A stretch of DNA of 63,686 nucleotides, the filler included. It is 8 parts of 8 records of this genome, joined end to end, with 100 filler letters (N's around TTAATTAATTAA, not from the genome) between each part and the next. Parts side by side here need not be neighbours in the genome. Positions count along the whole stretch, not along the records: positions 31,835 to 38,583 come from SRR31156797_12218; 7 more parts are not named here. The stretch is one strand, 5' to 3'. Positions 1-63,686 of the stretch are shown here, piece by piece (within the stretch, counting starts at the first letter, position 1; each line of letters opens with the position of its first letter). A program made the position numbers and the translations under genes. Under the pieces are notes generated by a model. That model did not search any database. It was not told the DNA's origin and saw only the letters and a list, made by a program, of their open reading frames with translations.

Positions 1-498
1 GATGCCCTGGTTGTCGGTGACCACGGCCACCCGAATGTCCCGGTCACTGTACCGTTTCAGGATATCTTCGGCCTGGTCGATGTTGCCGGGATAGAAATGA
101 ATGCCGTTGGCCCTCCTGAACATGGAAGAGTAGTGCTGGCAGGCAAGCCCCACGGTAGGGGTGTAGATGATGCTCAAAAACCGCGGGATATCGCTTGCAA
201 TCACGGCATGGGCCAGGGTGACGTTCCTGTCGAACAGGCTGCGGATGTAGATGAAGCGCTCGAGATCACTCGCCTTGTTGTCGATCACCTTGAGGGATGT
301 GGCCACCTGGGCTTCGAGATCCTTTACCCGGGGAGGAAGGTATCCCGAAAGGTGAAGCTTTTTCCTCTCCGCTTCGGTAAAGGCCGTGCCCTTGCAGATG
401 TTATTGTACCGCAGCACATCGGATCCGCAGGTTTTGATTCGAACTGCCGTGGTCTCACCGTACTCGCCAAACTCAAAGGTGTAATTGTTCTCTTCCAT
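1..498 (-). CDS. maeA: NAD-dependent malic enzyme, N-terminal part (truncated by window start)
   Basis: Manual translation from ATG at 498 (GGAG upstream): KGTAFTEAER...LPPRV, IIYTPTVGLACQHYS, IRVAVVTD, which are malic enzyme motifs; not in the ORF track because it is open-ended. Confidence 0.85.
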   Translation of the reverse strand, partial: MEENNYTFEFGEYGETTAVRIKTCGSDVLRYNNICKGTAFTEAERKKLHLSGYLPPRVKDLEAQVATSLKVIDNKASDLERFIYIRSLFDRNVTLAHAVIASDIPRFLSIIYTPTVGLACQHYSSMFRRANGIHFYPGNIDQAEDILKRYSDRDIRVAVVTDNQGI

Positions 499-613
499 AA
501 ATCTCCACATGCCTTTTCTTTAAATGTTTGCTCAGATAGATCGTTTCGGACTTGAAAAAGGATAACACACCCTTTGGCGCCCGCACAAAGCTAAACAGTG
601 TTCAGCCAAACAA

Positions 614-1252
614 CTACAATTCAACAATCCTGTTCCGAATGGCGAACCTGGAGAGCTCGGCATTGTTTCGCAGGTTGAGCTTCTTGAGAATCCTCGACCG
701 GTAGGTATCCACGGTCTTGACGCTGATGTTGTAACTGTCGGCGATTTCATGGTTTGTCCGGCCAAGGGCAAGCTGTCGAAGGACCTGGAGCTCCCGCATG
801 GAAAGGGAGTCCACAAGGGAACAGAACCGGTCCCCCCTCACGACCCGCAGGGCCAGGGCCTCGCTCGCCTTTTCCGTGAGGTAGCGGCCGCCGGAATGGA
901 GCTTCCGGATGGCATCCACCAGCTGCTCCGGGGCGGACTGCTTTGTCACATAGCCCATGGCCCCGGTTTCAACGGCCTTGACCACATACTGCTCCTCGTC
1001 GTGCATGGTGAGGAGGAGCACGGGCAGATCCGGAGCATGCTCCTGGATTCTGGCCGTCACTTCAAGGCCGTCCACCCCGGGCATGGAGATATCGATCACC
1101 GCCACATGGACAGTGGTATCCAGGGCCCTATCAATGGCCTGGTTCCCGTCCTCGGCCTCGGCCACCACCACCATCTCTCCGCTCTCTTCAATGATACGCC
1201 TCAACCCTTCCCTCACAATCTTGTGGTCATCGGCAAGCAACACCCTGATCAT
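614..1252 (-). CDS. NarL/FixJ-family response regulator (REC + LuxR HTH)
   Basis: LADDH, DISMPGVDG, LSMRELQVL...ISVKTVDTYRSRILKKL. Confidence 0.95.
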   Translation of the reverse strand: MIRVLLADDHKIVREGLRRIIEESGEMVVVAEAEDGNQAIDRALDTTVHVAVIDISMPGVDGLEVTARIQEHAPDLPVLLLTMHDEEQYVVKAVETGAMGYVTKQSAPEQLVDAIRKLHSGGRYLTEKASEALALRVVRGDRFCSLVDSLSMRELQVLRQLALGRTNHEIADSYNISVKTVDTYRSRILKKLNLRNNAELSRFAIRNRIVEL

Positions 1253-1306
1253 GGTTTATAACTCCTCGCATATGAACTGAGCACGTTTTTTATCAAGCGT
1301 AGACAT

Positions 1307-3427
1307 CTATACCTCCCCCGCGCGAACCCTGCAGCACACCAGGGTTCCCCGGCCTTGTTTCGATGAAATATCAAGGGTTCCCCCAGCCAGGGTCGCCCGC
1401 TCCTGCATCCCTGCCAGCCCGAACCCCGAGGCTTCGTTAATGTCGTCAAACGCAAAGCCTGTTCCATTGTCCTTTATTGTCAACACAAGTTCCCCCCCAT
1501 CCATGGCCAGGGCCACCCCCACCACGGAGGCCCGGGAATGGCGCATGGCATTGGTCAGCGCCTCCTGGGCGATCCTGTACAGGGCGGTGGCAAGGGTATC
1601 GTCCATGGGGGGAATGGCGGTGCTCTGGAACAGACAGGTGATCTCGGAGCGCTTTTCAAAATCCCCGGTCAACGACTCCAGGGCCTCCTCGAGTCCCAGG
1701 TCGTCCAGCACCCCTGGCCGGAGCCGGAAGGCCATCTCCCTGACATCCCCGATGGTGGTGTCGATCAGGGCGCAGATCCGGCCGGCCCTTTGGGCGGCAT
1801 CTTCATCCCTTTTGGCCAGGAAGTTCCCGATCCACACGGCATCCATGCGAAGGGCCGTCAGTACCTGCCCCAGATGGTCGTGGAGCTCCCTGGCCAGGGC
1901 CCTGCGCTCGATCTCGTGGGCCGCCATGATCCTTCCGGACAGCCTGCGCAGCTTCTCCTCCGCCTTTTTCAGTTCAACCGTCCGCTTTTCCACCTGGCGC
2001 TCAAGATCCATGGAGTAGGTGGAGAGCTTTTGGGTCGCCTTTTCCAGCTCTTTCTGGACCTGATTCTTTTCCGTGACATCCACGCTCACGGCAAGTGAAC
2101 GCACCACCCGGTCGTTGTCGTCCCTCACCCCGTAGCAGGAAAGCAGGGTATCGATGGTTTCCCTGTTCTTCTTCACATAGGTGTAGGGGACATCCGTACA
2201 CACCCCTGTCCTGAAGAACTCGGGGAGAATGACCCCCTCGGCATAGCGCCGGGACGCCTCCGAGTAAAAACTGGTGAGGGGACGGCCGATCACCTCGTCC
2301 CGGGTATACCCCATTTTTTCAAGCCAGTAGTCGCTCACCCGGATGATGTTCCCGGTGGTGTCGATGGAATGGAGCATCACCGGGGTCTTGTGGTAGATGT
2401 CCCGGTAGCGCGCTTCGCTCCACCGTAACTCCTTTTCCGCGGTCTTCCGCCTCAGGATCTCCTGGAGGGCCATGCTGTAGAGGATGACCACCGAGATACC
2501 GATCAGGATCGAGACAATGATGACCCCGGGTCCCACCACCTCCATGAACGGGTCGGCAAGATGTTTTCCAATCTCCGTAAGGTCCCTTAAATGGATGATC
2601 TGCCACCCGGGATGGCTGTCAAGGGCAAGGGCGGAGAAAAGATAATCGGTCCCCTCCCGGTCCCTGACATGACCGTTCTCCTGGCGCCGGAACCCGGCCC
2701 AGGGCCAGGGGCCGTTACCAAACTGCTTGGACGCCTCAATCGCCTCGACCCTTGCCGAATCAAGCTGCCACAAGAGGTTGAACCGCAGATCCTCACGGTT
2801 GGAGACAAAGACCATTCCATTGGGATCGGTCACCAGGAGCACCTCCTCGGATTCGGTGAACAGCTTGGACTCGGCAAGCTCCACAGAGGATTTTATCACG
2901 GCAACCCCCAGGATGTTTACCCCCTCCTTTTCATACACCGGGTGACTGTAGTAAACGCCCCGCCGGTGGGAGGTGGCGCCAAGGGCAAGGTAGGTCGAGG
3001 AACGGCCCAGCATCGCTTTCTTGAAATAGGGACGAAAGGAAAAATCCTGGCCCACGAAGCTGTCGGCCCGGTTTCGGTTGGAGCTTGCCACGGTAATTCC
3101 GTGGCGGTTCATCAGGTAGCAGGTATCGAGGTCCAGGGAAAGGGCAAAGTTGTCCAGGATGGCGTTAACCTGGATCATGGATTGATGATCGCTCTTTTCA
3201 AGCACCATCCGCAGCTCCTTCAGCCCTGCCAGGGCCCTGACCGGCCGGATGTGCTCGGACAGGAAAAGGTTGAGCTGCCGCCGGAGAAGCTCGCTCCGGT
3301 TCCGGGCATAGTTTTCCGCGTCATGGAAGGCGCTCTGCTTCAGGGAGTAATAGTAAAGCCACCCCCCTGTGGAGGCCGAGAGAAAGGCAAGAAGGGCAAG
3401 AACCAGAATGATCAGTCTCAGTCTCAT
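1307..3427 (-). CDS. Sensor histidine kinase: DctB-like Cache domain, PAS, HisKA_3, HATPase
   Basis: Two TM segments flanking DFSFRPYF and GVYYSHPV; ERRALARELHDHLGQ; QEALTNAMRHS; DNGTGF; GLAGMQER. Confidence 0.9.
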   Translation of the reverse strand: MRLRLIILVLALLAFLSASTGGWLYYYSLKQSAFHDAENYARNRSELLRRQLNLFLSEHIRPVRALAGLKELRMVLEKSDHQSMIQVNAILDNFALSLDLDTCYLMNRHGITVASSNRNRADSFVGQDFSFRPYFKKAMLGRSSTYLALGATSHRRGVYYSHPVYEKEGVNILGVAVIKSSVELAESKLFTESEEVLLVTDPNGMVFVSNREDLRFNLLWQLDSARVEAIEASKQFGNGPWPWAGFRRQENGHVRDREGTDYLFSALALDSHPGWQIIHLRDLTEIGKHLADPFMEVVGPGVIIVSILIGISVVILYSMALQEILRRKTAEKELRWSEARYRDIYHKTPVMLHSIDTTGNIIRVSDYWLEKMGYTRDEVIGRPLTSFYSEASRRYAEGVILPEFFRTGVCTDVPYTYVKKNRETIDTLLSCYGVRDDNDRVVRSLAVSVDVTEKNQVQKELEKATQKLSTYSMDLERQVEKRTVELKKAEEKLRRLSGRIMAAHEIERRALARELHDHLGQVLTALRMDAVWIGNFLAKRDEDAAQRAGRICALIDTTIGDVREMAFRLRPGVLDDLGLEEALESLTGDFEKRSEITCLFQSTAIPPMDDTLATALYRIAQEALTNAMRHSRASVVGVALAMDGGELVLTIKDNGTGFAFDDINEASGFGLAGMQERATLAGGTLDISSKQGRGTLVCCRVRAGEV

Positions 3428-3523
3428 CCCTTTTATCTATTGCCATGCCCCTGTTTTGTCAATGAATTACGATCGTTTTTCTATTTTTGGACACAACCGG
3501 CCTGGGGCCATGATTCCTATATA

Positions 3524-3916
3524 TTAATCAAACAGGTCAAGATCCGGAATTTTGACAAGTTTTTTGTCATGGCTTACACACACAAGCTGAATATTCGCTG
3601 TAACAGCTGCTTTTTTGCCATCTTTTCTCCAGGCTTCCTGTCTCCAGACGACCCGGTAATCCCCATCCTTTTTAAATGAGGTTCTGATATCCAGCAGATC
3701 GCCGAACTCCGCCCCCTCGTTGTAATGGACATCGAGTTTATAAACGGCAAACCCGATTTTTTCATCCTTCCACATGGCGGCCAGTTTTTCGCTTCCGATC
3801 ACCTCTTCCCTGGCCCGTTCAAAATATTTCAAATAATTTGCATGGTAAACAACACCGGAATGGTCCGTATCTTCATAATAGACCCGCACCGGGAAATGAT
3901 AAATCTTTGACTCCAT
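3524..3916 (-). CDS. ybgC: YbgC/FadM-family acyl-CoA thioesterase
   Basis: RVYYEDTDHSGVVYHANYLKYFERAR. Confidence 0.85.
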   Translation of the reverse strand: MESKIYHFPVRVYYEDTDHSGVVYHANYLKYFERAREEVIGSEKLAAMWKDEKIGFAVYKLDVHYNEGAEFGDLLDIRTSFKKDGDYRVVWRQEAWRKDGKKAAVTANIQLVCVSHDKKLVKIPDLDLFD

Positions 3917-4047
3917 AACACCCTCTGTATCTGATAAAAGATTAAATCTCTAAAACGATATCCTATCGAACCACTCTACATATCATGGAATTGGGCTTTT
4001 TGAAATATACCGGGACTGAGGCAAGATGGCTCCGGAGCCTTTTCTTG

Positions 4048-4078
4048 TTGACCTGTCTATAACCTGATAGTTTAGTTT
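4048..4078 (+). promoter_or_regulatory. MerR-type promoter with 19-bp spacer and internal dyad
   Basis: TTGACC-19 bp-TAGTTT; imperfect dyad CTGTC-N8-GATAG overlapping the spacer; directly upstream of a merR-family gene. Confidence 0.6.
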
Positions 4079-4126
4079 AGGCTCATTTTAGTTACACGGG
4101 TTAGAACCCAATGAGGAGAGAATCCA

Positions 4127-4660
4127 ATGTATACCGTCGGAAAACTATCCAGGGAATTCGGATTGTCCAGGACGACCCTGCTCTATTATGAAGAGATTGG
4201 TCTTCTGGTCCCGTCAGAAAGATCGCCATCCAATTACAGGCTCTATTCGGATGATGATCGCAAAAGGCTGATGAAAATCTGCAGGTTCAGGCAAACCGGC
4301 CTGTCTCTGAGCGAAATCAAGGACATTCTGGAGTCATCCGACTCAACGCTGACCGCAATGCTTGAAACGAGGTTGGACAACCTGAACAAAGAAATTAACA
4401 GCTTGAGAAACCAGCAAAATGTAATTATCTCCATCCTGAAAAACAGGAAACTACTGAAGAAGACGCGGTACATGAACAGGGAAAGCTGGACGAAACTTCT
4501 CGAAACAGCTGGACTGGACGAACGGGCGAGACATAAATGGCATCTGGAGTTTGAGAAAATGTCTGCCGAGGCTCACCGTGATTTTCTCGAGCAGCTTGGT
4601 TTTTCCGATGCTGAAATTTCAAACATTAAAAAATGGGTGTTCGAATACGATGAAAAATAA
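4127..4660 (+). CDS. MerR-family transcriptional regulator
   Basis: YTVGKLSREFGLSRTTLLYYEEIGLL..RSPSNYRLY. Confidence 0.92.
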   Translation: MYTVGKLSREFGLSRTTLLYYEEIGLLVPSERSPSNYRLYSDDDRKRLMKICRFRQTGLSLSEIKDILESSDSTLTAMLETRLDNLNKEINSLRNQQNVIISILKNRKLLKKTRYMNRESWTKLLETAGLDERARHKWHLEFEKMSAEAHRDFLEQLGFSDAEISNIKKWVFEYDEK

Positions 4661-5885
4661 AAATTTAAATCTGCTTCTTTCGGGTCAACTTGTATCTCAA
4701 ACCGGGGACAAGTTCTACATGCTTGCACTTTCGTTTATGGTCCTTGAAACCACAGGGTCCGCGGCAAAAATGGGCGTGGTTCTCTTTTCCGGAATGCTGC
4801 CCCTGGTGACAATGGGTCTTTTTTCCGGTGTTGTTGTGGACAGGGGAAACAGGAAAAACATTATTGTTACCACGGATATTTTGCGGGGCATCATCGTTTC
4901 ATTTGTGGCAGTCCTGTACCATGAGGAATCCTTGACATTTGGAATGATTCTCTTCTCCCAGGTGCTTCTGGGTATCAATTCGGCTTTTTTCAATCCGGCG
5001 ATTCCATCCGTCATCCCAATGATTGTTCCAAGGGAGGACCTTTCAAAGGCAAATGCAAAAACACAGTTTATCTCCGGGTTTTCCAAAATCGCAGGCCCCG
5101 CACTCGGCGGAATTCTGATCTCTTTGTATGGATATTTTATTGTGTTTGCCCTGAATGCCGTCTCCTATTTTGCATCGGCCTTCCTTGAATGTTTTATGAA
5201 GATTCCGTGTATTCAACTGGATCCCCGTGAAAAATTCAGTACTGCCTTTAAGGAAGGGTACCGGTACATTTTTTCGGATCAAAAACTCCTGATCATCCTT
5301 TTCATGGTGTTCGTCATTCACTTCTTCGTCGGGTCCGTTGAGGTATCCATACCGGTGATTGCTAATCTTCTCCCAGGAAAAGGCGCGGCCAATATGGGGT
5401 ATATCCAGACGGCATTCGGAACAGGTGCCGTGATCATGGCGCTTGTGCTCAGCTACGCAAGTATCCGCAGCGGAAGGGAATCTTTCCTGCTTTTCTCAGC
5501 GGTTTCATTGGCCGGGCTGGTTCTATTCTTTATCAGCCTTCTGGGACTTGCGAAGCCTTATCTCATTTTTTATTCAGGTCTTTTTCTTTTATTCGGTTCA
5601 TCGGTCATTCTTGCAGGCACAAGTTTCCAGTCCCTGATTCAAAAAAATACTGAAACCGGAATGGCAGGCAGGGTGTTTGGAGTGGTCAGTTCCGTGGGGA
5701 ACTTTTCCATCCCCTTTGCCATGCTGGTGTACGGATTTTTCCTGGAGTATTTCAATTGCTATCTCCTGCTTGGCATCTCCGGATTGCTGATCATTCTGAT
5801 AGCGCTTGTATCCTCTTCGCTGTACAGGAAAAGAGAGGGGATCAGGGGACAGATTAAAAAACCTGTCCCCCGGGCTAAAATTTAA
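4650..5885 (+). CDS. MFS efflux transporter (DHA3-like)
   Basis: About 12 hydrophobic segments, GVVVDRGNRK motif; likely ATG at 4650 overlapping the merR end. Confidence 0.88.
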   Translation: MKNKNLNLLLSGQLVSQTGDKFYMLALSFMVLETTGSAAKMGVVLFSGMLPLVTMGLFSGVVVDRGNRKNIIVTTDILRGIIVSFVAVLYHEESLTFGMILFSQVLLGINSAFFNPAIPSVIPMIVPREDLSKANAKTQFISGFSKIAGPALGGILISLYGYFIVFALNAVSYFASAFLECFMKIPCIQLDPREKFSTAFKEGYRYIFSDQKLLIILFMVFVIHFFVGSVEVSIPVIANLLPGKGAANMGYIQTAFGTGAVIMALVLSYASIRSGRESFLLFSAVSLAGLVLFFISLLGLAKPYLIFYSGLFLLFGSSVILAGTSFQSLIQKNTETGMAGRVFGVVSSVGNFSIPFAMLVYGFFLEYFNCYLLLGISGLLIILIALVSSSLYRKREGIRGQIKKPVPRAKI

Positions 5886-5909
5886 ACTTTATCCCCATTA
5901 TTCCGTGGC

Positions 5910-7089
5910 TTATGCGCCGACAATCTGGCGCAGGACATACTGGAGTATGCCGCCGTTCCTGTAATAGCCAAGCTCCACATCGGTATCGAGCCGTGAGATC
6001 ACGTCAAACACCACCTCGGTGCCGTCCTCCCTGACCGCCCGGACATGAAGCTCGCCCTTGGGAGCCATCTTGTCGAGATCCCGGATCTCGAACTGCTCGG
6101 CCCCGTCAAGGCCCAGGGCTTCAAAGGAACCCTCCTTGAGCACCAGGGGAAGCACGCCCATGCCCACGAGATTGCTCCTGTGGATCCGCTCAAAGGATTC
6201 GCAGATCACCGCCTTGACGCCCAGCAGCGTGGTTCCCTTGGCAGCCCAGTCCCTGGAGGATCCGGTGCCGTACTCCCTGCCGCCCAGCACCACCAGGGGC
6301 ACACGCCTGTCCTGGTAGGCCATGGCCGCGTCATACACGAACGCCCGCTCCTTTTCCGGAAACAGGAGGGTAAAACTTCCCTGGTCGTCCACCAGACGGT
6401 TCTGGATGCGAATGTTGCCAAAGGTACCCCGCATCATCACCTCGTGGTTTCCTCTTCTGGAGCCATAGGAGTTGAACGCTTCGGGCTTTACACCGTTCTC
6501 TATAAGGTAGCGCCCACCGGGATAGGTTTCGGGAATGGCACCGGCGGGAGAGATGTGGTCCGTGGTCACGGAATTTCCCAGGACCAGGAGGGCCCTTGCG
6601 TCCGTGAGATCGCCCAGCTGGGGCAACGCCCGGGTAAACCCGTCAAAGAACGGCGGTTTCCGGATGTAGAGGGAATCGGGATCCCAGGGAAAGGTCTTGC
6701 TCTCTTCCACGGAAAGCTCCTGCCACAATTGATCTCCGTCAAAGACATTGGCGTACTGGGTCTCGAAGAACGCTTCCTTCACATGGTTGGCAACCAGGGC
6801 CTCGATCTCTTCGGTGCCGGGCCAGATGTCGGCCATGAACACGGGCTTCCCTTCCGGGGTATGGCCCAGGGGCTCTGATTCAAGGTCGATGTCCAGGGTG
6901 CCGGCAAGGGCGTAGACCACCACCAGCATGGGCGACATCAGGTAGTTGGAACGGATGCTCTGATGAATCCTGGCCTCGAAGTTCCGGTTGCCGGACAGCA
7001 CGGATGCGACATTGAGATCCTTCTCGCGGATCGCCGTTTCAACCTCGGGCGCCAGGGGACCGGAGTTTCCGATGCAGGTCATGCAGCCG
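5910..7089 (-). CDS. acnA: Aconitate hydratase A, C-terminal part (truncated at contig end)
   Basis: TCIGNSG, SGNRNFEARIH, TTDHISPAG, GSSRDWAAKG. Confidence 0.95.
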
Positions 7090-7190
7090 NNNNNNNNNNN
7101 NNNNNNNNNNNNNNNNNNNNNNNNNNNNNNNNNTTAATTAATTAANNNNNNNNNNNNNNNNNNNNNNNNNNNNNNNNNNNNNNNNNNNNA

Positions 7191-7320
7191 ACTTTTTAGG
7201 ATCAGCTTCTTTAATCGCTCCAATTAAGTCAGCAACAACACCTGATACAGACTTCAAAGATTTATCATTTCCTCCATCAGCCTTACCCTCAGATGGTGGA
7301 ATTAAGATAATAATTTTCAT
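7191..7320 (-). CDS. YaaA-like peroxide stress protein, N-terminal fragment
   Basis: MKIIILIPPSEGK N-terminus; truncated by contig edge. Confidence 0.6.
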
Positions 7321-7515
7321 GAAAAATCCTCGGTGCTTAATTTATTAAAAACTTTGGCATTCATCTATAGAACAATAAGCTAATCAATCAAATACAATTA
7401 ATTCTCTGTTAACCAGAGAATAAAAAACCAAATATTTCAGATGTTACACATGCAACTTTGAGCATAGTATTCAAGAGTTAAGCCAAAGCTCGCCCTTCCA
7501 AGATTCAACATTTAT

Positions 7516-7549
7516 AAAAAAGAGGCCAACACATGGTGTTGACCTCTTT
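7516..7549 (-). terminator. Hairpin terminator after the permease gene
   Basis: AAAGAGGccAACAC..GTGTTgaCCTCTTT with a T-run on the minus strand. Confidence 0.6.
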
Positions 7550-7574
7550 GTATTTATTCTTCGGAATAAGGTGG

Positions 7575-8576
7575 TTATTGGGCGGGGACGCCATCCTTCC
7601 ATTCGTTCCAATGTGCAATGACTTCATTCACAAAACGAGAACCAACGACATAGGCATTCCTGATACCGGTGGAAAAACCGCCGGGGTAGTTGCCTGGTGC
7701 AGGATCGAGGTGTTCCAGCGTGGTCTCGTTGGGATTGCCCTGATCAAAATTCACTGCCGTACGCAGGCTCAACACTCGATCGCCATGCCCGAACTTCGTG
7801 ATAACGTAGCCCACAGCGACACCTTCCATTTCCGTTATTACGTAAGTACCTGCTCCATTGACATCACAGACATACTGGGCTTCCTTGGACAAGGTGGGAC
7901 CATGAAAAAACGTATCGCTTGCAACGTGTGTTCCCACACCAACAAAAGGCGAACGCTGTGCCATTTTGTCAGGATAATTTTTACGGTAATTCTTGGAAGT
8001 GTCGGAATCCTGGAGGGGGGTATCCTTGGTCAGTTCAAAAGCGCGTTGGACAAGTTTCTGATTGAGTTTGATCGTCCGCACGGACTCATACCCTTTGCGA
8101 ACAGAAAACAACGGCTGGCCTTCGGCAACCTCACCGGCTCCCCAGCGATGTCCCAAATCGTAATCGACCAGATAATCTGCCCAGAATACGGCAGCCACCG
8201 TACCAGCGCGCGGGGGTGTACCGGCACAACCCGTAATGATGAAATATGTGTCGGAAAAATCGAATCGGGGATCAACGAGAATGGCAGTCATGCTTGAAGA
8301 ACTACGCACTTTGCCCATTCCCAGAACGCTCCCGGCCACACCGTCTTTGTTGACCCATACGGGGTGCTCGGCACCGACAACCTTGTATTCCTTGGCGTCT
8401 TTGAGATACCCTTCGTACCAATGCTGGAACTCTCCGGCCTTATCCCCAGCCATCTTTCCAATTTCGAACTGAGCTCCCACAAACACTTTGACCTTCACCG
8501 GCTCGGCAGCCATGGACGCGCTCACCATGCTCACGAGCAGCACTGCAGCAATTCCCCATACTTTCAGCTGTTTCAT
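7575..8576 (-). CDS. Purine nucleoside permease (NUP family), exported
   Basis: Signal peptide; FEIG...GEFQHW, DPRFDFSDTYFIITGCAG, LRTAVNFDQ. Confidence 0.8.
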   Translation of the reverse strand: MKQLKVWGIAAVLLVSMVSASMAAEPVKVKVFVGAQFEIGKMAGDKAGEFQHWYEGYLKDAKEYKVVGAEHPVWVNKDGVAGSVLGMGKVRSSSSMTAILVDPRFDFSDTYFIITGCAGTPPRAGTVAAVFWADYLVDYDLGHRWGAGEVAEGQPLFSVRKGYESVRTIKLNQKLVQRAFELTKDTPLQDSDTSKNYRKNYPDKMAQRSPFVGVGTHVASDTFFHGPTLSKEAQYVCDVNGAGTYVITEMEGVAVGYVITKFGHGDRVLSLRTAVNFDQGNPNETTLEHLDPAPGNYPGGFSTGIRNAYVVGSRFVNEVIAHWNEWKDGVPAQ

Positions 8577-8929
8577 TACAATACCTTTGTTAAATTACTT
8601 AAATACCGTGATTTCGATGAGAGCATTTAAGCAAGAAAACAAAGACAGTCAATTATTGCATGGTGCGGAACCACTGCTTTTGGGAGTCAAAAACATATTC
8701 CCCGTTCAACAAACAAAACAAACCCCACAAGGCTCAATCACGACCGGGTGGGAATGGGGCCTCAAGACAAAAGCCGTTGTCACAAACTTTGATGAACACA
8801 AGACTTTCGCTCGTTGGCATTGTACGGAGGATTCAATCCATCGCGTGAGGGAAAAGCCAATTGAGCAATTTTGTCCAAGATTTTCCATTGTAAGCCATTT
8901 ATTGATATTGGAAGAATAGAGGTTGAGAA

Positions 8930-9763
8930 ATGGCAAAAACACAATCAAATCATTTTCATTTTGCAAACGCCAAGAGTGATATCAACATGACGGTCCTCAA
9001 TGCTGTCATGTCAGATTTTTCCTATTCTAAACACGCCCACGAGGAATTGGCTCTCGGGGTCACGACTGGAGGAATTCAGGAATTTTTTTGCAACGGCAGC
9101 GAGTTTAGAAGCTCTCCGGGCAACATTATTCTGTTTAACCCCGGCGATGTGCATAATGGGAATCCCGGAAACGACGACACGTTGAAATATACGATGCTCT
9201 ACCTCGACCCAAAAGACTTTAACCCGCTTTTAGGGAGTGCCACAGCGTTGAATAAAACGGAATTCCGACTTTCGGAAAACCATTTTACTGACAATATTCT
9301 CCAATCCTTGATCCTGAGAACATCTCAGCTCGTTGATGAGGCAGGGCATTCTTCCCTTGAGTACGAACACGCTCTGTACAAAATAGCGCAACGAATAGCC
9401 CAAAGAATGGGCATTTTTAGTCCAGATTCCTGGATAAGCAATAAAGACACGCTGCTATTAAAGGTCACAGAGTACATCCATGACAATATCACGGAAGATA
9501 TTTCAATCAATGATCTTAGTATGGTGGCAAATATTTCAAAATATCATTTCATCCGTTTGTTCCGAAGCCAATTCGGATTGACGCCGCACCAGTACATACT
9601 CAACCACAAGATCAACAGGGTAAAAGAAGCTCTCGGAACAAACGAATCGCTTTCCCACATTGCGCAGGATTTCGGTTTTTTTGATGTGAGCCACTTGAAT
9701 CGCCATTTCAAACGTTCCTATGGGATCACTCCCAAGCAATACCTGCACCAATTGACGAAATAA
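8930..9763 (+). CDS. AraC-family regulator (cupin + HTH)
   Basis: HAHEE, FNPGDVHNG, ISKYHFIRLF, GFFDVSHLNRHFK. Confidence 0.92.
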   Translation: MAKTQSNHFHFANAKSDINMTVLNAVMSDFSYSKHAHEELALGVTTGGIQEFFCNGSEFRSSPGNIILFNPGDVHNGNPGNDDTLKYTMLYLDPKDFNPLLGSATALNKTEFRLSENHFTDNILQSLILRTSQLVDEAGHSSLEYEHALYKIAQRIAQRMGIFSPDSWISNKDTLLLKVTEYIHDNITEDISINDLSMVANISKYHFIRLFRSQFGLTPHQYILNHKINRVKEALGTNESLSHIAQDFGFFDVSHLNRHFKRSYGITPKQYLHQLTK

Positions 9764-9773
9764 GGACAACCAC

Positions 9774-10376
9774 ATGCTCGGAATTATACTCTTCTGCGTG
9801 GGGGTAATGTATACTCCCGGCCCCGTAAACATACTCAGCCTAAAGAACGGAATGCAACAGCGATTCAACGCACACATTCCTTTCTCTCTCGGGGTGGCGA
9901 CAGCTCTGAGCATATGGTTTCTTTTGATCGGCTACACGGGCAGTGCCGTAATCAACGAAAACGCCATGCCGTTCATCGCCACTGCGGGCGTCGGTTTTAT
10001 CCTCTACCTTGCCTGCAAAATCATCTCGTCAAATATCGACATATCGCAAAACAGCAGCAGCGCAACCAACCTCACATTTCGAGACGGGCTTTTGATGCAA
10101 CTCCTGAATCCGAAAGCCTTTGTCGTCGTTCTTCCGGTAACAGCCGTTCAATTTCCGGCAGCAGGAATCGGGGGAAGTGAAATCGCGGTGTGGTCCATGG
10201 GACTCGGCGCTCTCGGTTTCGGTGCACCGTTCGTCTACGCCTTTGCAGGTTCGAGGGTTTCCAAATATTTCGAAAATCCCGTTTACATTAAATGGCTGAA
10301 TTACATCATGGGAGCGATCTTGATCATCGTTGCTTTGGAAATGGCATACGATCACATCTATCTTGTATTCGCGTAG
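9774..10376 (+). CDS. LysE/RhtB-family exporter
   Basis: YTPGPVN, FRDGLLMQLLNPKA, hydrophobic profile. Confidence 0.9.
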   Translation: MLGIILFCVGVMYTPGPVNILSLKNGMQQRFNAHIPFSLGVATALSIWFLLIGYTGSAVINENAMPFIATAGVGFILYLACKIISSNIDISQNSSSATNLTFRDGLLMQLLNPKAFVVVLPVTAVQFPAAGIGGSEIAVWSMGLGALGFGAPFVYAFAGSRVSKYFENPVYIKWLNYIMGAILIIVALEMAYDHIYLVFA

Positions 10377-10457
10377 CGACACATTTCTTAAACGGACCAC
10401 GACGAGACAAAGGGCTGAGTGAGAAATCACTCGCCCTCTTCTTTTACAGATAGCGCA

Positions 10458-11138
10458 TTAATGCGAATAGACTTCGTCTATTCCACTGACGTACTTTGAT
10501 TTTTTCGAAAAGAAAAACGGAAATTCATCCACAACGGGAGAAGCATCCATATCAAATTCGTGATTATACTTAAGTTCAAGAACCGCTTCCCCATCAAGGC
10601 TGCCGAAATTGCCGGAGCGTTCGATGACACTGGGATGCGAATACCGAAGATCATAATCCATTGTCGCCCGGAACCTTTCATCGGCAGAGAGAAAATACCG
10701 CCGCCTGTAGCGATTGAACAAGGCGGGTCGCGTTTCTGCCAACTGCAATTTGACATCCTCTGGAAGTGCGAGCGTATTTGAAAAGGAAAATGTAGCAAGG
10801 TCGCCGGGTTGCAACGAGATGGGAAAAACATCCTTGAAACCGGCAGCGCCCACCTTGCGCTTTATCTCAAAGCGGCATTCCTTGGCCAAAGTTGTATCTC
10901 CATACCAACGAATACGCAGTTTCTTTCGCTCTGCAACACCTTGGACGTTCTCGTTGTAGAAACGAAACATCGGCGTATCAAAATAGATATTATTGACGAT
11001 CCGTTCAGCAAATATTTCTTTGAAGCCAAAACTGCTGTACCGCAAAATCGAGGCCAGATTCTGCACCATATGCAACGGAACAATGAACTTCCTTTCATAG
11101 CGACAGGAACGGGTTCCGTCCGTGCTGGCCGTGTTCAT
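10458..11138 (-). CDS. VTC (polyphosphate polymerase)/CYTH-like domain protein
   Basis: RYERKF, VNNIYFDT, RKKLRIRWYG, EIKRK, YRRRYF, RATMD, VLELKY, SKYV. Confidence 0.85.
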   Translation of the reverse strand: MNTASTDGTRSCRYERKFIVPLHMVQNLASILRYSSFGFKEIFAERIVNNIYFDTPMFRFYNENVQGVAERKKLRIRWYGDTTLAKECRFEIKRKVGAAGFKDVFPISLQPGDLATFSFSNTLALPEDVKLQLAETRPALFNRYRRRYFLSADERFRATMDYDLRYSHPSVIERSGNFGSLDGEAVLELKYNHEFDMDASPVVDEFPFFFSKKSKYVSGIDEVYSH

Positions 11139-12070
11139 TAGATAAGATTCCTTGCCTGAACAATCGTCATGTTGGCGTCGGGATATTGCTCCCGAAATTG
11201 CTGCCCCAGCACTTCGAGAATCTGAATGGTATTGATCTCCACAAGAAAGCTGACATGACTTGAAGTGTCGCTTGTCTCAAGACGAGTAAACTCATAGGCC
11301 ACTTCATTCTTGTCCAGAAAACTCGAGACCGAAGAAAGTAGGTCTTTTCCGGGACCATACAGAGTCACAAGATACGCATTCTCCATATGTTTATTTGCCC
11401 GAATTTTACGAAACAAAATGAAGCCGATGCAAATGGCCCAGAATGCAGCTAGAGTAATGCCAAACTTTCCAGCACCGAATCCAAGCCCGATGGCGACGGT
11501 AAAAAAGAGAAAGGCAAGCTCTTCCGGTTCCTTAATCGCTGTCCTGAAACGAATGATGGAAAGGGCACCGACAAGACCAAGGGAGAGAGCAAGGGATGCC
11601 TTGACCACTGAAATGACGAGCATAATCGTCAGGGCAAGCATCACAAAGGTGTTGGCAAAACGCTTGCGATTGGAAAGCGAAGCTCCGAAAACAGTATAAA
11701 CAGAAGCCACGAGTCGCGCACAACCACCACTGAAAACAAACCCTACGCAGAACTCAACATACGGAGTGGGAATCGGCAGTACACCGGCCCAAAGAGACAA
11801 GCCACTGAGATTAAACCACGTCAAACCGGACCAGATTTCATCAACCTGATCCTGAGCCAACTTCGGCAACACCCGTTGCATGGCCACGAAGTAGACGACT
11901 CCGAGAACAAGCCCAATTCCCACGGCAACAGGCAGTTCATTCAACAAACGGGACAAATCGCCTCGGCTGGCCGCACTGTTGATGGCAAAAGATGAAGCCG
12001 CCGACACCGCTCCGACCAGACAACCGAAGAAGCGGGTTTTACTGCCCATAAAAGAAAAAGTATTACTCAT
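11138..12070 (-). CDS. DUF4956-family membrane protein with extra N-terminal hydrophobic region
   Basis: SLALSLGLVGALSIIRFRTAIKEPEELAFLF. Confidence 0.85.
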   Translation of the reverse strand: MSNTFSFMGSKTRFFGCLVGAVSAASSFAINSAASRGDLSRLLNELPVAVGIGLVLGVVYFVAMQRVLPKLAQDQVDEIWSGLTWFNLSGLSLWAGVLPIPTPYVEFCVGFVFSGGCARLVASVYTVFGASLSNRKRFANTFVMLALTIMLVISVVKASLALSLGLVGALSIIRFRTAIKEPEELAFLFFTVAIGLGFGAGKFGITLAAFWAICIGFILFRKIRANKHMENAYLVTLYGPGKDLLSSVSSFLDKNEVAYEFTRLETSDTSSHVSFLVEINTIQILEVLGQQFREQYPDANMTIVQARNLI

Positions 12071-14267
12071 TATGCTGCTCTTGGACTATAGACGGCTTGA
12101 ACAGGGCACAGTCCGTAAATGCCTTGCCTGCCTGTATGTGTATCTGTGGTTGCTTATTGCCCGGGGTCATTTTCCAACCCGCAAAAACATATCCGGGGGC
12201 CGGAACTGCAGAGATGGTAATCTCCATATTTTCAGGGACAAGCCCCTGCAGGATGCCGTCATTAAGCGGGACACCCTCCGCAACGATCATTCCTTCACCC
12301 TGCTTATCAATGCGTATCTTCGTATATACCGGTTTACCAACAGCAAACCGTTTATCAAGAATCGACAGCATGGCCTGTGGTCTTTGCCGACAATACTCGC
12401 GAAGGCCTTCAAGGTTCTGTTCCCAATCGCCCACAGTCATGAACAGTCTGTCCGGCTTCCAGTCCCACCGCCATCGGTCGATATGTCGCTGCATTTCAGG
12501 ACGAATGTCACCGGCAATACGATCAAGAATAGTCATTGATCTCTCAGGATCGAAGGTGGTCAGCATATGTACAATCAGGCGCCCACAAAAATCTTTAACA
12601 AACTGCGTGTTTTCTGCCAACTGCGCAAACATGAGACCGCGCCCGCCCTGCCGTTGATAGAGCTTTGTAAACGGATCAACTTCCGGGCCTTTTCCGCGCT
12701 TACCGTTAAACCCCCGATCAAGGTCGAAAAGAATCCATTGCCACTTGATCTCTTTTGACTCGGGTCGCCAACATTTAATGTTTCCGTCGGGCCAGTCAGG
12801 ATTGCCGGAATACAACTCCACTGCCAGATAATCCAGAAAAGCATCGACATCCAACTGCGACAAGGCAGGCTTATAATCTCCTTCGACCGGGATAGGCCCC
12901 ATGTTGGCAAAAGGTCCTTTTGCCGAGGCAACCTGCCCTCCGCCGTCCATCAAGGAAATACGCTGAATGGGCAAATCATGGCGAGCAAGCAAATTCTTAC
13001 GCATCATGAACTCCCGAAGGCCGTAGACACCCCAATAGGAGCCATTGAGATATACGACAACAGGCCGGTAAGGCATGATGTCACAGGCAACCCTGTTTTC
13101 CACCAAAGACTGAATGAACGCGTCCCGAATCTGTGTCCGCAGCCAAGCGTCGCCGCCGTTACGAAGAATGAAACCGGCGTAGTTTTCCCTTTCGACGTGA
13201 GGGAAAAGCTGACGCTGAAGACCGTACGGTTCCTTTTTACTCGTTGTATATACGGCAAAGGATTTTTGTGGCCGACCACGGGAAGCCCCGCCAAAAATGC
13301 GGGTTTTACCGTCCACCGACCAATTCTCGACAGCTGAAAAGAACTCTATATGTACCGGCCTACGCCAATTATTACTCCAATTTGGGGCAAAGCTTTCACC
13401 CTTTTGAGGCGAATCGCCCTCCGTATATATACCGATTTCCGGGTCCCACAGATTTTTCGGAGCCGTGACAACAGAAACCACGGGGAGATTTCCCGGTTCA
13501 TTCACAATATAGGAGCTGATCTTTCGAGCAAGGACTTTCCCTTCCGACGAGACTGCGGCAACCCGAATAGCGGTCGTTTCCGAGAGGGAAAGAGGACCTG
13601 TCAAAAGGAGCGATGTCGCCTCTGGGATGGTACCGTCCGTGGTATATCGAACCTGCATGCCTTCCGGGACTGAGACATTCAGTTCGACCGCGTCCTCGTA
13701 CATGCCTCCGGGAGGGGAGAAGAGGATGGGAATATCTGTGTCCACAGCGAGAAGAACCGAACTTTCCTGATTCGCGCTCCCTTTAGTCGGGCTGGCGTGA
13801 ATATAAAAAGTATTGCCACCATCAGGCCACCTACCCAGCGAGGTAAATCGCGGAAGGTCATTGTAAGAAACGGAATCAATCAGTTCGCCCTCGGGAGAAA
13901 AAAGCCCTACTTCTCCGGTAACACTGGTCAGCCGGAAAGAGGTATGATCGTAGCGGTCTTTTTTGTCGCAATAAAAGACTTTGTAGCCACGCGGAGGACA
14001 CACAAAATCCGCCCGAATAGGCCACTGTTGTTCCTCAACATTTTTCGTCAGGATGCATCCCTTAAGCGAAAGAGGTACATCGCCTCTATTATACAGTTCT
14101 ATCCAGTCGGGATAATTTGACGATCCATCAACGAAAACCTCGTTGATCACAAGCGGGGAAGGGGTGTCGGCCCGGGCCGAAGAAAGCGGCAATGCACAAA
14201 GACACAAAAGCACCACACACAGGGTGAAAAAAAGGTCGTCGCGGGTACGAAAATGGAATTCATTCAT
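12063..14267 (-). CDS. Exported CotH-family kinase with lamin-tail and Fn3-associated domains
   Basis: Signal peptide; VINEV..DWIELYN; RYTTDGTIP; LRNGGD; NGSYWGVYGLRE; DWPDGN; WILFDLD. Confidence 0.85.
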   Translation of the reverse strand: MNEFHFRTRDDLFFTLCVVLLCLCALPLSSARADTPSPLVINEVFVDGSSNYPDWIELYNRGDVPLSLKGCILTKNVEEQQWPIRADFVCPPRGYKVFYCDKKDRYDHTSFRLTSVTGEVGLFSPEGELIDSVSYNDLPRFTSLGRWPDGGNTFYIHASPTKGSANQESSVLLAVDTDIPILFSPPGGMYEDAVELNVSVPEGMQVRYTTDGTIPEATSLLLTGPLSLSETTAIRVAAVSSEGKVLARKISSYIVNEPGNLPVVSVVTAPKNLWDPEIGIYTEGDSPQKGESFAPNWSNNWRRPVHIEFFSAVENWSVDGKTRIFGGASRGRPQKSFAVYTTSKKEPYGLQRQLFPHVERENYAGFILRNGGDAWLRTQIRDAFIQSLVENRVACDIMPYRPVVVYLNGSYWGVYGLREFMMRKNLLARHDLPIQRISLMDGGGQVASAKGPFANMGPIPVEGDYKPALSQLDVDAFLDYLAVELYSGNPDWPDGNIKCWRPESKEIKWQWILFDLDRGFNGKRGKGPEVDPFTKLYQRQGGRGLMFAQLAENTQFVKDFCGRLIVHMLTTFDPERSMTILDRIAGDIRPEMQRHIDRWRWDWKPDRLFMTVGDWEQNLEGLREYCRQRPQAMLSILDKRFAVGKPVYTKIRIDKQGEGMIVAEGVPLNDGILQGLVPENMEITISAVPAPGYVFAGWKMTPGNKQPQIHIQAGKAFTDCALFKPSIVQEQHNE

Positions 14268-14594
14268 AGTGTGTCTTTATTGTTGGTAAGCCGTCATTTT
14301 CCTACCGGAGATCATGATAGTTGTAAACTGCCGGAAGCCTGTTGCATCAAGCGTTTCGCCTGTAACGACACATTCCATATAGACATAAAATACTACCGAC
14401 AACGGCAATTCGTTACTCTTCCGTATGCCCTGTCAAAAAACGGGATACAACAGTTGATCACCCAACATGCACCATATCATACCAATCTCAACCAAATAAA
14501 GAGACGGTTCCACCCCGGAAAGGATCACCCTTTCCGGTTTGAAACCGTACATATTTCGAACACGGTCCTCAGCGCACTGACGACCAATAATACA

Positions 14595-15092
14595 CTACTT
14601 GATGACTGCAGCCCCAGCTATGGCCACGCTTTCATCTTCATCAACACTGCCGCCGCTCACACCGATTGCACCAATGATAACGTTATTTGCATCCACCAGC
14701 GGAACGCCTCCGGCAAAGAGAATCAGGCCGTCATTGCTGACTTCAATACCGTAAAGGGATTTTCCAACCTGAGAAGCGGCTCCCAGCGCGCGAGTGGGCA
14801 TATTGAAGTAACGAGCCGTGACTGCTTTCTTGATAGAGATATCAATGCTGCCGATAAAAGCGTCTTCCTGACGATAGAAGGCTTTGAGATTACCACCGGC
14901 GTCAACAATGGCGATATTCATCGGGACCTTGATAGCCTCGGCCTTCTTGAGCGCAGCCGTCAAAATGGTCTGAGCTTGAGCGAGTGTGATATCTCCAGGC
15001 AATGTTTTAACTGGGCTGCCTGCAAGAGCAGGAAGAGAAAAAGACAGCATGAAGGAGAGAGCAAGAATTGTAGAGAGCATCAGTTTTCGCAT
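14595..15092 (-). CDS. GlcG/HbpS-family heme-binding protein with signal peptide
   Basis: IAIVDAGGNL, SIKKAVTA, GGVPL, IGAIGVSGG. Confidence 0.85.
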   Translation of the reverse strand: MRKLMLSTILALSFMLSFSLPALAGSPVKTLPGDITLAQAQTILTAALKKAEAIKVPMNIAIVDAGGNLKAFYRQEDAFIGSIDISIKKAVTARYFNMPTRALGAASQVGKSLYGIEVSNDGLILFAGGVPLVDANNVIIGAIGVSGGSVDEDESVAIAGAAVIK

Positions 15093-15420
15093 GTGCGACT
15101 CCTTAATAAAGAAATTGGCGCGTTGACATTTTGTAACGCCTCACTGCCGACATCAGCATCCGGCCAATCGGGGTTACACCGCATAACGCAACGTCTGGAC
15201 GAGAACTCCAGATTCCTCTCACAGGGCATAACGCGAAGAACACCCTGCAATTAAAAACATACCTACGCCTGACGTATAGCCAAGACAACAGGATTCTTGA
15301 TTTATCTTTCATACAAACGCCTGAAAAGGATTGAAAGCAAAGCACAAAAAAAGATCAGACCCGACGTATATTTTTCATTCGTCAAAATCTGATCTTTTTT
15401 GCAGGCCTCAGGCCTTCATC

Positions 15421-16014
15421 TTATAACGATTCAAATTCAAGATTTTCCTGATATTGCCGGTAATCATCTATGCCGACGAAATAGTCCGGGTCTTCCAGCA
15501 CATTCACAACGCAAATTTTTTCAGCCCGCTTGATGAGACGAATACAATCGGCACTGAGATGCCAAAGATGAACGGATTTGCCTGCACGATGATACAACGC
15601 GGCAATCTTATTAATAGCTTCGATGGCTGATTGATCCATGATCCGGGATTCCTGAAAGTCGATGATGACTTCATCCGGGTCGTTGATCACGTCAAACTTG
15701 CTCAAAAAGAGTGCGGTAGAAGCGAAAAACAGCGGACCGTAAATCTGGTAATGCTTAATACCGTGTTCATCCACCATTTTCCGAGCACGAATCCGCAGGG
15801 CGTTTTTCCATGCAAAAATCAGGGCCGAAATAATGACACCACAAATAACCGCGATGGCCAGATCGTACTTCACAGTCAGTACAGTCACCAACACGATAAC
15901 CAGTACGTCCCACTTGGGAATCTTGTTCATGATGTTGAACGTGCTCCATGCAAAGGTCTTGATGACCACGATGAACATCACGCCGACCAGAGCGGCAATG
16001 GGAATCTGTTCAAT
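15421..16014 (-). CDS. SulP-family anion transporter, C-terminal part with STAS domain
   Basis: IPIAALVGVMFIVV, DLAIAV, YGPLFFAS, IMDQSAIEA. Confidence 0.88.
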   Translation of the reverse strand: MEQIPIAALVGVMFIVVIKTFAWSTFNIMNKIPKWDVLVIVLVTVLTVKYDLAIAVICGVIISALIFAWKNALRIRARKMVDEHGIKHYQIYGPLFFASTALFLSKFDVINDPDEVIIDFQESRIMDQSAIEAINKIAALYHRAGKSVHLWHLSADCIRLIKRAEKICVVNVLEDPDYFVGIDDYRQYQENLEFESL

Positions 16015-16116
16015 ANNNNNNNNNNNNNNNNNNNNNNNNNNNNNNNNNNNNNNNNNNNNTTAATTAATTAANNNNNNNNNNNNNNNNNNNNNNNNNNNNN
16101 NNNNNNNNNNNNNNNG

Positions 16117-17445
16117 TTAAAGGAAAGATTTACAGATGAAATGCCACAGTCAGCTTCAGGTAAAACTATAATGACTACTCAGGTACAGTTCGTACCAGAC
16201 GAGGCTGTGGAGATAGACCTGCCGCCGTCTACTAAGGCGAAAATCCGCCTAATAGACTGTGTAGGCTATATGGTTGACGGCGCTCTAGGGCATGAGGAGG
16301 AAAATGTTCCTCGCATGGTTAAGACTCCTTGGTTTGATCACGAGGTGACATTCTCAGAGGCTGCTGAAACAGGAACGAAGAAGGTAATAACTGATTATTC
16401 AACTATTGGTATTGTAGTTTTGACCGATGGTTCTATCACCAATATCCCCAATGAAAACTACAAAAAAGCAGAGGAAAGAGTGATATCTGAGCTTAAAGAA
16501 CTGGGTAAGCCATTTATAGTAGTTGTCAATTCTACTATGCCATTGGGGGATGATTGTCAGAATAAACTGGCATTGATTAAGGAGAAGTATGATGTGGCGG
16601 CAGTAGCAGTTGATGTTCTGCATATGTCTGAGGGGGATATTGCACAAATACTTGGTGCAGCACTATATGAATTCCCAGCTCGTGTAATGAAATTCTCAGT
16701 ACCTGATTGGATGAAAACTCTGCCAATCAAGCACTGGGTATGGTGCGGTGTAGTAGAGCTGCTGCGTCAGGCAACTGATTATTTCTTCCGCATTAGGGAT
16801 TATGAAAAGGTAACTGCCCAGTTCATGCTCAATGAAAATGTAGAGAGTATCTTTATCGACAGAGTAAACCCCGGAGAGGGCGAGATTTGCGCCAGCTTGA
16901 TGGTGAAGGAGGAATTATATTTCAAAGTACTATCCGAAGCCTGTGGAGTGGAAATCACCAACAATGCTCATTTGATGGAGATAATATCCGAAATGGCAAA
17001 GGCAAAGAATGAATACGATTATTTTAAGGATGCAATAGCTGAAGCTAAGCAGACTGGTTATGGCATGGCTGTACCTAGGGTAGAGGAAATGAGCCTGGAG
17101 ACACCCAATATTATCAAGAGAGGCAAAGGCTATGGCGTTAATTTCTCTGCAACTGCTCCATCATGGCACATAATGAGAGCTGATGTGGCTGCTGAGATTA
17201 ATCCTATTGTGGGCACAGAACAGCAGAGTGAGGAATTGGTACACTATCTGCTGGATGGCTTTGATAGTGATCCTGCAGGCATCTGGGATACAGAAATATT
17301 TGGTAAATCACTTAGTTCATTAATGCGTGAAGGATTGAATCAGAAGCTAAACAATTTGCCAATGGATTCCAGGCTTAAGTTTAAGGATACTATTGAAAAG
17401 GTGGTAAACGAGACTGGCGGCGGTGTGGTGTGTATATTGTTTTAG
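16117..17445 (+). CDS. spoIVA: Stage IV sporulation protein A (5' truncated)
   Basis: DEMPQSASGKTIMTT, LIDCVGY, RMVKTPWF, STIGIVVLTDGS, NPIVGTEQQSEELV, IFGKSL. Confidence 0.95.
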   Translation, partial: LKERFTDEMPQSASGKTIMTTQVQFVPDEAVEIDLPPSTKAKIRLIDCVGYMVDGALGHEEENVPRMVKTPWFDHEVTFSEAAETGTKKVITDYSTIGIVVLTDGSITNIPNENYKKAEERVISELKELGKPFIVVVNSTMPLGDDCQNKLALIKEKYDVAAVAVDVLHMSEGDIAQILGAALYEFPARVMKFSVPDWMKTLPIKHWVWCGVVELLRQATDYFFRIRDYEKVTAQFMLNENVESIFIDRVNPGEGEICASLMVKEELYFKVLSEACGVEITNNAHLMEIISEMAKAKNEYDYFKDAIAEAKQTGYGMAVPRVEEMSLETPNIIKRGKGYGVNFSATAPSWHIMRADVAAEINPIVGTEQQSEELVHYLLDGFDSDPAGIWDTEIFGKSLSSLMREGLNQKLNNLPMDSRLKFKDTIEKVVNETGGGVVCILF

Positions 17446-17641
17446 TGGGGAGATAGGGGTGCTTCCTTAAAAGACACCTAATGTAAGGAATATACCCCTT
17501 TGGAATTCTGATTTTAACCTAATTGATTAGGGCTTAAAATAGTATTGCTGTGTGCAGTACTATTTTTTTATATGCATATAATATATTAACAAACTATATA
17601 TTGGGAGAAGTCCCTTTAGCGAGTTTGGGCAGAGCCCATAG

Positions 17642-17670
17642 AAAAGCCGCCAGTTAATGACTGACGGCTT
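17642..17670 (-). terminator. Intrinsic terminator of pgi
   Basis: AAGCCGTCAGTCATTAACTGGCGGCTTTT on the minus strand. Confidence 0.65.
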
Positions 17671-17704
17671 ATTGATATTTAGTTGATTGCTTTGCACTTA
17701 AGAA

Positions 17705-19177
17705 TTATAGAATATACTCCTCATTCTTTGGAGTACGGTTAGCCAGCTCTTCTCTTTTTTCATCATAACCAGCCTTGCCCAGCAGTGCGTAAGTTGCTAC
17801 CTTGCCGCCCTCTACACCTGGTTGATTGAATGCATCAATATTCAGCAGTTCGCCTGCTACAGCAGTCTGAATCATAAAGAAGCTCATCAATTGACCGATA
17901 GTGAACGCATTAACTTCAGGCAGTGTTATGCGTTGGTTCAGCTTACCAGCCACTGTCAGTGCATATTCAGTAGCGTCATATTCGCTTTGGATTAGTTCAT
18001 TCAATGTATGCCCGCCTAGGAATGCAACATCCGGTACATCTTCACAGCCTTCATTGATTGTGTATTCCTCTCTGTAGCTGTCTACACCGATAAATGTAAT
18101 AACCTTATCAAACGGACCCTCTGCATATAGCTGTACCTGTGAGTGCTGGTCAGTTACACCTAGAGCCTTTACAGGAGTCTGCCCTACGTGAACAGCATTG
18201 CCGTCATTATCCAGCTTCTTACCTAGTGATTCAGCCCATAGCTGTGCATGCCAGTCAGCCATGTATTTTAGCGAATCAGCATAAGGCATTACTACCTGAA
18301 TATTCTTATTTTTCTGTTCCATAGCAATGTACATCAAAAGCCCTGCCATATGTGCTGGATTTTTATAGACATCATCTTCTTTGCTTAGCTCAGTCATATA
18401 GCCAACACCTGCTAGCATCTCCTCGATGTCAATGCCGCAAACAGCTGCAGGCAGGAGACCTACAGGACAGATTTCAGAGAATCTTCCGCCTACACCATCA
18501 GGAATATAGAATGTTTTAATATTATGCTTTTTAGCTATCTTTATAAGGTTGCCGCTGTCTTTGCTGGTGGTTGCAACTAAGTTCTTTGCAAAGTCATCAC
18601 CTAGTGCATCCTTTAAAAGAGCCTGTGCGATTAGGTACTGGCTCATTGTTTCTGATGTTGAGCCTGATTTAGAAACTACATTGAAGCAGGTTCTCTTTAC
18701 ATCTATTACATCCAGCAGAGCTTTCATTCTCTCTGGGTCTACATTGTCCTCTACATAGAATTTTGGGAATTTACGTACATCTTTTGGCAGATCATTGTAT
18801 CTCATGTGATTTAGTGCTTGCTGAACTGCAATTGGTCCTAAGGCACTTCCGCCTATACCTAGCACTACAAAATTATCAAAATTCTCACTGACATGTTTAG
18901 CATAGTCCAAAATATCTGCAACTATTTCATCCTGATTGTATGCTAATTCAGTCCAAGCCAGCATGTATTCTGCTTTGCCCGATTTAGCATCCAGAGATTT
19001 TCTGCATGCATTGTACTTATCCAGCATACCTTCAATATCAGCTTTTGAGATTGGCAGTACTTTGTCCTGCACATCTGTGTCCTGACGGCTTACATCAATA
19101 GCCGTGTCCATTAGGTTGTTAAAATCATAGCGAAGCTTCATACTCTCCTTAAAACTTCCATCCTGATATCTTTTCAT
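17705..19177 (-). CDS. pgi: Glucose-6-phosphate isomerase
   Basis: GIGGSALG, SKSGSTSET, VGGRFS, QLWAESLGK, DQHS, AFNQPGVE. Confidence 0.95.
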   Translation of the reverse strand: MKRYQDGSFKESMKLRYDFNNLMDTAIDVSRQDTDVQDKVLPISKADIEGMLDKYNACRKSLDAKSGKAEYMLAWTELAYNQDEIVADILDYAKHVSENFDNFVVLGIGGSALGPIAVQQALNHMRYNDLPKDVRKFPKFYVEDNVDPERMKALLDVIDVKRTCFNVVSKSGSTSETMSQYLIAQALLKDALGDDFAKNLVATTSKDSGNLIKIAKKHNIKTFYIPDGVGGRFSEICPVGLLPAAVCGIDIEEMLAGVGYMTELSKEDDVYKNPAHMAGLLMYIAMEQKNKNIQVVMPYADSLKYMADWHAQLWAESLGKKLDNDGNAVHVGQTPVKALGVTDQHSQVQLYAEGPFDKVITFIGVDSYREEYTINEGCEDVPDVAFLGGHTLNELIQSEYDATEYALTVAGKLNQRITLPEVNAFTIGQLMSFFMIQTAVAGELLNIDAFNQPGVEGGKVATYALLGKAGYDEKREELANRTPKNEEYIL

Positions 19178-19335
19178 TAAATAACTCCTTTATGTAAATT
19201 AATATTACTACCTAAATTTCGTTAACATGATACCATTTAAACATTATATTCTCAACAAAAAATAATTTTAGTTTTGTTTAGAAATAATATATGCATGTAA
19301 AATAATGTAGAAAAAACTAATTGTTGCCCAAGCAT

Positions 19336-19364
19336 ACATATATTTTTGTCCCAAATCATAGTAT
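19336..19364 (+). promoter_or_regulatory. Putative sigma-E (mother-cell) promoter of gerM
   Basis: CATATA-14 bp-CATAGTAT resembles the Bacillota sigma-E consensus; gerM is sigma-E-dependent in Bacillus. Confidence 0.5.
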
Positions 19365-19423
19365 TTAGCAGGCTTAATTACAAAATCTTAAAAAATTATA
19401 TTTGACAAAGGCAGGGCAATATT

Positions 19424-20365
19424 ATGAAAAAAGTATTTATTATAGTTCTTGCAGTCGTTATGATTGCTGGAATATTTACTGGATGCGGCAAAAAAAAGAT
19501 GGTGGAAGCTGTTGATTTGAACTTAAACGAATCAATAAAGGACAACACGATGCGTGATACAATTTTGTATTATCTGGACGAAAATGATTATCTGCTGCCA
19601 GTGCAGACAGAGATTCCTTGGGAGGAAGGTATCGGTAAAGCTGCACTAAATCAATTAGTAGCAGGTCGTGAAGCGGATATCAAGCTTGCTTCTTTAGGGT
19701 TATTCCCTCCAATACCTGAAGGGGTAACATTTGACTTGGATATCACTGACGGCGTAGCAAATGTTGATGTACTTACCAATGGGTGTCAGATGCCTGCTGG
19801 TACAAAAGGCAAAAGAATATACAAATGTTTAGCCAGTACTCTGCTTTGCTTTGAATCAGTAGATGAGGTAATTATCCACGTAGACGGTGAACAGGTAGAG
19901 ACTATTGGTATAGCAGATGTAGATGTACTAGAAACTGGTGCGAACTATGAGCCTGTAGGCAGTGATTCTAATAACAGTGTACAATATGCCAATCTGTACT
20001 TCATTACTTCCAAGGGTAATTACTTAGTTCCTGTAAAAAGACTTGCATCTGACCTTGATCCTGTTACTGTTGTAGGTGAATTGCTAGTTCCCAGCCAAAG
20101 TACAACATTGGTATCAGCTATACCAAACAATGTAGACATATTGAACGTAAGCAGTAGCGGAAGCGTGGTAACGATAGACTTTTCTGAAGAATTCAATGCT
20201 CTATCCGATGACCCAGAGCAGCAGAAACTGACACTTACTGCTATCAATAATTCTCTATGCGCCATTGATGGAATAGCAACAGTGCAGATATTGGTAGAAG
20301 GCAAGGAATACGATGCTACAGTGGAGACTATGTCACAAGATACATTCTACAATATACTTGAGTAA
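19424..20365 (+). CDS. gerM: GerMN-domain lipoprotein (GerM-like)
   Basis: Lipobox FTGC; two repeats LYY..DYLLPV and LYF..NYLVPV; VQILVEG. Confidence 0.8.
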   Translation: MKKVFIIVLAVVMIAGIFTGCGKKKMVEAVDLNLNESIKDNTMRDTILYYLDENDYLLPVQTEIPWEEGIGKAALNQLVAGREADIKLASLGLFPPIPEGVTFDLDITDGVANVDVLTNGCQMPAGTKGKRIYKCLASTLLCFESVDEVIIHVDGEQVETIGIADVDVLETGANYEPVGSDSNNSVQYANLYFITSKGNYLVPVKRLASDLDPVTVVGELLVPSQSTTLVSAIPNNVDILNVSSSGSVVTIDFSEEFNALSDDPEQQKLTLTAINNSLCAIDGIATVQILVEGKEYDATVETMSQDTFYNILE

Positions 20366-20482
20366 TTAGTGCGCTATCAGAAATAGCTGGATTATCACCT
20401 TGTAAAAGTCCTAAAACTTCACTTATTATCTTCTATGATTAAGTATGAAGTTTTAGGGCATTTTTGCGTATTAGATTAATTG

Positions 20483-20526
20483 TTGACAAATACACTTTCA
20501 TAGTGTACTATACAGATAGTGCACTA
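20483..20526 (+). promoter_or_regulatory. Sigma-A promoter overlapped by a GntR (YtrA-type) operator
   Basis: TTGACA-17-TACTAT; palindrome TAGTGTACTA-N6-TAGTGCACTA at 20501-20526. Confidence 0.75.
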
Positions 20527-20531
20527 AGGAG

Positions 20532-20900
20532 GTGTTTATTATTGATAATTTTAGAAACGACATGCCGATATATCAACAGGTAATTTTTAATATTAAATCT
20601 CAAATAGCGACTAATCAGCTGAAAATCGGCGATAAGCTCCCTTCATCTCGGGAATTGGCGATAAAATACTCCATAAACCCAAATACTGCAAGCAGGGTGT
20701 ACAAGGAGATGGAACTAATGGGTTTATGTTTCACGAAGAGAGGACTGGGCACATTTGTAACAGAGGACGCTAGTGTCATAAGCGATATAAAAAGGTCTAT
20801 GGCAGATACACTGGTGGAGGACTTTGTAGTATCTATGAAGACAATAGGCTACACTAAAAAAGAAATGATAAATCTTATTGAGCAAAAGGAGATAGATTGA
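20532..20900 (+). CDS. GntR/YtrA-family regulator
   Basis: PIYQQ, LPSSRELA, INPNTASRVYKE, RGLGTFV; start codon uncertain. Confidence 0.9.
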   Translation: MFIIDNFRNDMPIYQQVIFNIKSQIATNQLKIGDKLPSSRELAIKYSINPNTASRVYKEMELMGLCFTKRGLGTFVTEDASVISDIKRSMADTLVEDFVVSMKTIGYTKKEMINLIEQKEID

Positions 20901-21595
20901 TGGAAATATTGAGAACCGAAAATTTAACCAAATATTATTCGGGCAAACCAGCGATTAATGACGTATCCCTGACACTTACAACTGGCAGAATCTATGGATT
21001 GCTGGGACCTAATGGCAGCGGAAAGTCCACATTTATGAGAGCAGTTGCAGGTATCTGTAATCCGGCAAAAGGTACTATTACAATTGATGGCAGACAGCAG
21101 GATGTAGAGTCAAAGGCAGCAGTTGCATACATGCCAACTGAAAGTTACTTCTATAATTATATGTCCATTAAAGATATAAAGGAATATTATACTGACTTTT
21201 TTGATGATTTTAACAGCTTGCGATTCCTAGATACGCTGCAATTTATGCAGCTGGATGAAAAGATGAAGATAAAAAACCTCTCATCTGGTATGAATGCCAA
21301 GCTGAGAGTGGCACTGACTATGAGTCGTGATGCCAAGCTGTATATGCTGGATGAACCGCTAAATGGTATTGATTTAATTGCTCGTGAAGCTATAATGTCT
21401 ACGATAATCAGTCAGTTATCTGATAGAAATGCAATATTATTGTCCTCACACTTAATTGGTGCAATCGAGCAAATTGTTGACAGAGTAATATTCATCAAAA
21501 TGGGTAATATTGTGGTAGATGAAGATGCAGAAAAAATCCGTGAGGAAAAAAGCGAAAGCATAATGGGTCTATACAGGGAGGTATTTGCACTATGA
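20897..21595 (+). CDS. ABC transporter ATP-binding protein (YtrB-like)
   Basis: GPNGSGKS, LSSG, MLDEP, SSH. Confidence 0.93.
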   Translation: MMEILRTENLTKYYSGKPAINDVSLTLTTGRIYGLLGPNGSGKSTFMRAVAGICNPAKGTITIDGRQQDVESKAAVAYMPTESYFYNYMSIKDIKEYYTDFFDDFNSLRFLDTLQFMQLDEKMKIKNLSSGMNAKLRVALTMSRDAKLYMLDEPLNGIDLIAREAIMSTIISQLSDRNAILLSSHLIGAIEQIVDRVIFIKMGNIVVDEDAEKIREEKSESIMGLYREVFAL

Positions 21596-22377
21596 TGAAG
21601 CTGATGAAGTATGAATTGAAAAAGAGAAAGCCCTTTATAATTGGAGTAATTTCTCTGCTGGTAGCAGCTGAGATGTTGGCAATATACAATCTGTATGCAC
21701 GAGGAGGTGATACTGCACCATTTTCTGCAGTATTAAGCGGAGCAATGCTGATAGGTGTATTTGCATATACATGGCTAAGTGTAGTAGTTGATTATTATGG
21801 AGAATTTACCGGTAAGCAGAGACTTCTCCTTATGTCTATTCCACTAAGCAGCAGAAAAATAACAGGAGCTAAGTATTTATATGCTTTCTTTGAAAATCTC
21901 GCTATCCTAGCTATAACATGTGGTCTAGTGGCACTTACTAATTATCTGTGGTACCTGCAGAGCGGTACAAACTTCATTGGGATTATGTACAGTAAGGTTA
22001 TTGAAATGTTTGGTGAAGCACCTGTAGATATCACTCAATTTAATATCACTACTATTTCAATTCTTGCAGTAATTACTGTGCTTGTGCAGTATATTTTTAG
22101 TATTGTAACTGCTACCCTAGCAATAACAATAAGTACAACTGTTATTTCAGGAAGTAAGCTGAATTGGCTGATTTCAATATTGCTTTACTGGGTAATATCA
22201 TTTGTGCTGAAAATGGTCTTGATTGTACCAGCATTTATTACTGATAGTATGCAGTTAATAGATTCTGTGAATGAAGTATATGTATCTTTAGGAATCACAG
22301 TAGGTGGATATCTGATATTTATAATAGCTGAGTTTATTATTCAAAATATATTGATAACTAAGAAGCTGGATGTTTAA
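21592..22377 (+). CDS. ABC-2 type permease
   Basis: About 6 TM segments, LMSIPLSSRKITGAK; coupled to the ATPase gene. Confidence 0.8.
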   Translation: MMKLMKYELKKRKPFIIGVISLLVAAEMLAIYNLYARGGDTAPFSAVLSGAMLIGVFAYTWLSVVVDYYGEFTGKQRLLLMSIPLSSRKITGAKYLYAFFENLAILAITCGLVALTNYLWYLQSGTNFIGIMYSKVIEMFGEAPVDITQFNITTISILAVITVLVQYIFSIVTATLAITISTTVISGSKLNWLISILLYWVISFVLKMVLIVPAFITDSMQLIDSVNEVYVSLGITVGGYLIFIIAEFIIQNILITKKLDV

Positions 22378-22452
22378 TAGCAAATATATGAGATAAAGAG
22401 AAAGAGAAGCTAGATTTTCAGCTGCTCTTTTTACTTATCTGATATTATAGCA

Positions 22453-24036
22453 TTACTGCTTTTGTCTGCTTGACTTAATCAATGTAAAAATCGTAAATAC
22501 AATAAATACAGTTGCATTTAAATACAAATACCGTACATTCTGTGCTGGATTTGCTACCATATAACCAGCGGCATTAAAAAGCATTGGAGACAGTAGAACA
22601 AAGGACTTGGCTCCATGCCTTTTGATTGCTAATGGTAATAGTAAAAGGATTAAAAGCATCCACAGAGCAGGTCTCCATAAAAACAAGAGCGTTTGCCCGG
22701 AGTACAGAGGATTATATTTCTGAAAGTCAAAGACAAAGGTTAGAATAGGATCTGTAAACTTATGATTGATTTGAAAACAATCAGCAACATATGCATTTCT
22801 AGCTGATGTATACCCATAGTTAGGCACAGCCCATACTATAGCTGTAATTTTCTCATATGCTTCAAAGGCTACAGCAGGATATCTTAGAATAATTGGCATA
22901 GCCTGAGAATAATATTCATCTTTGTGATTTTGGATTTGTTCTGTATCCATTACAGCCATGAAATTGTAGTTAAACAGCCATGAGTCCATTTTGTTTGCGT
23001 TACGCTCTTTTATATAGCCATAATTGATATATTCTTCTGCAAATTTTACTTCTTGCTCACTAAGCTCAGAATACTTTTCCATTGCAATGTGTGATAACAT
23101 TACTGACGGCATAATATCAATGGTTGATGTACCTTTGATAACGTTATAGTCTCCGTGAGTTTGATATTCTGCAAATTCACATGCACCTTTGTATGCTAGG
23201 AACACCAGAATAAATGATGCGCCTATGAGCATTACTCTTTTCAGCTGTTTTTTTATTAGGTACATCAAAGCAAGTGATGCAAATACTGCTGGGATAGTAA
23301 GCAGTGCATTGAATCTGGAGCACCATGCTATAACTGATGCAATTACCAGACCAATAACATGAAAGGGTGAAATCTTATCAGACAATATCATATCAAGTAT
23401 CACCGCAGTAATAAATATCAGCGGTACTATATACGGAACATCCTTGATAACTGTAACTGAATATATAACGTTTACAGGCATCAAACTGATAACAACTACT
23501 GCAATCCATGCAATCTTCCTATTTATTCCGTTTTTCTCCATTACATAGCCAATATAGCCGTATGTAAAAGCGCAGCCAATAAGCTGCATTACTGCAACAA
23601 TGGTAAGCGAGTCCATATGCCTAGCAATGAAATCAATAAACATTGTATAGACAATAGGATGCATACTATTAAAGCTTGCAATCCTACTCTGATAGTAGAT
23701 ATAGCCTGTATCATATGGAATAATGGCTGGATACACACCCAGTAAAATGATTGTGGACATGATAACGCCAGGTATCATATACAAAAAGGTTCTGGAAAAC
23801 TTTGTAGGGTTTGTTTCAGTTTTAATTTCAAATCTGCTAACAAAATACAGAGCAATTGTTGATAACACAAACATACTAATCCATATTAAAAACCCAATAA
23901 TAATACCTACAGCCCCTTCTTTCAGGGTAAATGGTGATATGAAAATACTCTTTGAAGCAAACAGCGAAAACAGGATTAGATAAATCCATCTTCTTGCTTT
24001 ATAATTCTTTATATTATCAAATATTTTTAAGGTCAT
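22453..24036 (-). CDS. Polytopic membrane protein, probable GT-C glycosyltransferase (DUF6020-like)
   Basis: PYDT, HPIVYT, KDVPY, RFNA, RY motifs in a multi-TM protein; downstream of GT2 and DUF2304. Confidence 0.6.
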   Translation of the reverse strand: MTLKIFDNIKNYKARRWIYLILFSLFASKSIFISPFTLKEGAVGIIIGFLIWISMFVLSTIALYFVSRFEIKTETNPTKFSRTFLYMIPGVIMSTIILLGVYPAIIPYDTGYIYYQSRIASFNSMHPIVYTMFIDFIARHMDSLTIVAVMQLIGCAFTYGYIGYVMEKNGINRKIAWIAVVVISLMPVNVIYSVTVIKDVPYIVPLIFITAVILDMILSDKISPFHVIGLVIASVIAWCSRFNALLTIPAVFASLALMYLIKKQLKRVMLIGASFILVFLAYKGACEFAEYQTHGDYNVIKGTSTIDIMPSVMLSHIAMEKYSELSEQEVKFAEEYINYGYIKERNANKMDSWLFNYNFMAVMDTEQIQNHKDEYYSQAMPIILRYPAVAFEAYEKITAIVWAVPNYGYTSARNAYVADCFQINHKFTDPILTFVFDFQKYNPLYSGQTLLFLWRPALWMLLILLLLPLAIKRHGAKSFVLLSPMLFNAAGYMVANPAQNVRYLYLNATVFIVFTIFTLIKSSRQKQ

Positions 24037-24039
24037 TGT

Positions 24040-24399
24040 CTAGTTATTGTCCTTATTTTCTAATTTTTGTTTCAATTCCTGCACTTCGCTTTCAAGCAGT
24101 GCGAACTTCATTGCTAGTTCATCTGATTTTCTTTTGCTGTCCTCACGCTGAATGATTAATCTGAAAATCAGAAGGCCTAAAAAAATGATTGCAAGCAGGA
24201 AGTACATGCTGGGTGGATAATCCACACCAAATGATTTAGCTAAATTGTCCATAGATTTTGGGAAAACGGAAAGGACTATCATTATTACACAGCCAATCAT
24301 CCACAGAACACTTTCACGCTCTGGCAGACGTTTGCTGAGGGTTTGTTTCAGGATAAACGCCGAAGCGATTAGTGAAATAATCAAGAAAAATACACTCAT
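24040..24399 (-). CDS. DUF2304-family membrane protein
   Basis: 3 TM segments, FP..LAKSFGVDYPP, C-terminal coiled coil. Confidence 0.8.
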   Translation of the reverse strand: MSVFFLIISLIASAFILKQTLSKRLPERESVLWMIGCVIMIVLSVFPKSMDNLAKSFGVDYPPSMYFLLAIIFLGLLIFRLIIQREDSKRKSDELAMKFALLESEVQELKQKLENKDNN

Positions 24400-24401
24400 A
24401 A

Positions 24402-25148
24402 TTATTTCCCTTTCTTTTTATCTTTTTCAGTAAATATAGCAGCTAACAACAATGAATACAGCATCATTATCATGTATCTGATTGGATTCCATATGCCTGA
24501 ATGCATAGATTCTCCATCGGTTCTCATACGCATTTTGACAGGTGCTTCACTGACTGAATAGTCCTTTTTTAATACATAAATTAATAAATTTGCATCAGGG
24601 TATTCTGGAAAGCCTGTCATATTGGCATATGTATGGATAACGTTTTTGTCAAGGAGCTGAAATCCACTGGTAGGGTCTGATATCTTTTTGCCTGTAAAGA
24701 GCTTAATAAGCTGTGAAAAAAGAGATGTACCCATGGTTCTGAAAAATCCGTGGTTATAATCAGTCTTATTAAGAAATCTTGAGCCTATTACAATATCGCT
24801 TTTTGTTTCTTGCCGTCTTTCAAAGAGTTTATTGACTTCCGAAGCAATATGCTGTCCATCACCGTCAAACCAGATAGCATTGTCGTAATCCTTATCTAAA
24901 GCGTATTCTAATCCTGTTAACAGTGCAGCAGAATACCCCATATTATATGGATGGGATACTACTTTTGCGCCCATCTGCTGAGCTATAGTACGGGTTCTGT
25001 CCTTACTGTTATCATTGACTATTAATATATCAAAGTCTGGCAAATCATTTCTGATTTCCTCTATTACATTTGCAATATTGCCTTCCTCATTGTAGCTGGG
25101 AATGATAATTATTGTTTTATTATTATCCATATCGAATCTCTTATCCAT
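24402..25148 (-). CDS. GT2 glycosyltransferase (polyprenol-phosphate glycosyltransferase-like)
   Basis: IIPSYNEE, VNDNSKD, FDGDGQH, IGSRF, DPTSGF. Confidence 0.9.
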   Translation of the reverse strand: MDKRFDMDNNKTIIIIPSYNEEGNIANVIEEIRNDLPDFDILIVNDNSKDRTRTIAQQMGAKVVSHPYNMGYSAALLTGLEYALDKDYDNAIWFDGDGQHIASEVNKLFERRQETKSDIVIGSRFLNKTDYNHGFFRTMGTSLFSQLIKLFTGKKISDPTSGFQLLDKNVIHTYANMTGFPEYPDANLLIYVLKKDYSVSEAPVKMRMRTDGESMHSGIWNPIRYMIMMLYSLLLAAIFTEKDKKKGK

Positions 25149-25234
25149 AACAAATTTCTATTTAAACTCTTCCTAGAATACTATAGCATATATCTGACTG
25201 TCCATCAAAGAATTTGCGAATCCATATGATGGAA

Positions 25235-26197
25235 CTAAAAAGTCTTCTTATATAGTTTTCTGTTGTGAAGAACCCATACATTCTGCGAGAATGTACCAGG
25301 CTCCATAGGTTCTAGTACATTTTCCATATCATACATTCTGGCATCTATCATATCCAGATAGTGGAGTATCTCAGCCTCTGGAAACATAGGACGGCGTGGT
25401 GAGCCGAATTCTGGCTCGTAGTGATGGGACAGAATCATGTGCTGCAGCATAAATGATACTTCCTCATCTACCTCTAGCTCCTTTGCCGCTATAGCAATGG
25501 AAGATATACCCTGAGGTATGTGACCTACCAGAAGCCCTTCTCTGGAGTACTCAATAGGCATGCCGGATTCTCCTGCTGTTATCTCTGTTGTTTTGCACAA
25601 ATCGTGCAGAATAATACCTGCATACAGCAAATCACTGTTTAGCTTTGTATACACTGCTAAGAGCCCGTCAGACGCTTTAAGCATTGTAGTTGTATGATAC
25701 AAAAGCCCCGAACGGATGGAGTGGTGATTTTTCAACGCTGCAGGATGCAGTCTTAGGTGAGGTGAATATACCTTTAACATACGGATTACAATCTTTTTTA
25801 TATCAGTATTTTGTATTCTGTTCACATATTCTTTTATTGTGGAGAGCATAGTGTCAGGATCAATTGGTGCACTTGGGATAACAGACATCAGGTCATAATC
25901 ATCATTGCTGTCTGCCAGCCTGATTTTATCCATTCTTACCTGAAGCATCCCCTGCCATTCTGTAGCTAAACCTTTTAATTTAATTATATCTCCTGCAAAC
26001 GGGCATTCGTTTTCGTCAGCAACATCCCATAGCTTTGCATTGATTTCACCTGTAGAATCAGCTAGAGTATAGTCACCGTATTGTTTACCGTTACTGGATG
26101 TTTTGATGTTTCTGGATTTCACCAAATAAAAGCCCTCAACATTTGATCCTTTTGCTATGTCTGTGATTTTCATCATGGTTTGATAAGTCCTCCTCAA
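25235..26197 (-). CDS. yhaM: 3'-5' exoribonuclease YhaM (OB + HD)
   Basis: DSTGEINAKLWD, PAALKNHH, GIILHDLCK, HMILSHH, EAEILHYLD. Confidence 0.9.
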   Translation of the reverse strand: MRRTYQTMMKITDIAKGSNVEGFYLVKSRNIKTSSNGKQYGDYTLADSTGEINAKLWDVADENECPFAGDIIKLKGLATEWQGMLQVRMDKIRLADSNDDYDLMSVIPSAPIDPDTMLSTIKEYVNRIQNTDIKKIVIRMLKVYSPHLRLHPAALKNHHSIRSGLLYHTTTMLKASDGLLAVYTKLNSDLLYAGIILHDLCKTTEITAGESGMPIEYSREGLLVGHIPQGISSIAIAAKELEVDEEVSFMLQHMILSHHYEPEFGSPRRPMFPEAEILHYLDMIDARMYDMENVLEPMEPGTFSQNVWVLHNRKLYKKTF

Positions 26198-26308
26198 TTG
26201 TTAAAAAGGGATTTTCCTAAATATAATTATAGGAAAATCCCTGCAAATTACCTATACCAATAATATGGACTTTGGTACTAATAATATAACATATTTTTTA
26301 TCATTTAA

Positions 26309-27469
26309 CTACTCAATTACTAGGAAATCATGGATGTCACGCTTTGCTCTGTCTTCGTTCCAAGCAATTATATGCTCTGCTTCATAGTGAGCATCTCTCC
26401 ATGACTCAAAGTCATCATAATCGTCTTTGTCTTCAGCTTCCGTGTAGATATCATTCTTTACTTTAGCATAACTGATTAGCTCTTGACTTTCCATATCTCT
26501 CAAATATGAGGAATACATAGCCCCAGAACCAGTTCTGTATGGTATACCAATAGATTCAATAGTTACTCCTGCTTCCATCATTTCAGTAACCAAAGTAATG
26601 ATTTCACCGCCAGCCATATCTGTTTCAGCATATACTGTAGCTGCAAATACACCTGCTGGTACACTCTCTACTGGAACTGTCTTAAGCTTCTCCCATGCTT
26701 CCTGGATAACAACTCTCTGACGATAGTTTCTGGCTTCATCACCTGAAAGTGTATAGCCTGTTTCTTCGTCAACGATTGAAGTATGTCTGTCACGGGCATA
26801 TGATAATACCAGATGGTCACTTAGCTTTTGTTCACCTGTTGTTGTAATTGTACCTAGCCCTGTAATAACCTCGTTATCTATCTGAACTGCGCCTTTTGCA
26901 TATTTTAAAGTTTCAATATCTGTTTCCTGTACATTGATAGTAAGGTTAGGCAGGATGTACATTATTTGAGTAAATGCAACGAATGATACCTTTGCATAGT
27001 AGTCAATTCTTATATCAAATAAATCGTCAAGTACTTGGGCTACTTTAGATGGTCCACCTATATAATTAGCCATATTGAATGCACGCTGTTCACCGTTTAT
27101 TGTAATCTCCAAATCACGCATAAATGATACCAGCTTCATGGTCTTGTCCACTCTGTTAACCTGAAGAATCATAGTTGTATCATTACGTCCTAATCCATCT
27201 CCGTCAGATGAGTCTTCGTCAGTACCTAACAATAGAATATTTATAATATCCTGATCAATTTCCTGTGCTGTAAACATATCTAGAATATCAGCAGGATCTG
27301 GTGCTTCGGTAGCCTCTACTACAGCTCTTGTTGGTTCTGGTGTTGCTTCAGAGCTATTGTCTACAACCTGATCTGTGCTCTCCATTTCTTTTGGACCGCA
27401 GCCAGTTAATACAAATGATGCAAGAAGCACTATTATAAGTACAATTATATTAAGTTTATTTCTCTTCAT
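26309..27469 (-). CDS. LytR-CpsA-Psr (LCP) family lipoprotein
   Basis: Lipobox LTGC; NILLLGTD, RNDT, VSFMRD, YARDR, RNYRQR. Confidence 0.85.
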   Translation of the reverse strand: MKRNKLNIIVLIIVLLASFVLTGCGPKEMESTDQVVDNSSEATPEPTRAVVEATEAPDPADILDMFTAQEIDQDIINILLLGTDEDSSDGDGLGRNDTTMILQVNRVDKTMKLVSFMRDLEITINGEQRAFNMANYIGGPSKVAQVLDDLFDIRIDYYAKVSFVAFTQIMYILPNLTINVQETDIETLKYAKGAVQIDNEVITGLGTITTTGEQKLSDHLVLSYARDRHTSIVDEETGYTLSGDEARNYRQRVVIQEAWEKLKTVPVESVPAGVFAATVYAETDMAGGEIITLVTEMMEAGVTIESIGIPYRTGSGAMYSSYLRDMESQELISYAKVKNDIYTEAEDKDDYDDFESWRDAHYEAEHIIAWNEDRAKRDIHDFLVIE

Positions 27470-27622
27470 CTTTTACCTTCCTTGCCTTTGTTATACTCAT
27501 TATTAGAATAACTGCATAAACAAATATGCCATGTAATAATAACATAAACATGGCATTTTTCCAAGTACTAAAAATAAGTAATTTAAATAATTTGTAATAC
27601 TTTCTTAATTTTTGCTGATTTT

Positions 27623-27937
27623 TTACTTAGTCGCGAAGTCTTTAAGAACATTTTTTGGCATTGCACCGGATGTTTGGTCAGCTACCTGGCCGTTTTTGAA
27701 GAGAATAAATGTAGGAACTGACATAACTCTGTACTTCTGAGCTATCTCCATGGATTCATCTATATCAATCTTTGCTACCTTAACAGTACCTGATAATTCA
27801 TCTGACAACTGATCTACAACAGGGGCTACCATTTTACATGGTCCGCACCATGTTGCTGAAAAGTCGACTAGTACTGGTATACTTGCGTTTATTACTTCAT
27901 CTTGGAAGTTATCATTTGTTAAATGTAATGCTGGCAT
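27623..27937 (-). CDS. trxA: Thioredoxin
   Basis: WCGPC; ATG at 27937 after AAGGAG. Confidence 0.95.
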   Translation of the reverse strand: MPALHLTNDNFQDEVINASIPVLVDFSATWCGPCKMVAPVVDQLSDELSGTVKVAKIDIDESMEIAQKYRVMSVPTFILFKNGQVADQTSGAMPKNVLKDFATK

Positions 27938-28244
27938 AATTAACTCCTTTTGCTTTCTTATCATATTATTAACTATTACAGTTTTATGATTCGCCTATTT
28001 AAAAGATACCTTAATTTACTCTAAATATCAATAGTTGTTTATAAAACATACAAAACATATTATAATCCGCTTAGCAGAATCTATTATAATGAGATGCTGG
28101 TTAATAATTGTCCTTTTAAAGTTGTTTAGGATGTAATATAATAGCATGAATGTGCAATAAACTTTATTCTTTACATCAAATTAATTAAATAGAGATATAC
28201 AGATTATATATTGAAATGATAGCAGGCAAACGAAAGGCGAGAAA

Positions 28245-28976
28245 ATGAAAAAATACTTAATACAAGGCTTTGTTGATATCCATACCCACACAATATCCAG
28301 CGGACATGCATATTCTACAATTACTGAGATAGCAAAACATGCAGGTGAAATCGGCTTAAGCGGCGTGGCGATGACTGACCATACTCCTCTATTGCAGGGA
28401 GCTACTCACCCATTTCACTTTATAAACCTAAGCAGGATGCCAAAGGATATCCACGGCGTAAGGATACTAAAGGGAGCTGAATCCAACATATTAAATAACG
28501 ATGGCGAAGTTGATTTGGATGAATATGTTTTGGAAGAATTGGAGATAGTGCTGGCATCACTTCATCCGCAGACATATGACTTTATCAATAACAAGGATGC
28601 AACTTCTGCTCTGCTGAATACTATGGAAAATAAAAATATTAATATTATTGGGCATCCGGATGATGCAAGAATGCCGTATGACAGGGAGGCTGTAGTACGT
28701 CAGTCAAAGATAACAAATACATTTTTAGAGGTCAATTGTTCATCCTTATCACCTAACGGTTTCCGAGGGTATACCCGTGGATTAATCGTAGAGACTTTGA
28801 AAGAATGTATGAAGCAAGATGTTGCTATAGTTGTTGGCAGTGATGCCCACTACCATGCGGCAGTAGGGAAATTTGACTATGCATTTGATTTATTGGAAGA
28901 ATTGGATTTTCCGAAGGAATTGGTTATGAACCGAAGCCTTCAGACTACACTTGCTGCACTTAATTTAGAATCCTAA
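28245..28976 (+). CDS. PHP-domain phosphatase (YcdX-like)
   Basis: DIHTHT, HAYST, TDH, GHPDD, GSDAH. Confidence 0.9.
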   Translation: MKKYLIQGFVDIHTHTISSGHAYSTITEIAKHAGEIGLSGVAMTDHTPLLQGATHPFHFINLSRMPKDIHGVRILKGAESNILNNDGEVDLDEYVLEELEIVLASLHPQTYDFINNKDATSALLNTMENKNINIIGHPDDARMPYDREAVVRQSKITNTFLEVNCSSLSPNGFRGYTRGLIVETLKECMKQDVAIVVGSDAHYHAAVGKFDYAFDLLEELDFPKELVMNRSLQTTLAALNLES

Positions 28977-29707
28977 AAATCATTCTTTATAACTGCCTGA
29001 TGTGCTTTATACACACGGGTTTTATCCAAATCCTGAACATAGATTGAACCTACCATCTTTACCACATCTCCCTCTGAAACGTGGTTGGGTAGCAATTCTA
29101 TCTTGATTTTAGTATTTAAGTCATACTCATTTTGGCATACTGCATAATTACTATGCAGTTCCTTAACTAGAAGATGTCCGCCTGTAAGTGTATATGTAGC
29201 GATTTCTTTTGTGGTTCTTTTGCCAAATGCATTATGTACTTGGAGCAGGTGAACCTGCCCAATTCTTATCATTGCCATAGGTACAGATACTGTTGGTATA
29301 GGACGTATAGGCATTACATAGCTCATTGCAATATAGGGAAAATCGATGTGATCGCTTCGATTAATGCCTCTTTTGAACATTATATTCTCAATATATTGCT
29401 GCAAAGATTCCAGCTTACTTGCATTACCACGAAGTGTATACACCAGCTGAGACTTATTCCTTGGGTCAAGGTACTCTAAGTCATTACAAACAACAGTAAA
29501 AGGTACTGATTTCCTGCACACCTCTTCAAGTGCTGATTCGATAGAGTTCATAGACCTTTTATTAACGTTTTTTATATATTTTAATATTATTCTATGGTTG
29601 TCTTTCTCGATAAAGCCTCCTGAAAGGAATTTCTTTAGCTCTTGAGATGTATTATCCAGAGAATCCTTAACTTCTTGTGAAAGTTCAATTGTTACACATG
29701 CATCCAT
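28973..29707 (-). CDS. 2H-phosphoesterase (ThpR-like) domain, motifs degenerate, with DUF3006-like C-terminus
   Basis: ThpR-like layout with HRII and PYIA where HxT is expected; C-terminal LPNHVSEGDVV. Confidence 0.5.
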   Translation of the reverse strand: MDACVTIELSQEVKDSLDNTSQELKKFLSGGFIEKDNHRIILKYIKNVNKRSMNSIESALEEVCRKSVPFTVVCNDLEYLDPRNKSQLVYTLRGNASKLESLQQYIENIMFKRGINRSDHIDFPYIAMSYVMPIRPIPTVSVPMAMIRIGQVHLLQVHNAFGKRTTKEIATYTLTGGHLLVKELHSNYAVCQNEYDLNTKIKIELLPNHVSEGDVVKMVGSIYVQDLDKTRVYKAHQAVIKNDF

Positions 29708-30397
29708 TTAGTTTCTTCTGCTGCCTCTCGAAATTAATATCAGTCTGATTAGCTGCATAACAGCTACAAATAATGCCGCAACGTAAGTCATAGCTGCTGC
29801 TTTTAGTACTTTCTTTGAGCCAGCTAATTCTTCCTGAGTCATATAATTGTTTGCTCCCAAGATAGCAAGAGCTCTCTTTGAAGCATCAAATTCTACTGGA
29901 AGAGTCAGCAGCTGAAATACTACAGATAATGAAAAAGCCAGAACTCCGATAAATGCAATCTGCGGAATGGAGAATATCAAACCTATCAGTATCAAAGGCA
30001 AAACCATCTTTGAACCAATATTGGTTGCAGGAATAATGGCATTTCTTATGGTAAGAGGAACATATTCCTCGCTGTGCTGGATTGCGTGACCTACTTCATG
30101 GGCAGCAATACCTAGAGCTGCCATTGATGTAGATGAATAGACTTCGCTGGATAGTCTTACAGCGTGAGCCTTTGGGTCATAGTGGTCACTTAATCCCTGA
30201 CCTTGTGCCATCTCCACATTTACATAATTAAGACCATTGTCATCTAGGATTTTTCGTGCCAATGCAGCACCTGTCCATCCCTGATGAGTAGCATATTTCG
30301 AATATTTTTTATATGTTGACTTGACTCTTGTCTGAGCCCAGGCTGCAATAATCATTGCAGGTATCAGCAATACTATTGTCCAATCATAGTAAAACAT
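29708..30397 (-). CDS. Zinc metallopeptidase (YugP-like)
   Basis: LSDHYDP, AAHEVGHAIQ, TLPVEFDASKRAL, AAAMTYVAA. Confidence 0.92.
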   Translation of the reverse strand: MFYYDWTIVLLIPAMIIAAWAQTRVKSTYKKYSKYATHQGWTGAALARKILDDNGLNYVNVEMAQGQGLSDHYDPKAHAVRLSSEVYSSTSMAALGIAAHEVGHAIQHSEEYVPLTIRNAIIPATNIGSKMVLPLILIGLIFSIPQIAFIGVLAFSLSVVFQLLTLPVEFDASKRALAILGANNYMTQEELAGSKKVLKAAAMTYVAALFVAVMQLIRLILISRGSRRN

Positions 30398-30408
30398 TTT
30401 TTCATCTC

Positions 30409-31095
30409 CTATTTAGTACGTTTTGTTTGCCTGTTGTACCTAAACTTATGATACTTAGTAACAAAGTGGACGAAGATTGAGGATTTGCTGCACCTGAGCA
30501 CACCATCATCCATTAATGCGTTAAAAAAATCATTTGCATTCAGCCTGGTGCCTGCTGGTATCTCTACATAGGATTTACCTAATTCAAATATTGTATGTGC
30601 ATCGCTTCCGCAGGTGGCAGCCATTGTATCAGTCTGCAGTTGTCTGGCTAAGATATTATCGTCGTCAAATACATTCCTGGAATTAAATACTTCTATCAAA
30701 TCGGCTCTTGCCAGTGCCAGATTGAGAGCGGAAGGATTTAGCTTGGATGAGCGCAGTCTGCATGTAGGGTGTGGAATAAGGACAAGCCCTCCCTGAATAA
30801 TAATTGCATCAATTGTCCAGTTTATGTCTCTGCCTGATGGAATATTTTCCTTTAGGAACAGTCCTATTATCTCACCTTGCTTGGTGCGTATTTCGCTTCC
30901 TACTATTATCCTGTCAGGATATTTTTCATGAAGGATTTTTGCTCCCTCAATAGTATTATGGTCTGTAACTGCTAATCCGAAGTCCATATTCTTTCTTAAA
31001 AACTTATCTATTTTTGTAAGTTTATTGTTTGAATCTGATGAATACTCTGTATGGACATGCATGTCAATCTTTGTAAAGTTGGCTGTGTAATTCAT
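30409..31095 (-). CDS. PHP-domain metal-dependent hydrolase
   Basis: DMHVHTEYSSD, VTDHN, PHP, EVFNSR, GSDAH. Confidence 0.88.
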   Translation of the reverse strand: MNYTANFTKIDMHVHTEYSSDSNNKLTKIDKFLRKNMDFGLAVTDHNTIEGAKILHEKYPDRIIVGSEIRTKQGEIIGLFLKENIPSGRDINWTIDAIIIQGGLVLIPHPTCRLRSSKLNPSALNLALARADLIEVFNSRNVFDDDNILARQLQTDTMAATCGSDAHTIFELGKSYVEIPAGTRLNANDFFNALMDDGVLRCSKSSIFVHFVTKYHKFRYNRQTKRTK

Positions 31096-31098
31096 ATA

Positions 31099-31722
31099 TC
31101 AGCTAAGTTCCTCGTAGTTTTCGTGCTCTACCATTTCCCATCTGTCCATGGGCCATGTGATGGCAGCTACTTTGCCTAAGATCATATCTTCATAGTCTAG
31201 TGCTCCGATATAACGGGAATCTCTACTGTGATTTCTATTGTCACCCATTACAAAAACACAACCTTCAGGTACTGTGATTTCGCTGAAATCAGATGTCATT
31301 ATTTCATTAATGTAATCTTCTTCGATTTCAACACCATTTATTATAAGTTTACTGTTTCTTATTTCAATTGTATCTCCCTGTAGACCAATTACTCTTTTTA
31401 CATATTTATCGAAGCTGTTGGGATATTTTGTGATAACAATATCTCCTCTAGATACATCCTCAATTGATTTATATGCCATTCTAGAGCACCATACTCTCTC
31501 TCCATCGTGAAGAGTAGACTCCATTGAGTATCCATCTACTTTTACCATATGACCTACATAATTGAAGATGACAAGAACTATAGCAACTGCAATAATTATC
31601 GAAACTATCCACTCCATAATTTCTCTTGCTATGGCTTCATCCCTTTGCTCTTTTGTCATATCTGGTGTTATTAACTTTTTGTTTTTGCTATTGCTCATGT
31701 TGATTCCTTGTATACTGTACAT
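31099..31722 (-). CDS. lepB: Signal peptidase I
   Basis: GYSMESTL, YVKRVIG, GDNRNHSRDSR. Confidence 0.93.
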   Translation of the reverse strand: MYSIQGINMSNSKNKKLITPDMTKEQRDEAIAREIMEWIVSIIIAVAIVLVIFNYVGHMVKVDGYSMESTLHDGERVWCSRMAYKSIEDVSRGDIVITKYPNSFDKYVKRVIGLQGDTIEIRNSKLIINGVEIEEDYINEIMTSDFSEITVPEGCVFVMGDNRNHSRDSRYIGALDYEDMILGKVAAITWPMDRWEMVEHENYEELS

Positions 31723-31834
31723 ATCGTTAAATATNNNNNNNNNNNNNNNNNNNNNNNNNNNNNNNNNNNNNNNNNNNNTTAATTAATTAANNNNNNNNNN
31801 NNNNNNNNNNNNNNNNNNNNNNNNNNNNNNNNNN

Positions 31835-32494
31835 AGAGGAGATACTCATATTGACTGATTTTGCTATATCATCTATCAAAAAAGTTTCGTGGAGATTTTG
31901 ATTTATAAAAGAGATTGCTTTTGATATTTTATATGAGTTGCTTTCTATGAAAGCTAGTTGTTGTAACTCTATATTTTGGTTTGATACTAGGAGTCGATAG
32001 AGTATCTCTTTTAGATATATCTTTGATAATACCTCTATATCATTTGGTCTATCATTCAATTTTACTAGTCTTAAAATAGAACCTTTTAAATCATCGTCTA
32101 AATAGTACGTTGAAGCAGAAAAGTTTGTAGTATCTACTTTATTCAAACTCATAGAAAACTCCTCAAGAGCCTGAAAAATTTGCTCTTGGGTAAAGAGTAT
32201 TTGTATAGATAGAAAAGGCTCTTTTGGACTTGCTTGGATAATCTTCCCTGATACTGCTAAAAAAGTTGAAGAGACAAAATATGATGAACTGTCATATTCA
32301 AAGATTTTATCTCCTATGAATACAGTTTTTGTGCCTTGCAAGATTATAAAGAGTGATGGCTCATAGACAGTATGAAGTACCTCTCCACTACTTAGGGATT
32401 TAAAAATTTTGACAAAAGGAATATTTGTTCCATTTATCCCTTCTTCCAAAGGTATCTTTTGAACTATATTTTTAAATTCATCTAATATATTCAT
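31835..32494 (-). CDS. AraC-family regulator with AraC_N (YqhC-like) domain, 3' truncated
   Basis: VYEPSLFIILQGTK, EILYRLL, IAKSVNMSISS. Confidence 0.9.
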
Positions 32495-32506
32495 GTAAAA
32501 ATTCCT

Positions 32507-32517
32507 TGCCTATTTCT
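32507..32517 (-). promoter_or_regulatory. Putative AraC-binding motif upstream of araC
   Basis: AGAAATAGGCA, similar to AGGATTAGGCA upstream of the SDR gene. Confidence 0.4.
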
Positions 32518-32537
32518 ATATTTTATGATATATTTCT

Positions 32538-33281
32538 TTAAATAAACCCACCATTTACTTTTATAGTCTGTCCTGTAATCCAATGTGCTTTTTCACTAAC
32601 TAAAAGTTCAATCACATCTGCTATATCTTCGCTCTCTCCTAGCCGTCCAAAAGAGTTCATTTTGCTTAACATCTCAATTTGCTGTTCAGTTTTTCCTTTC
32701 ATAAATAGCTCTGTTTTCACAGGTCCTGGAGCAATTGCATTTATAGTTATCCCTTTTTCTCCAAACTCTTTTGCTAGTTGTCTAGTGATTTGTTCAACAG
32801 CGCCTTTTGAAGCAGCATAAACGCTATATGCTGGAAACATTGCACTTGTAACAGAAGTTGAAAAGTTTATAATTCTTCCATTGTTTTCCATATGTTTCAT
32901 AGCTTGTTGACAGGCAAAAAAAGTCCCTTTTACATTGACTGCAATTTGTCTATCAAACTCTTCTTCGCTAACATTTGCTATTGGATGATTTATCATTAAT
33001 CCTGCATTATTAATAAGAATATTTACTTTTCCATAGATTTTAATTGTTTGCTCAAAAAGTTTTTCTAGTGCATTAATTTTAGATATATCTGCTTGTAAAG
33101 CTAGAGCTTTTCCACCATCAAAAATAATTTCATCTACTATTTCTTGGGCTTCTTTTTCATTTGAATTATAATTTATAACTGTAGTTATTCCCAATCTTCC
33201 TAATTGAATAACAACTTGCTTGCCTATTCCTTTTGATGCACCAGTCACTATGGCTACCTTACTATCTATTTGTTGACTCAT
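32538..33281 (-). CDS. Short-chain dehydrogenase/reductase
   Basis: TGASKGIG, NNAG, YAASK, IAPGP. Confidence 0.95.
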   Translation of the reverse strand: MSQQIDSKVAIVTGASKGIGKQVVIQLGRLGITTVINYNSNEKEAQEIVDEIIFDGGKALALQADISKINALEKLFEQTIKIYGKVNILINNAGLMINHPIANVSEEEFDRQIAVNVKGTFFACQQAMKHMENNGRIINFSTSVTSAMFPAYSVYAASKGAVEQITRQLAKEFGEKGITINAIAPGPVKTELFMKGKTEQQIEMLSKMNSFGRLGESEDIADVIELLVSEKAHWITGQTIKVNGGFI

Positions 33282-33358
33282 AATATTTTCCTTTTTATTT
33301 TATAGAAAAAGTATATAAGAAAAATTTCTTTTTAACCAGTTAATTTATAGATAATTTA

Positions 33359-33369
33359 TGCCTAATCCT
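33359..33369 (-). promoter_or_regulatory. Putative AraC-binding motif upstream of the SDR gene
   Basis: AGGATTAGGCA; second similar copy at 32507-32517. Confidence 0.4.
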
Positions 33370-33407
33370 ATTTTATTTTAAATCTTTTATTATAAAGTAT
33401 CTTGTAC

Positions 33408-33464
33408 ATATAACGTTTGACTACACTGATAGATTTATCTATTCAGTGCTAGGATTTGTTATAG
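33408..33464 (-). mobile_element. attC: attC site (57 bp) closing cassette 2
   Basis: CTATAAC-5-CTA[G]CACTG[A]ATAGAT-AA-ATCTAT CAGTG TAG-6-GTTATAT; the HAD stop TAA lies inside R''; CTATAAC is the reverse complement of the GTTATAG that opens the cassette. Confidence 0.88.
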
Positions 33465-34151
33465 AATTTTCTTTCTTAAAAATAACTCTAATTCGTCATA
33501 ATCATTAAAATATTCTTGAGGTTCAAAATTATCTAATTTACTATTAATTAAAAAAGAGTTTTTTGTTTTAGCTAACATGGGCAAGTCGTTACTTCCATCA
33601 CCAAAAACATATAAGTCTTTTTTACTATACTTTAATTCTGTTAATAAAATATCAATGGCAGTCCCTTTATCAAAGCCTTTTGGAGTAAAATCTACACTAT
33701 CTTTATGATAATATGTGTTTATATTTTCATGTTCAAAACTTTGAGCAAAAAGATGAATTTTCTTAATATCATTTATATTAATTGGAAACACTGTTAGATT
33801 TACATCATTTGGCTGAAACCATATCGTTTGTTTAAATTCTTGTGAATAGTCTTTTCTAATCTTAAAAAAGACTTCCTGTATAATTCCAGATACTTCTATT
33901 TTGTAATATTTTTTAGGAGGGAATGTACTATTATACATTATTGTCCCACCATTTTCACCAATTACCATACAATTGTCTAGTCCTAATTGACGTATGAATC
34001 CAGCTATATACCCAAATGGTTTTCCAGATGCTAACACTACTTGATGTTGTTTTGAAATATTTTGCAATGTATTAACAAGACTGTTGTTCACTGGTTTATT
34101 AATATCACAAAGTGTTCCATCTATATCGAATATTAATAATTTTTTAGTCAT
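33459..34151 (-). CDS. HAD-superfamily IIB (Cof-like) phosphatase
   Basis: FDIDGT, LASGK, GENGG, DKG, FGDGSNDLPM. Confidence 0.9.
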   Translation of the reverse strand: MTKKLLIFDIDGTLCDINKPVNNSLVNTLQNISKQHQVVLASGKPFGYIAGFIRQLGLDNCMVIGENGGTIMYNSTFPPKKYYKIEVSGIIQEVFFKIRKDYSQEFKQTIWFQPNDVNLTVFPININDIKKIHLFAQSFEHENINTYYHKDSVDFTPKGFDKGTAIDILLTELKYSKKDLYVFGDGSNDLPMLAKTKNSFLINSKLDNFEPQEYFNDYDELELFLRKKIL

Positions 34152-34160
34152 ATACTTCCC

Positions 34161-34811
34161 CTATATATCTTTATTTAAAAGATATTTAATTCCTAATGAA
34201 GCTTTTGAAGTTAATACATTTGTATCAATTTCATCTAAAATATTATCAAGACTAAATATTTTAACTTCATCTTTTTGACAATTTAAAATAGCTAGATCTA
34301 AATCATCTTTTAAAACATACACACATAAACCTATCATAACAACTGTTTCTCTGTGTTGGTTATCTATTGTACTGATATTATTTTCTATAGCAAATCCTGG
34401 AATTTGTTCAAGACTAACAATTTTTGAATTGAAAAATTGTTTATTTTTGATTTTTTTATAAATAGAATGATTTTCAAATTGAACAGATCCAAAAACATCA
34501 TACTTATTGTTTTCAACATTTGTATTAGGTTTATCTTTTTGTCTATCATATACAATAACCCTTTGCCCATCTGTAAATATAGCAAAGGTAGAAAACCTAG
34601 TATTATTTATCATTACCCTATGAAAGTTTTCTTTTATCTCATTTTCTTCATTTTGAACTAACCATTGTGGAGAAATTTGTTCTTCTAAAACTTTTTTGTA
34701 AAATATCTCTAAATCTAATACCGTATTGGGTATAAAATCATTCTCCAATGTTAAACAATTTTGAAAAGTTGTTTTTGTTGATTGTGAATCAATAATATTT
34801 TGTTTTTTCAT
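34161..34811 (-). CDS. Hypothetical protein, possibly degenerate Nudix fold
   Basis: AGAGG RBS; FAIFTDGQRVIVYDR and VMIGLCVYV resemble Nudix strands; no Nudix box. Confidence 0.55.
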   Translation of the reverse strand: MKKQNIIDSQSTKTTFQNCLTLENDFIPNTVLDLEIFYKKVLEEQISPQWLVQNEENEIKENFHRVMINNTRFSTFAIFTDGQRVIVYDRQKDKPNTNVENNKYDVFGSVQFENHSIYKKIKNKQFFNSKIVSLEQIPGFAIENNISTIDNQHRETVVMIGLCVYVLKDDLDLAILNCQKDEVKIFSLDNILDEIDTNVLTSKASLGIKYLLNKDI

Positions 34812-34827
34812 TTTCTACCTCTAGCTT

Positions 34828-37152
34828 TTATGTATTTTTTGTTGTTACTCTACCATGTTGAATATGAGAAATAAGTAAACCACCATCTTGATGATTTAGT
34901 TTCTCTAGATATTCTTTTTTATTATCATTAAACATTTTAGAGTAATATTTATCCTTAAAATAGAATAATATTACTTTTAAAATATCTAATTTAAATTCTT
35001 CTAATTTTAAAATCTTAATTCCTTCTTTATTTAAATCATTGAATCTTTTATCTATCATGTATTGAAATTTATCTTTATTTATATTTGTTTCATTAACAAT
35101 ATTAAAATTATAATCTTTTAACTTTTCTATAATATCTTCTTTATTATCAGTGATATTATCAAGTCTAATTTCAATATTTTCATATAATGAATTTGGTATA
35201 TCTTTATTATCAAATATATCTTTTAAGTTTTTATAAAAGAATACAGTAGAAGTTGTTCCTATCTCTTTATATATTTGTTTGTTATCAAATAATGTACTAA
35301 AATTTTCACTAAACAATCCATTAGAAAAGCTTTTCTTTTCCCTTTTCAGGAATTCAGCAATAAACATATTTGTACCCAACGCGGAAGCGATTGCAGAAAA
35401 TCCATAAATCGATACTACATTGATATTTTTATCATCGTTTTTTATTTTAAATGATAAAAATTTAGCATCACTATTTACACTATTTCCTTTATCATCATTT
35501 ACTCTTTGATCTAAAAGAAAATTCCATCCAGATACAGGTTGATTAACTCCCATAAAAAAATTAAATGCACTTTGATGATTTTCTCTTTTATCTAAGTCTT
35601 GCTTATGATCAAAATCAAAATAATTATCCATAAATCCAAATAATCGTTCATCTTTAAATCTTAATCGATGCTTGTTAATTAAATGAGCTAACGCTCTATT
35701 ATGTTCTGCCCCACCTATAGTTAAAACATCTATGTTTTTTTCTTCATCGTTAATTAAACATGATGGTAATTCAATATTGCTATTAGGATTATTTTTATCA
35801 TCAACTGGTAATGACAACATCATTTTAATAGGAATTTTTATATATACTTTGTTAGGCTTAACTGATTCAGATATATATCTTACTAGTTTTTGACGTGAAT
35901 CCTCATTTATTGTAAACTTATAAATATTCTCAATTTCACTTTTTAAATCTGCTTTAAGAACAAAATCTAATGTTTTACTACTGTTATTTACTCTATTGGT
36001 ATATTTAAAAAAATCATCATTATACAAATCATCTACTTTTTTATCTAACATAATACCATTTGAAAAATATATTTTTGCATTGATAAAAGATTTATCATTT
36101 TCTTTCTTACATACAATTTCATTTTTTGTTGAAGTTGACATTTCAAGCAATTCTTTTAAAAAATGAAATTCGTCAGAATTTTCTATTTCTGATATATTTA
36201 TAATATCTTTTTCTTCTGATAAATTAAAAATTGTATATAAAACTTGACTCAATAAACTAATACCAAAAAGATTTCTATCACTAAGAGTATTTATTACATC
36301 TACTTTTTTTATTTTCTCATTATCATTAAGAATTAAATCTGCTAAAGATTGTGCTACTACTTTATCTTGTTTAGATTCTTTATCAAACTCAATAGATTCA
36401 TCTTTTATAATTCTAGAAAATAAAATATCATAGATATGTAAGTCAAAAGTGTCTTTAATACTTTTAAGCCAATTTTCATTTAATTTACTTTTATCAACTT
36501 CTAACACTACATGATCAATAAATTTATTATCAAAAAAAGGTCTATCACAATATGAATGTTCTAAATTAAAATTATTTTTCTGTGAAACTTTTGATAATAT
36601 TTGAATACCAGTTGAGTCTGATTGATTTGATAAATATAAACTAAAGAAGTCTCTGCTTTTATATTTCTTAATTTTACCTTCATATTTTTTGATCTCATCA
36701 TATAGGTAGGCGTGATTTTTAACTAAATCATCATCATTTTTAATGATAAGATCAAAACCTTTATCAATATAAGTATTAATAATTTTTGAAGGTTTCAATA
36801 GTTCCGTAACTTTACTTTTTAATTCATCTGAAATAGTATTAGTAATAATTTTATCTAAAATTTTATTGTCAAAAAAAGAACCACTTAAAAAGTCATCTTT
36901 AATATCTGTAAGTATCGGTAACAACTCTTCAATATTTGCATCTGTTATTTTACCTGTTCCTTTTTTCAAAAATTCTCTAATCTTTAATAATAATTTATTA
37001 CGTTTTCCTAATACAATCTCTAATTCATCTTGCAAATCATTAAACAAAAGATTAAAATCTTTATCATAAGCAATATTTTTTGTAATATTATTCATCCTAT
37101 TTTTATCAATTGATAAACCGGTCATATAAACTAAATGTTCTTTTTTATCCAT
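34828..37152 (-). CDS. Hypothetical 774-aa protein
   Basis: Long ORF in very AT-rich DNA with AAGGA RBS; no recognisable family; motif DVLTIGGAEHNRAL. Confidence 0.75.
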   Translation of the reverse strand: MDKKEHLVYMTGLSIDKNRMNNITKNIAYDKDFNLLFNDLQDELEIVLGKRNKLLLKIREFLKKGTGKITDANIEELLPILTDIKDDFLSGSFFDNKILDKIITNTISDELKSKVTELLKPSKIINTYIDKGFDLIIKNDDDLVKNHAYLYDEIKKYEGKIKKYKSRDFFSLYLSNQSDSTGIQILSKVSQKNNFNLEHSYCDRPFFDNKFIDHVVLEVDKSKLNENWLKSIKDTFDLHIYDILFSRIIKDESIEFDKESKQDKVVAQSLADLILNDNEKIKKVDVINTLSDRNLFGISLLSQVLYTIFNLSEEKDIINISEIENSDEFHFLKELLEMSTSTKNEIVCKKENDKSFINAKIYFSNGIMLDKKVDDLYNDDFFKYTNRVNNSSKTLDFVLKADLKSEIENIYKFTINEDSRQKLVRYISESVKPNKVYIKIPIKMMLSLPVDDKNNPNSNIELPSCLINDEEKNIDVLTIGGAEHNRALAHLINKHRLRFKDERLFGFMDNYFDFDHKQDLDKRENHQSAFNFFMGVNQPVSGWNFLLDQRVNDDKGNSVNSDAKFLSFKIKNDDKNINVVSIYGFSAIASALGTNMFIAEFLKREKKSFSNGLFSENFSTLFDNKQIYKEIGTTSTVFFYKNLKDIFDNKDIPNSLYENIEIRLDNITDNKEDIIEKLKDYNFNIVNETNINKDKFQYMIDKRFNDLNKEGIKILKLEEFKLDILKVILFYFKDKYYSKMFNDNKKEYLEKLNHQDGGLLISHIQHGRVTTKNT

Positions 37153-37175
37153 TTTATTTCCTTTTATTTGAAGTG

Positions 37176-37192
37176 AATAAATTATATCAATT
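37176..37192 (-). promoter_or_regulatory. Extended -10 promoter inside cassette 2
   Basis: TGATATAAT (TGnTATAAT) about 30 nt upstream of the ATG at 37152. Confidence 0.55.
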
Positions 37193-37220
37193 TTGTGTCA
37201 CAGTTTACGTCATAAAAAAT

Positions 37221-37967
37221 TCAAACATTATTTATCTCACATAAAAGCTGTTTTAGTGCAGGAACAGTATTGACATTTTTTAATTCATCTATAGTTTTTA
37301 ATCCAGTATCAGTATGATACTCAGGGTTATTTAACTCTATTTCACTTTCATGCAAGTTTGTAAAAAGAGGTATTCTAAACTCTAGCGTATTTACTGAAGA
37401 AGAGAAATAAAACCAAGCCTTTGATTTTTCTATTAACTTACCTTCTAAATATAGTTCAACATTATATGTTTTTAAAGGATATTTATTACATTTAAAAGAT
37501 GTTTTATAAAACTCTGTATGATTTGAGTTTTTAATAATATCTTTTGATATATCAGGATATATTTGTTTGCTATTTTTTAGTACTTCTATCTCTTCAATAG
37601 TCTCTTTTATTCCTGTTTCAAAAACAGCTCTATCACATCTTCCAGCAGGAGTAGTCCAAAAACCAGGATCAAACTGAGTATCTAAACTTCTTTGAGTGAC
37701 AGCTAATTTATCATTAATAAATAAAAAACTTCCACTTGAAATTAGAACATTTTTCATATTATTTGTATTTGTTTGTTTTATATTAGCTAGTTGAGAGATT
37801 TTTATCAAGTCTAAATCTATATTATCAAAGGTAAAAAGATTATTTTGGTTTACATATATTTTTATAGTATCATGTTTGATTATAACTTCTGAAGCATACC
37901 AGAAAACTTGATCATTATATTTTTTATCAATTTTATTATTTAATAATGACTTTACATTTAAAGACAT
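37221..37967 (-). CDS. Nudix hydrolase (248 aa)
   Basis: ATG at 37967 after AGGAG; LAVTQRS..DPGFWTTPAGRCD..ETGIKETIEEI, a shortened Nudix box. Confidence 0.8.
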   Translation of the reverse strand: MSLNVKSLLNNKIDKKYNDQVFWYASEVIIKHDTIKIYVNQNNLFTFDNIDLDLIKISQLANIKQTNTNNMKNVLISSGSFLFINDKLAVTQRSLDTQFDPGFWTTPAGRCDRAVFETGIKETIEEIEVLKNSKQIYPDISKDIIKNSNHTEFYKTSFKCNKYPLKTYNVELYLEGKLIEKSKAWFYFSSSVNTLEFRIPLFTNLHESEIELNNPEYHTDTGLKTIDELKNVNTVPALKQLLCEINNV

Positions 37968-37980
37968 GTTGCTCCTATTT

Positions 37981-38050
37981 CTATAACGTTTGTCGTGAGC
38001 AATAATTTTCCCGCTAGGGTAAATTATTGGTCTCCTCGTACTTGTTAGGT
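37981..38050 (-). mobile_element. attC: attC site (70 bp) closing cassette 1
   Basis: ACCTAAC-5-CGA[G]GAG..CAATAATTT.CCC-TAGC-GGG.AAATTATTG CTCACG-6-GTTATAG; ACCTAAC is the reverse complement of GTTAGGT at 38558-38552. Confidence 0.88.
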
Positions 38051-38557
38051 GTTTATTACCCATAAATTAATATATCTCTTAATTCATCTAGTGTTTCTGG
38101 ATGTTGTTTCATTTTTTGTATGATTTGATCAACAGGTGCATTATAAGTTTTCCAAAAACTAGATGGAACATGTAGAATAATTGATGTATTTACATCTTCT
38201 TTATTTTCTACTACCATAAATGATTTATAAAATATAGGTTTTTTATCACTATCTTTAAATAGTTTTAAATAAAAATTTTTTTTATCTCCAAATGACTGAC
38301 TTTTATACAAATCCATTACATCGTGATAATCTTTATGGCAATCAAGACAATATGTTTTTAAATGCTTTTCATCATATTCCCAAGGTTTTTTGCCATTAAT
38401 ATAAATTTCATGATGAACATGTAGTGTTTTATCTTCAGCTTGACATCCTAAACATTTCCAATTATCTCGTTCCATAATTTCTAAACGTTTTCTCTGCCAT
38501 TTAGGGTGTTTTAATAATTCTTTATAATTCATATTCTTCTTTCAGTTTTTCACCTAA
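37987..38557 (-). mobile_element. Integron gene cassette 1 (571 bp, HNH gene)
   Basis: G|TTAGGT about 20 nt before the ATG; attC starts 5 nt after the stop. Confidence 0.85.
38056..38532 (-). CDS. HNH endonuclease-like protein with zinc-binding CxxC pairs
   Basis: WQRKRLEIMERDNWKCLGC, LHVHH, PWEY, YCLDCHKDYH. Confidence 0.85.
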   Translation of the reverse strand: MNYKELLKHPKWQRKRLEIMERDNWKCLGCQAEDKTLHVHHEIYINGKKPWEYDEKHLKTYCLDCHKDYHDVMDLYKSQSFGDKKNFYLKLFKDSDKKPIFYKSFMVVENKEDVNTSIILHVPSSFWKTYNAPVDQIIQKMKQHPETLDELRDILIYG

Positions 38558-38583
38558 CTATTTAATAAACATACATTATATAC
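38552..38583 (-). mobile_element. Putative attI (or first core site) with possible Pc -10
   Basis: GTATATAATGTATGTTTATTAAATA-GTTAGGT: GTTRRRY core not preceded by the CAAAC/hairpin seen in both attC; TATAAT at 38580-38575; intI absent because the contig ends here. Confidence 0.55.
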
Positions 38584-38820
38584 NNNNNNNNNNNNNNNNN
38601 NNNNNNNNNNNNNNNNNNNNNNNNNNNTTAATTAATTAANNNNNNNNNNNNNNNNNNNNNNNNNNNNNNNNNNNNNNNNNNNNAATACTCTGTTGTCGGT
38701 TTCTCTTTCCCAAAGAGAAACCTATAGTAAAGATATCGGGTTAAAACATTTTTGGGGCAAGCATCACGCTTGTAATTTTGAACATAATAATTTTGTTCAT
38801 AAAAAAAGGAGAAAAAATAA

Positions 38821-39666
38821 ATGAAACATATATTTTTAAATTTAAAGAGATTTGATATCAGCCCGGAAAAGGGTGGAATTAATAGAATAGCTCCTATGAA
38901 TGAGTGGGCTTCATACATTGTAAAAAATACTCAAGAAGAATTAAAGAAGTATAACAAAGATGAAGTAGAGTTTGTAATGTATATGCCAGAAGCTCACCTT
39001 ATTTCAGCATGTGATAGCTTATCTGAAGATAGCCCGGTTCAGATAGGAAGTCAAGGAGTATACCGTGGAGATACAGCAGTTGGTGGAGGATTCGGTGCTT
39101 TCACAACTAACCTTACTGCAAATGCAGCTACTCAAATGGGTTGTACCGGTACTCTAATCGGTCACTGTGAAGAGAGAAATGATAAAATGGGTGTTTTAGC
39201 TGAAGCTGGAATCACAGGAGAGGAAGCAGCTAAAGCAGTTAATAGATTACTAAATGCTGAAATCAAACATGCTCAGGCAGCTGGATTAACTGTACTTTAC
39301 TGTATCGGTGAAAAAAGTGAAGAGCAAGATAAATGGCAAGAAGTATTAGGTGCACAACTTGAGATCGGATTAGAGGGAGTAGATACTTCGAAAGTAGTAA
39401 TCGCTTATGAACCAATCTGGAGTATCGGGCCAGGAAAAACTCCTGCTGATAAACCATATATTGAAAAAATCGCCAAGTTTGTAAAAGAAAAAACAAACGG
39501 CATGGATATCGTATATGGAGGAGGATTGAAACAAGATAATGCTGAGATGCTTGCTAGTATTGATGAAATTGATGGTGGATTAATTGCACTTACTCGTTTC
39601 ACTGGTGAGATTGGTTTCTATCCAGATGAATACCTTGAGATTATTAGTTTATATTTAGGAAAATAA
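38821..39666 (+). CDS. Divergent triose-phosphate isomerase family protein
   Basis: NLKRF, GHCEER, YCIGE, AYEPIWSIG, YGGGL. Confidence 0.85.
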   Translation: MKHIFLNLKRFDISPEKGGINRIAPMNEWASYIVKNTQEELKKYNKDEVEFVMYMPEAHLISACDSLSEDSPVQIGSQGVYRGDTAVGGGFGAFTTNLTANAATQMGCTGTLIGHCEERNDKMGVLAEAGITGEEAAKAVNRLLNAEIKHAQAAGLTVLYCIGEKSEEQDKWQEVLGAQLEIGLEGVDTSKVVIAYEPIWSIGPGKTPADKPYIEKIAKFVKEKTNGMDIVYGGGLKQDNAEMLASIDEIDGGLIALTRFTGEIGFYPDEYLEIISLYLGK

Positions 39667-39718
39667 GTAAAAAAACAGTGTTATAACTAATGAATGTTAT
39701 GAAACTTAAATAATTATT

Positions 39719-39767
39719 TGTAGGGGTAGGGTTCTCCTAGCCAGGGCAGGAAAACCCAGCCCCTACA
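39719..39767. repeat. GTAG-type REP-like palindrome
   Basis: TGTAGGGGtaGGGTT..CCT...AGG..AACCCagCCCCTACA, GC-rich in an AT-rich intergenic region. Confidence 0.6.
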
Positions 39768-39823
39768 GTTTATAGCTTTAATTCACATGACACTGTTTTT
39801 TAACTTTAAAAAAAGGGGATAAA

Positions 39824-40546
39824 ATGGATTTATTATTAATACAGAGTTGCCTCGTGGTACTTTTTGCCGCTATAGTACAATCCACTACAGGATTTGCATT
39901 TGGAATAATATTGATGATGTTTTTCCCAATGTTTTTTAGTGTTCCAGAGAGTATGTGGTTAGTAAACTTCATAAATTTAATAACTGTTTGTTCTATAACT
40001 TTCCAACATCGTCGTCATATTAACTATAAATTAGTATGGTTACCACTACTATTATCAATAGCAGGTAACTATATTGGTATGGCTAATATGATTGGCTTCG
40101 ATAGAGAGTTAGGGATAAAAATAGTTGGAACTGCATTGATATGTCTTGCTATTTACTTTCTGTTTTTCTCAAAGAAAGTTAAAGTTGAGGCAAATCAGTG
40201 GACAGCAGCAGGAAGTGGAATAGTATCTGGTCTAATGGGTGGATTCTTCAATATGCCCGGGCCTGCAATGGTACTTTATTACTCTGTTGCTATCAAGGAA
40301 AAAGAGGAATATATCGCGACTATACAATTTCTTTTCATGTTCAGTACCATTTATAGAGTATCTTTCTTAACAAGTAGAATTAGCCCGACTCCTACGATGT
40401 ACCATTTGCTTCCGTACACTTTTGCAGCAGCAATAATCGGTATATTATTAGGACATAAAATATTCAAAAAAATGTCAGGAGTTTGGATACAAAAGGGTGT
40501 TTATAGTTTAATGGTTCTTTTCGGAATCTATTATATGATTCGATAA
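39824..40546 (+). CDS. TauE/SafE-family sulfite exporter-like permease
   Basis: QSTTGFAFG, SGLMGG..MPGP; about 8 TM segments. Confidence 0.88.
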   Translation: MDLLLIQSCLVVLFAAIVQSTTGFAFGIILMMFFPMFFSVPESMWLVNFINLITVCSITFQHRRHINYKLVWLPLLLSIAGNYIGMANMIGFDRELGIKIVGTALICLAIYFLFFSKKVKVEANQWTAAGSGIVSGLMGGFFNMPGPAMVLYYSVAIKEKEEYIATIQFLFMFSTIYRVSFLTSRISPTPTMYHLLPYTFAAAIIGILLGHKIFKKMSGVWIQKGVYSLMVLFGIYYMIR

Positions 40547-40604
40547 TATTAAGTTTAGTAAAAACATAAAAGAAGCAATGTTTGAAATAATAGGGGAGAA
40601 AATT

Positions 40605-40988
40605 ATGTATTTGGAAAATAGAGAGATTGATCATATAAATTTAACAGTACCAAATCTAGAAGAAGCAATTGAGTTTTATACAAAAACTTTAGGCTTTAAA
40701 TTAAGAGATCGTTATGAAGGTAATGGTAAGAAATTAGTATATTTAACGAATTCTGATCATGTATATGAACTAATGGAGAATAAAGAAAATACAGGCACAG
40801 TGATAGATCATATCGCGTATGTATCAGATGATATTGAAGCAGATTATAATCATTATAAAAATATTAATGAAGAACTTTTGTTGGGAGAAGTAGGCTTTGT
40901 TGATTTTTTATTTGAAAACGGTGTGTACTATTTTTTCATTAGTGGAAATGGAAAAGAAAGAATAGAATTTTGTCAAAGGAAAGGATAA
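40605..40988 (+). CDS. VOC/glyoxalase-family protein
   Basis: IDHINLTVPNLEEAIEFY, IDHIAY, ERIEF; ATG after GGGGAG. Confidence 0.88.
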   Translation: MYLENREIDHINLTVPNLEEAIEFYTKTLGFKLRDRYEGNGKKLVYLTNSDHVYELMENKENTGTVIDHIAYVSDDIEADYNHYKNINEELLLGEVGFVDFLFENGVYYFFISGNGKERIEFCQRKG

Positions 40989-40992
40989 TAAC

Positions 40993-41496
40993 ATGAACTC
41001 AATATTTACAAGAAGAAGTATCAGACAATTTAAAGATAAAGAGATTGAAACTGAAAAGATGGATAAGTTACTTAGAGCAGCGATGCAAGCGCCATCAGCA
41101 GGAAACCAACAACCTTGGGATTTTGCTGTAGTAGAAGGAAGAGAAAATTTAGAAAAACTTTCAGAGTTTGCACCGTTTGCGCAGAGTCTAAAAACTGCCG
41201 GAGCTGCAATCATTGTTATGGGAAATCAGGAAAGAATATCTAAACAAGTGATGTGGCATCAGGATGCTAGTTGTGCGTCGCAAAATATATTATTACAAGC
41301 AGCAGAACTTGGTTTAGGTGGAGTTTGGTTAGGGACAACACCTCATGAAGATAGAATTAAATTCATCAGAGAGCTTTTTGATATAGAAGAGAAGTATATT
41401 CCGTTTAGTGTTTTAGCTATTGGATATCCAAATAGTGAAGCAGCTAATAGATTTATAGATAGATTTGATGAAAGTAGAATCAGATATATTAAATAA
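40993..41496 (+). CDS. Nitroreductase-family protein
   Basis: RRSIRQF, APSAGNQQPW, GLGGVW, IGYP. Confidence 0.92.
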   Translation: MNSIFTRRSIRQFKDKEIETEKMDKLLRAAMQAPSAGNQQPWDFAVVEGRENLEKLSEFAPFAQSLKTAGAAIIVMGNQERISKQVMWHQDASCASQNILLQAAELGLGGVWLGTTPHEDRIKFIRELFDIEEKYIPFSVLAIGYPNSEAANRFIDRFDESRIRYIK

Positions 41497-41714
41497 TTAT
41501 TTTATTATTAAACTTGCAAGATCAAATATAGTTCACAAAAACCAAATTGTAAATTTTAATTTTCTCTATGAAACTTTTCACTTGAATCTCCAGGGCCCGG
41601 GGATTTTGAATTATTAAAGTCTAACAATTTAAAATTATTAATTATACCAGCTTAATAATTTTGAGAAGCGTTAATAGATTAAATAAGATTTGCACAAACA
41701 AAGGAGAAGAGATT

Positions 41715-42542
41715 ATGAAATTGAAGAAAAAATTATTATTATTTGCCGCTGCAACAATTCTTGCAGCAAATGCATTCGCACAAGACAGCTTTAGCGAAAA
41801 CACTGTTATTACATCATCTGATATTAACTGGGGACATTTAAACCCTAAAAGAGGAGATGCAAGTCCAAGAGCTGCTGATCTATATGGTAACAGATTAGAA
41901 GATGTGCCTACAGGTATGTTAGTTAAATTTGCAGAAGGATTCGCTTCACCTCCACATATTCATAACATTACTTACAGAGCTGTTGTTATTGATGGATTAT
42001 TACACAATGACGATCCTGATGCTGCTTCAATGTGGTTAGGGCCTGGTTCATTCTGGACTCAACCTGCAGGTGCAGATCACATTACATCATCTAATACTAA
42101 AAGTGCTTTAATTTACTTAGAAATTGATAGTGGACCTTACTTAGTACAACCAAGTAACATGCATTTTGATAATGGTGAAGCACCAATTAATATCGATAAA
42201 AAGAACTTGGTATGGTTAGACGATGCTGATGCTGAATGGGTAAAAAGTGGAGATGCTGAAATTGCATATCTATGGGGGGATCTTAAAGGAGATAATGGAT
42301 CTTTCTTAAGACTTCCAGCTAACTTCAAAGGGTTTATTAAAGATGAAACTCCTATGCACGGTGTTGTAGTTACAGGAGATATGGCTTACAGATGGGAAAA
42401 TGATAAAGAAGTTAAAAGATTAGAGGCTAGTAATTTCTTTAGCTCGGAAATTAAAGGAAAACATTTTATTCAAACAGGTAAGGAAGAAGTAACTATATAC
42501 ATGAGAAGTTTAGGTAGTTACGAAATTATTCAAACAAACTAA
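41715..42542 (+). CDS. DUF4437 cupin-like exported protein
   Basis: ATG after AAGGAG; WGHLNPKRGD, SPPHIHNITYR, GSFWTQPAG. Confidence 0.8.
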   Translation: MKLKKKLLLFAAATILAANAFAQDSFSENTVITSSDINWGHLNPKRGDASPRAADLYGNRLEDVPTGMLVKFAEGFASPPHIHNITYRAVVIDGLLHNDDPDAASMWLGPGSFWTQPAGADHITSSNTKSALIYLEIDSGPYLVQPSNMHFDNGEAPINIDKKNLVWLDDADAEWVKSGDAEIAYLWGDLKGDNGSFLRLPANFKGFIKDETPMHGVVVTGDMAYRWENDKEVKRLEASNFFSSEIKGKHFIQTGKEEVTIYMRSLGSYEIIQTN

Positions 42543-42564
42543 AAAGCTAAATAAATGAATAAAA

Positions 42565-42593
42565 TCATTCCCCGCTAAATTGGCGGGGAATGA
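42565..42593. terminator. Hairpin, probable terminator
   Basis: TCATTCCCCGCtA-AAT-TgGCGGGGAATGA. Confidence 0.55.
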
Positions 42594-42672
42594 AGTCTAA
42601 AAAAATAGAGAACAATGTGAGGTATTATGGAGATTTAATAGTTTATTAACGGGATATAAAAAGGAGAAAATT

Positions 42673-43386
42673 ATGAAAAAAATTATATTAGTTTTACTTA
42701 TAATTTTGGGTTTTAGTTCATTTTCTGACACATTTAATCATGCTGTAATTCAGGGATTAATTGAGCAGGAGATTGGCGAAGTTATAGTTACAAGAGTTTA
42801 TGAAAATCTAGGTCATGAAATAATCATTACAAAATTACCAGGTTCAAGGGCTGCTAAAGAATCTAGTTCAGGAAAGAAAGATGGAGAGATTATGCGTATT
42901 TATAAATTTGCTGATGCATTTCCTACATTAATTAGAGTTCCAACAGTTTATTATTCATTTGGTTTTACAGGTTTTGTTCGAAAAGATAAAAATATTAGAG
43001 TTAATTCTAAAGAGGATTTAAAAAAATATAAAGTTGGGTATGTTCGTGGTGTAAAAGTAGCTGCTGATTTATCTGAAGGTGTAAAAAATGTAATAACAGT
43101 AAACGATACTGAACAATTAATAAAGATGGTAAATGCTGGAAGAGTTGATATTGGATTAGTAACAGATGTAGATGGTAAACTTGCAGCTAAAAAGTTTAGA
43201 TTTAATAATGTTGTAGAGTTAGAGAAACCACTTCTTGCAATAGGTGGTTATCATTATGTTCATGAAAAGAATAAAGCAATAGTTGCTGAATTAGATGCTG
43301 AGATTCAGAGAATGAAGCAAACAGGAGAGCTGGATAAGTTAGTAAAAGAAGCTGAAGATACAGTGTTTGAAAGACACTTAAAATAG
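42673..43386 (+). CDS. Periplasmic substrate-binding protein (family 3-like)
   Basis: Signal peptide; LPGSRA, DGE, VGYVRG, MVNAGRVD. Confidence 0.75.
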   Translation: MKKIILVLLIILGFSSFSDTFNHAVIQGLIEQEIGEVIVTRVYENLGHEIIITKLPGSRAAKESSSGKKDGEIMRIYKFADAFPTLIRVPTVYYSFGFTGFVRKDKNIRVNSKEDLKKYKVGYVRGVKVAADLSEGVKNVITVNDTEQLIKMVNAGRVDIGLVTDVDGKLAAKKFRFNNVVELEKPLLAIGGYHYVHEKNKAIVAELDAEIQRMKQTGELDKLVKEAEDTVFERHLK

Positions 43387-43474
43387 TCTACTTATTTGAA
43401 AAAATCAAACTGTAAGTTCATAAAAATTCGACTTATTTTTGATTTTTTAGTCTCTTTAATTACAGGAGGAAAAA

Positions 43475-44089
43475 GTGAAAAAAAGATTATTAGGATTGAG
43501 TATTTTAGTATTTGTCTTGATGTCCAATATTACACACTCAGAAGAAAAAGTAGATAATAAAAATATAAATAGTATGATTTTCGTAAAAGGCGGATCGTTT
43601 CAAATGGGGTCTATTGAAGACATCTATGAAGGACCGGCGCATCATGTTGCAGTGAATGATTTTATGATAGCAAAATTTGAAGTAACACAGGCGGAATACA
43701 AGGAAGTAATGGGAAATAATCCATCATTTTTTGAAGGTGATAATCGACCGGTAGAGCAAGTAAGCTGGTATGATGCCATAAAATATTGTAATGCACTGAG
43801 TAAAAAAGAGGGTTTAGCTCCTGCTTATAGCAAAAGAGGAAATTTACTTGAAAAAAGCGGAGATATTACTACAGATGTGACGAAGGTTGAAGGTTATAGA
43901 CTTCCTACGGAAGCGGAGTGGGAGTTTGCGGCTAGAGGGGGAAATAAATCTAAGGGAACTGAGTATAGTGGAAGTGATGATCTGGAGGGAGTTGCCTGGC
44001 ATTTAGGTAATTCCGGAAAAGAGACTCATCCTGTAGGAGAAAAAGAAGCAAATGAATTAGGAATATATGATATGAGTGGAAATGTTTGG
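43475..44089 (+). CDS. SUMF1/FGE-sulfatase domain protein (3' truncated)
   Basis: GGSFQMG, EVTQ, PVEQVSW, RLPTEAEWEFAARGG, DMSGNVW. Confidence 0.9.
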
Positions 44090-44190
44090 NNNNNNNNNNN
44101 NNNNNNNNNNNNNNNNNNNNNNNNNNNNNNNNNTTAATTAATTAANNNNNNNNNNNNNNNNNNNNNNNNNNNNNNNNNNNNNNNNNNNNA

Positions 44191-47100
44191 ATTCGAACTC
44201 GGTTTACTTTCTGGTTTTTGGCAATTACTTTATTCCCGTTTTTAGTAATACTAACAATACTTTATTCGCAGCAGCAAACCCTGATTGAAACCAGCACATT
44301 TGAAAAACTTACTGCCATTCGCGATTTAAAAGTGGAACAATTAAATAGTTGGATTGATGAGATCTCGGCCGACATGTTGGTAATTTCCGGTGATTTTGAA
44401 ATACGCGGTTTGGAAGAACTTTTCAGTGAAAATCAAAATCCTGCTAATGAAGGTGAAATAGTAGAAACGGCACAACATTTATTGACCCGCAACCTTGAAA
44501 ATTCACCTAATTATTCTGAAATATTCATCATTAATTCATCGACCAGTTTAATCGAAATCTCAACAAACTCAGGTAATACAGGCAAAAATGCATCGGCCGA
44601 CTTATATTATACCAGGCCGCTTGAAACTGGCGAATTATATATCAGCGATATCTCACTTTCCGGAGAAACTAACCAACCTGAAATGGTAGTTTCTACGCCT
44701 ATTTATTGCATGTCGCACAACAAACACATAATAGGTGTTTTAGTAGCAAAAATTAACCTGAACGAATCACTATACAAAACGTTATTAAACCGAACCGGGC
44801 TTGGTAATTCAGGAGAAACATTAATTGTAAACTCCGACGTAATTGCTTTAAATGAACTACGATGGTACAATGATGCACCGTTAAAACTAAAAATTTCTGC
44901 AGAACCTGCAGTTATGGCTTCAAAAGGAAATACGGGCATTACAACTACCACCGATTACAGGGGCGAAGAAATATTAGCAGCATATTCTTATATTTCGCGC
45001 ACACGCTGGGGATTTGTATGCAAACAAGATTTGAGGGAATTAAATCAACCCATCCGTGAAATGCTCTACAATTTTTTAATTTTGTTTCTTCTTACCAGTA
45101 TTATTGTTGTATTTCTCGCTTTTCGTATTAGCCAATCATTCTCTAAACCAATTATTCAATTAAACCAAAATGCAAAAAAAATTACCGGAGGCGACTTTTC
45201 AGTTCGTAATCCGGTTGAAAAGTTAGATGAACTTGGTTCGTTGGCAAATCAATTTAATAAAATGGCCGATGAAATTGAGATGCGACTGCAAATACAGGAA
45301 CAGGTTTACGATATCTCAAAAACGTTAATTCGCCCTTCTACACAATCCGAATTTGGAAATCAACTGATTCAGAAATTTATTGAAATTACACACGCCAACA
45401 TGGGGATAATGTATGTTCTTAACAAAAAGAAAGATAAATACGTACATTTTGCTTCTTATGGTGCAAACAAAAATTTACTTGAACCGGTAAGTGCAACAAA
45501 TCCACCTGGCGAAATTGGAAATGCCATTGTTTTTAAACGCATTCAATACCTTCGCAATATTCCTAAAAAAACACACTTTAGTTTTAACACCCTTGCCGGA
45601 AATGCAAACCCAAAAGAAATTATCACACTTCCAATTATAGTTGATTCTGAAGTTATTGCGGTTATTACACTCGTAAACATTAGAAAATTCAGCAATAAAA
45701 ACTACTCAATCCTCGAACAGTCGTGGCACATTCTGAATACTTCGTATTCCAGAATCCAAACCAACGAACAAACGCGGCTACTTGCTCAACATCTCTCGAA
45801 AACCAATGAAAAACTGGAAGCTCAAACTGAAGAATTACAAGACCAGGCTGAAGAATTACAAGATCAGGCTGAAGAACTACAGCGTGCGTCAGAAGAACTT
45901 CATCACCAGAACATTGAGTTGGAAACCCAACGTCAACAAGTTGAAACAGCAAATACGTTAAAGAGCGAATTTTTAACCAACATGAGTCATGAACTCCGAA
46001 CTCCGTTAAATTCAATACTGGCACTTTCCCGTGTGCTTCTAAATCAAGTAAAAGAAAAACTTGACCATGAAGAATACAATTATATTGAAATAGTTGAACG
46101 AAACGGAAAAAGGTTATTAACCCTCATCAACGACATACTTGATTTGTCGAAAGTAGAAGCCGGGAAAATGGAAATTGTGCCTCACCCAACTTCGGTAAAA
46201 GCACTGTTGCAAATGATTGTTGAAAATATCAGTCCATTAGCTCAGGAAAAAGGAATTGATTTGTCGTTAAATGTGCCCGAAAATATGCCCAGCATTGAAA
46301 CCGATGAATCAAGACTTCACCAGGTTTTATTAAATATTGTGGGCAATGCAGTTAAATTTACCGATAAAGGAAGTATTCAGATAACTTCAGATTTTGATGA
46401 CCAAAAAGTACAAATAAGGATAAAAGACACTGGGATTGGAATTTCGGAAGAGATGCTTACTCACATTTTTGAAGAATTCAGGCAAGCCGACGGAACTTCC
46501 TCCCGCAGATACGAAGGAACAGGACTGGGATTAACCATTGCATACAAAATTGTTGAAATTCTGGGCGGGAAAATTGAAGTTAAAAGTAAAACAGGTGTTG
46601 GATCTGAATTTACAATTATATTACCGGTAAATGCCAACAACAAAACATTTAATAAAAATGAAACCAACCAGGTCCAACAACCTAACAATGCAATCCTTGT
46701 GGTAGACGACAATCCTGAACATCAGAAAAAAATAGCAAAATGTGTTAACGAAGCCGGTTATTTAAACCTCAAAGCAAACACCGGGGAAGAAGCAATAAAA
46801 ATGGCCGAGAAACACCAGCCAAATGCAATAACACTGGATATTATTATGCAGAATATGGATGGCTGGGAAGTCCTTCAAAAATTAAAATCCAATAAAAAAA
46901 CAAAACATATACCGGTAATAATTATCTCTGTCTCGAATGATAAACAAACTGGTTTTGCACTTGGCGCAGTCGGGTTTATTCAAAAGCCAGTTCATAAAAA
47001 TCTACTCATTAAAGAACTTAAAAATATTAGCAAACTGCCAAAATCGGTAATGATAGTAGACGACAACCGTTATGAACTTAAGCAAATAGCAAAAGTTTTT

Positions 47101-48189
47101 GAGCAAAAAAATATTAATCTTATTTTGGCAAACAGTGGTAAAGAATGTCTTGAAATACTGGAACATAAAATCCCGGATATTTTAGTCCTCGATCTGCTTA
47201 TGCCGGAAACTGACGGATTTCAAGTTATTGAAACAATAAAGAAAATCACAAAAACAAAGAATATCCCCGTAATTGTGTTTACGGCAAAAAACCTGAACAG
47301 TAAAGAAGAAAGTAGATTAAAAGGAAAAGTAAATTCTGTAATTACTAAAAATAGCATCACACCCAACGAACTTTATAAAGAGGTTATAAAAGTTTTAAGA
47401 ACAGAAAAAAATATTCATGAAACTATACCAAAAACAAAAAAACAACTGCTTATTATTGAAGATAATGCAGATGCAATAATTCAGGTTCGTGCAATTCTGG
47501 AAAACAATAATTATTTGGTTGACGTAGCAAACGGAGGAAAAGAAGCACTAAAAAAGCTGGAAATTAAAATTCCCGATGGAATAATTCTGGATTTAATGAT
47601 GCCTGAAATAGATGGTTTTATGTTTTTAGAAGAAATACGCAATCATGTAAAATTCAAACACATCCCGGTTCTTATTCTAACGGCAAAAGATTTAACAAAA
47701 AAAGAACACCAACTGCTTAAAAAACATAATATTAACCAATTGATCCACAAAGGAGACATCGATATAAACGGACTGCTTTTTAACGTAAAGGAACTGATTG
47801 AAAACAAAAGCGATACAAATGAAAATAAACAACACAAAATATTAGTTATTGAAGACAATCCTGACAATATGATTACTGTTACTGCAATTCTAAATAACAG
47901 GTTTAAAATATTTGAAGCAGAAAGTGGCGAAAAAGGAATTGCAATAGCTCAGAAAAATAAACCCGATGTTATATTACTAGACATATCGCTGCCAAATATG
48001 GATGGAATTCAGGTTATTGAAGAGCTTAAAAAAGATGAAAAAACTAAGGCGATAAAAATAATAGCAGTTACAGCTCAGGCAATGGATGGCGACAAAGAGA
48101 AATTGCTAACTGCGGGTTGCAATGGCTATGTTTCAAAACCAATAGATACGGGTTTATTGTTAAACGAAATTGAAAATGTTTTAAATTAG
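44191..48189 (+). CDS. Hybrid sensor kinase: Cache, HAMP, GAF, HisKA, HATPase and four REC domains (5' truncated)
   Basis: MSHELRTPLN, NAVKFT, GTGLGL; four DD/ED...D(LI)xM/LP receiver blocks. Confidence 0.92.
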   Translation: MRTRFTFWFLAITLFPFLVILTILYSQQQTLIETSTFEKLTAIRDLKVEQLNSWIDEISADMLVISGDFEIRGLEELFSENQNPANEGEIVETAQHLLTRNLENSPNYSEIFIINSSTSLIEISTNSGNTGKNASADLYYTRPLETGELYISDISLSGETNQPEMVVSTPIYCMSHNKHIIGVLVAKINLNESLYKTLLNRTGLGNSGETLIVNSDVIALNELRWYNDAPLKLKISAEPAVMASKGNTGITTTTDYRGEEILAAYSYISRTRWGFVCKQDLRELNQPIREMLYNFLILFLLTSIIVVFLAFRISQSFSKPIIQLNQNAKKITGGDFSVRNPVEKLDELGSLANQFNKMADEIEMRLQIQEQVYDISKTLIRPSTQSEFGNQLIQKFIEITHANMGIMYVLNKKKDKYVHFASYGANKNLLEPVSATNPPGEIGNAIVFKRIQYLRNIPKKTHFSFNTLAGNANPKEIITLPIIVDSEVIAVITLVNIRKFSNKNYSILEQSWHILNTSYSRIQTNEQTRLLAQHLSKTNEKLEAQTEELQDQAEELQDQAEELQRASEELHHQNIELETQRQQVETANTLKSEFLTNMSHELRTPLNSILALSRVLLNQVKEKLDHEEYNYIEIVERNGKRLLTLINDILDLSKVEAGKMEIVPHPTSVKALLQMIVENISPLAQEKGIDLSLNVPENMPSIETDESRLHQVLLNIVGNAVKFTDKGSIQITSDFDDQKVQIRIKDTGIGISEEMLTHIFEEFRQADGTSSRRYEGTGLGLTIAYKIVEILGGKIEVKSKTGVGSEFTIILPVNANNKTFNKNETNQVQQPNNAILVVDDNPEHQKKIAKCVNEAGYLNLKANTGEEAIKMAEKHQPNAITLDIIMQNMDGWEVLQKLKSNKKTKHIPVIIISVSNDKQTGFALGAVGFIQKPVHKNLLIKELKNISKLPKSVMIVDDNRYELKQIAKVFEQKNINLILANSGKECLEILEHKIPDILVLDLLMPETDGFQVIETIKKITKTKNIPVIVFTAKNLNSKEESRLKGKVNSVITKNSITPNELYKEVIKVLRTEKNIHETIPKTKKQLLIIEDNADAIIQVRAILENNNYLVDVANGGKEALKKLEIKIPDGIILDLMMPEIDGFMFLEEIRNHVKFKHIPVLILTAKDLTKKEHQLLKKHNINQLIHKGDIDINGLLFNVKELIENKSDTNENKQHKILVIEDNPDNMITVTAILNNRFKIFEAESGEKGIAIAQKNKPDVILLDISLPNMDGIQVIEELKKDEKTKAIKIIAVTAQAMDGDKEKLLTAGCNGYVSKPIDTGLLLNEIENVLN
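45827..45882 (+). repeat. 21-bp tandem repeat (about 2.7 copies) encoding heptad EELQDQA
   Basis: CTGAAGAATTACAAGACCAGG / CTGAAGAATTACAAGATCAGG / CTGAAGAACTACAG. Confidence 0.85.
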
Positions 48190-48248
48190 AACATTTTATT
48201 TAATGCAACATATATCTTTTGTTATATTGAAAAATTAGTTCGAGGCAA

Positions 48249-50411
48249 ATGAAAAAGATACTTGCTATAGATGACCAGCCTGATAATTTAATTACCATTA
48301 AAGCTGTAATTAAATCAAACCTGCATAACTGCGAGGTAATTACGGCACAGTCGGGAAAAGAAGGGATCGCTCTTGCAGAATCAGAACAACCGGACACTAT
48401 TCTGCTCGATATAATTATGCCCGAAATAGATGGCTATGAAGTATGTAAACAACTTAAAAGCAGCGAAAAGACCAAGCATATTCCCATTGTAATGATTACG
48501 GCAATCAGAACCGACTCGAACAGCAGAATTAAGGGGTTAAACTTAGGTGCCGATGCATTTCTTTCAAAACCCATCGATCCCTCTGAATTATCGGCTCAGG
48601 TAAATGTTATGTTGCGTATTAAAGAGGCAGAAGATAAACTAAGAAAAGAAAATGAAAACCTGGAGCATATTATTTTGGCGCGCACCAGAGAACTCGAAGA
48701 AAGCGAAAAGCAATACAAATCGTTATATCATTTCGCCCCAATCCCATATCATTCATTAAATGAAGAAGGTCATTTTTTAGATGTTAATCAGGCCTGGCTA
48801 AATTTGCTTGGATACAAAAGAGAAGAGATAATTGGTAAATGGTATGGCGATTTACTGCATCCTGAATCGGTTCCTGTCTTTTCAGATAAATTTCCGCGAT
48901 TTAAAAAAAACGGGGCTGTGCAAAATGCCCTATTCAAAATAAGGCATAAAAAAGGAAATTATATTGATATTCAGTTAGATGGAAAAATTGGCTGTTACCC
49001 CGATGGGAAATTTAAACAAACCTATTGTGTATTTCAGGATATTACCGAAAAAAATAAAATCGAGAATGCCTTAAAAACCAGCGAAGAACGTTTCCGAAAA
49101 GCTTTTGAAACAAGTCCCGATGCTGTTAATATTACCAGAATTAACGATGGTAAATATATATCGGTAAACGATGGATTTACCCAAATAATGGGTTATTCAA
49201 AAGAAGAAGTAATTGGAAAATCGGCATTGGAATTAAAGATATGGGGAAATATTGAAGATCGGCAAAAATTTGTAAATGACTTAAAAACAAAAGGAACCGT
49301 AGAAAACCTTGACGCACAATTCAGAACCAAATCCGGAGAAATAATTGATGGTTTGATGTCGGCAGCAGTTATCGACTTAAACGGGGTTCCGCACAATATA
49401 AACATTACTCGAAATGTAACCGAAAGAAAAAAAGCAGAAAAGGCACACCTTGAAAGTGAAAGAAAACTAAATACCCTTATTAACAACCTTCAGGGAATTG
49501 CATATAAATGCAAACTAGACAAAAACTGGACCATGGAATACCTAAGTGCCGGTTTTGAAACAATAACAGGTTATAAAAGCGAACAAATAATAAACAATAA
49601 AGAAATTCCATTTAACAATTTAATTGTTTATGACGACAGAGAAAGAGTTTTTTCTGAGGTAATTAATGCACTGAAAACAAAAAATACTTTTGAAATAAAA
49701 TACCAGATAAAAACAACTAACGGTGAAATAAAACATGTTATCGACAGGAGTGCTGCCATTTATTCTAAAGAAAATGTACCTGTTGCGCTTGAAGGATTTA
49801 TTGTAGATATCTCATCACAAGTGCTTGCTGAAAAGGCATTAATAAAATCAGAAGAGAAATTTCGATTTCTGGCAAAGAACTCTATCGATTGCATCTGGAC
49901 AATGAATAAAAGCCTGGAATTTAATTTCTTAAGCCCGGCTCTAAAAAGAATTACCGGGTTCGAACCAAAAGAATGGATAGGGACAAAACTCAAATCACAC
50001 TTTACAAAAAAAGAGTATTTTAAAGCAAGCACATACGTAATAAATGCTATTCGAAATAATAAAAAACAATCTTCAATTTTATTTGAAACAAAAATTATAA
50101 ACAAAAATAGTATTGAAATTGATGTCGAATTCTCTGGCAACCTGATGCTTGACAACAAAGGGAATCTTGTTGGTTTACAAGGGACAATAAGAGACATTTC
50201 GAACAGAATTGTTTCTCGTGAAGCTTTAGTAGAAAGTGAAAAAAGATTTAAAGATCTTTCCAATTTATTACCCCAAATTGTTTATGAAACAAACTTAAAC
50301 GGTGAACTTACTTTTATTAATAAAATTGGACTCGAAACATTTGGGTATTCTGATAATGATTTCAAAAGTGGATTAAATATATTACAGGGAATTGCTCCTG
50401 AAGACAAAGAA
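48249..50411 (+). CDS. REC + multiple PAS signalling protein (3' truncated)
   Basis: IDDQPDN, DIIMP, GADAFLSKP; repeated SEERFR/QDIT/RDIS PAS-PAC units. Confidence 0.9.
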
Positions 50412-50523
50412 NNNNNNNNNNNNNNNNNNNNNNNNNNNNNNNNNNNNNNNNNNNNTTAATTAATTAANNNNNNNNNNNNNNNNNNNNNNNNNNNNNNNNN
50501 NNNNNNNNNNNCGGTGGCCTGAC

Positions 50524-51693
50524 ATGATCGAGGAATTCACACGGTTCAACAACAATAGACATGAAGCGATAAAAGTCTGGAAGAAAGAGACCGGGAAAAA
50601 GGTCTTCGGCTATTTCTGCTGCCTGGCCCCGGAAGAGATTCTGTTTGCTGCCGATATCCTGCCCATCCGCATCACCGGCACCGGCGAGCCCCTGGAACAG
50701 GCCGACCTCCACGTGCCGCCCAACTCCTGCCCCTTTGCCCGAAGCTGTCTCGACGCCGGTATGCGCGGGATCTATGATTACCTGGACGGCGTGGTGGCGC
50801 CCAACAGCTGCGACATCATCTTCACCATGGAATATTTCTGGAAGGAACTGGTCGACCGGCCCACCAAGCCGGCCATCATCAGCGGCGTGGACATCAAACC
50901 ATACGTCCATTACATCAATTATCCCGAAAAGATCAATAGCCGAGACGTGTTGCCTTTCTACCTGGAAGTGCTGGGCAAGTTCAAGCAGGATCTGGAGCGC
51001 ATCCTGGGCCGGCGGATCGGGGACGACGACCTGGCGCGGGCCGTCTCCGTCTACAACGAGGACAAGGTCCAGATGAAGCGCATGTACGAAATGCGTAAGT
51101 CCGATCCGGCCGGAATATCCGGATACGATGCCTGGCAGGTCACCCATGCCGGCGTTTGCATGCCCAAAGACCGACACGCCGAGGTCCTGCGGACATACCT
51201 CGATGACCTGGAGAAGAGCGGAGCGGCCGCGGAGGAGGGAGTTCGCCTTTACCTGTCCGGTTCGGCCATGGACCACATCAACGCGGACATATACCGCCTG
51301 ATCGAAGACTGCGGCGGCCAGGTCGTCTCCGACGACCTCTGTATGGGCACGCGCAGTTTCTGGTATCCGCTCAATCCGGACCTGCCGCCTCTGGAGGCCA
51401 TTGCCCGGCGCTCTCTGGGCACGGCCTGTCCGCGCTCAACCGTTACCGCAGCCATCCCGGAGAACCGGTGGGCCCACATCAAGTTCACCACCGATGGCTT
51501 CGATGTCGAGGGGGCTGTCTTTTATATCCTGAAATGCTGCGACGGCAGGCTATCCGAATATCCCCACCTCAGAGACAAGCTGAAAGATGAATTGGGCCTG
51601 CCCGTGCTCATGCTGGAAGGGGACTATACACGTGAGGGCGTGGAACAAATGCGAGGCCGGGTCGAAGCCTTTATAGAGATGATCGAAGGATGA
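50524..51693 (+). CDS. 2-hydroxyacyl-CoA dehydratase / benzoyl-CoA reductase subunit (HgdB/BcrC/BzdN family)
   Basis: GYFCCLAPEEI, CPFARS, NSCD, DDLCMGTR, KCCD, RVEAFIEMI. Confidence 0.88.
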   Translation: MIEEFTRFNNNRHEAIKVWKKETGKKVFGYFCCLAPEEILFAADILPIRITGTGEPLEQADLHVPPNSCPFARSCLDAGMRGIYDYLDGVVAPNSCDIIFTMEYFWKELVDRPTKPAIISGVDIKPYVHYINYPEKINSRDVLPFYLEVLGKFKQDLERILGRRIGDDDLARAVSVYNEDKVQMKRMYEMRKSDPAGISGYDAWQVTHAGVCMPKDRHAEVLRTYLDDLEKSGAAAEEGVRLYLSGSAMDHINADIYRLIEDCGGQVVSDDLCMGTRSFWYPLNPDLPPLEAIARRSLGTACPRSTVTAAIPENRWAHIKFTTDGFDVEGAVFYILKCCDGRLSEYPHLRDKLKDELGLPVLMLEGDYTREGVEQMRGRVEAFIEMIEG

Positions 51694-52505
51694 GCCGACT
51701 GTCCGCGGGAATCGACGTCGGAGCCCAGAGCGTAGCATCCGTCCTGTTCGATGGCGTCCGGGTCCTGGGGGCCCGGGTTATGGTCACCGAGGAGGAGGCC
51801 GACGCGGCCGCGCGAAGAGTATTCACCGAACTCCTGGCCGATACCGGAACCGCCGAAAGCGACGTGGCCCGGATCGTGTCCTCGGGCTGGGGCGCCGGCA
51901 ATGTCTCATTGGCCCATGAAATCTCATCCGAACAGGTCTGCGCCGCTCTGGCGGCCAGATTTCTTTTTCCCCGGGCCAGGACCGTGATCGATATGGGGGG
52001 TGAAGGCTGCCGGGTGATGAAGCTGGATGAAAACGGCCTGCTCCAGGACTTTGCCAACAACGCCAAATGCGCTTCCGGAACCGGATCGTTCCTCGAACTG
52101 GGCGCCATTTACCTCAAAACCCCCATCGAGGATCTGGGGACCATGTCTTTGAAGGCCAAGGGTGCGGCCGAGGTAAGCACCATCTGCGCCGTGTTTGCCG
52201 AGTCGGTCATCATCTCCCATATCCATAATGGTGAGTCCAGGGAACGCATCGCCGCCGGTGTCAACCGGGCTGCCGCTACGCGGGTGGCGGAACTGTTGGG
52301 CCGGGTGGGCTTGGTTGAGGATGTGGTCATGGTCGGTGGAGCCGCCTTGAACCAGGGGTTGATTGCCGCTCTTGAATCCATGACCGGTGTCAAAATCTCC
52401 GTTTCCCCGAATCCGCGGGCCGCCGTGGCCCTGGGCGCCGCGATCAAGGCCGCCCGGAAAAGAAAACGCGGCCGAAAAAGAAAAGAGCGCGGAGTGAGCC
52501 AATGA
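51690..52505 (+). CDS. ASKHA ATPase activator subunit (BcrAD/BadFG/HgdC family)
   Basis: GIDVGA, DMGGE, KCASGTG, STICAVFAES, VGGAALN. Confidence 0.9.
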   Translation: MSRLSAGIDVGAQSVASVLFDGVRVLGARVMVTEEEADAAARRVFTELLADTGTAESDVARIVSSGWGAGNVSLAHEISSEQVCAALAARFLFPRARTVIDMGGEGCRVMKLDENGLLQDFANNAKCASGTGSFLELGAIYLKTPIEDLGTMSLKAKGAAEVSTICAVFAESVIISHIHNGESRERIAAGVNRAAATRVAELLGRVGLVEDVVMVGGAALNQGLIAALESMTGVKISVSPNPRAAVALGAAIKAARKRKRGRKRKERGVSQ

Positions 52506-53296
52506 ATGCCTTCATAACAATGGGCATCGATATCGGGTCGGCGGCTTCCAAAGCCGTTATTGTCGGCCCGGACCGTGTGCTGGCCTATTCAATCCTGGAA
52601 ACGGGGCCGGCGAGCCTGGGATCGGCTCAGGCCGTGTCCGATTCGGTCCTGAAAAAGGCCGGGCTGGACATGGCGGACATCGCCTACACCGTGGCCACAG
52701 GGTACGGACGGATTAATGTCCCCTTTGCCCGGGATGTGGTCACCGAGATCGCCTGCCACGCCAAAGGGGTAAACCATCTGTTCCCCATGGCCAGAACGGT
52801 TCTGGATATGGGCGGCCAGGATTGCAAGGCGATCCGTATCGATCAGGACGGCAACCACGTCAATTTCGTTATGAACGACAAGTGTGCCGCTGGAACCGGA
52901 CGGTTCCTTGAAATCATCGCTGCCAAGCTGAAAAGGCCGCTGGAAAAGATCGGGCCGCTCTCCCTGGAGGCCGCGGAAGATACCAAGATCAGCAGTGTCT
53001 GTATCGTCTTTGCCCAGTCCGAGGTCTCACGCCACCTCAGGCAGGGCACGCCCAAAGCCGATATCCTGGGCGGCGTCCATTCGTCCACGGCCGACCGGGC
53101 CTTCGGCCTGATCAAACGTGTGGGTATCGAGGCCGAATTCGTGATCAGCGGCGGCATCGCCAAGAACATTGGTGTTGTCCGGCGGGTGGAAGACCGCGTC
53201 GGACTCCCCGCTCGTATCGCGGCGGAGCCTCAGGTCATCGGCGCTCTGGGCGCGGCCATCATCGCACGTGAACGAGTCGACGCCAAAGCGGTCTGA
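52502..53296 (+). CDS. Second ASKHA ATPase activator subunit (BcrAD/BadFG/HgdC family)
   Basis: GIDIGS, TGYGR, EIACHAKG, DMGGQD, MNDKCAAGTG, CIVFAQSE. Confidence 0.92.
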   Translation: MNAFITMGIDIGSAASKAVIVGPDRVLAYSILETGPASLGSAQAVSDSVLKKAGLDMADIAYTVATGYGRINVPFARDVVTEIACHAKGVNHLFPMARTVLDMGGQDCKAIRIDQDGNHVNFVMNDKCAAGTGRFLEIIAAKLKRPLEKIGPLSLEAAEDTKISSVCIVFAQSEVSRHLRQGTPKADILGGVHSSTADRAFGLIKRVGIEAEFVISGGIAKNIGVVRRVEDRVGLPARIAAEPQVIGALGAAIIARERVDAKAV

Positions 53297-53453
53297 CCGG
53301 CTAATACCAGCCCACACCGCATTGAAATCAAAGATACAGAGTTCTTAACAGTGACCTCTGTAAAAGGACGATTTTTGATCGAAATCGAGAATGCTGAAAA
53401 ATCAAGCCATAGCAATATGTTAGGTGGTTCGGCGAGTTGGTTTTGAGCCTGGC

Positions 53454-53469
53454 TGGCACCGTAGCCGCA
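53454..53469 (+). promoter_or_regulatory. Possible sigma-54 promoter
   Basis: TGGCAC-N5-CCGCA (GG-N10-GC spacing) about 80 nt upstream of the CoA ligase ATG; -12 element imperfect. Confidence 0.35.
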
Positions 53470-53547
53470 GGCAAAAAGGCTTTCAAAGAGATTTCGGTCA
53501 AAAGACCGCCTTTTTACAGAGGCTTCAAACCGGAAAGGAGAAACATC

Positions 53548-55095
53548 ATGCCTGCGTTGACAGTCGGAAACGCACTGAGAGCCACAGCCCGCAAACTGCC
53601 CGGCAAGACCGCGTTTGTCTTTGGAGACCGGCGGATTACCTACGGCGAATTGAACGACCGGGCCAACCGCCTGGCCAATGGGCTTTTAGCCAAGGGGTAT
53701 AAGCCGGGAGACCATATCGCCGTTCTGGCCTTCAACTGCATCGAATACTACGAGATCCTGTTCGCCCTGGGCAAGGCGGGCATGGTGGCCGTGCCGATCA
53801 ACTTTCGCCTGGTCGGCTCCGAAATATCTTTCATCATCAACCATTCTGAATCCAAAGCCCTGCTTTACGAAGCGGTGTTGAAGGACGTTGTGGCCGGGAT
53901 TCGCCCGGACTGCGAAGCACTCGGCCAGGGGGATTTCCATGTTTTTTGTGGCGAAGGCCTGGAAGGAGACACCGACTACGAAGCTTTGATCGCCTCTTCA
54001 GATCCGGCCGATCCCGACATCCCCGTCGACGAGACCACTACCTGGTACATCGGATATACCAGCGGCACCACGGGCCGCCCCAAGGGAGCCCTCCGGTCCC
54101 ACCGCTGCAACGTCCTGTTGGCCATGACCATGGCCGTCAACTTCAGCGAAAAGGACAACATCCTTCTGATCATGCCCATCTTCCACTCCAACTCAATCTG
54201 GTTTGGGCTGATCAACGTATTCTACGGCTCCTCAACCATCATCTATCCCTCGGGCGGATTCGATCCCCGGGATATTCTGGAGATCATGGAACGGGAAAAA
54301 ATCACCTTCAGCTCACTAGTGCCCACCATGTACACCATGATCCTGTCTGTGCCGAACAAGGAAAAATACGACACAAGTTCCCTGACCACCCTCCTGACCT
54401 CCTCGGCGCCCCTCATGACCAAGACCAAGGAGGAGATCCTGGACTTTTTTAAAAACGCCCAGCTCTACGAAGGATACGGCGCCACCGAAACCGGAGCCGT
54501 GACTTCGCTACGGCCCGGGGACCAGTACTCCAAAGTCCGAAGTTGCGGAACGGCCGCCTACTTTTCCCGGATCAAGATCATCGACGACCAGGGAAACGAA
54601 TGTGCGCCCAACCAGGTCGGGGAACTCTATGCCGTCACCCCGGGTATGTTCGAGGGATACTGGAAGCAGCCGGAGGCCGATGAACGCGCCTTTATGGGGG
54701 ATTTCGCGTCCGTGGGCGATATGGCCATGATGGATGAGGAAGGGTATGTATACATCGTGGACCGAAAGCACGACATGATCATCTCCGGAGGCGAGAATAT
54801 CTATCCCACAGAGGTCGACGACATGCTGTCCAAGCACCCCAAGGTTCATCAGGTGGCGGTTGTGGGCGTGCCGCACAAAAAGTGGGGCGAGGCGGTCAAG
54901 GCTATCATCGTGCCCATTCCTGGGGCCGAGGTGACCGAGGATGAGATCATCGCCTACAGCAAACAACACTTGGCCGGGTACAAATGTCCCAAGTCGGTCG
55001 AGTTCTGGGATACTCTACCCACCAACCCCACGGGAAAAATCCTCAAGCGGGTCATCCGGGAACGATACTGGGAAGGCCAGGAGGTCAAAATATAG
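53548..55095 (+). CDS. Acyl/aryl-CoA ligase (AMP-binding)
   Basis: ATG after AAGGAG; YTSGTTGRPKG, YGATE, GD, DMIISGGENIYP, TGKILK. Confidence 0.93.
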   Translation: MPALTVGNALRATARKLPGKTAFVFGDRRITYGELNDRANRLANGLLAKGYKPGDHIAVLAFNCIEYYEILFALGKAGMVAVPINFRLVGSEISFIINHSESKALLYEAVLKDVVAGIRPDCEALGQGDFHVFCGEGLEGDTDYEALIASSDPADPDIPVDETTTWYIGYTSGTTGRPKGALRSHRCNVLLAMTMAVNFSEKDNILLIMPIFHSNSIWFGLINVFYGSSTIIYPSGGFDPRDILEIMEREKITFSSLVPTMYTMILSVPNKEKYDTSSLTTLLTSSAPLMTKTKEEILDFFKNAQLYEGYGATETGAVTSLRPGDQYSKVRSCGTAAYFSRIKIIDDQGNECAPNQVGELYAVTPGMFEGYWKQPEADERAFMGDFASVGDMAMMDEEGYVYIVDRKHDMIISGGENIYPTEVDDMLSKHPKVHQVAVVGVPHKKWGEAVKAIIVPIPGAEVTEDEIIAYSKQHLAGYKCPKSVEFWDTLPTNPTGKILKRVIRERYWEGQEVKI

Positions 55096-55189
55096 GAATG
55101 AATGACTGCCCTGGAACGGCTGTAACCGTTTGAACGGAGGGTAATAGCTCAAAATCTCCAATACGAAGTGGGCCCATCTCGTTGGGGGA

Positions 55190-56124
55190 TGCAATGGTCA
55201 AGTAAAAACGGACAGGTGATTAAGCGGCTTTTCTCCTTTGCTCTTTCTCAAATGCCATAGGGCTGACGTAGCCCAGTGTCGAATGAAGACGCATGCAATT
55301 GTAATAGGTGATATAGTCGACAATCTCCAGCAGGGCAGACGCCCTGATCGAAAACCGCAGGCCGTCGAAACGTTCGGTTTTCAGGCTACGGAAGAATCGC
55401 TCCACCGGAGCATTGTCCCAACAGTTCCCTTTACGACTCATGCTCGCCATCATCCCAAATTGGCTCAGTCGCCTCTGGTTTTCATGACAGGCGTATTGGC
55501 TGCCACGATCGGAATGGTGAAGCAGGCCGGATCCGTTTTTCTGCGCCAACAGGCCATCGTCAGGGCATCAAGGGTTAACTGTCTCTTGATCCGTTTGTAC
55601 GCGACCCAGTCGACGATTTGGCGGGAGTACAAGTCCATCACCACGGCCAGATACAACCAGCCCTCCAGGATCCAAACATACGTGATGTCGGCCGCCCATA
55701 CCGCATTGGGCTCTGTGGCATCGAAGCGGTGATCGAGAATATTGGAGACCACCGGGAACTATAGCCGACTTTCGGTTGTGACCTTGTAACGCCGACGCAT
55801 CTTGGCTTTCAGGCCCAACTGGCGCATCAGCCGCCGAACCTTATAACGGCCGATTTGACGGCCCTCGGCACACAGTTGCCGGACCATCCTTCGGGAACCG
55901 TAACTGTTGCGCGACAACATAAAAATGGCCTTGATGCTTGCTTTTTAGCTCACGGTTTGACAAGGGATCATCCGAATCGGTTCCGCTATGCAAATAATCA
56001 TAGAATCCACTCCGGCTAACCTGCATCACCGCGTACAGCACGCTGACTGGATAGGCCTTGATCTGTCGCCGGATAAAATCGAACCTCAGTCCGATTCGTT
56101 TGCAAAGAAGGCCGCGGCTTTTTT
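55190..56124 (-). mobile_element. Decayed IS3-family element: right IR, frameshifted orfB, last codons of orfA
   Basis: End ...TGTCCGTTTTTACTTGACCATTGCA; pieces WAADITY..GWLYLAVVMDL, HHSDRGSQY, CWDNAPVERFF in different frames; AAAAAAG followed by KAAAFFA. Confidence 0.88.
55220..56080 (-). pseudogene. IS3 OrfB transposase pseudogene
   Basis: DDE-domain segments split across ORFs 55841-56041, 55465-55752 and 55220-55549. Confidence 0.8.
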
Positions 56125-56918
56125 CATATCGGGCGGCTCGGCGAAGCTTTTATCTTGAATTCGTTGAGCGACACAGGGCTCTCCCATTGAGGCAGTCTGT
56201 CCGTAGGTCCTTCAATATGCACGAGCGAAGGCACACGGTCGGCAAGCCCATTGATCTTGGCCCATAACGTCGTATCTCCCCAATATTGCGGAGGCGTTTC
56301 AGCGGCGGCCGCTGAAGCGAAAATCTCGGCCGGCGTCTCGCAACCGGCCAGGATAGCCTGGAGGGCAAGGGTTTCGAGCCTTCCCAGTCCGGATGTCGCG
56401 TCGGGCTGTTCCTGCAGCCATCGTGTTACTGCTGCCGGGACCCAGGGCAAAGGCGCCTCGGTTGCTTCCGACAGTTCGGTGAGTAGAGCGGCATCCCGAT
56501 TTGCGCAGGCTTTGTCAACTACGGTAGCATACCTGAATTGTTCTTCTGTGACGGGGCGTCGGCTGGTATAGAGGGATGCAAGTTGTTCCGGCTGCAGTTG
56601 TCCGAGCCCGTGGAATGGTTCTATTCCAGGGAATGCGTCGATGCAAAGGAGTTCCACATTCCGGATTCCTTTATGGTCTAAACAAGTGAGAATATGGGCC
56701 AGCATGGACATATCAAAAAGACAGGCATCGAACCACAGCACGATACGCTCATATGACGCCGCTTCGGCCAGTTTTTGATACTGATTATTCAATGTTTTCA
56801 GAATGTGACTCCTGTGCAGGCCGCCTGCTGTGGAGTCTTCCAGAAACACCGCACGCGCGCTGATAGTATTTTCATCCGGCCAGCCCGGCTGCCGGGGGCC
56901 GTCATAGAGAATGTCATG
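56124..56918 (-). CDS. DUF1835-like protein (5' truncated)
   Basis: HDILYDGP, IVLWFDACLFD, FHGLGQL, GLGRLE, WGDT. Confidence 0.7.
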   Translation of the reverse strand, partial: HDILYDGPRQPGWPDENTISARAVFLEDSTAGGLHRSHILKTLNNQYQKLAEAASYERIVLWFDACLFDMSMLAHILTCLDHKGIRNVELLCIDAFPGIEPFHGLGQLQPEQLASLYTSRRPVTEEQFRYATVVDKACANRDAALLTELSEATEAPLPWVPAAVTRWLQEQPDATSGLGRLETLALQAILAGCETPAEIFASAAAAETPPQYWGDTTLWAKINGLADRVPSLVHIEGPTDRLPQWESPVSLNEFKIKASPSRPI

Positions 56919-57020
56919 NNNNNNNNNNNNNNNNNNNNNNNNNNNNNNNNNNNNNNNNNNNNTTAATTAATTAANNNNNNNNNNNNNNNNNNNNNNNNNN
57001 NNNNNNNNNNNNNNNNNNTT

Positions 57021-57233
57021 GCGCACGCAGGTGGCGCAGGAATCGAAGGAGGCAAGTATGTCATGGCCATCGGTTCGATAGGAAGCAGGACTGATGCACT
57101 GTACGTCATTGATTCTTCGATCAACCAGATGGGTATGTACACGTACGATTTTAAGACTGGGAAACTGGTCCCCTATGCCGGAACAAACTTTGATGATGCC
57201 CGAATGAAAGTTCGCCAGGCTGGCGGAAATTAA
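57021..57233 (+). CDS. Hypothetical protein, C-terminal fragment
   Basis: Open frame from the contig edge (DALYVIDSS...MYTYDF) ending before a terminator. Confidence 0.5.
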   Translation, partial: AHAGGAGIEGGKYVMAIGSIGSRTDALYVIDSSINQMGMYTYDFKTGKLVPYAGTNFDDARMKVRQAGGN

Positions 57234-57247
57234 GCGGCATTCAAATG

Positions 57248-57288
57248 AAAAAGCCCCGGCACTATCTGATAGTGCCGGGGCTTTTTTT
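57248..57288. terminator. Bidirectional intrinsic terminator
   Basis: AAAAAGCCCCGGCACTATC-T-GATAGTGCCGGGGCTTTTTTT between convergent genes. Confidence 0.88.
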
Positions 57289-57304
57289 GTTTTCTGTCGG
57301 AAGT

Positions 57305-57859
57305 CTATACCGGGAACACTGTGCGGTCAAACTTCTCATTTATGACTTCAGCCATCGCGAGATAGATTGCACTGCAGCCACAAAAGATTCCTTCGTACCC
57401 GGCAATCTTCCCAATCATTTCATTGCCTGAGAACTTATGGAATGCCAGCAGAAAGAACAGGACTGTCAGACTGAGAAAGATTGTCTGCAATGCCCCGTTT
57501 GCTTTGAAGGTTCCGATGAACATGAAGAACGTAAACAATCCCCACATGCCAAGATAACAAGCGAAGAATTTGGGCGGACAGGGTTCGGCAATTCCAAGTT
57601 TTGGAAGAATCAACAATCCCACCAGGGTCAGCCAGAACAAGCCATACGAGGTGAAAGCAGTCAACCCGAATGTGTTTCCTTTTTTGAACTCCAGGATGCC
57701 CGCGATGATCTGTGCAAGACCACCATAGAAAAATCCCATGCAGAGAATCATAGCGTCGATTTCAGGGAAGAAACCGGCGTTATGAATATTCAGCAATACT
57801 GTGGTCATTCCAAATCCCATCAGTCCAAGCGGTGCGGGGTTAGCTAGCTTCGCGTCCAT
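57305..57859 (-). CDS. satP: Acetate/succinate transporter, GPR1/FUN34/YaaH family
   Basis: LANPAPLGLMGFGMTTVLLN, GNTFGLTAFTSYGLFW. Confidence 0.92.
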   Translation of the reverse strand: MDAKLANPAPLGLMGFGMTTVLLNIHNAGFFPEIDAMILCMGFFYGGLAQIIAGILEFKKGNTFGLTAFTSYGLFWLTLVGLLILPKLGIAEPCPPKFFACYLGMWGLFTFFMFIGTFKANGALQTIFLSLTVLFFLLAFHKFSGNEMIGKIAGYEGIFCGCSAIYLAMAEVINEKFDRTVFPV

Positions 57860-58349
57860 AAAAATCTCTCAGCGTGGTTTATGTGTTTTCTGACCAAAAA
57901 TGACGCTGCCTGACACCGCTCTGAGCAGAGCTGAATTGTCCGGCAGACGCTACTCCTTCCCTTATGCCTGATCCTGTATTTTCGGGCATAAGTTCGGCAA
58001 ATCTTAGCATTAATCACAAACTTTCCAACACAAGGAGGGTGAAGATTTCTCAATACCGTTACTTAAAGGAGAGCGATTTACGGTAATTCTTCTGGACAAA
58101 CGCACTTCGCAGGCATAACAGGGGGGATGAAACCTCTATGCATCATGTCAACAAATAAAAAGCGACCCCTTGGAGGTCGCTGAATTACACATCAAAAAGA
58201 AAGTTTCATTAGTTTCTAGTACGGAGATCCTGAACCCAGAACCACGAAGAACCAGATAAAAGCACCTACAAATGCCCAGAAATATGCCATCGGTCATCTC
58301 CTTTTGCTTTTTGTCCCCGGACAACCATATCCGAGTCGTATGAATACGA

Positions 58350-58691
58350 TCAAGCTTCGGCGAATGCGGCTTTGGCTTGCTCGTGAGAATCGACAATTTC
58401 GAACCAGCTGTTCAGATTCGTGACTTCGAAGACTCCATTAACAAACGGGGTAGGGCCTATCAGTATTGCCCTGGACGAAGCGAGCCTGGACCGAGTCACC
58501 ACATTCACCAGCGCAGTCAGGCAAGTGGAATCCAGCCATTCAACGCCACTGAGATCGAGAGCAACTTTGGCGCCTTTTTCCGCTACAAGAGGTTGCACTT
58601 CATTCTCAAACTGGTCGGAGTCACCAGAGCGGATTTCCCCTTTTAAGGTAACCGTGACGTACTCCCCGGTGTTTTCGATCTTCAAGTCCAT
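58350..58691 (-). CDS. STAS-domain anti-sigma factor antagonist
   Basis: LKGEI, LDLSGVEWLDST, VFEVTNL. Confidence 0.88.
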   Translation of the reverse strand: MDLKIENTGEYVTVTLKGEIRSGDSDQFENEVQPLVAEKGAKVALDLSGVEWLDSTCLTALVNVVTRSRLASSRAILIGPTPFVNGVFEVTNLNSWFEIVDSHEQAKAAFAEA

Positions 58692-58731
58692 CTATCAGCT
58701 CCAATACCCTTTGCAGGCTGCGTAGTTCCTG

Positions 58732-59304
58732 TTATTCCGTCAGATTCGCATCTGCCCTTTGGCGGAGAATTTTCCTCAACAGCAGATAGTTTTCCCCTTT
58801 GAAGTCCGTTATTTCACCTGTGACAACGAATACGGGATTTACTTCAGATCCCTGTGCTTCAAACAGGAGGCGTTCCAGCATCCGGTTGGGGAGGAGTTTC
58901 ATGGGTTTGTCCTGTCTCGTTCCCTTTGTGTCAATATTTGAGGTCTGGAAGGAAAAGATCCACCAGTCTCCATCTTTGACGACTCTTCCGGAACGATCCA
59001 CAAGCATGAATCCATCCGGGTATCTTGTCGTCAGGGTTTTATCCTTTTGCCTTTCGTTGTTGTAGCTGTCCCTGGGGCGCTCCGTTGGGCGAATGGGTGT
59101 GTTATCAGGGCGTTCACTTTCGAATTTCTTAATAATATCCTCCGCAGTAGGCATCGGAGGAGGCTCATTGGGATCAGGCTGCGGATCCGTTGCTGGCTGG
59201 GTTGTTGCCGGATTTCCCTGTTCTTTCGGTTCTGGCTGGGTCTGGGCTGTGCTGACGAGTGCGACAGCAGCTGCAAGAATCATGCTGATTCGAAATGCCA
59301 TCAT
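58732..59304 (-). CDS. Exported hypothetical protein
   Basis: Signal peptide, ATTQPAT low-complexity linker, LLPNRMLE, VTGEITDFKGENYLL. Confidence 0.65.
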   Translation of the reverse strand: MMAFRISMILAAAVALVSTAQTQPEPKEQGNPATTQPATDPQPDPNEPPPMPTAEDIIKKFESERPDNTPIRPTERPRDSYNNERQKDKTLTTRYPDGFMLVDRSGRVVKDGDWWIFSFQTSNIDTKGTRQDKPMKLLPNRMLERLLFEAQGSEVNPVFVVTGEITDFKGENYLLLRKILRQRADANLTE

Positions 59305-59640
59305 AGTTATCGTTACTCCCTTGCTGGAAACCAGTTATGCCGGGAAGAGCTAATTCGACTTCGGCAGATGTAAACCCACATGGATTCTATCGGCCGTTTT
59401 CGGGATTCCTGTTCAGTCTGAAATTTAGCCCCTATCTGGTCGGCTCGCAACCGAGATTAGGCTGAAAGACCGAACAAATCAAGTCTGCAAATCCTTGAAC
59501 GATAAAGCAATATCTCATTTTGACACTTTTGCGTAGCCGGGTAGGATAGCGATTCGGTTGAGATTGTGATATCCTGATCAGGTTCTCCATTTACCCTGTG
59601 GAGGCCTCTTGAACCATTTATGCAGGAGTGCAACAAAATT

Positions 59641-60120
59641 ATGCCCCAGGAACTGGTTGGAAATCTGGTAGTAGAAAAACAGCGATTCGCCCTGATTGTC
59701 AGTCGGTTTAACGACTTCATCACAGGTAAGTTGCTTTCTGGAGCCCTGGATACACTGGAGCGCCATGGATGTCCGGAAGACCAGATCACGATTGTTCGCG
59801 TGCCGGGTGCCTGGGAGATCCCTATGGCAGCGCGCAAGCTGGTCAGCACGAAGCAGTATGATGCAGTGATCTGTCTCGGTTGTATTATCCGGGGACATAC
59901 TCCGCATTTCGAATACGTGGCTTCGGAATGTGCCAAAGGGATTGCGCAGGCAGGGATGGAAGCTTCCATTCCGGTTACGTTCGGCGTTCTAACCGCAGAT
60001 ACCCTTGAGCAGGCAATCGACCGGGCAGGAGCCAAGGCTGGCAACAAGGGTTCCGATGCGGCTCTCAGCGCAATCGAGCTGGTCAACCTGTTTTCCTGTA
60101 TGGATGGTGCAAAAAGCTGA
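59641..60120 (+). CDS. ribH: 6,7-dimethyl-8-ribityllumazine synthase
   Basis: SRFNDFIT, VPGAWEIP, GCIIRGHTPHFEYV, AGNKG. Confidence 0.96.
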   Translation: MPQELVGNLVVEKQRFALIVSRFNDFITGKLLSGALDTLERHGCPEDQITIVRVPGAWEIPMAARKLVSTKQYDAVICLGCIIRGHTPHFEYVASECAKGIAQAGMEASIPVTFGVLTADTLEQAIDRAGAKAGNKGSDAALSAIELVNLFSCMDGAKS

Positions 60121-60578
60121 TGGGAGGAGAACAAATCGAACGCCGGGATTCCCGCATACTCGCCATGCAGGCTCTCGCACAACTTGAGGTTCATGGCGAA
60201 GACTACCAGGCGGAACTGGACGCATTCCTGGGGGACGCTGAAGTTACTGGACGTACGCGGCGGTATGCTCGTGATCTGACGAATCGAGCGTGGGAAGGGC
60301 GGAAGCAGATTGACGAGCAACTTGTTGCGCTTTCGCAGAACTGGTCGCCAGATCGAATGGCGTCTCCAGAGCGAAATATTCTGCGGGTAGCAGCAATCGA
60401 ACTTAAGGACGGGAAAGTCCCTCCACGCGTGGTGATCAGCGAGGCTCTCGCAATCGTCGAGAAATACGGCTCGGAAGAATCGCCCCGTTTTGTCAACGGC
60501 ATTCTCAACGCACTCTGGAAATCTCAGCAATCTACAGAACAAAAAGAACATAAGGACTCTTCGAATGGGGCTGTTTGA
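60120..60578 (+). CDS. nusB: Transcription antitermination factor NusB
   Basis: RRDSRILAMQAL, NWSPDRM, ERNILR, FVNGIL; follows ribH. Confidence 0.93.
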   Translation: MGGEQIERRDSRILAMQALAQLEVHGEDYQAELDAFLGDAEVTGRTRRYARDLTNRAWEGRKQIDEQLVALSQNWSPDRMASPERNILRVAAIELKDGKVPPRVVISEALAIVEKYGSEESPRFVNGILNALWKSQQSTEQKEHKDSSNGAV

Positions 60579-61491
60579 TCGATTTAAGAAGGGGCTTGCC
60601 AAAACCCGTGATAAGATCTCGTCGGGTTTCAAGGCGATGCTGCCATTTGGCAAGCCCATTGACGAATCCATTCTGAACGATACGCAGGACGCACTGCTTC
60701 TGGCGGATGTTGGACCGGATACGGTCAAGAAATTGATGAAGGAAATCCGTGATGGATGGAAAAAAGGGAAGATCAAGGAATCCCAGGAGATCGTTCCTTT
60801 TATCAAGGAACACATCATTGAGAAGTGGCCAGAATCCGACCGTTCGCTGGCGAAGGCGGAGAGTGGTCCCACTGTTATCCTGGTAACTGGCATCAATGGA
60901 TCGGGTAAAACAACCAGTATTGCGAAGCTGGCGAACCACCTTGTGAAGGAAGGGAAATCCGTGATCCTCGGGGCGTGCGATACCTATCGTGCGGCGGCGA
61001 TCGAGCAGCTTACGGAATGGTCGAACCGGGTTGGGATTCAGGTTGTCAAACACAAGCATGGGGCAGATCCCGGGGCGGTGGCCTATGACGCATGTGACGC
61101 AGCGATTGCCAGGAACGCGGATATTCTCCTTATTGATACGGCAGGGCGGCTCCATACGCAGGACAACCTGATGCGGGAGCTTGGGAAAATACAAAAAGTA
61201 GTTTCCCGTAAGATTCCGGACGCTCCACATGAAGTAATACTGGTGCTGGATGCCACGATCGGGCAGAACGCCGTCAACCAGGCCCGGATTTTTTCGGAGC
61301 ACGTGGAAGTCAGCGGGATCATCCTTGCCAAGCTGGATGGCAGTGCGAAGGGTGGAATCGTAATCGGAATCCGCGATGAGATGGATGTGCCGGTCAAGTT
61401 TGTGGGGCTTGGCGAAACGATCGATGACATCGAGCCGTTTGATCCGAAAGAATTCATGAATGCCCTGTTCGGGGAGGATGCCCAGGAATAA
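60565..61491 (+). CDS. ftsY: SRP receptor FtsY
   Basis: GINGSGKTT, DTYRAAA, DTAGR, KLDGSAKGG; ATG at 60565 after TAAGGA. Confidence 0.96.
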   Translation: MGLFDRFKKGLAKTRDKISSGFKAMLPFGKPIDESILNDTQDALLLADVGPDTVKKLMKEIRDGWKKGKIKESQEIVPFIKEHIIEKWPESDRSLAKAESGPTVILVTGINGSGKTTSIAKLANHLVKEGKSVILGACDTYRAAAIEQLTEWSNRVGIQVVKHKHGADPGAVAYDACDAAIARNADILLIDTAGRLHTQDNLMRELGKIQKVVSRKIPDAPHEVILVLDATIGQNAVNQARIFSEHVEVSGIILAKLDGSAKGGIVIGIRDEMDVPVKFVGLGETIDDIEPFDPKEFMNALFGEDAQE

Positions 61492-61528
61492 ACCTGCAGA
61501 AACGCGTTGACTACTCCTCCGGATCGGG

Positions 61529-61963
61529 TTGGTGACACAAACAATGCTGGATCCGAGCGAAATCGACATCATGATGGAGGAGTCCGCATCCGGCTGGGGA
61601 ATGGTCCAGTCGGTATATTGTGGCAGTTGCGGTTATAACCTGAAAGGGTTGTCTTATTCCGGAGTGTGTCCGGAATGCGGGAATCGATACAATGCTCGGG
61701 ATCATACACTGCGTGGGATTTTCGTTCCGAGGAATCCTCCCAACCCTGCTCCACTTATCTTTTATACGATCATGTCGCTTGGGATTGGCGGCAGTTTTGC
61801 AATAGCCTCCTGGAAGATCGCGTCGCTGGAGTGGCTGAAGTTCTTTGCCGCCGTTTTCCTTGCGATGGGAGCTGTGTACTGCTGGTTCACCTGGAAGAAA
61901 ATCTGTGCGTGGATTCGCTTTAAGAGTATTTATCGCAAGATCCTGAGGGATGAAGACGGCTGA
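61529..61963 (+). CDS. Zinc-ribbon membrane protein
   Basis: CGSCGYNLKGL...CPECG followed by two TM segments. Confidence 0.7.
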   Translation: MVTQTMLDPSEIDIMMEESASGWGMVQSVYCGSCGYNLKGLSYSGVCPECGNRYNARDHTLRGIFVPRNPPNPAPLIFYTIMSLGIGGSFAIASWKIASLEWLKFFAAVFLAMGAVYCWFTWKKICAWIRFKSIYRKILRDEDG

Positions 61964-61993
61964 TTTTTCCCATTGCCTACCTGAAAAGGATAT

Positions 61994-62800
61994 GTGTTTA
62001 TGATTCCAGATCCCTGTGCGTTGAAGACGAATGGCTGGGACCTTCTGTCCTGTTCGATGGATGTCATCCGGAAGCATTCCTACGAAATAGCGGTGATTCC
62101 AGTTGCGGCAACGGAGGCTCATAATCATCATCTTCCTGAAGGGATGGATGTCATTCATACCACACATATCGCGCGGAAGTGCTGCGAGATCGCGTGGGGA
62201 AAGAATCCGAACGTGGTCTGCCTGCCTACGATTCCGTACGGGGTGGACTGCAATCTCATGGATTTCCCGCTGACGGTTCATGTGTCGCAGGATACGCTGA
62301 ACTTTGTTTTTCATGATATTATCCAATCGCTACGGTCTCATGGGATCCGCAAGATCCTGATTCTGAACGGGCATGGGGGGAACAACTTCACGGCGTTTGC
62401 GCGGCAGATTCAGTGTGACCTGGATGTGTTCGTCTTCGTCTGCGACTGGTGGAAAGTCGGGTTTGACGTGTACGACGACATCTTCGAGAACAAGGACGAT
62501 CATGGCGGGGAGATGGAAACCTCCATTGCGATGGCGCTTTGTCCGGATTGTGTTCACATGGATGCTGCGGGGCCTGCTCCTTCTGCCGAGTTTCGCTTTG
62601 AGGCGATGCGGAAAGGTTGGGTTCACAGCAGCCGGAAGTTCTCGACAATCAACGAGGACTGCGCAGTTGGAGACCCTTTCCAATCCTCCGTAGAGAAAGG
62701 GCAGAAGTACCTGGATGTCGTGATCCAGAGGATCAGTGATTTCCTGATCGAAGCGGGAGACAGTTCGATCGATGAACAGTTTCCGTTTCTGAAAGATTAA
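61994..62800 (+). CDS. Creatininase-family amidohydrolase
   Basis: TEAHNHHLP..D, NGHGGN, DHGGEMETS. Confidence 0.92.
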   Translation: MFMIPDPCALKTNGWDLLSCSMDVIRKHSYEIAVIPVAATEAHNHHLPEGMDVIHTTHIARKCCEIAWGKNPNVVCLPTIPYGVDCNLMDFPLTVHVSQDTLNFVFHDIIQSLRSHGIRKILILNGHGGNNFTAFARQIQCDLDVFVFVCDWWKVGFDVYDDIFENKDDHGGEMETSIAMALCPDCVHMDAAGPAPSAEFRFEAMRKGWVHSSRKFSTINEDCAVGDPFQSSVEKGQKYLDVVIQRISDFLIEAGDSSIDEQFPFLKD

Positions 62801-62852
62801 TCCTGGTTCTGAAACGCCAGCACCAACGCCTCAGTTTGTCCACAGACTGTTG

Positions 62853-63197
62853 CTACTCTCTTAAAACTGGATTCTCGTTTTCTCTGGTGATCACAGATTT
62901 CATCTTGTGTACAATCCAAAGTACGAGTTGAAGAATAATGACCAGATACGTCACCACTAACAAGAAAATGCATAATGGCAAAACAACCAGAAACAGTGGA
63001 GCAGCAATAAACAGGCCCACTATGTTGAGTGTATCATTTTCCAGAAGCAACCCCAGAACTGTAAGGCAAAGACCGCCAGCCGATACGCCTATGATCAAAA
63101 AATAAATCTTCTCACCCCTGGAAAGCGGGTTGTCCCCTGGATCGATCTCCTTGCTGATCGAATCAGTCCTTTCTTTTATTTCTGCTTCGTTCTTCAT
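62853..63197 (-). CDS. Hypothetical membrane protein
   Basis: AGGA RBS; two or three hydrophobic segments. Confidence 0.55.
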   Translation of the reverse strand: MKNEAEIKERTDSISKEIDPGDNPLSRGEKIYFLIIGVSAGGLCLTVLGLLLENDTLNIVGLFIAAPLFLVVLPLCIFLLVVTYLVIILQLVLWIVHKMKSVITRENENPVLRE

Positions 63198-63335
63198 ATG
63201 TATTATCCTGTGTTTCCGCGAGAAAAACCGGAAGCCAGAGTCTATAGCTTACCATGGTTCGTGCAGGTTATGGCCTGAAAAAAAGTTGCAACCAAAAAGC
63301 TGTACGGACGGCCATGTAAAGAGGAGGCACTGACA

Positions 63336-63686
63336 ATGAGCGTTCAATCGCCCTCAATTCAGAAGAGCCGGATGACTGCTCCTTCTATATCCAAAGAAAA
63401 ATTCTCCCGAGAGCTGACAGAGGAACTGGCACGGCAGGGAGAAGTCGACAATGACCTGGCGGCTGACATCGTTCCGTATGCAACTGCCCGGCTGTTGAGT
63501 TCTGCGATGGAGGCACGAGCAACTGATATTCACCTGGACCCGCAGAGCGATCATCTGCATATCCGATTTCGAATTGACGGATTTCTTCATAATCAGGCAA
63601 ACCTGAGCCTGGATGACGGAAACCAGTTGATTAACCAGATCAAGACGGTCGGCGGGCTGGATCCCATTGAGTCGTTTATCCCGAAA
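63336..63686 (+). CDS. GspE/PilB-family ATPase, N-terminal part (truncated by window end)
   Basis: Manual translation after GAGGAGG: AMEARATDIHLDPQ..IRFRIDGFLH. Confidence 0.85.
   Translation, partial: MSVQSPSIQKSRMTAPSISKEKFSRELTEELARQGEVDNDLAADIVPYATARLLSSAMEARATDIHLDPQSDHLHIRFRIDGFLHNQANLSLDDGNQLINQIKTVGGLDPIESFIPK

Follow-up and report, generated by a model that had tools for sequence, protein, structure and literature searches.

A four-gene integron-type cassette carrying a rare Nudix, large-protein and HAD phosphatase module, a candidate nucleotide-directed conflict system

The window (the whole stretch of DNA analysed, 63,686 nucleotides) consists of several concatenated contigs, with N45-TTAATTAATTAA-N45 linkers at the joins. 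On the contig of interest (6,748 bp, window positions 31836-38583) the minus strand codes for all genes, and four of them form a unit of 4,573 bp with a GC content of about 0.23 (33414-37986). Along the gene strand these are gene 1 (37221-37967), coding for a 248-aa divergent Nudix hydrolase; gene 2 (34828-37152), coding for a 774-aa member of a small, unnamed family; gene 3 (34161-34811), coding for a 216-aa Nudix-fold protein without a catalytic Nudix box; and gene 4 (33459-34151), coding for a 230-aa HAD-IIB (Cof-type) phosphatase. The co-orientation of the four genes and the gaps of 68, 16 and 9 bp between them are as described in the original prediction, the strand being minus. Gene 1 was taken to start with the ATG at 37967, which follows AGGAG, since a 280-aa ORF starting at 38063 would cross an attC-like site. 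Upstream lies a cassette of 571 bp (37987-38557, minus strand), the sole gene of which is an HNH-like ORF of 158 aa (38056-38532, minus strand) with weak matches to the IscB-HNH NCBIfam model (E 2.3e-5), PADLOC ZorE (E 4.7e-4) and Pfam HNH (E 0.27). On the other side, also on the minus strand, an SDR gene (32538-33281) and an AraC-N-type regulator gene truncated by the contig end (together 31836-33281) represent either the next unit or else chromosomal flank; this stretch is kept in sequencing run X2, where the sequence upstream of it differs. A promoter and terminator scan was uninformative, with 58 matches against 51 expected, and no RNA record was listed as carrying the contig.

An attC site is an imperfect inverted repeat located 3' of the cassette gene or genes, with outer R'' and R' cores (…AAC / GTT…), an inner stem and an unpaired spacer. 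On the gene strand, the four-gene unit opens with TTATAGAA (37986 downwards), immediately 3' of AAACG, and closes with TTCTATAAC (33466-33458), a hairpin and a second AAACG, the last base of which is 33414. Positions 33414-37986 are therefore its exact G|TT-to-G limits, identical to those originally proposed, and the opening core is, as had been claimed, the reverse complement of the closing core (TTATAGAA pairs with TTCTATAAC over 9 nt, counting the G). The same logic applies to the upstream HNH cassette, whose start core on the R' side, GTTAGGTG (38558-38551, minus strand), complements its own closing core CACCTAAC (38051-38044). Two attC-like sites can thus be delimited, both on the minus strand: site 1 (37981-38051), comprising R'' CACCTAAC (38051-38044), an inner stem, AAAC and R' GTTATAG (37987-37981), with the crossover predicted between 37987 and 37986; and site 2 (33408-33466), comprising R'' TTCTATAAC (33466-33458), a bulged inner stem, AAAC and R' GTTATAT (33414-33408), with the crossover predicted between 33414 and 33413. 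The R'' core of site 2 overlaps the stop codon of gene 4, and the predicted bottom-strand fold of this site shows two bulged bases in the 3' arm.

Both sites fold better than their shuffled versions (z of -4.5/-6.1 for site 1 and -3.3/-3.8 for site 2), and among the 186 AAC...GTT pairs per strand of the contig site 2 ranks first on both strands, with site 1 third on the gene strand and second on the plus strand. The 68-bp spacer between genes 1 and 2 (37153-37220, minus strand) folds no better than shuffles (z +0.56/-0.04) and contains neither a hairpin nor AAC/GTT cores. This agrees with the earlier statement that no internal attC is visible, and no convincing internal site was found elsewhere in it: the best internal AAC..GTT hairpin (34628-34559, -0.226 per nt) was rejected, as it lies within the coding sequence of gene 3 and shows no core complementarity.

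It may be argued that the four genes form part of an ordinary genomic island, with terminators or unrelated repeats as flanking hairpins and a coincidental complementarity of the cores. No intI or attI is present on the contig, attC-like flanks are missing at most related loci, and 8-mer complementarity by itself is as common in shuffled sequence (16 pairs observed versus 14.5 in shuffles). For the latter reason a chain test was used, in which a start core is followed by its complement, a hairpin and then the GTT that opens the next such unit; only one of 300 shuffles gave this chained pattern. In addition, AAACGTTATA is identical at both junctions, the hairpins are devoid of T-tails, and there are no terminator calls on the minus strand. 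Both elements also recur elsewhere, with homology ending at the predicted cores, in a comparison of contigs across runs that disregarded joints whose sides were 20-27 letters long with 85% likeness. Many contigs of run X8 carry pieces matching 37982-38057 (site 1) between flanks that differ, the homology stopping at 37983-37985 and 38047; around 37983-38047 this run provides 4 listed contigs and a further 5, 6 and 17 with loose ends, with a flank agreement of only 0.53-0.55. Pieces matching 33409-33461 (site 2) were present on two contigs of run X6. Finally, a run X2 contig of 2,366 nt matches 31965-33412 with 8 differences and is then unlike the window, so that its point of divergence (33412/33413) falls within 1-2 nt of the predicted site 2 crossover; in X2 contigs the cassette is covered by short pieces only, which, these being contig data, does not prove its absence. 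Taken against these observations, an ordinary island is very improbable. Only 25 nt of contig remain beyond the start of the HNH cassette, which places any intI or attI out of view, and as no integrase is visible on the contig, the integron context is read from the attC evidence alone. We conclude that 33414-37986 is one integron-type gene cassette carrying a self-contained, horizontally moving module.

The canonical Nudix box reads GX5EX7REUXEEXGU. In gene 1 it reads PAGRCDRAVFETGIKETIEEIEV, and the ExxEE glutamates are therefore retained: KETIEEIEV keeps E16, E19 and E20, while the G...E ahead of these is displaced (GRCD) and the G behind them is substituted. The KETxEE motif is invariant in all eleven gene 1 relatives. 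The window copy matches Pfam NUDIX below the cut-off (E 0.24; 11.8 bits versus 21.1), and seven of eleven family members reach E<=0.01, two of them above the cut-off (21.7 and 24.6 bits). The family profile matches NadM-Nudix (8.6e-4) and Ap4A hydrolase (1.1e-3) in the PDB, where the best sequence match is an ADP-ribose pyrophosphatase domain. These family and PDB profile matches are in line with the Nudix assignment made earlier, and gene 1 probably encodes a divergent Nudix pyrophosphohydrolase that is predicted to be active; its N-terminal ~90 aa fall outside the assigned domains. A match to PADLOC HEC-02A (E 1e-4, 19.7 bits, ~70 aa) was set aside as too weak for use. In PADLOC-DB v2.0.0 none of the core genes matches a described system: genes 2-4 match no family at E<=1, and gene 1 has this weak hit only.

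Gene 4 was likewise correctly predicted as a HAD phosphatase, with scores well above the cut-offs of Pfam Hydrolase_3 (E 5.8e-29, 102 bits versus 20.9) and NCBIfam HAD-SF-IIB (81.8 bits versus 41.8); every equivalog model stays below its own cut-off. As read from the sequence, the four HAD motifs (DxD, S/T, K and GDxxxD, following their usual definitions) are intact, as FDIDGT, SGK, the K in PKGFDKG, and GDGSND. Enzymes of the Cof-type HAD-IIB group typically dephosphorylate sugar phosphates or cofactors, a role that would suit a metabolic pathway equally well.

The 774-aa product of gene 2 was said to be unrecognised, and it is: Pfam, PADLOC, the PDB and viral entries are all without a match. 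Its sequence profile gave no PDB match at E<=10, its predicted fold, which is of high confidence, retrieved nothing from the PDB and BFVD at E<=1e-3 with Foldseek, and an Atlas search (top score 0.81) provided no lead. No match was obtained by tblastn in phage records and plasmids, nor was any found in viral contigs, and hhalign indicated no relationship with gene 1 or with the TIR-gene 3 proteins described below. Family members are 650-900 aa long and share invariant motifs that include TGLSxDK, QSD, GGxEHNR, GFxDN and YGFSA, with residues ~40-160 forming a variable helical insert. Since this protein folds confidently yet lacks Pfam, PADLOC, PDB and viral-structure relatives, a new biochemical activity is likely.

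Related loci (24 in total) show that genes 1, 2 and 4 are a conserved module. All 16 loci that include the 5' end of gene 2 have gene 1 immediately upstream of it, and 19 of the 22 loci with downstream sequence carry a HAD gene (Hydrolase_3) there in the same orientation, an arrangement that is kept even where HAD identity is only 20-27%. Moreover, genes 1 and 2 are a single ORF in L020 (897 aa, no stop) and in P0060, where the gene 1 part is 41% identical (E 7e-51). From these fusions only, it may be argued that the gene 2 protein binds, and works physically with, that of gene 1. Conserved synteny and the fusion of genes 1 and 2 strongly support the claim that genes 1, 2 and 4 form a functional unit; gene 3, counted in the original prediction as a fourth component, is a variable add-on. 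It occupies a slot located between gene 2 and the HAD gene, or just 3' of the latter, which in other loci houses a TPR protein of 924 aa (L006), an LRR gene (L010), TPR genes (L018 and L022) or, in L012, both an LRR-Roc-COR protein fused to a PtuA-like ATPase (PADLOC PtuA 1.1e-38) and a weak TIR_2 protein (24 bits, under the gathering score).

The gene 2 family is represented by 66 proteins among 1.84 billion, by five loci in a collection of 185,579 species with one genome per species, and by one of 401 Campylobacterota genomes, namely the query's own centre genome. Rare and patchy as it is, the family crosses phyla, spanning Campylobacterota, Bacteroidota and Gammaproteobacteria MAGs. The wider neighbourhoods of its chromosomal members are mostly housekeeping, e.g. 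DsbD/ApbE/thioredoxin (L015), type II secretion (L019) and PrkA/SpoVR (L005). Conflict-type neighbours were identified only at L004, with a FitA/PIN pair directly upstream, and at L002, with a mad3/LmuB-like ATPase ~4 kb away.

The module could also be a small metabolic or salvage operon that merely travels as a cassette. In such an operon gene 2, as an enzyme without known fold, would make or convert a phosphorylated small molecule, with the Nudix enzyme providing or trimming a nucleotide-linked precursor and the HAD-IIB phosphatase freeing the final product, in a manner likened to the synthase/phosphatase pairs for compatible solutes. Primary metabolism holds comparable two-step routes, such as dihydroneopterin triphosphate pyrophosphatase followed by a phosphatase, in which a Nudix enzyme takes pyrophosphate and a phosphatase takes the last phosphate. 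However, the genes of these routes are not known to come with a 774-aa partner of this kind, to be cassette-borne or to be interrupted by immune-type genes. Around the core studied here no transporter, kinase or other pathway gene is conserved, the operon has taken up genes for TPR, LRR-Roc-COR-PtuA-like ATPase and TIR-type proteins instead of enzymes, and the distribution is extremely sparse across phyla. A metabolic role is in our view rather unlikely.

Gene 3 was correctly anticipated to be Nudix-like, in that a Nudix fold is present, but a non-catalytic one. The REUXEE catalytic helix is missing: DVFGSVQFEN is followed by HSIYKKIKNKQFF, which is free of glutamate, a feature conserved in all aligned relatives (4/4 and 11/11). 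The protein, which showed no relationship with gene 1 in hhalign, is probably a ligand binder. Pfam TIR domains are present in eight of nine longer gene 3 relatives, which makes gene 3 a TIR-less relative of TIR-domain fusion proteins. Such fusions were absent from the five genomes that hold gene 2, from 401 genomes of the class of genome G005 and from viral contigs. These properties, with the resemblance of gene 3 to the ligand-binding NrtR and the ADP-ribose pyrophosphatase match of gene 1, would also fit a signal-clearing or counter-defence role. In that case the Nudix and HAD enzymes would break down a nucleotide used in immune signalling, be it an ADPR derivative made by TIR or a cyclic oligonucleotide, with gene 3 acting as a signal sponge; the effect would be to give an associated TIR effector a threshold or to weaken the immunity of a competitor. 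On the other hand, no homologue was detected in phage records, plasmids, viral contigs or BFVD, and in most loci the core is not accompanied by any TIR gene. The window cassette itself has no TIR domain, which also distinguishes it from TIR-based NAD+/ADPR immunity of the Thoeris type, and it gave no ThsA/ThsB-type PADLOC match; compared with both Thoeris-type systems and non-catalytic Nudix sensors (NrtR), the conserved core here consists of a Nudix enzyme, a protein without known fold and a HAD phosphatase. Signal clearing therefore appears improbable.

Among systems with described function, the closest counterparts are found in integrons and in a recently reported dNTP sink. Phage-defence cassettes are described for mobile integrons (BRiCs) and for Vibrio chromosomal integrons, and Nudix-encoding cassettes (brc167 and that of a dimeric NUDIX hydrolase of V. 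vulnificus) have been reported there to give phage resistance. The cassette in the window resembles these defence-encoding cassettes in being attC-bounded and promoter-poor, with genes facing attC and a Nudix hydrolase as cargo. While integron cassettes "generally consist of a single ORF" (PMC8618304) and the defence-encoding ones are one- or two-gene units, the present one comprises four genes and 4.6 kb; compared with single-gene NUDIX cassettes, of which brc167 was considered by its description only, it further contains a 774-aa partner and a HAD phosphatase. The second counterpart, PUA-Cal-HAD, is presented in its report (bioRxiv 10.64898/2026.01.15.699771) as an anti-phage, sensor-controlled, two-enzyme dNTP sink made up of a phosphoesterase and a HAD protein, in which a MazG-like pyrophosphatase can substitute for the calcineurin domain. 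The likeness lies in the combination of a phosphoesterase-type enzyme with a separate HAD phosphatase. None of the four proteins matched PUA or calcineurin models at Pfam E<=10, so that only the HAD protein is shared; in contrast to PUA-Cal-HAD, the module here has a Nudix enzyme as its pyrophosphatase, a large partner without known fold and a HAD protein of the IIB/Cof type.

The module is best read as a candidate nucleotide/NAD-directed conflict or anti-phage system, to which we would assign about an even chance. This defence reading is plausible because of the immune-type genes in the slot, the TIR-bearing relatives of gene 3, the Nudix cassettes associated with phage resistance and the precedent of a phosphoesterase and HAD dNTP sink. 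The target would be a nucleoside-diphosphate-linked metabolite, e.g. NAD+/ADP-ribose or (d)NTPs. Gene 2 might act as sensor, scaffold or activator, or might catalyse a first reaction; the Nudix enzyme (gene 1) would cleave the pyrophosphate bond, and the HAD phosphatase (gene 4) would then remove the remaining phosphate, leaving a product that could not be recycled. Through the slot gene this core may be linked to a sensor or effector, which would be a Nudix-like binder in the present copy and a TIR, TPR or LRR-Roc-COR-ATPase protein in the relatives. A bolder and more doubtful version, which we put forward tentatively, is that gene 2 represents a new enzyme or sensor fold in complex with a dedicated Nudix partner, at the core of a so far unrecognised NAD+/ADPR- or nucleotide-targeting immune system with interchangeable sensors and effectors that can be moved by integrons.

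The occurrence of a four-gene operon as one cassette indicates that integrons can shuttle whole multi-component systems. Its cargo contains a rare, unnamed three-gene core (Nudix, large protein and phosphatase) that is conserved across phyla. If this core proves to be a defence system, it would be a Nudix-based addition to the systems that act by nucleotide depletion, and the 4.6-kb cassette would represent a small and portable test case, in which the catalytic residues are clear for mutation.

GC content along the window swings from 0.58 to 0.23, and the sequence is interrupted by five N45-TTAATTAATTAA-N45 linkers of the six-frame-stop type (16016-16115, 31734-31835, 38584-38683, 44090-44189 and 50412-50511). 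These linkers identify the window as a pseudomolecule in which at least six separate contigs, with GC values of 0.23-0.58, were joined, so that genes flanking a linker are not adjacent in nature and could derive from different organisms. The contig studied here (6,748 bp, 31836-38583) has no physical linkage to the rest of the window and carries all its genes on the minus strand. These are an HNH-like ORF of 158 aa (38056-38532), the single gene of a 571-bp cassette; gene 1, a Nudix gene (37221-37967) starting at the ATG at 37967 with AGGAG ahead of it; gene 2 (34828-37152, 774 aa); gene 3 (34161-34811, 216 aa), a Nudix-fold protein without catalytic box; gene 4, a HAD phosphatase (33459-34151, 230 aa); an SDR gene (32538-33281); and an AraC-N-type regulator truncated at the contig end. 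A longer ORF for gene 1, starting at 38063, was rejected, as it would cross an integron recombination site (attC) and overlap the HNH gene. Genes 1 to 4 are separated by 68, 16 and 9 bp, the same values as in the original prediction.

The HNH cassette opens with the core GTTAGGTG (38558-38551, minus strand), followed by a ribosome binding site (RBS) and the HNH gene. The upper attC-like site, on the same strand, consists of CACCTAAC at 38051-38044, a hairpin, AAAC and GTTATAGAA from 37987, after which come an RBS and genes 1-4. The lower site, also on the minus strand, consists of TTCTATAAC at 33466-33458, a core overlapping the stop codon of gene 4, a hairpin, AAAC and GTTATAT at 33414-33408. 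A circular integron cassette opened at its attC crossover starts with the complement of its own closing core, and in both units the first bases after G|TT are the reverse complement of the closing core of that unit. The two junctions share an identical stretch of ten bases (AAACGTTATA). Under the G|TT rule, the HNH cassette spans 37987-38557 (571 bp, minus strand), with the same attC-type logic at both ends, and the four-gene cassette spans exactly 33414-37986 (4,573 bp), the limits originally proposed.

Folded as single-stranded DNA, both hairpins were better than shuffles (z -3.3/-3.8 and -4.5/-6.1), while the 68-bp spacer between genes 1 and 2 showed no fold beyond shuffles (z +0.56/-0.04). 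Among all AAC...GTT pairs 35-125 nt apart on the 6,748-bp contig (186 per strand), the two sites ranked first and third on the gene strand and first and second on the plus strand. The best internal attC candidate lies within the coding sequence of gene 3, has no core complementarity and was rejected. GTT-starting 8-mers with a downstream complement were not enriched (16 observed, mean of 14.5 in shuffles); the full chain, defined as a start core, its complement, a good hairpin and a GTT opening another such unit, was seen only once in 300 dinucleotide shuffles. These results show two consecutive cassettes of an integron-type array, one of them carrying four genes, and confirm the original prediction of a four-gene cassette in its boundaries, gaps and coordinates. 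The integrase and attI are out of view because the contig ends 25 nt past the HNH cassette start. According to a review (PMC8618304), integrons are present in Campylobacterota and cassettes are generally single-ORF; a cassette with four genes is unusual.

Contigs of other sequencing runs, coded X1, X2, X6 and X8, were compared with this sequence. The entire 6,748-bp contig is present in run X1, from which it may originate. Run X8 is a hydrothermal vent metagenome in which many contigs share a 64-76-nt match to 37982-38057, with loose ends at 37983 (5 contigs), 37985 (6) and 38047 (17). Their flanks reach a consensus agreement of only 0.53-0.55, which makes the element a repeat with differing neighbours. 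In this run the summed contig depth of the 65-nt element is about 4,600, compared with about 10 for genes flanking it. Its attC family is thus highly repeated in X8, suggesting large cassette arrays in that community. Two contigs of run X6 (1,912 and 857 nt) match 33409-33461, and a 2,366-nt contig of run X2 matches 31965-33412 with 8 differences before continuing into unlike sequence. Taken together, the matches in X8, X6 and X2 indicate that both hairpins behave as attC-type repeats. In X2 the homology breaks off no more than 1-2 nt from the crossover predicted at 33413|33414, which makes the lower boundary a real recombination junction. As X2 keeps the SDR/AraC segment next to different upstream sequence, this segment may be chromosomal flank rather than a further cassette.

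Scans with gene 2 yielded five loci in genomes (one genome each, 185,579 species) and 19 in metagenomes. All 16 loci holding the gene 2 5' end have gene 1 directly ahead of gene 2 in the same orientation; in L007 a 182-aa ORF separates the two homologues. Downstream sequence is available for 22 loci, and in 19 of them a HAD-IIB gene follows in the same orientation. It is adjacent in 17 of these, while L006 and L012 carry insertions ahead of it. Of the remaining loci, L010 and L018 stop past an inserted LRR or TPR gene, and the HAD-like piece in L007 faces the other way. The association with HAD is kept even at only 20-27% identity to the window HAD (L004, L005, L017 and L024). In L020 (1446-4139) genes 1 and 2 are fused into a single 897-aa ORF without a stop, and P0060, a related protein of 895 aa, is built in the same way, its gene 1 portion being 41% identical (E 7e-51); P0049 was examined as a further fusion and is not one. 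The variable insert of the L020 fusion contains two strongly hydrophobic stretches resembling membrane helices, which window gene 2 does not have. In L012 (140-872) the gene 1 homologue is broken across two reading frames (140-292 and 312-872) and gene 2 is represented by a short homologue of 616 aa, so this copy may be decaying. Overall, the loci show a conserved core of Nudix, gene 2 and HAD-IIB, of which the first two parts are fusible, and the fusions are the best evidence for joint action of Nudix and gene 2.

Gene 2 had no match in Pfam, NCBIfam or PADLOC. Its family is small, with 36 clusters among 5.8 billion and 66 representatives among 1.84 billion in an unannotated library; the 36 clusters are all without Pfam domains and the sole source name is "hypothetical protein". 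Its invariant polar residues are clustered in TGLSxDK (N-terminus), QSD, GGxEHNR, GFxDN and YGFSA, suggesting an enzyme or nucleotide-binding site, and residues ~40-160 form a variable, low-confidence helical insert. The window copy of gene 1 is below the Pfam NUDIX threshold (E 0.24); in its family 7 of 11 members match NUDIX at E<=0.01, two members pass the gathering cut-off of 21.1 bits, scoring 21.7 and 24.6, and the family profile matches the NadM Nudix domain (2qjt, 8.6e-4) as well as Ap4A hydrolases in the PDB. With its KETxEE motif invariant in 11/11 relatives, gene 1 is likely catalytic despite its atypical Nudix box (PAGRCDRAVFETGIKETIEEIEV). The assignment of gene 4 as a HAD-IIB (Cof-type) phosphatase is solid (Pfam Hydrolase_3, 102 bits; NCBIfam HAD-SF-IIB, 81.8 bits vs a cut-off of 41.8), and no NCBIfam equivalog model reached its cut-off. 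Gene 4 carries the HAD motifs DxD, SGK, K and GDGSND.

Gene 3 lies outside the core; tblastn matched it to none of the 24 loci. Its position is held in L006 by a 120-aa ORF and a 924-aa TPR protein, in L018 by a 123-aa ORF and a TPR protein, in L010 by an LRR gene, and in L012 by an LRR-Roc-COR protein of 1,047 aa with a fused ATPase (PADLOC PtuA, 1.1e-38), followed by a 306-aa protein (TIR_2 at a sub-threshold 24 bits vs 28) and two opposite-strand genes; in L022 a TPR gene lies past the HAD. The flanks of L006 and L012 are identical, indicating one site with different inserts. A ~60-bp direct repeat, made of a promoter-like stretch and the opening codons of the host gene further downstream, lies on both sides of the module (L006:1-139 and 7067-7230; L012:1-139 and 9138-9300), and the genes between gene 2 and HAD differ, the middle having been swapped at one insertion site. 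Only three gene 3 relatives have a similar length; among the longer ones, 8 of 9 carry an N-terminal Pfam TIR/TIR_2 and one is source-named TIR domain protein, so that window gene 3 is the TIR-less form of a TIR-Nudix-like protein. Across the window and these loci the slot is swappable, holding a gene for a Nudix-like binder, a TIR, a TPR or a ROCO-ATPase protein.

By record title, hosts comprise Nautiliales, Campylobacterales, Acetofilamentum (Bacteroidota), Gammaproteobacteria and Thiotrichaceae MAGs, with locus GC of 0.23-0.53. Gene 2 occurs in 1 of 401 sampled Campylobacterota genomes, the centre genome itself, and searches of phage records, plasmids and viral contigs gave no match. Outside the window, an attC-like flank was found upstream of L020 only (hairpin AACAAG...GTTAGC). 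Surroundings include DsbD/ApbE/thioredoxin and a two-component system (L015), type II secretion (L019) and PrkA/SpoVR (L005). On this wider scale the loci do not resemble defence islands, with three exceptions: a FitA/PIN pair directly upstream in L004, a mad3/LmuB-like ATPase ~4 kb downstream in L002, and a gene past the HAD of L019 with weak CARF/PD-(D/E)xK-type PADLOC matches. The original prediction of a nucleotide-targeting defence system is partly supported: gene order and fusion support a functional unit of genes 1, 2 and 4, and the immune-type genes in the slot make a defence function plausible, while the mostly housekeeping neighbourhoods do not favour it. The HNH-like ORF of the 37987-38557 cassette has weak IscB-HNH and ZorE matches. 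In L002 (8167-9183, a Campylobacterales MAG) an SDR overlaps the gene 1 homologue start by 11 nt; the window SDR lies at the opposite module end and is only 28% identical, and the presence of an SDR near both modules is probably coincidence.

The core may target a nucleoside-diphosphate-linked molecule, of which the Nudix would cleave the pyrophosphate bond and the HAD would strip the leftover phosphate, making the product unsalvageable; gene 2 could be the sensor, the activator or the catalyst of the first reaction. As putative substrate, NAD+/ADP-ribose has a slight edge over (d)NTPs because gene 3 is associated with TIR and has an NrtR-like fold, and because the HAD is of a sugar-phosphatase type (ADPR yielding AMP and ribose-5-phosphate). 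Rival readings of the module are a signal-clearing function, a metabolic operon and a non-integron island. Recent preprints report phage protection by integron cassettes encoding Nudix (bioRxiv 10.1101/2024.07.02.601719; 10.64898/2026.03.17.712381) and describe PUA-Cal-HAD as a sensor-controlled phosphoesterase and HAD dNTP sink, whose calcineurin domain is replaceable by a MazG-like pyrophosphatase (bioRxiv 10.64898/2026.01.15.699771). Given these precedents, a defence reading of the cassette is reasonable. The combination was not described among the matches listed in literature on integron/anti-phage Nudix cassettes, Nudix/HAD/TIR defence operons and conflict-system neighbourhoods, the supplements of which may list relatives, and a literature search on TIR-Nudix found none; in passages of two papers on the comparative genomics of conflict systems, Nudix and HAD appear in other architectures only (PMC7159879, PMC9503650). 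The cargo is a rare uncharacterised module whose central protein has no recognised fold match, for now best filed as a variant of nucleotide-directed conflict systems with a putative function.

Follow-up and report, generated by a model that had tools for sequence, protein, structure and literature searches.

The question raised by this locus is whether an AT-rich metagenomic contig carries a cassette array of the integron type, as the initial annotation had proposed. The contig (6749 bp, 25% GC, positions 31835-38583) is one of the eight unrelated contigs joined with N linkers in the window, i.e. the whole 63,686-nucleotide (63.7-kb) stretch of DNA that was analysed, and the proposed array is located on this contig. 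The cassettes, the attC-type sites and the flank genes are all on its minus strand. With a probability of about 0.72, the minus strand of 31835-38583 represents the promoter-distal end of an integron-type array, where two cassettes ended by attC sites are followed by chromosomal genes. The flank past the last site (31835-33281, minus strand) is composed of ordinary chromosomal-type genes, identified with Pfam as an SDR oxidoreductase (32538-33281, minus strand) and an AraC-family regulator truncated where the contig stops (31835-32494, minus strand). The 43-nt gap between these two genes does not fold, and no further attC was detected by fold or by covariance model inside cassette 2 or after the SDR gene. 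The GC content of the cassette genes is 22-26%, versus 30-32% in the flank genes.

Three GTT cores are present where they had been reported: GTTAGGT (G at 38558), GTTATAG (G at 37987) and GTTATAT (G at 33414). The cassette lengths that they imply, 571 and 4573 bp, are those initially given. The first core (38552-38558, minus strand) is the 5' boundary of cassette 1, with a predicted crossover between G 38558 and T 38557. The multiple comparison of cores and R'' boxes reveals that the R'' box of each cassette is the exact reverse complement of the core that opens the same cassette: site 1 R'' (plus strand 38044-38050) pairs 7/7 with the core 38552-38558, and site 2 R'' (33458-33464) pairs 7/7 with the core 37981-37987, while the wrong partners match at 4-6 of 7 positions. 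For cassette 2 the match to the own core (7/7) is better than that to the next core (6/7) by a single base. On the cassette strand of the contig, GTTAGGT occurs as a single copy, included as predicted in the 51-nt leader of the first gene (composition-based P ~0.002). Complementarity of this kind across the cassette boundaries is what would be expected of units recombining at G|TT. Among the cores, the strict consensus GTTRRRY is found only in GTTAGGT, from which GTTATAG and GTTATAT deviate; likewise the consensus RYYYAAC fits ACCTAAC (site 1 R'') and not CTATAAC (site 2 R''). The only elements conserved across all attC sites are reported to be the AAC/GTT triplets (PMC5027507).

Both sites share the layout R''-5-L''...L'-6-R', the 5-nt spacer being in the 5' arm and the 6-nt spacer in the 3' arm when aligned to the covariance model, in agreement with the spacers first described. 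They also have in common their last 11 nt, and in each the unpaired bases begin at position 16. The CAAACGTTA ends occur at these two sites and nowhere else in the window, although this count is weak taken alone (at least two copies in 10 of 100 shuffles). The inverse AAC/GTT triplets at the two ends lie 70 nt apart in site 1 and 57 nt apart in site 2, within the range of 57-141 nt given for attC (PMC5027507). Each site is localized directly 3' of the stop codon of a co-oriented gene and 5' of the ribosome-binding site of the next gene. In both, the bottom strand is more stable than the top strand, and its fold is much stronger than those of shuffled sequences. The bottom strands contain more G than C, yet their purine fraction is just 0.43 and 0.47, and the attC bottom strands of mobile integrons are described as purine-rich (PMC5027507).

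Site 2 (57 nt; 33408-33464, minus strand; R'' CTATAAC, R' GTTATAT) displays a perfect L box, a loop of 4 nt and six pairs in each of the R and L boxes. Its unpaired bottom-strand bases are C at 16 and T at 23, on either side of a 6-bp stem, as in canonical attC, where such a stem separates the unpaired bases 16 and 23/24 (PMC5027507). By its length, its 5/6-nt spacers, the positions 16/23 and the T at 23, the geometry of site 2 matches that of a textbook attC. The bottom strand folds at -7.3 kcal/mol (z -3.5), versus -6.5 kcal/mol for the top strand.

The covariance model, R1, was trained on 17 real attC sites from 13 class-1 integron arrays in 12 plasmid records, with a design like that of IntegronFinder, where the R, spacer and L boxes form the consensus and the loop is treated as a gap (PMC4889954). 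Its training sites are GC-rich, and the E-values are rough. Site 2 is the top R1 match of the 63.7 kb (both strands, filters off), with 18.6 bits (E ~0.015 window-wide, E 0.0016 within the contig); non-attC matches reach at most 10.6 bits in the window and at most 12.9 bits over 245 kb of control loci. With 35-77 bits for real class-1 sites, site 2 is also far from these. The check by an attC covariance model suggested with the initial annotation is answered in part, with this home-made model: site 2 is its best match and site 1 fails. No match was obtained with Rfam in the window at gathering thresholds, and none at either site; Rfam appears to contain no attC family. On the contig, Rfam gave one chance snoRNA-like match only.

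Site 1 (70 nt; 37981-38050, minus strand; R'' ACCTAAC, R' GTTATAG) was recognized by fold and by the attC grammar. It contains one A.A mismatch in the L box, a 9+3 bp stem and a 4-nt loop. The unpaired bases of its R''/L'' arm are 16 and 20-21, with only 3 bp between them, and 6 bp are said to be necessary for efficient recombination by IntI1 (PMC5027507). Site 1 fails R1, its 4.0 bits (contig-wide E 9.9, rank 3) being about equal to a meaningless coding-region match at 34713-34756 (4.3 bits). This score and the non-canonical spacing of the unpaired bases speak for a different account, in which site 2 alone is a real attC, perhaps orphan or decayed, and site 1 and the first core are chance intergenic sequence, with no two-cassette array; IntegronFinder treats lone attC-like sites as likely false positives or as uninformative (PMC4889954). 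We hold this account to be improbable, as no hairpin of the contig is stronger than site 1 (bottom strand -13.1 kcal/mol, z -5.7; top strand -10.4), which is placed exactly between two genes, 5 nt from the HNH stop codon on one side and 13 nt from the Nudix ATG on the other, with the spacers and the terminal nucleotides of site 2 and an R'' box that is complementary over 7/7 positions to a core found once on the strand, in the leader of its own gene.

It may also be asked whether both hairpins are ordinary stem-loops that follow genes (stabilisers, attenuators or factor-dependent terminators), their likeness to attC and the core matches being coincidences helped by low complexity. AT-rich DNA is rich in AAC/GTT pairs, and the loose grammar alone recovers 14 strand-specific matches in the window and ~2.3 per shuffle of the contig; the frequency of two CAAACGTTA copies in shuffles points in the same direction. 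The first fold statistic, the energy of the inner stem, was passed by 313 of 1000 shuffles and was therefore replaced by the fold density of the whole site. With thresholds of the attC grammar that were fixed after the sites had already been seen, two matches of equal fold density on one strand were obtained in 0 of 2000 dinucleotide shuffles of the contig, and at least one match in 59 of 2000. The other intergenic regions of the contig do not fold (z -0.14 to +0.67). Against coincidence stand also the absence of a T-run and of any intrinsic-terminator call at the sites (the two terminator-like sites of the contig are both elsewhere), the extra bases all on one arm and at canonical positions, and the first rank of site 2 with a model trained on unrelated real sites. 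Ordinary stem-loops would not predict complementarity of 7/7 across the cassette boundaries. This explanation is considered improbable.

Since one-strand hairpins with common terminal motifs flank a 4.5-kb segment, they might instead be termini or copies of a different element that uses hairpins, for example IS200/IS605-type transposon ends, REP-like repeats or a MITE. However, the stems of sites 1 and 2 have no common sequence, only their ends being alike, neither a transposase nor a HUH gene was found on the contig, the rest of the window gives no sign of a repeat family, and the geometry of the R and L boxes is specific to attC. We regard such an origin as very improbable.

When compared with class-1 attC (the aadA1/aadB/catB3 type of 60 nt, aac(6')-Ib4 and blaOXA-1), the sites of the window display the same R''(7)-5-L''...L'-6-R'(7) layout. 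The inner layout is alike, with an unpaired base after 3 bp, then 6 bp, a second unpaired base and a short stem-loop. The lengths are similar (57-60 nt), and in both cases the site follows the stop codon of a gene with the same orientation. The attC of aac(6')-Ib4 and blaOXA-1 end with a foot of the TCAAACGTTAGA type, as do the sites of the window. In contrast, the GC content of the window's sites is 30-40%, versus 50-71% in class-1 attC, their first unpaired bottom-strand base is C instead of the usual G, their cores deviate from GTTRRRY, and their R1 scores are 18.6 and 4.0 bits versus 35-77. Unlike class-1 arrays, the window's cassettes have no resistance genes.

The nature of the first core was considered together with the end of the contig, 25 nt upstream of it. 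No fold is seen in the last 49 nt of the contig (z +0.4), in line with the lack of a hairpin noted for the first core, and the TATAAT claimed upstream of it is present at 38575-38580. In DNA of 25% GC this hexamer is uninformative as a Pc promoter, because promoter-like matches are at chance level (58 found versus 52.5 +/- 8 expected). The 25 nt that precede the first core are different from the CAAAC foot seen in both attC sites, and no truncated attC match was detected with R1 at the contig end. The first core could be attI or the R' box of a further attC. No integrase domain (Phage_integrase) was found in any of the eight contigs of the window, a search that reaches only 25 nt beyond the first core. 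The array may belong to a complete integron, as first proposed with intI just beyond the contig end, or to an integrase-less cluster. CALIN clusters have two or more attC on the same strand, spaced by less than 4 kb, and lack a neighbouring intI (PMC4889954). The present locus is similar to such clusters by its two co-oriented attC, by the lack of an integrase in the available sequence and by cassettes unlike those of mobile integrons. It differs from them in that sites 1 and 2 are 4516 bp apart, past the 4-kb default, and in that the contig ends near the first core. Default settings of IntegronFinder would not join the two sites, since this distance exceeds the clustering distance.

By analogy with the known system, the following steps can be proposed. 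When the bottom strand (the plus strand of the window) is single-stranded, each site would fold into an imperfect hairpin composed of the R box, the 5/6-nt unpaired spacer, the L box and bases extruded on the R''/L'' arm. An integron integrase, encoded next to the array or elsewhere in the genome, would bind this hairpin and cut between A and C of AAC, which corresponds to G|TT on the coding strand. Recombination of the first core with site 1 would give a 571-bp circle with the HNH-like gene, and recombination of site 1 with site 2 a 4573-bp circle with the four genes of cassette 2 (Nudix, 774-aa, 216-aa and HAD). The R box of either circle would become a perfect 7-bp duplex; for site 1, the R box at the circular junction matches at 7/7 positions. 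Of the excisable cassettes initially announced, two co-oriented attC-type sites bounding two cassette-like units were recovered, and excision itself is what we infer. The largest cassettes cited in 2016 are less than half of 4573 bp (PMC4889954), and recombination is said to drop with cassette length (10.1101/2024.07.02.601686). In the searches made of the 2024 and 2026 preprints, no cassette-size statistics came up.

Cassette 1 (571 bp) contains one gene (38056-38532, minus strand), detected as an ORF and by NCBIfam and PADLOC, coding for an HNH-like protein of 158 aa, in which an HNH-nuclease-like zinc-finger domain forms the N-terminus and the C-terminal part is variable. It is matched by the HNH region of IscB in NCBIfam (E 2.3e-5) and by the ZorE HNH in PADLOC (4.7e-4). 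Among its 60 relatives, one is 94% identical and most are alike in the N-terminal 40-70% only; some are named HNH endonuclease or McrA.

Cassette 2 (4573 bp) is an unusually large unit of four genes, whose function is possibly related to immunity. Gene A (37221-37967, minus strand; 248 aa) encodes a Nudix-fold hydrolase, as indicated by its relatives, PF00293 and a structure model. Its true start is the ATG at 37967, preceded by an AGGAG ribosome-binding site, and not the ATG at 38063 (the mechanical ORF of 280 aa). The 53 relatives have lengths of 197-294 aa; some are called MutT/NUDIX in JGI naming and three contain PF00293. Compared with PDB, the model (pLDDT 94.8) has 130 matches at E<=1e-3, led by NadM-Nudix ADP-ribose pyrophosphatase, Ap4A hydrolases and MutT. 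A PADLOC match of the gene A ORF to HEC-02A (E 1e-4) was rejected, HEC-02A being an ABC ATPase (10.1101/2024.01.29.577857) and the protein having a Nudix fold.

Gene B (34828-37152, minus strand; 774 aa) belongs to an unnamed family of 36 relatives, none of which carries a name, with many invariant polar residues. Its structure model has a pLDDT of 77 and a pTM of 0.82. No Foldseek match was obtained at E<=1e-3 in PDB and BFVD, no known domain was recovered from Pfam (28 members scanned), the PDB sequence profile or the Atlas, and tblastn gave no match in plasmids.

Gene C (34161-34811, minus strand; 216 aa) was characterized from its relatives and domain scans. The 78 relatives match it mostly via their residues ~200-405; TIR_2 was found at the N-terminus of 9 of the 12 relatives scanned, and the PADLOC TIR-TM model matches the N-terminal half of 7 of the 8 scanned. 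On this sequence evidence, gene C is a free-standing copy of a domain that otherwise forms the C-terminal half of ~400-aa TIR-domain proteins. The protein itself matched nothing in the PADLOC defence-model scan. An assignment of gene C as a second Nudix domain finds no support in a profile-profile comparison with the Nudix family (probability 0.5%). As a side observation, the Atlas lead for this gene placed 17 of 30 feature matches in the NUDIX set, with a low shared-feature count.

Gene D (33459-34151, minus strand; 230 aa) encodes a HAD-IIB (Cof-type) phosphatase, recognized by Pfam (Hydrolase_3, 5.8e-29) and by the NCBIfam families Cof-subfamily and HAD-SF-IIB; its stop codon is included in the R'' box of site 2. 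The class-1 'psp' HAD cassette was rejected as kin of gene D, only generic HAD motifs being common to both. No component of the cassettes matched a known defence model of PADLOC at a meaningful level.

The core formed by the Nudix, B and HAD genes was found without attC sites in other genomes. Of the four genomes with operon relatives, three are Campylobacterota or Bacteroidota and the fourth belongs to the Thiotrichaceae; both of the phyla named are reported to contain integrons (PMC8618304). The gene after B in three of the related loci (L001-L003) is 65-73% identical to gene D, and gene C gave no tblastn match in the four loci and is absent from their operon. None of the four displays an attC-like flank or an R1 match, and no integrase was found near the operon in L003, the sole related locus with 10-kb flanks. 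The sequence downstream of the operon elsewhere is different and not of the attC type, a point that favours ordinary stem-loops at the present locus. In each of the three related loci that keep some flanking DNA the operon has a different neighbourhood; the gene order is therefore not fixed, and the constant order that would have spoken against a mobile unit is not seen. Under the array reading, cassette 2 appears, from these comparisons, to be a captured operon, the entire conserved operon being packaged as one cassette.

The cargo unites a confidently modelled 774-aa protein, without fold match in PDB and BFVD or known family, with Nudix, HAD and TIR-partner proteins. Like the anti-phage cassettes that Darracq et al. 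describe from sedentary chromosomal integrons (10.1101/2024.07.02.601686), these are cassettes of uncharted function, and the cargo has an immunity flavour through its HNH nuclease, its Nudix hydrolase and the domain that is elsewhere joined to TIR. The systems of Darracq et al. are described as streamlined for small cassettes (10.1101/2024.07.02.601686), whereas the present unit is of 4.6 kb with four genes. A speculative and rather unlikely extension is that the 4573-bp unit is an intact mobilisable cassette with an undescribed four-gene immune or counter-immune system, which would act on NAD+/ADP-ribose-type or nucleotide signals; just as tentatively, its parts would be the Nudix hydrolase, a new-fold 774-aa enzyme, the TIR-partner domain and the HAD phosphatase. 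If true, few functional cassettes would be as large as this unit, and integron searches run with default settings would overlook it. Standard settings probably miss the array because the sites are 4.5 kb apart and one of them is weak, and reading the complementarity of the boundaries can find it. An operon packaged as one cassette would bear on the origin of cassettes and on their size limit, and the make-up of the cargo fits the recent idea of integrons storing immune systems. The cassettes of uncultured AT-rich bacteria represent a large and poorly charted gene pool.

We consider it probable (about 0.7) that the contig at positions 31835-38583 of the window carries a genuine fragment of a two-cassette array bounded by attC sites. 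This contig has 6749 bp and a GC content of 25.3%, and its genes all lie on the minus strand. Read from the high-coordinate end, they encode an HNH-like protein of 158 aa, a Nudix protein (gene A), a 774-aa protein (gene B), a 216-aa protein (gene C), a HAD-IIB phosphatase (gene D), an SDR oxidoreductase and an AraC-family regulator truncated by the contig end. The window itself is not one genome stretch: its eight contigs, with GC contents of 25-57%, are separated by N44-TTAATTAATTAA-N44 linkers (7090-7189, 16016-16115, 31735-31834, 38584-38683, 44090-44189, 50412-50511 and 56919-57018). As adjacent contigs are not genomic neighbours, the ORFs crossing a linker (e.g. 31787-32494) are artefacts. 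Concerning the other contigs, the one at 16116-31734 (GC 37.5%) comes from an endospore former (SpoIVA, Germane-domain protein) and also contains the cell-envelope genes LytR_cpsA_psr and a GT2 glycosyltransferase. In the region 44191-50411, a hybrid histidine kinase of 1332 aa combines a Cache sensor with four receiver-domain stretches; after it comes a response-regulator/PAS protein of 720 aa, which extends past the contig end. A 57% GC contig contains, at 50512-55095, a 2-hydroxyacyl-CoA dehydratase-type cluster (HGD-D, two BcrAD/BadFG ATPases) and an AMP-binding CoA ligase; such gene sets typically belong to the anaerobic degradation of aromatic compounds or amino acids.

The three cores proposed in the initial annotation, GTTAGGT, GTTATAG and GTTATAT, were recovered on the minus strand with their G at 38558, 37987 and 33414. 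The first attC-like site (site 1) runs from 38050 down to 37981 and reads ACCTAACAAGTACGAGGAGACCAATAATTTACCCTAGCGGGAAAATTATTGCTCACGACAAACGTTATAG on the coding (top) strand; site 2 runs from 33464 down to 33408 and reads CTATAACAAATCCTAGCACTGAATAGATAAATCTATCAGTGTAGTCAAACGTTATAT. The pairing of each R'' with the core opening its own cassette was confirmed, the first 7 nt of each site being the exact reverse complement of that core (7/7), against 4-6/7 for the other pairings. The cassette sizes of 571 and 4573 bp also held. The 7-mer needed at the start of cassette 1 is present in a single copy on that strand of the contig, within the 51-nt leader, a location with a probability of about 0.002 by composition. 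Site 1 begins 5 nt past the stop codon of the small HNH-like protein, the product of cassette 1, and ends 13 nt short of the Nudix start codon. The R'' of site 2 contains the stop codon of the HAD phosphatase. The attC sites of aac(6')-Ib4 and blaOXA-1 (L008:6220-6291 and L017:11527-11616, on plasmid class-1 integrons) have the same TCAAACGTTAGA-type foot as sites 1 and 2, and the CAAAC spacer is therefore not peculiar to this contig.

A search of Rfam gave no match for the two sites, and class-1 arrays were thus fetched as reference. From 13 arrays on 12 plasmid records, 17 distinct attC sites were extracted and aligned. Most display the layout R'' (7 nt), 5 nt, L'' (3 bp, one unpaired base, at least 3 bp), stem-loop, L' (6 nt), 5-6 nt and R' (7 nt). 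The same layout is given in the available part of Nivina et al. 2016 (PMC5027507), which places the unpaired bases of the R''/L'' arm at positions 16 (mostly G) and 23/24 (a conserved T) of the bottom strand, separated by a 6-bp stem, and gives 5-6 nt for the spacers and 57-141 bp for the length. Site 2 follows this anatomy exactly: R'' (positions 1-7), the 5' spacer (8-12), a stem pairing 13-15 with 42-44, an unpaired base at 16, a stem pairing 17-22 with 36-41, an unpaired base at 23 (T on the bottom strand), a stem pairing 24-27 with 32-35, the loop (28-31), the 3' spacer (45-50) and R' (51-57). Site 1 shares the spacers and the unpaired base 16, and departs from the canonical form by an A.A mismatch (positions 15 and 55) and by bases 20-21, unpaired after just 3 bp and followed by a 9+3-bp stem. 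Both sites are far more stable than their shuffles, and in both the bottom strand (plus strand of the window) folds more stably than the top strand. The remaining intergenic regions of the contig do not fold, and no T-run was found downstream of either site.

A rule-based attC grammar accepted 11 of the 17 real sites and is loose on its own, with 14 strand-specific matches in the window. After a filter on whole-site fold density (E/L <= -0.115) was added, the survivors were sites 1 and 2 and one match in a GC-rich contig. When the contig was dinucleotide-shuffled 2000 times, 59 shuffles had at least one such match and none had two on one strand, a result that is indicative only, the thresholds having been chosen once the sites were known. 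We also built a covariance model (R1), in which the R box, spacer and L box are consensus and the loop is a gap, a design shared with the IntegronFinder model as described in the part of PMC4889954 available. On the control loci, R1 gave 33 matches to the arrays on their cassette strand (34.9-77.2 bits, non-training sites included); the only two others, at 12.9 bits, were real sites read on the reverse strand. Two sites matched by R1 are unexplained by the plasmid gene tables (L007:1159-1218 and L012:6520-6613); one adjoins qacEdelta1, beside an IS110-family insertion, and the other lies between dfrA1 and intI1, which implies an unlisted first cassette. With filters off, the top match in the whole window was site 2 (18.6 bits, E 0.015), ahead of matches of 10.6 and 8.3 bits; within the contig, site 2 had an E-value of 0.0016 and site 1 ranked third (4.0 bits, E 9.9), these E-values being rough and the training sites GC-rich. 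Site 2 agrees with attC sites in every structural feature tested; site 1 agrees in layout, placement and boundaries and differs in the spacing of its unpaired bases and in its R1 score. Both probably work like attC sites and are best filed as such.

The contig stops 25 nt upstream of the first core. The initial annotation had taken this core for an attI with its Pc promoter: the hairpin is indeed lacking and TATAAT is present at 38575-38580, but this motif carries no weight in such a composition. The 25 nt lack the CAAAC foot and gave neither a truncated R1 match nor a fold; they fit either an attI or a divergent attC. No integrase was found in any contig of the window. If the array fragment is genuine, an adjacent integrase is about as likely as not. 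In genomes, attC clusters without integrase (CALINs) were reportedly about as many as complete integrons. The available part of PMC4889954 counts 279 CALINs and gives 4 kb as the default IntegronFinder clustering distance. Sites 1 and 2 are 4516 bp apart, so default settings would not join them.

Cassette 2 contains genes A to D. Gene A has a Nudix fold (model pLDDT 94.8; 130 PDB matches at E<=1e-3), with NadM-Nudix ADP-ribose pyrophosphatase, Ap4A hydrolases and MutT as best matches. A 280-aa mechanical ORF overlapping site 1 was rejected as the real Nudix gene from the sizes of 53 relatives (197-294 aa, 225-265 aa in 50) and the AGGAG before the ATG at 37967. Gene B (34828-37152, minus) has 36 relatives, all unnamed, with many invariant polar residues. 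Its predicted model is confident (pTM 0.82), but searches of PDB and BFVD found no matching fold, and there was no family match, Pfam included. Gene C (34161-34811, minus) stands alone and is homologous to the C-terminal half of TIR-domain proteins some 400 aa long; an N-terminal TIR_2 was found in 9 of the 12 relatives scanned. The Atlas lists NUDIX-labelled look-alikes of gene C; comparing its profile with that of the neighbouring Nudix family gave a negative result, and this assignment was discarded. Gene D is a Cof-type HAD phosphatase.

Genes A, B and HAD form a conserved, uncharacterised three-gene operon in MAGs of Campylobacterota, Bacteroidales and Thiotrichaceae. All three are present in a Nautiliales MAG (L001, gene B at 907-3060) and a Campylobacterales MAG (L003, gene B at 9986-11893); a Bacteroidales MAG (L002) has B and HAD only, on a short contig, and a Thiotrichaceae MAG (L004) has B and then a distant HAD. 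Identities to the window copies are 65-73% for HAD (L001-L003), 49-55% for A and 33-53% for B, and the match lists of A and B have at least 12 contigs of equal size in common. Gene C is found only in the window copy. In L003 the operon is surrounded by housekeeping genes, and no integrase lies less than 10 kb away. R1 had no match in L001-L004, and no attC-like flank was detected at the operon in L001, L002 or L003; the operon is thus not always a cassette. In the window, it appears to have been captured whole as one.

Integrons are on record in Campylobacterota and Bacteroidota in the accessible part of PMC8618304, so the taxon adds no novelty. Cassette 2 is unusual in its size, in being an operon and in its uncharacterised cargo: it reaches 4573 bp, against about 2 kb for the largest cassettes cited in 2016 in the excerpt available. 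In the part of 10.1101/2024.07.02.601686 at hand, cassette-borne systems are called streamlined, and longer cassettes are said to recombine less.

Known defence models gave no meaningful match with the parts of cassette 2. In L003, an SDR gene (8167-9183) overlaps the operon upstream, and a small gene downstream (12610-12951) is cupin-like by eye alone; these neighbours hint at a metabolic (sugar or nucleotide) rather than an immune role. The window SDR is 28% identical to that of L003 and lies outside the cassette. The parts of cassette 2 hint at NAD+/ADP-ribose or nucleotide-signal chemistry, perhaps in immunity. In the 68-nt gap between genes A and B (37153-37220, minus), a TG-n-TATAAT motif, resembling an extended -10, was seen by eye and is unlisted by the consensus scan. 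It may act as a promoter inside the cassette, in which case the large cassette would not depend on Pc.
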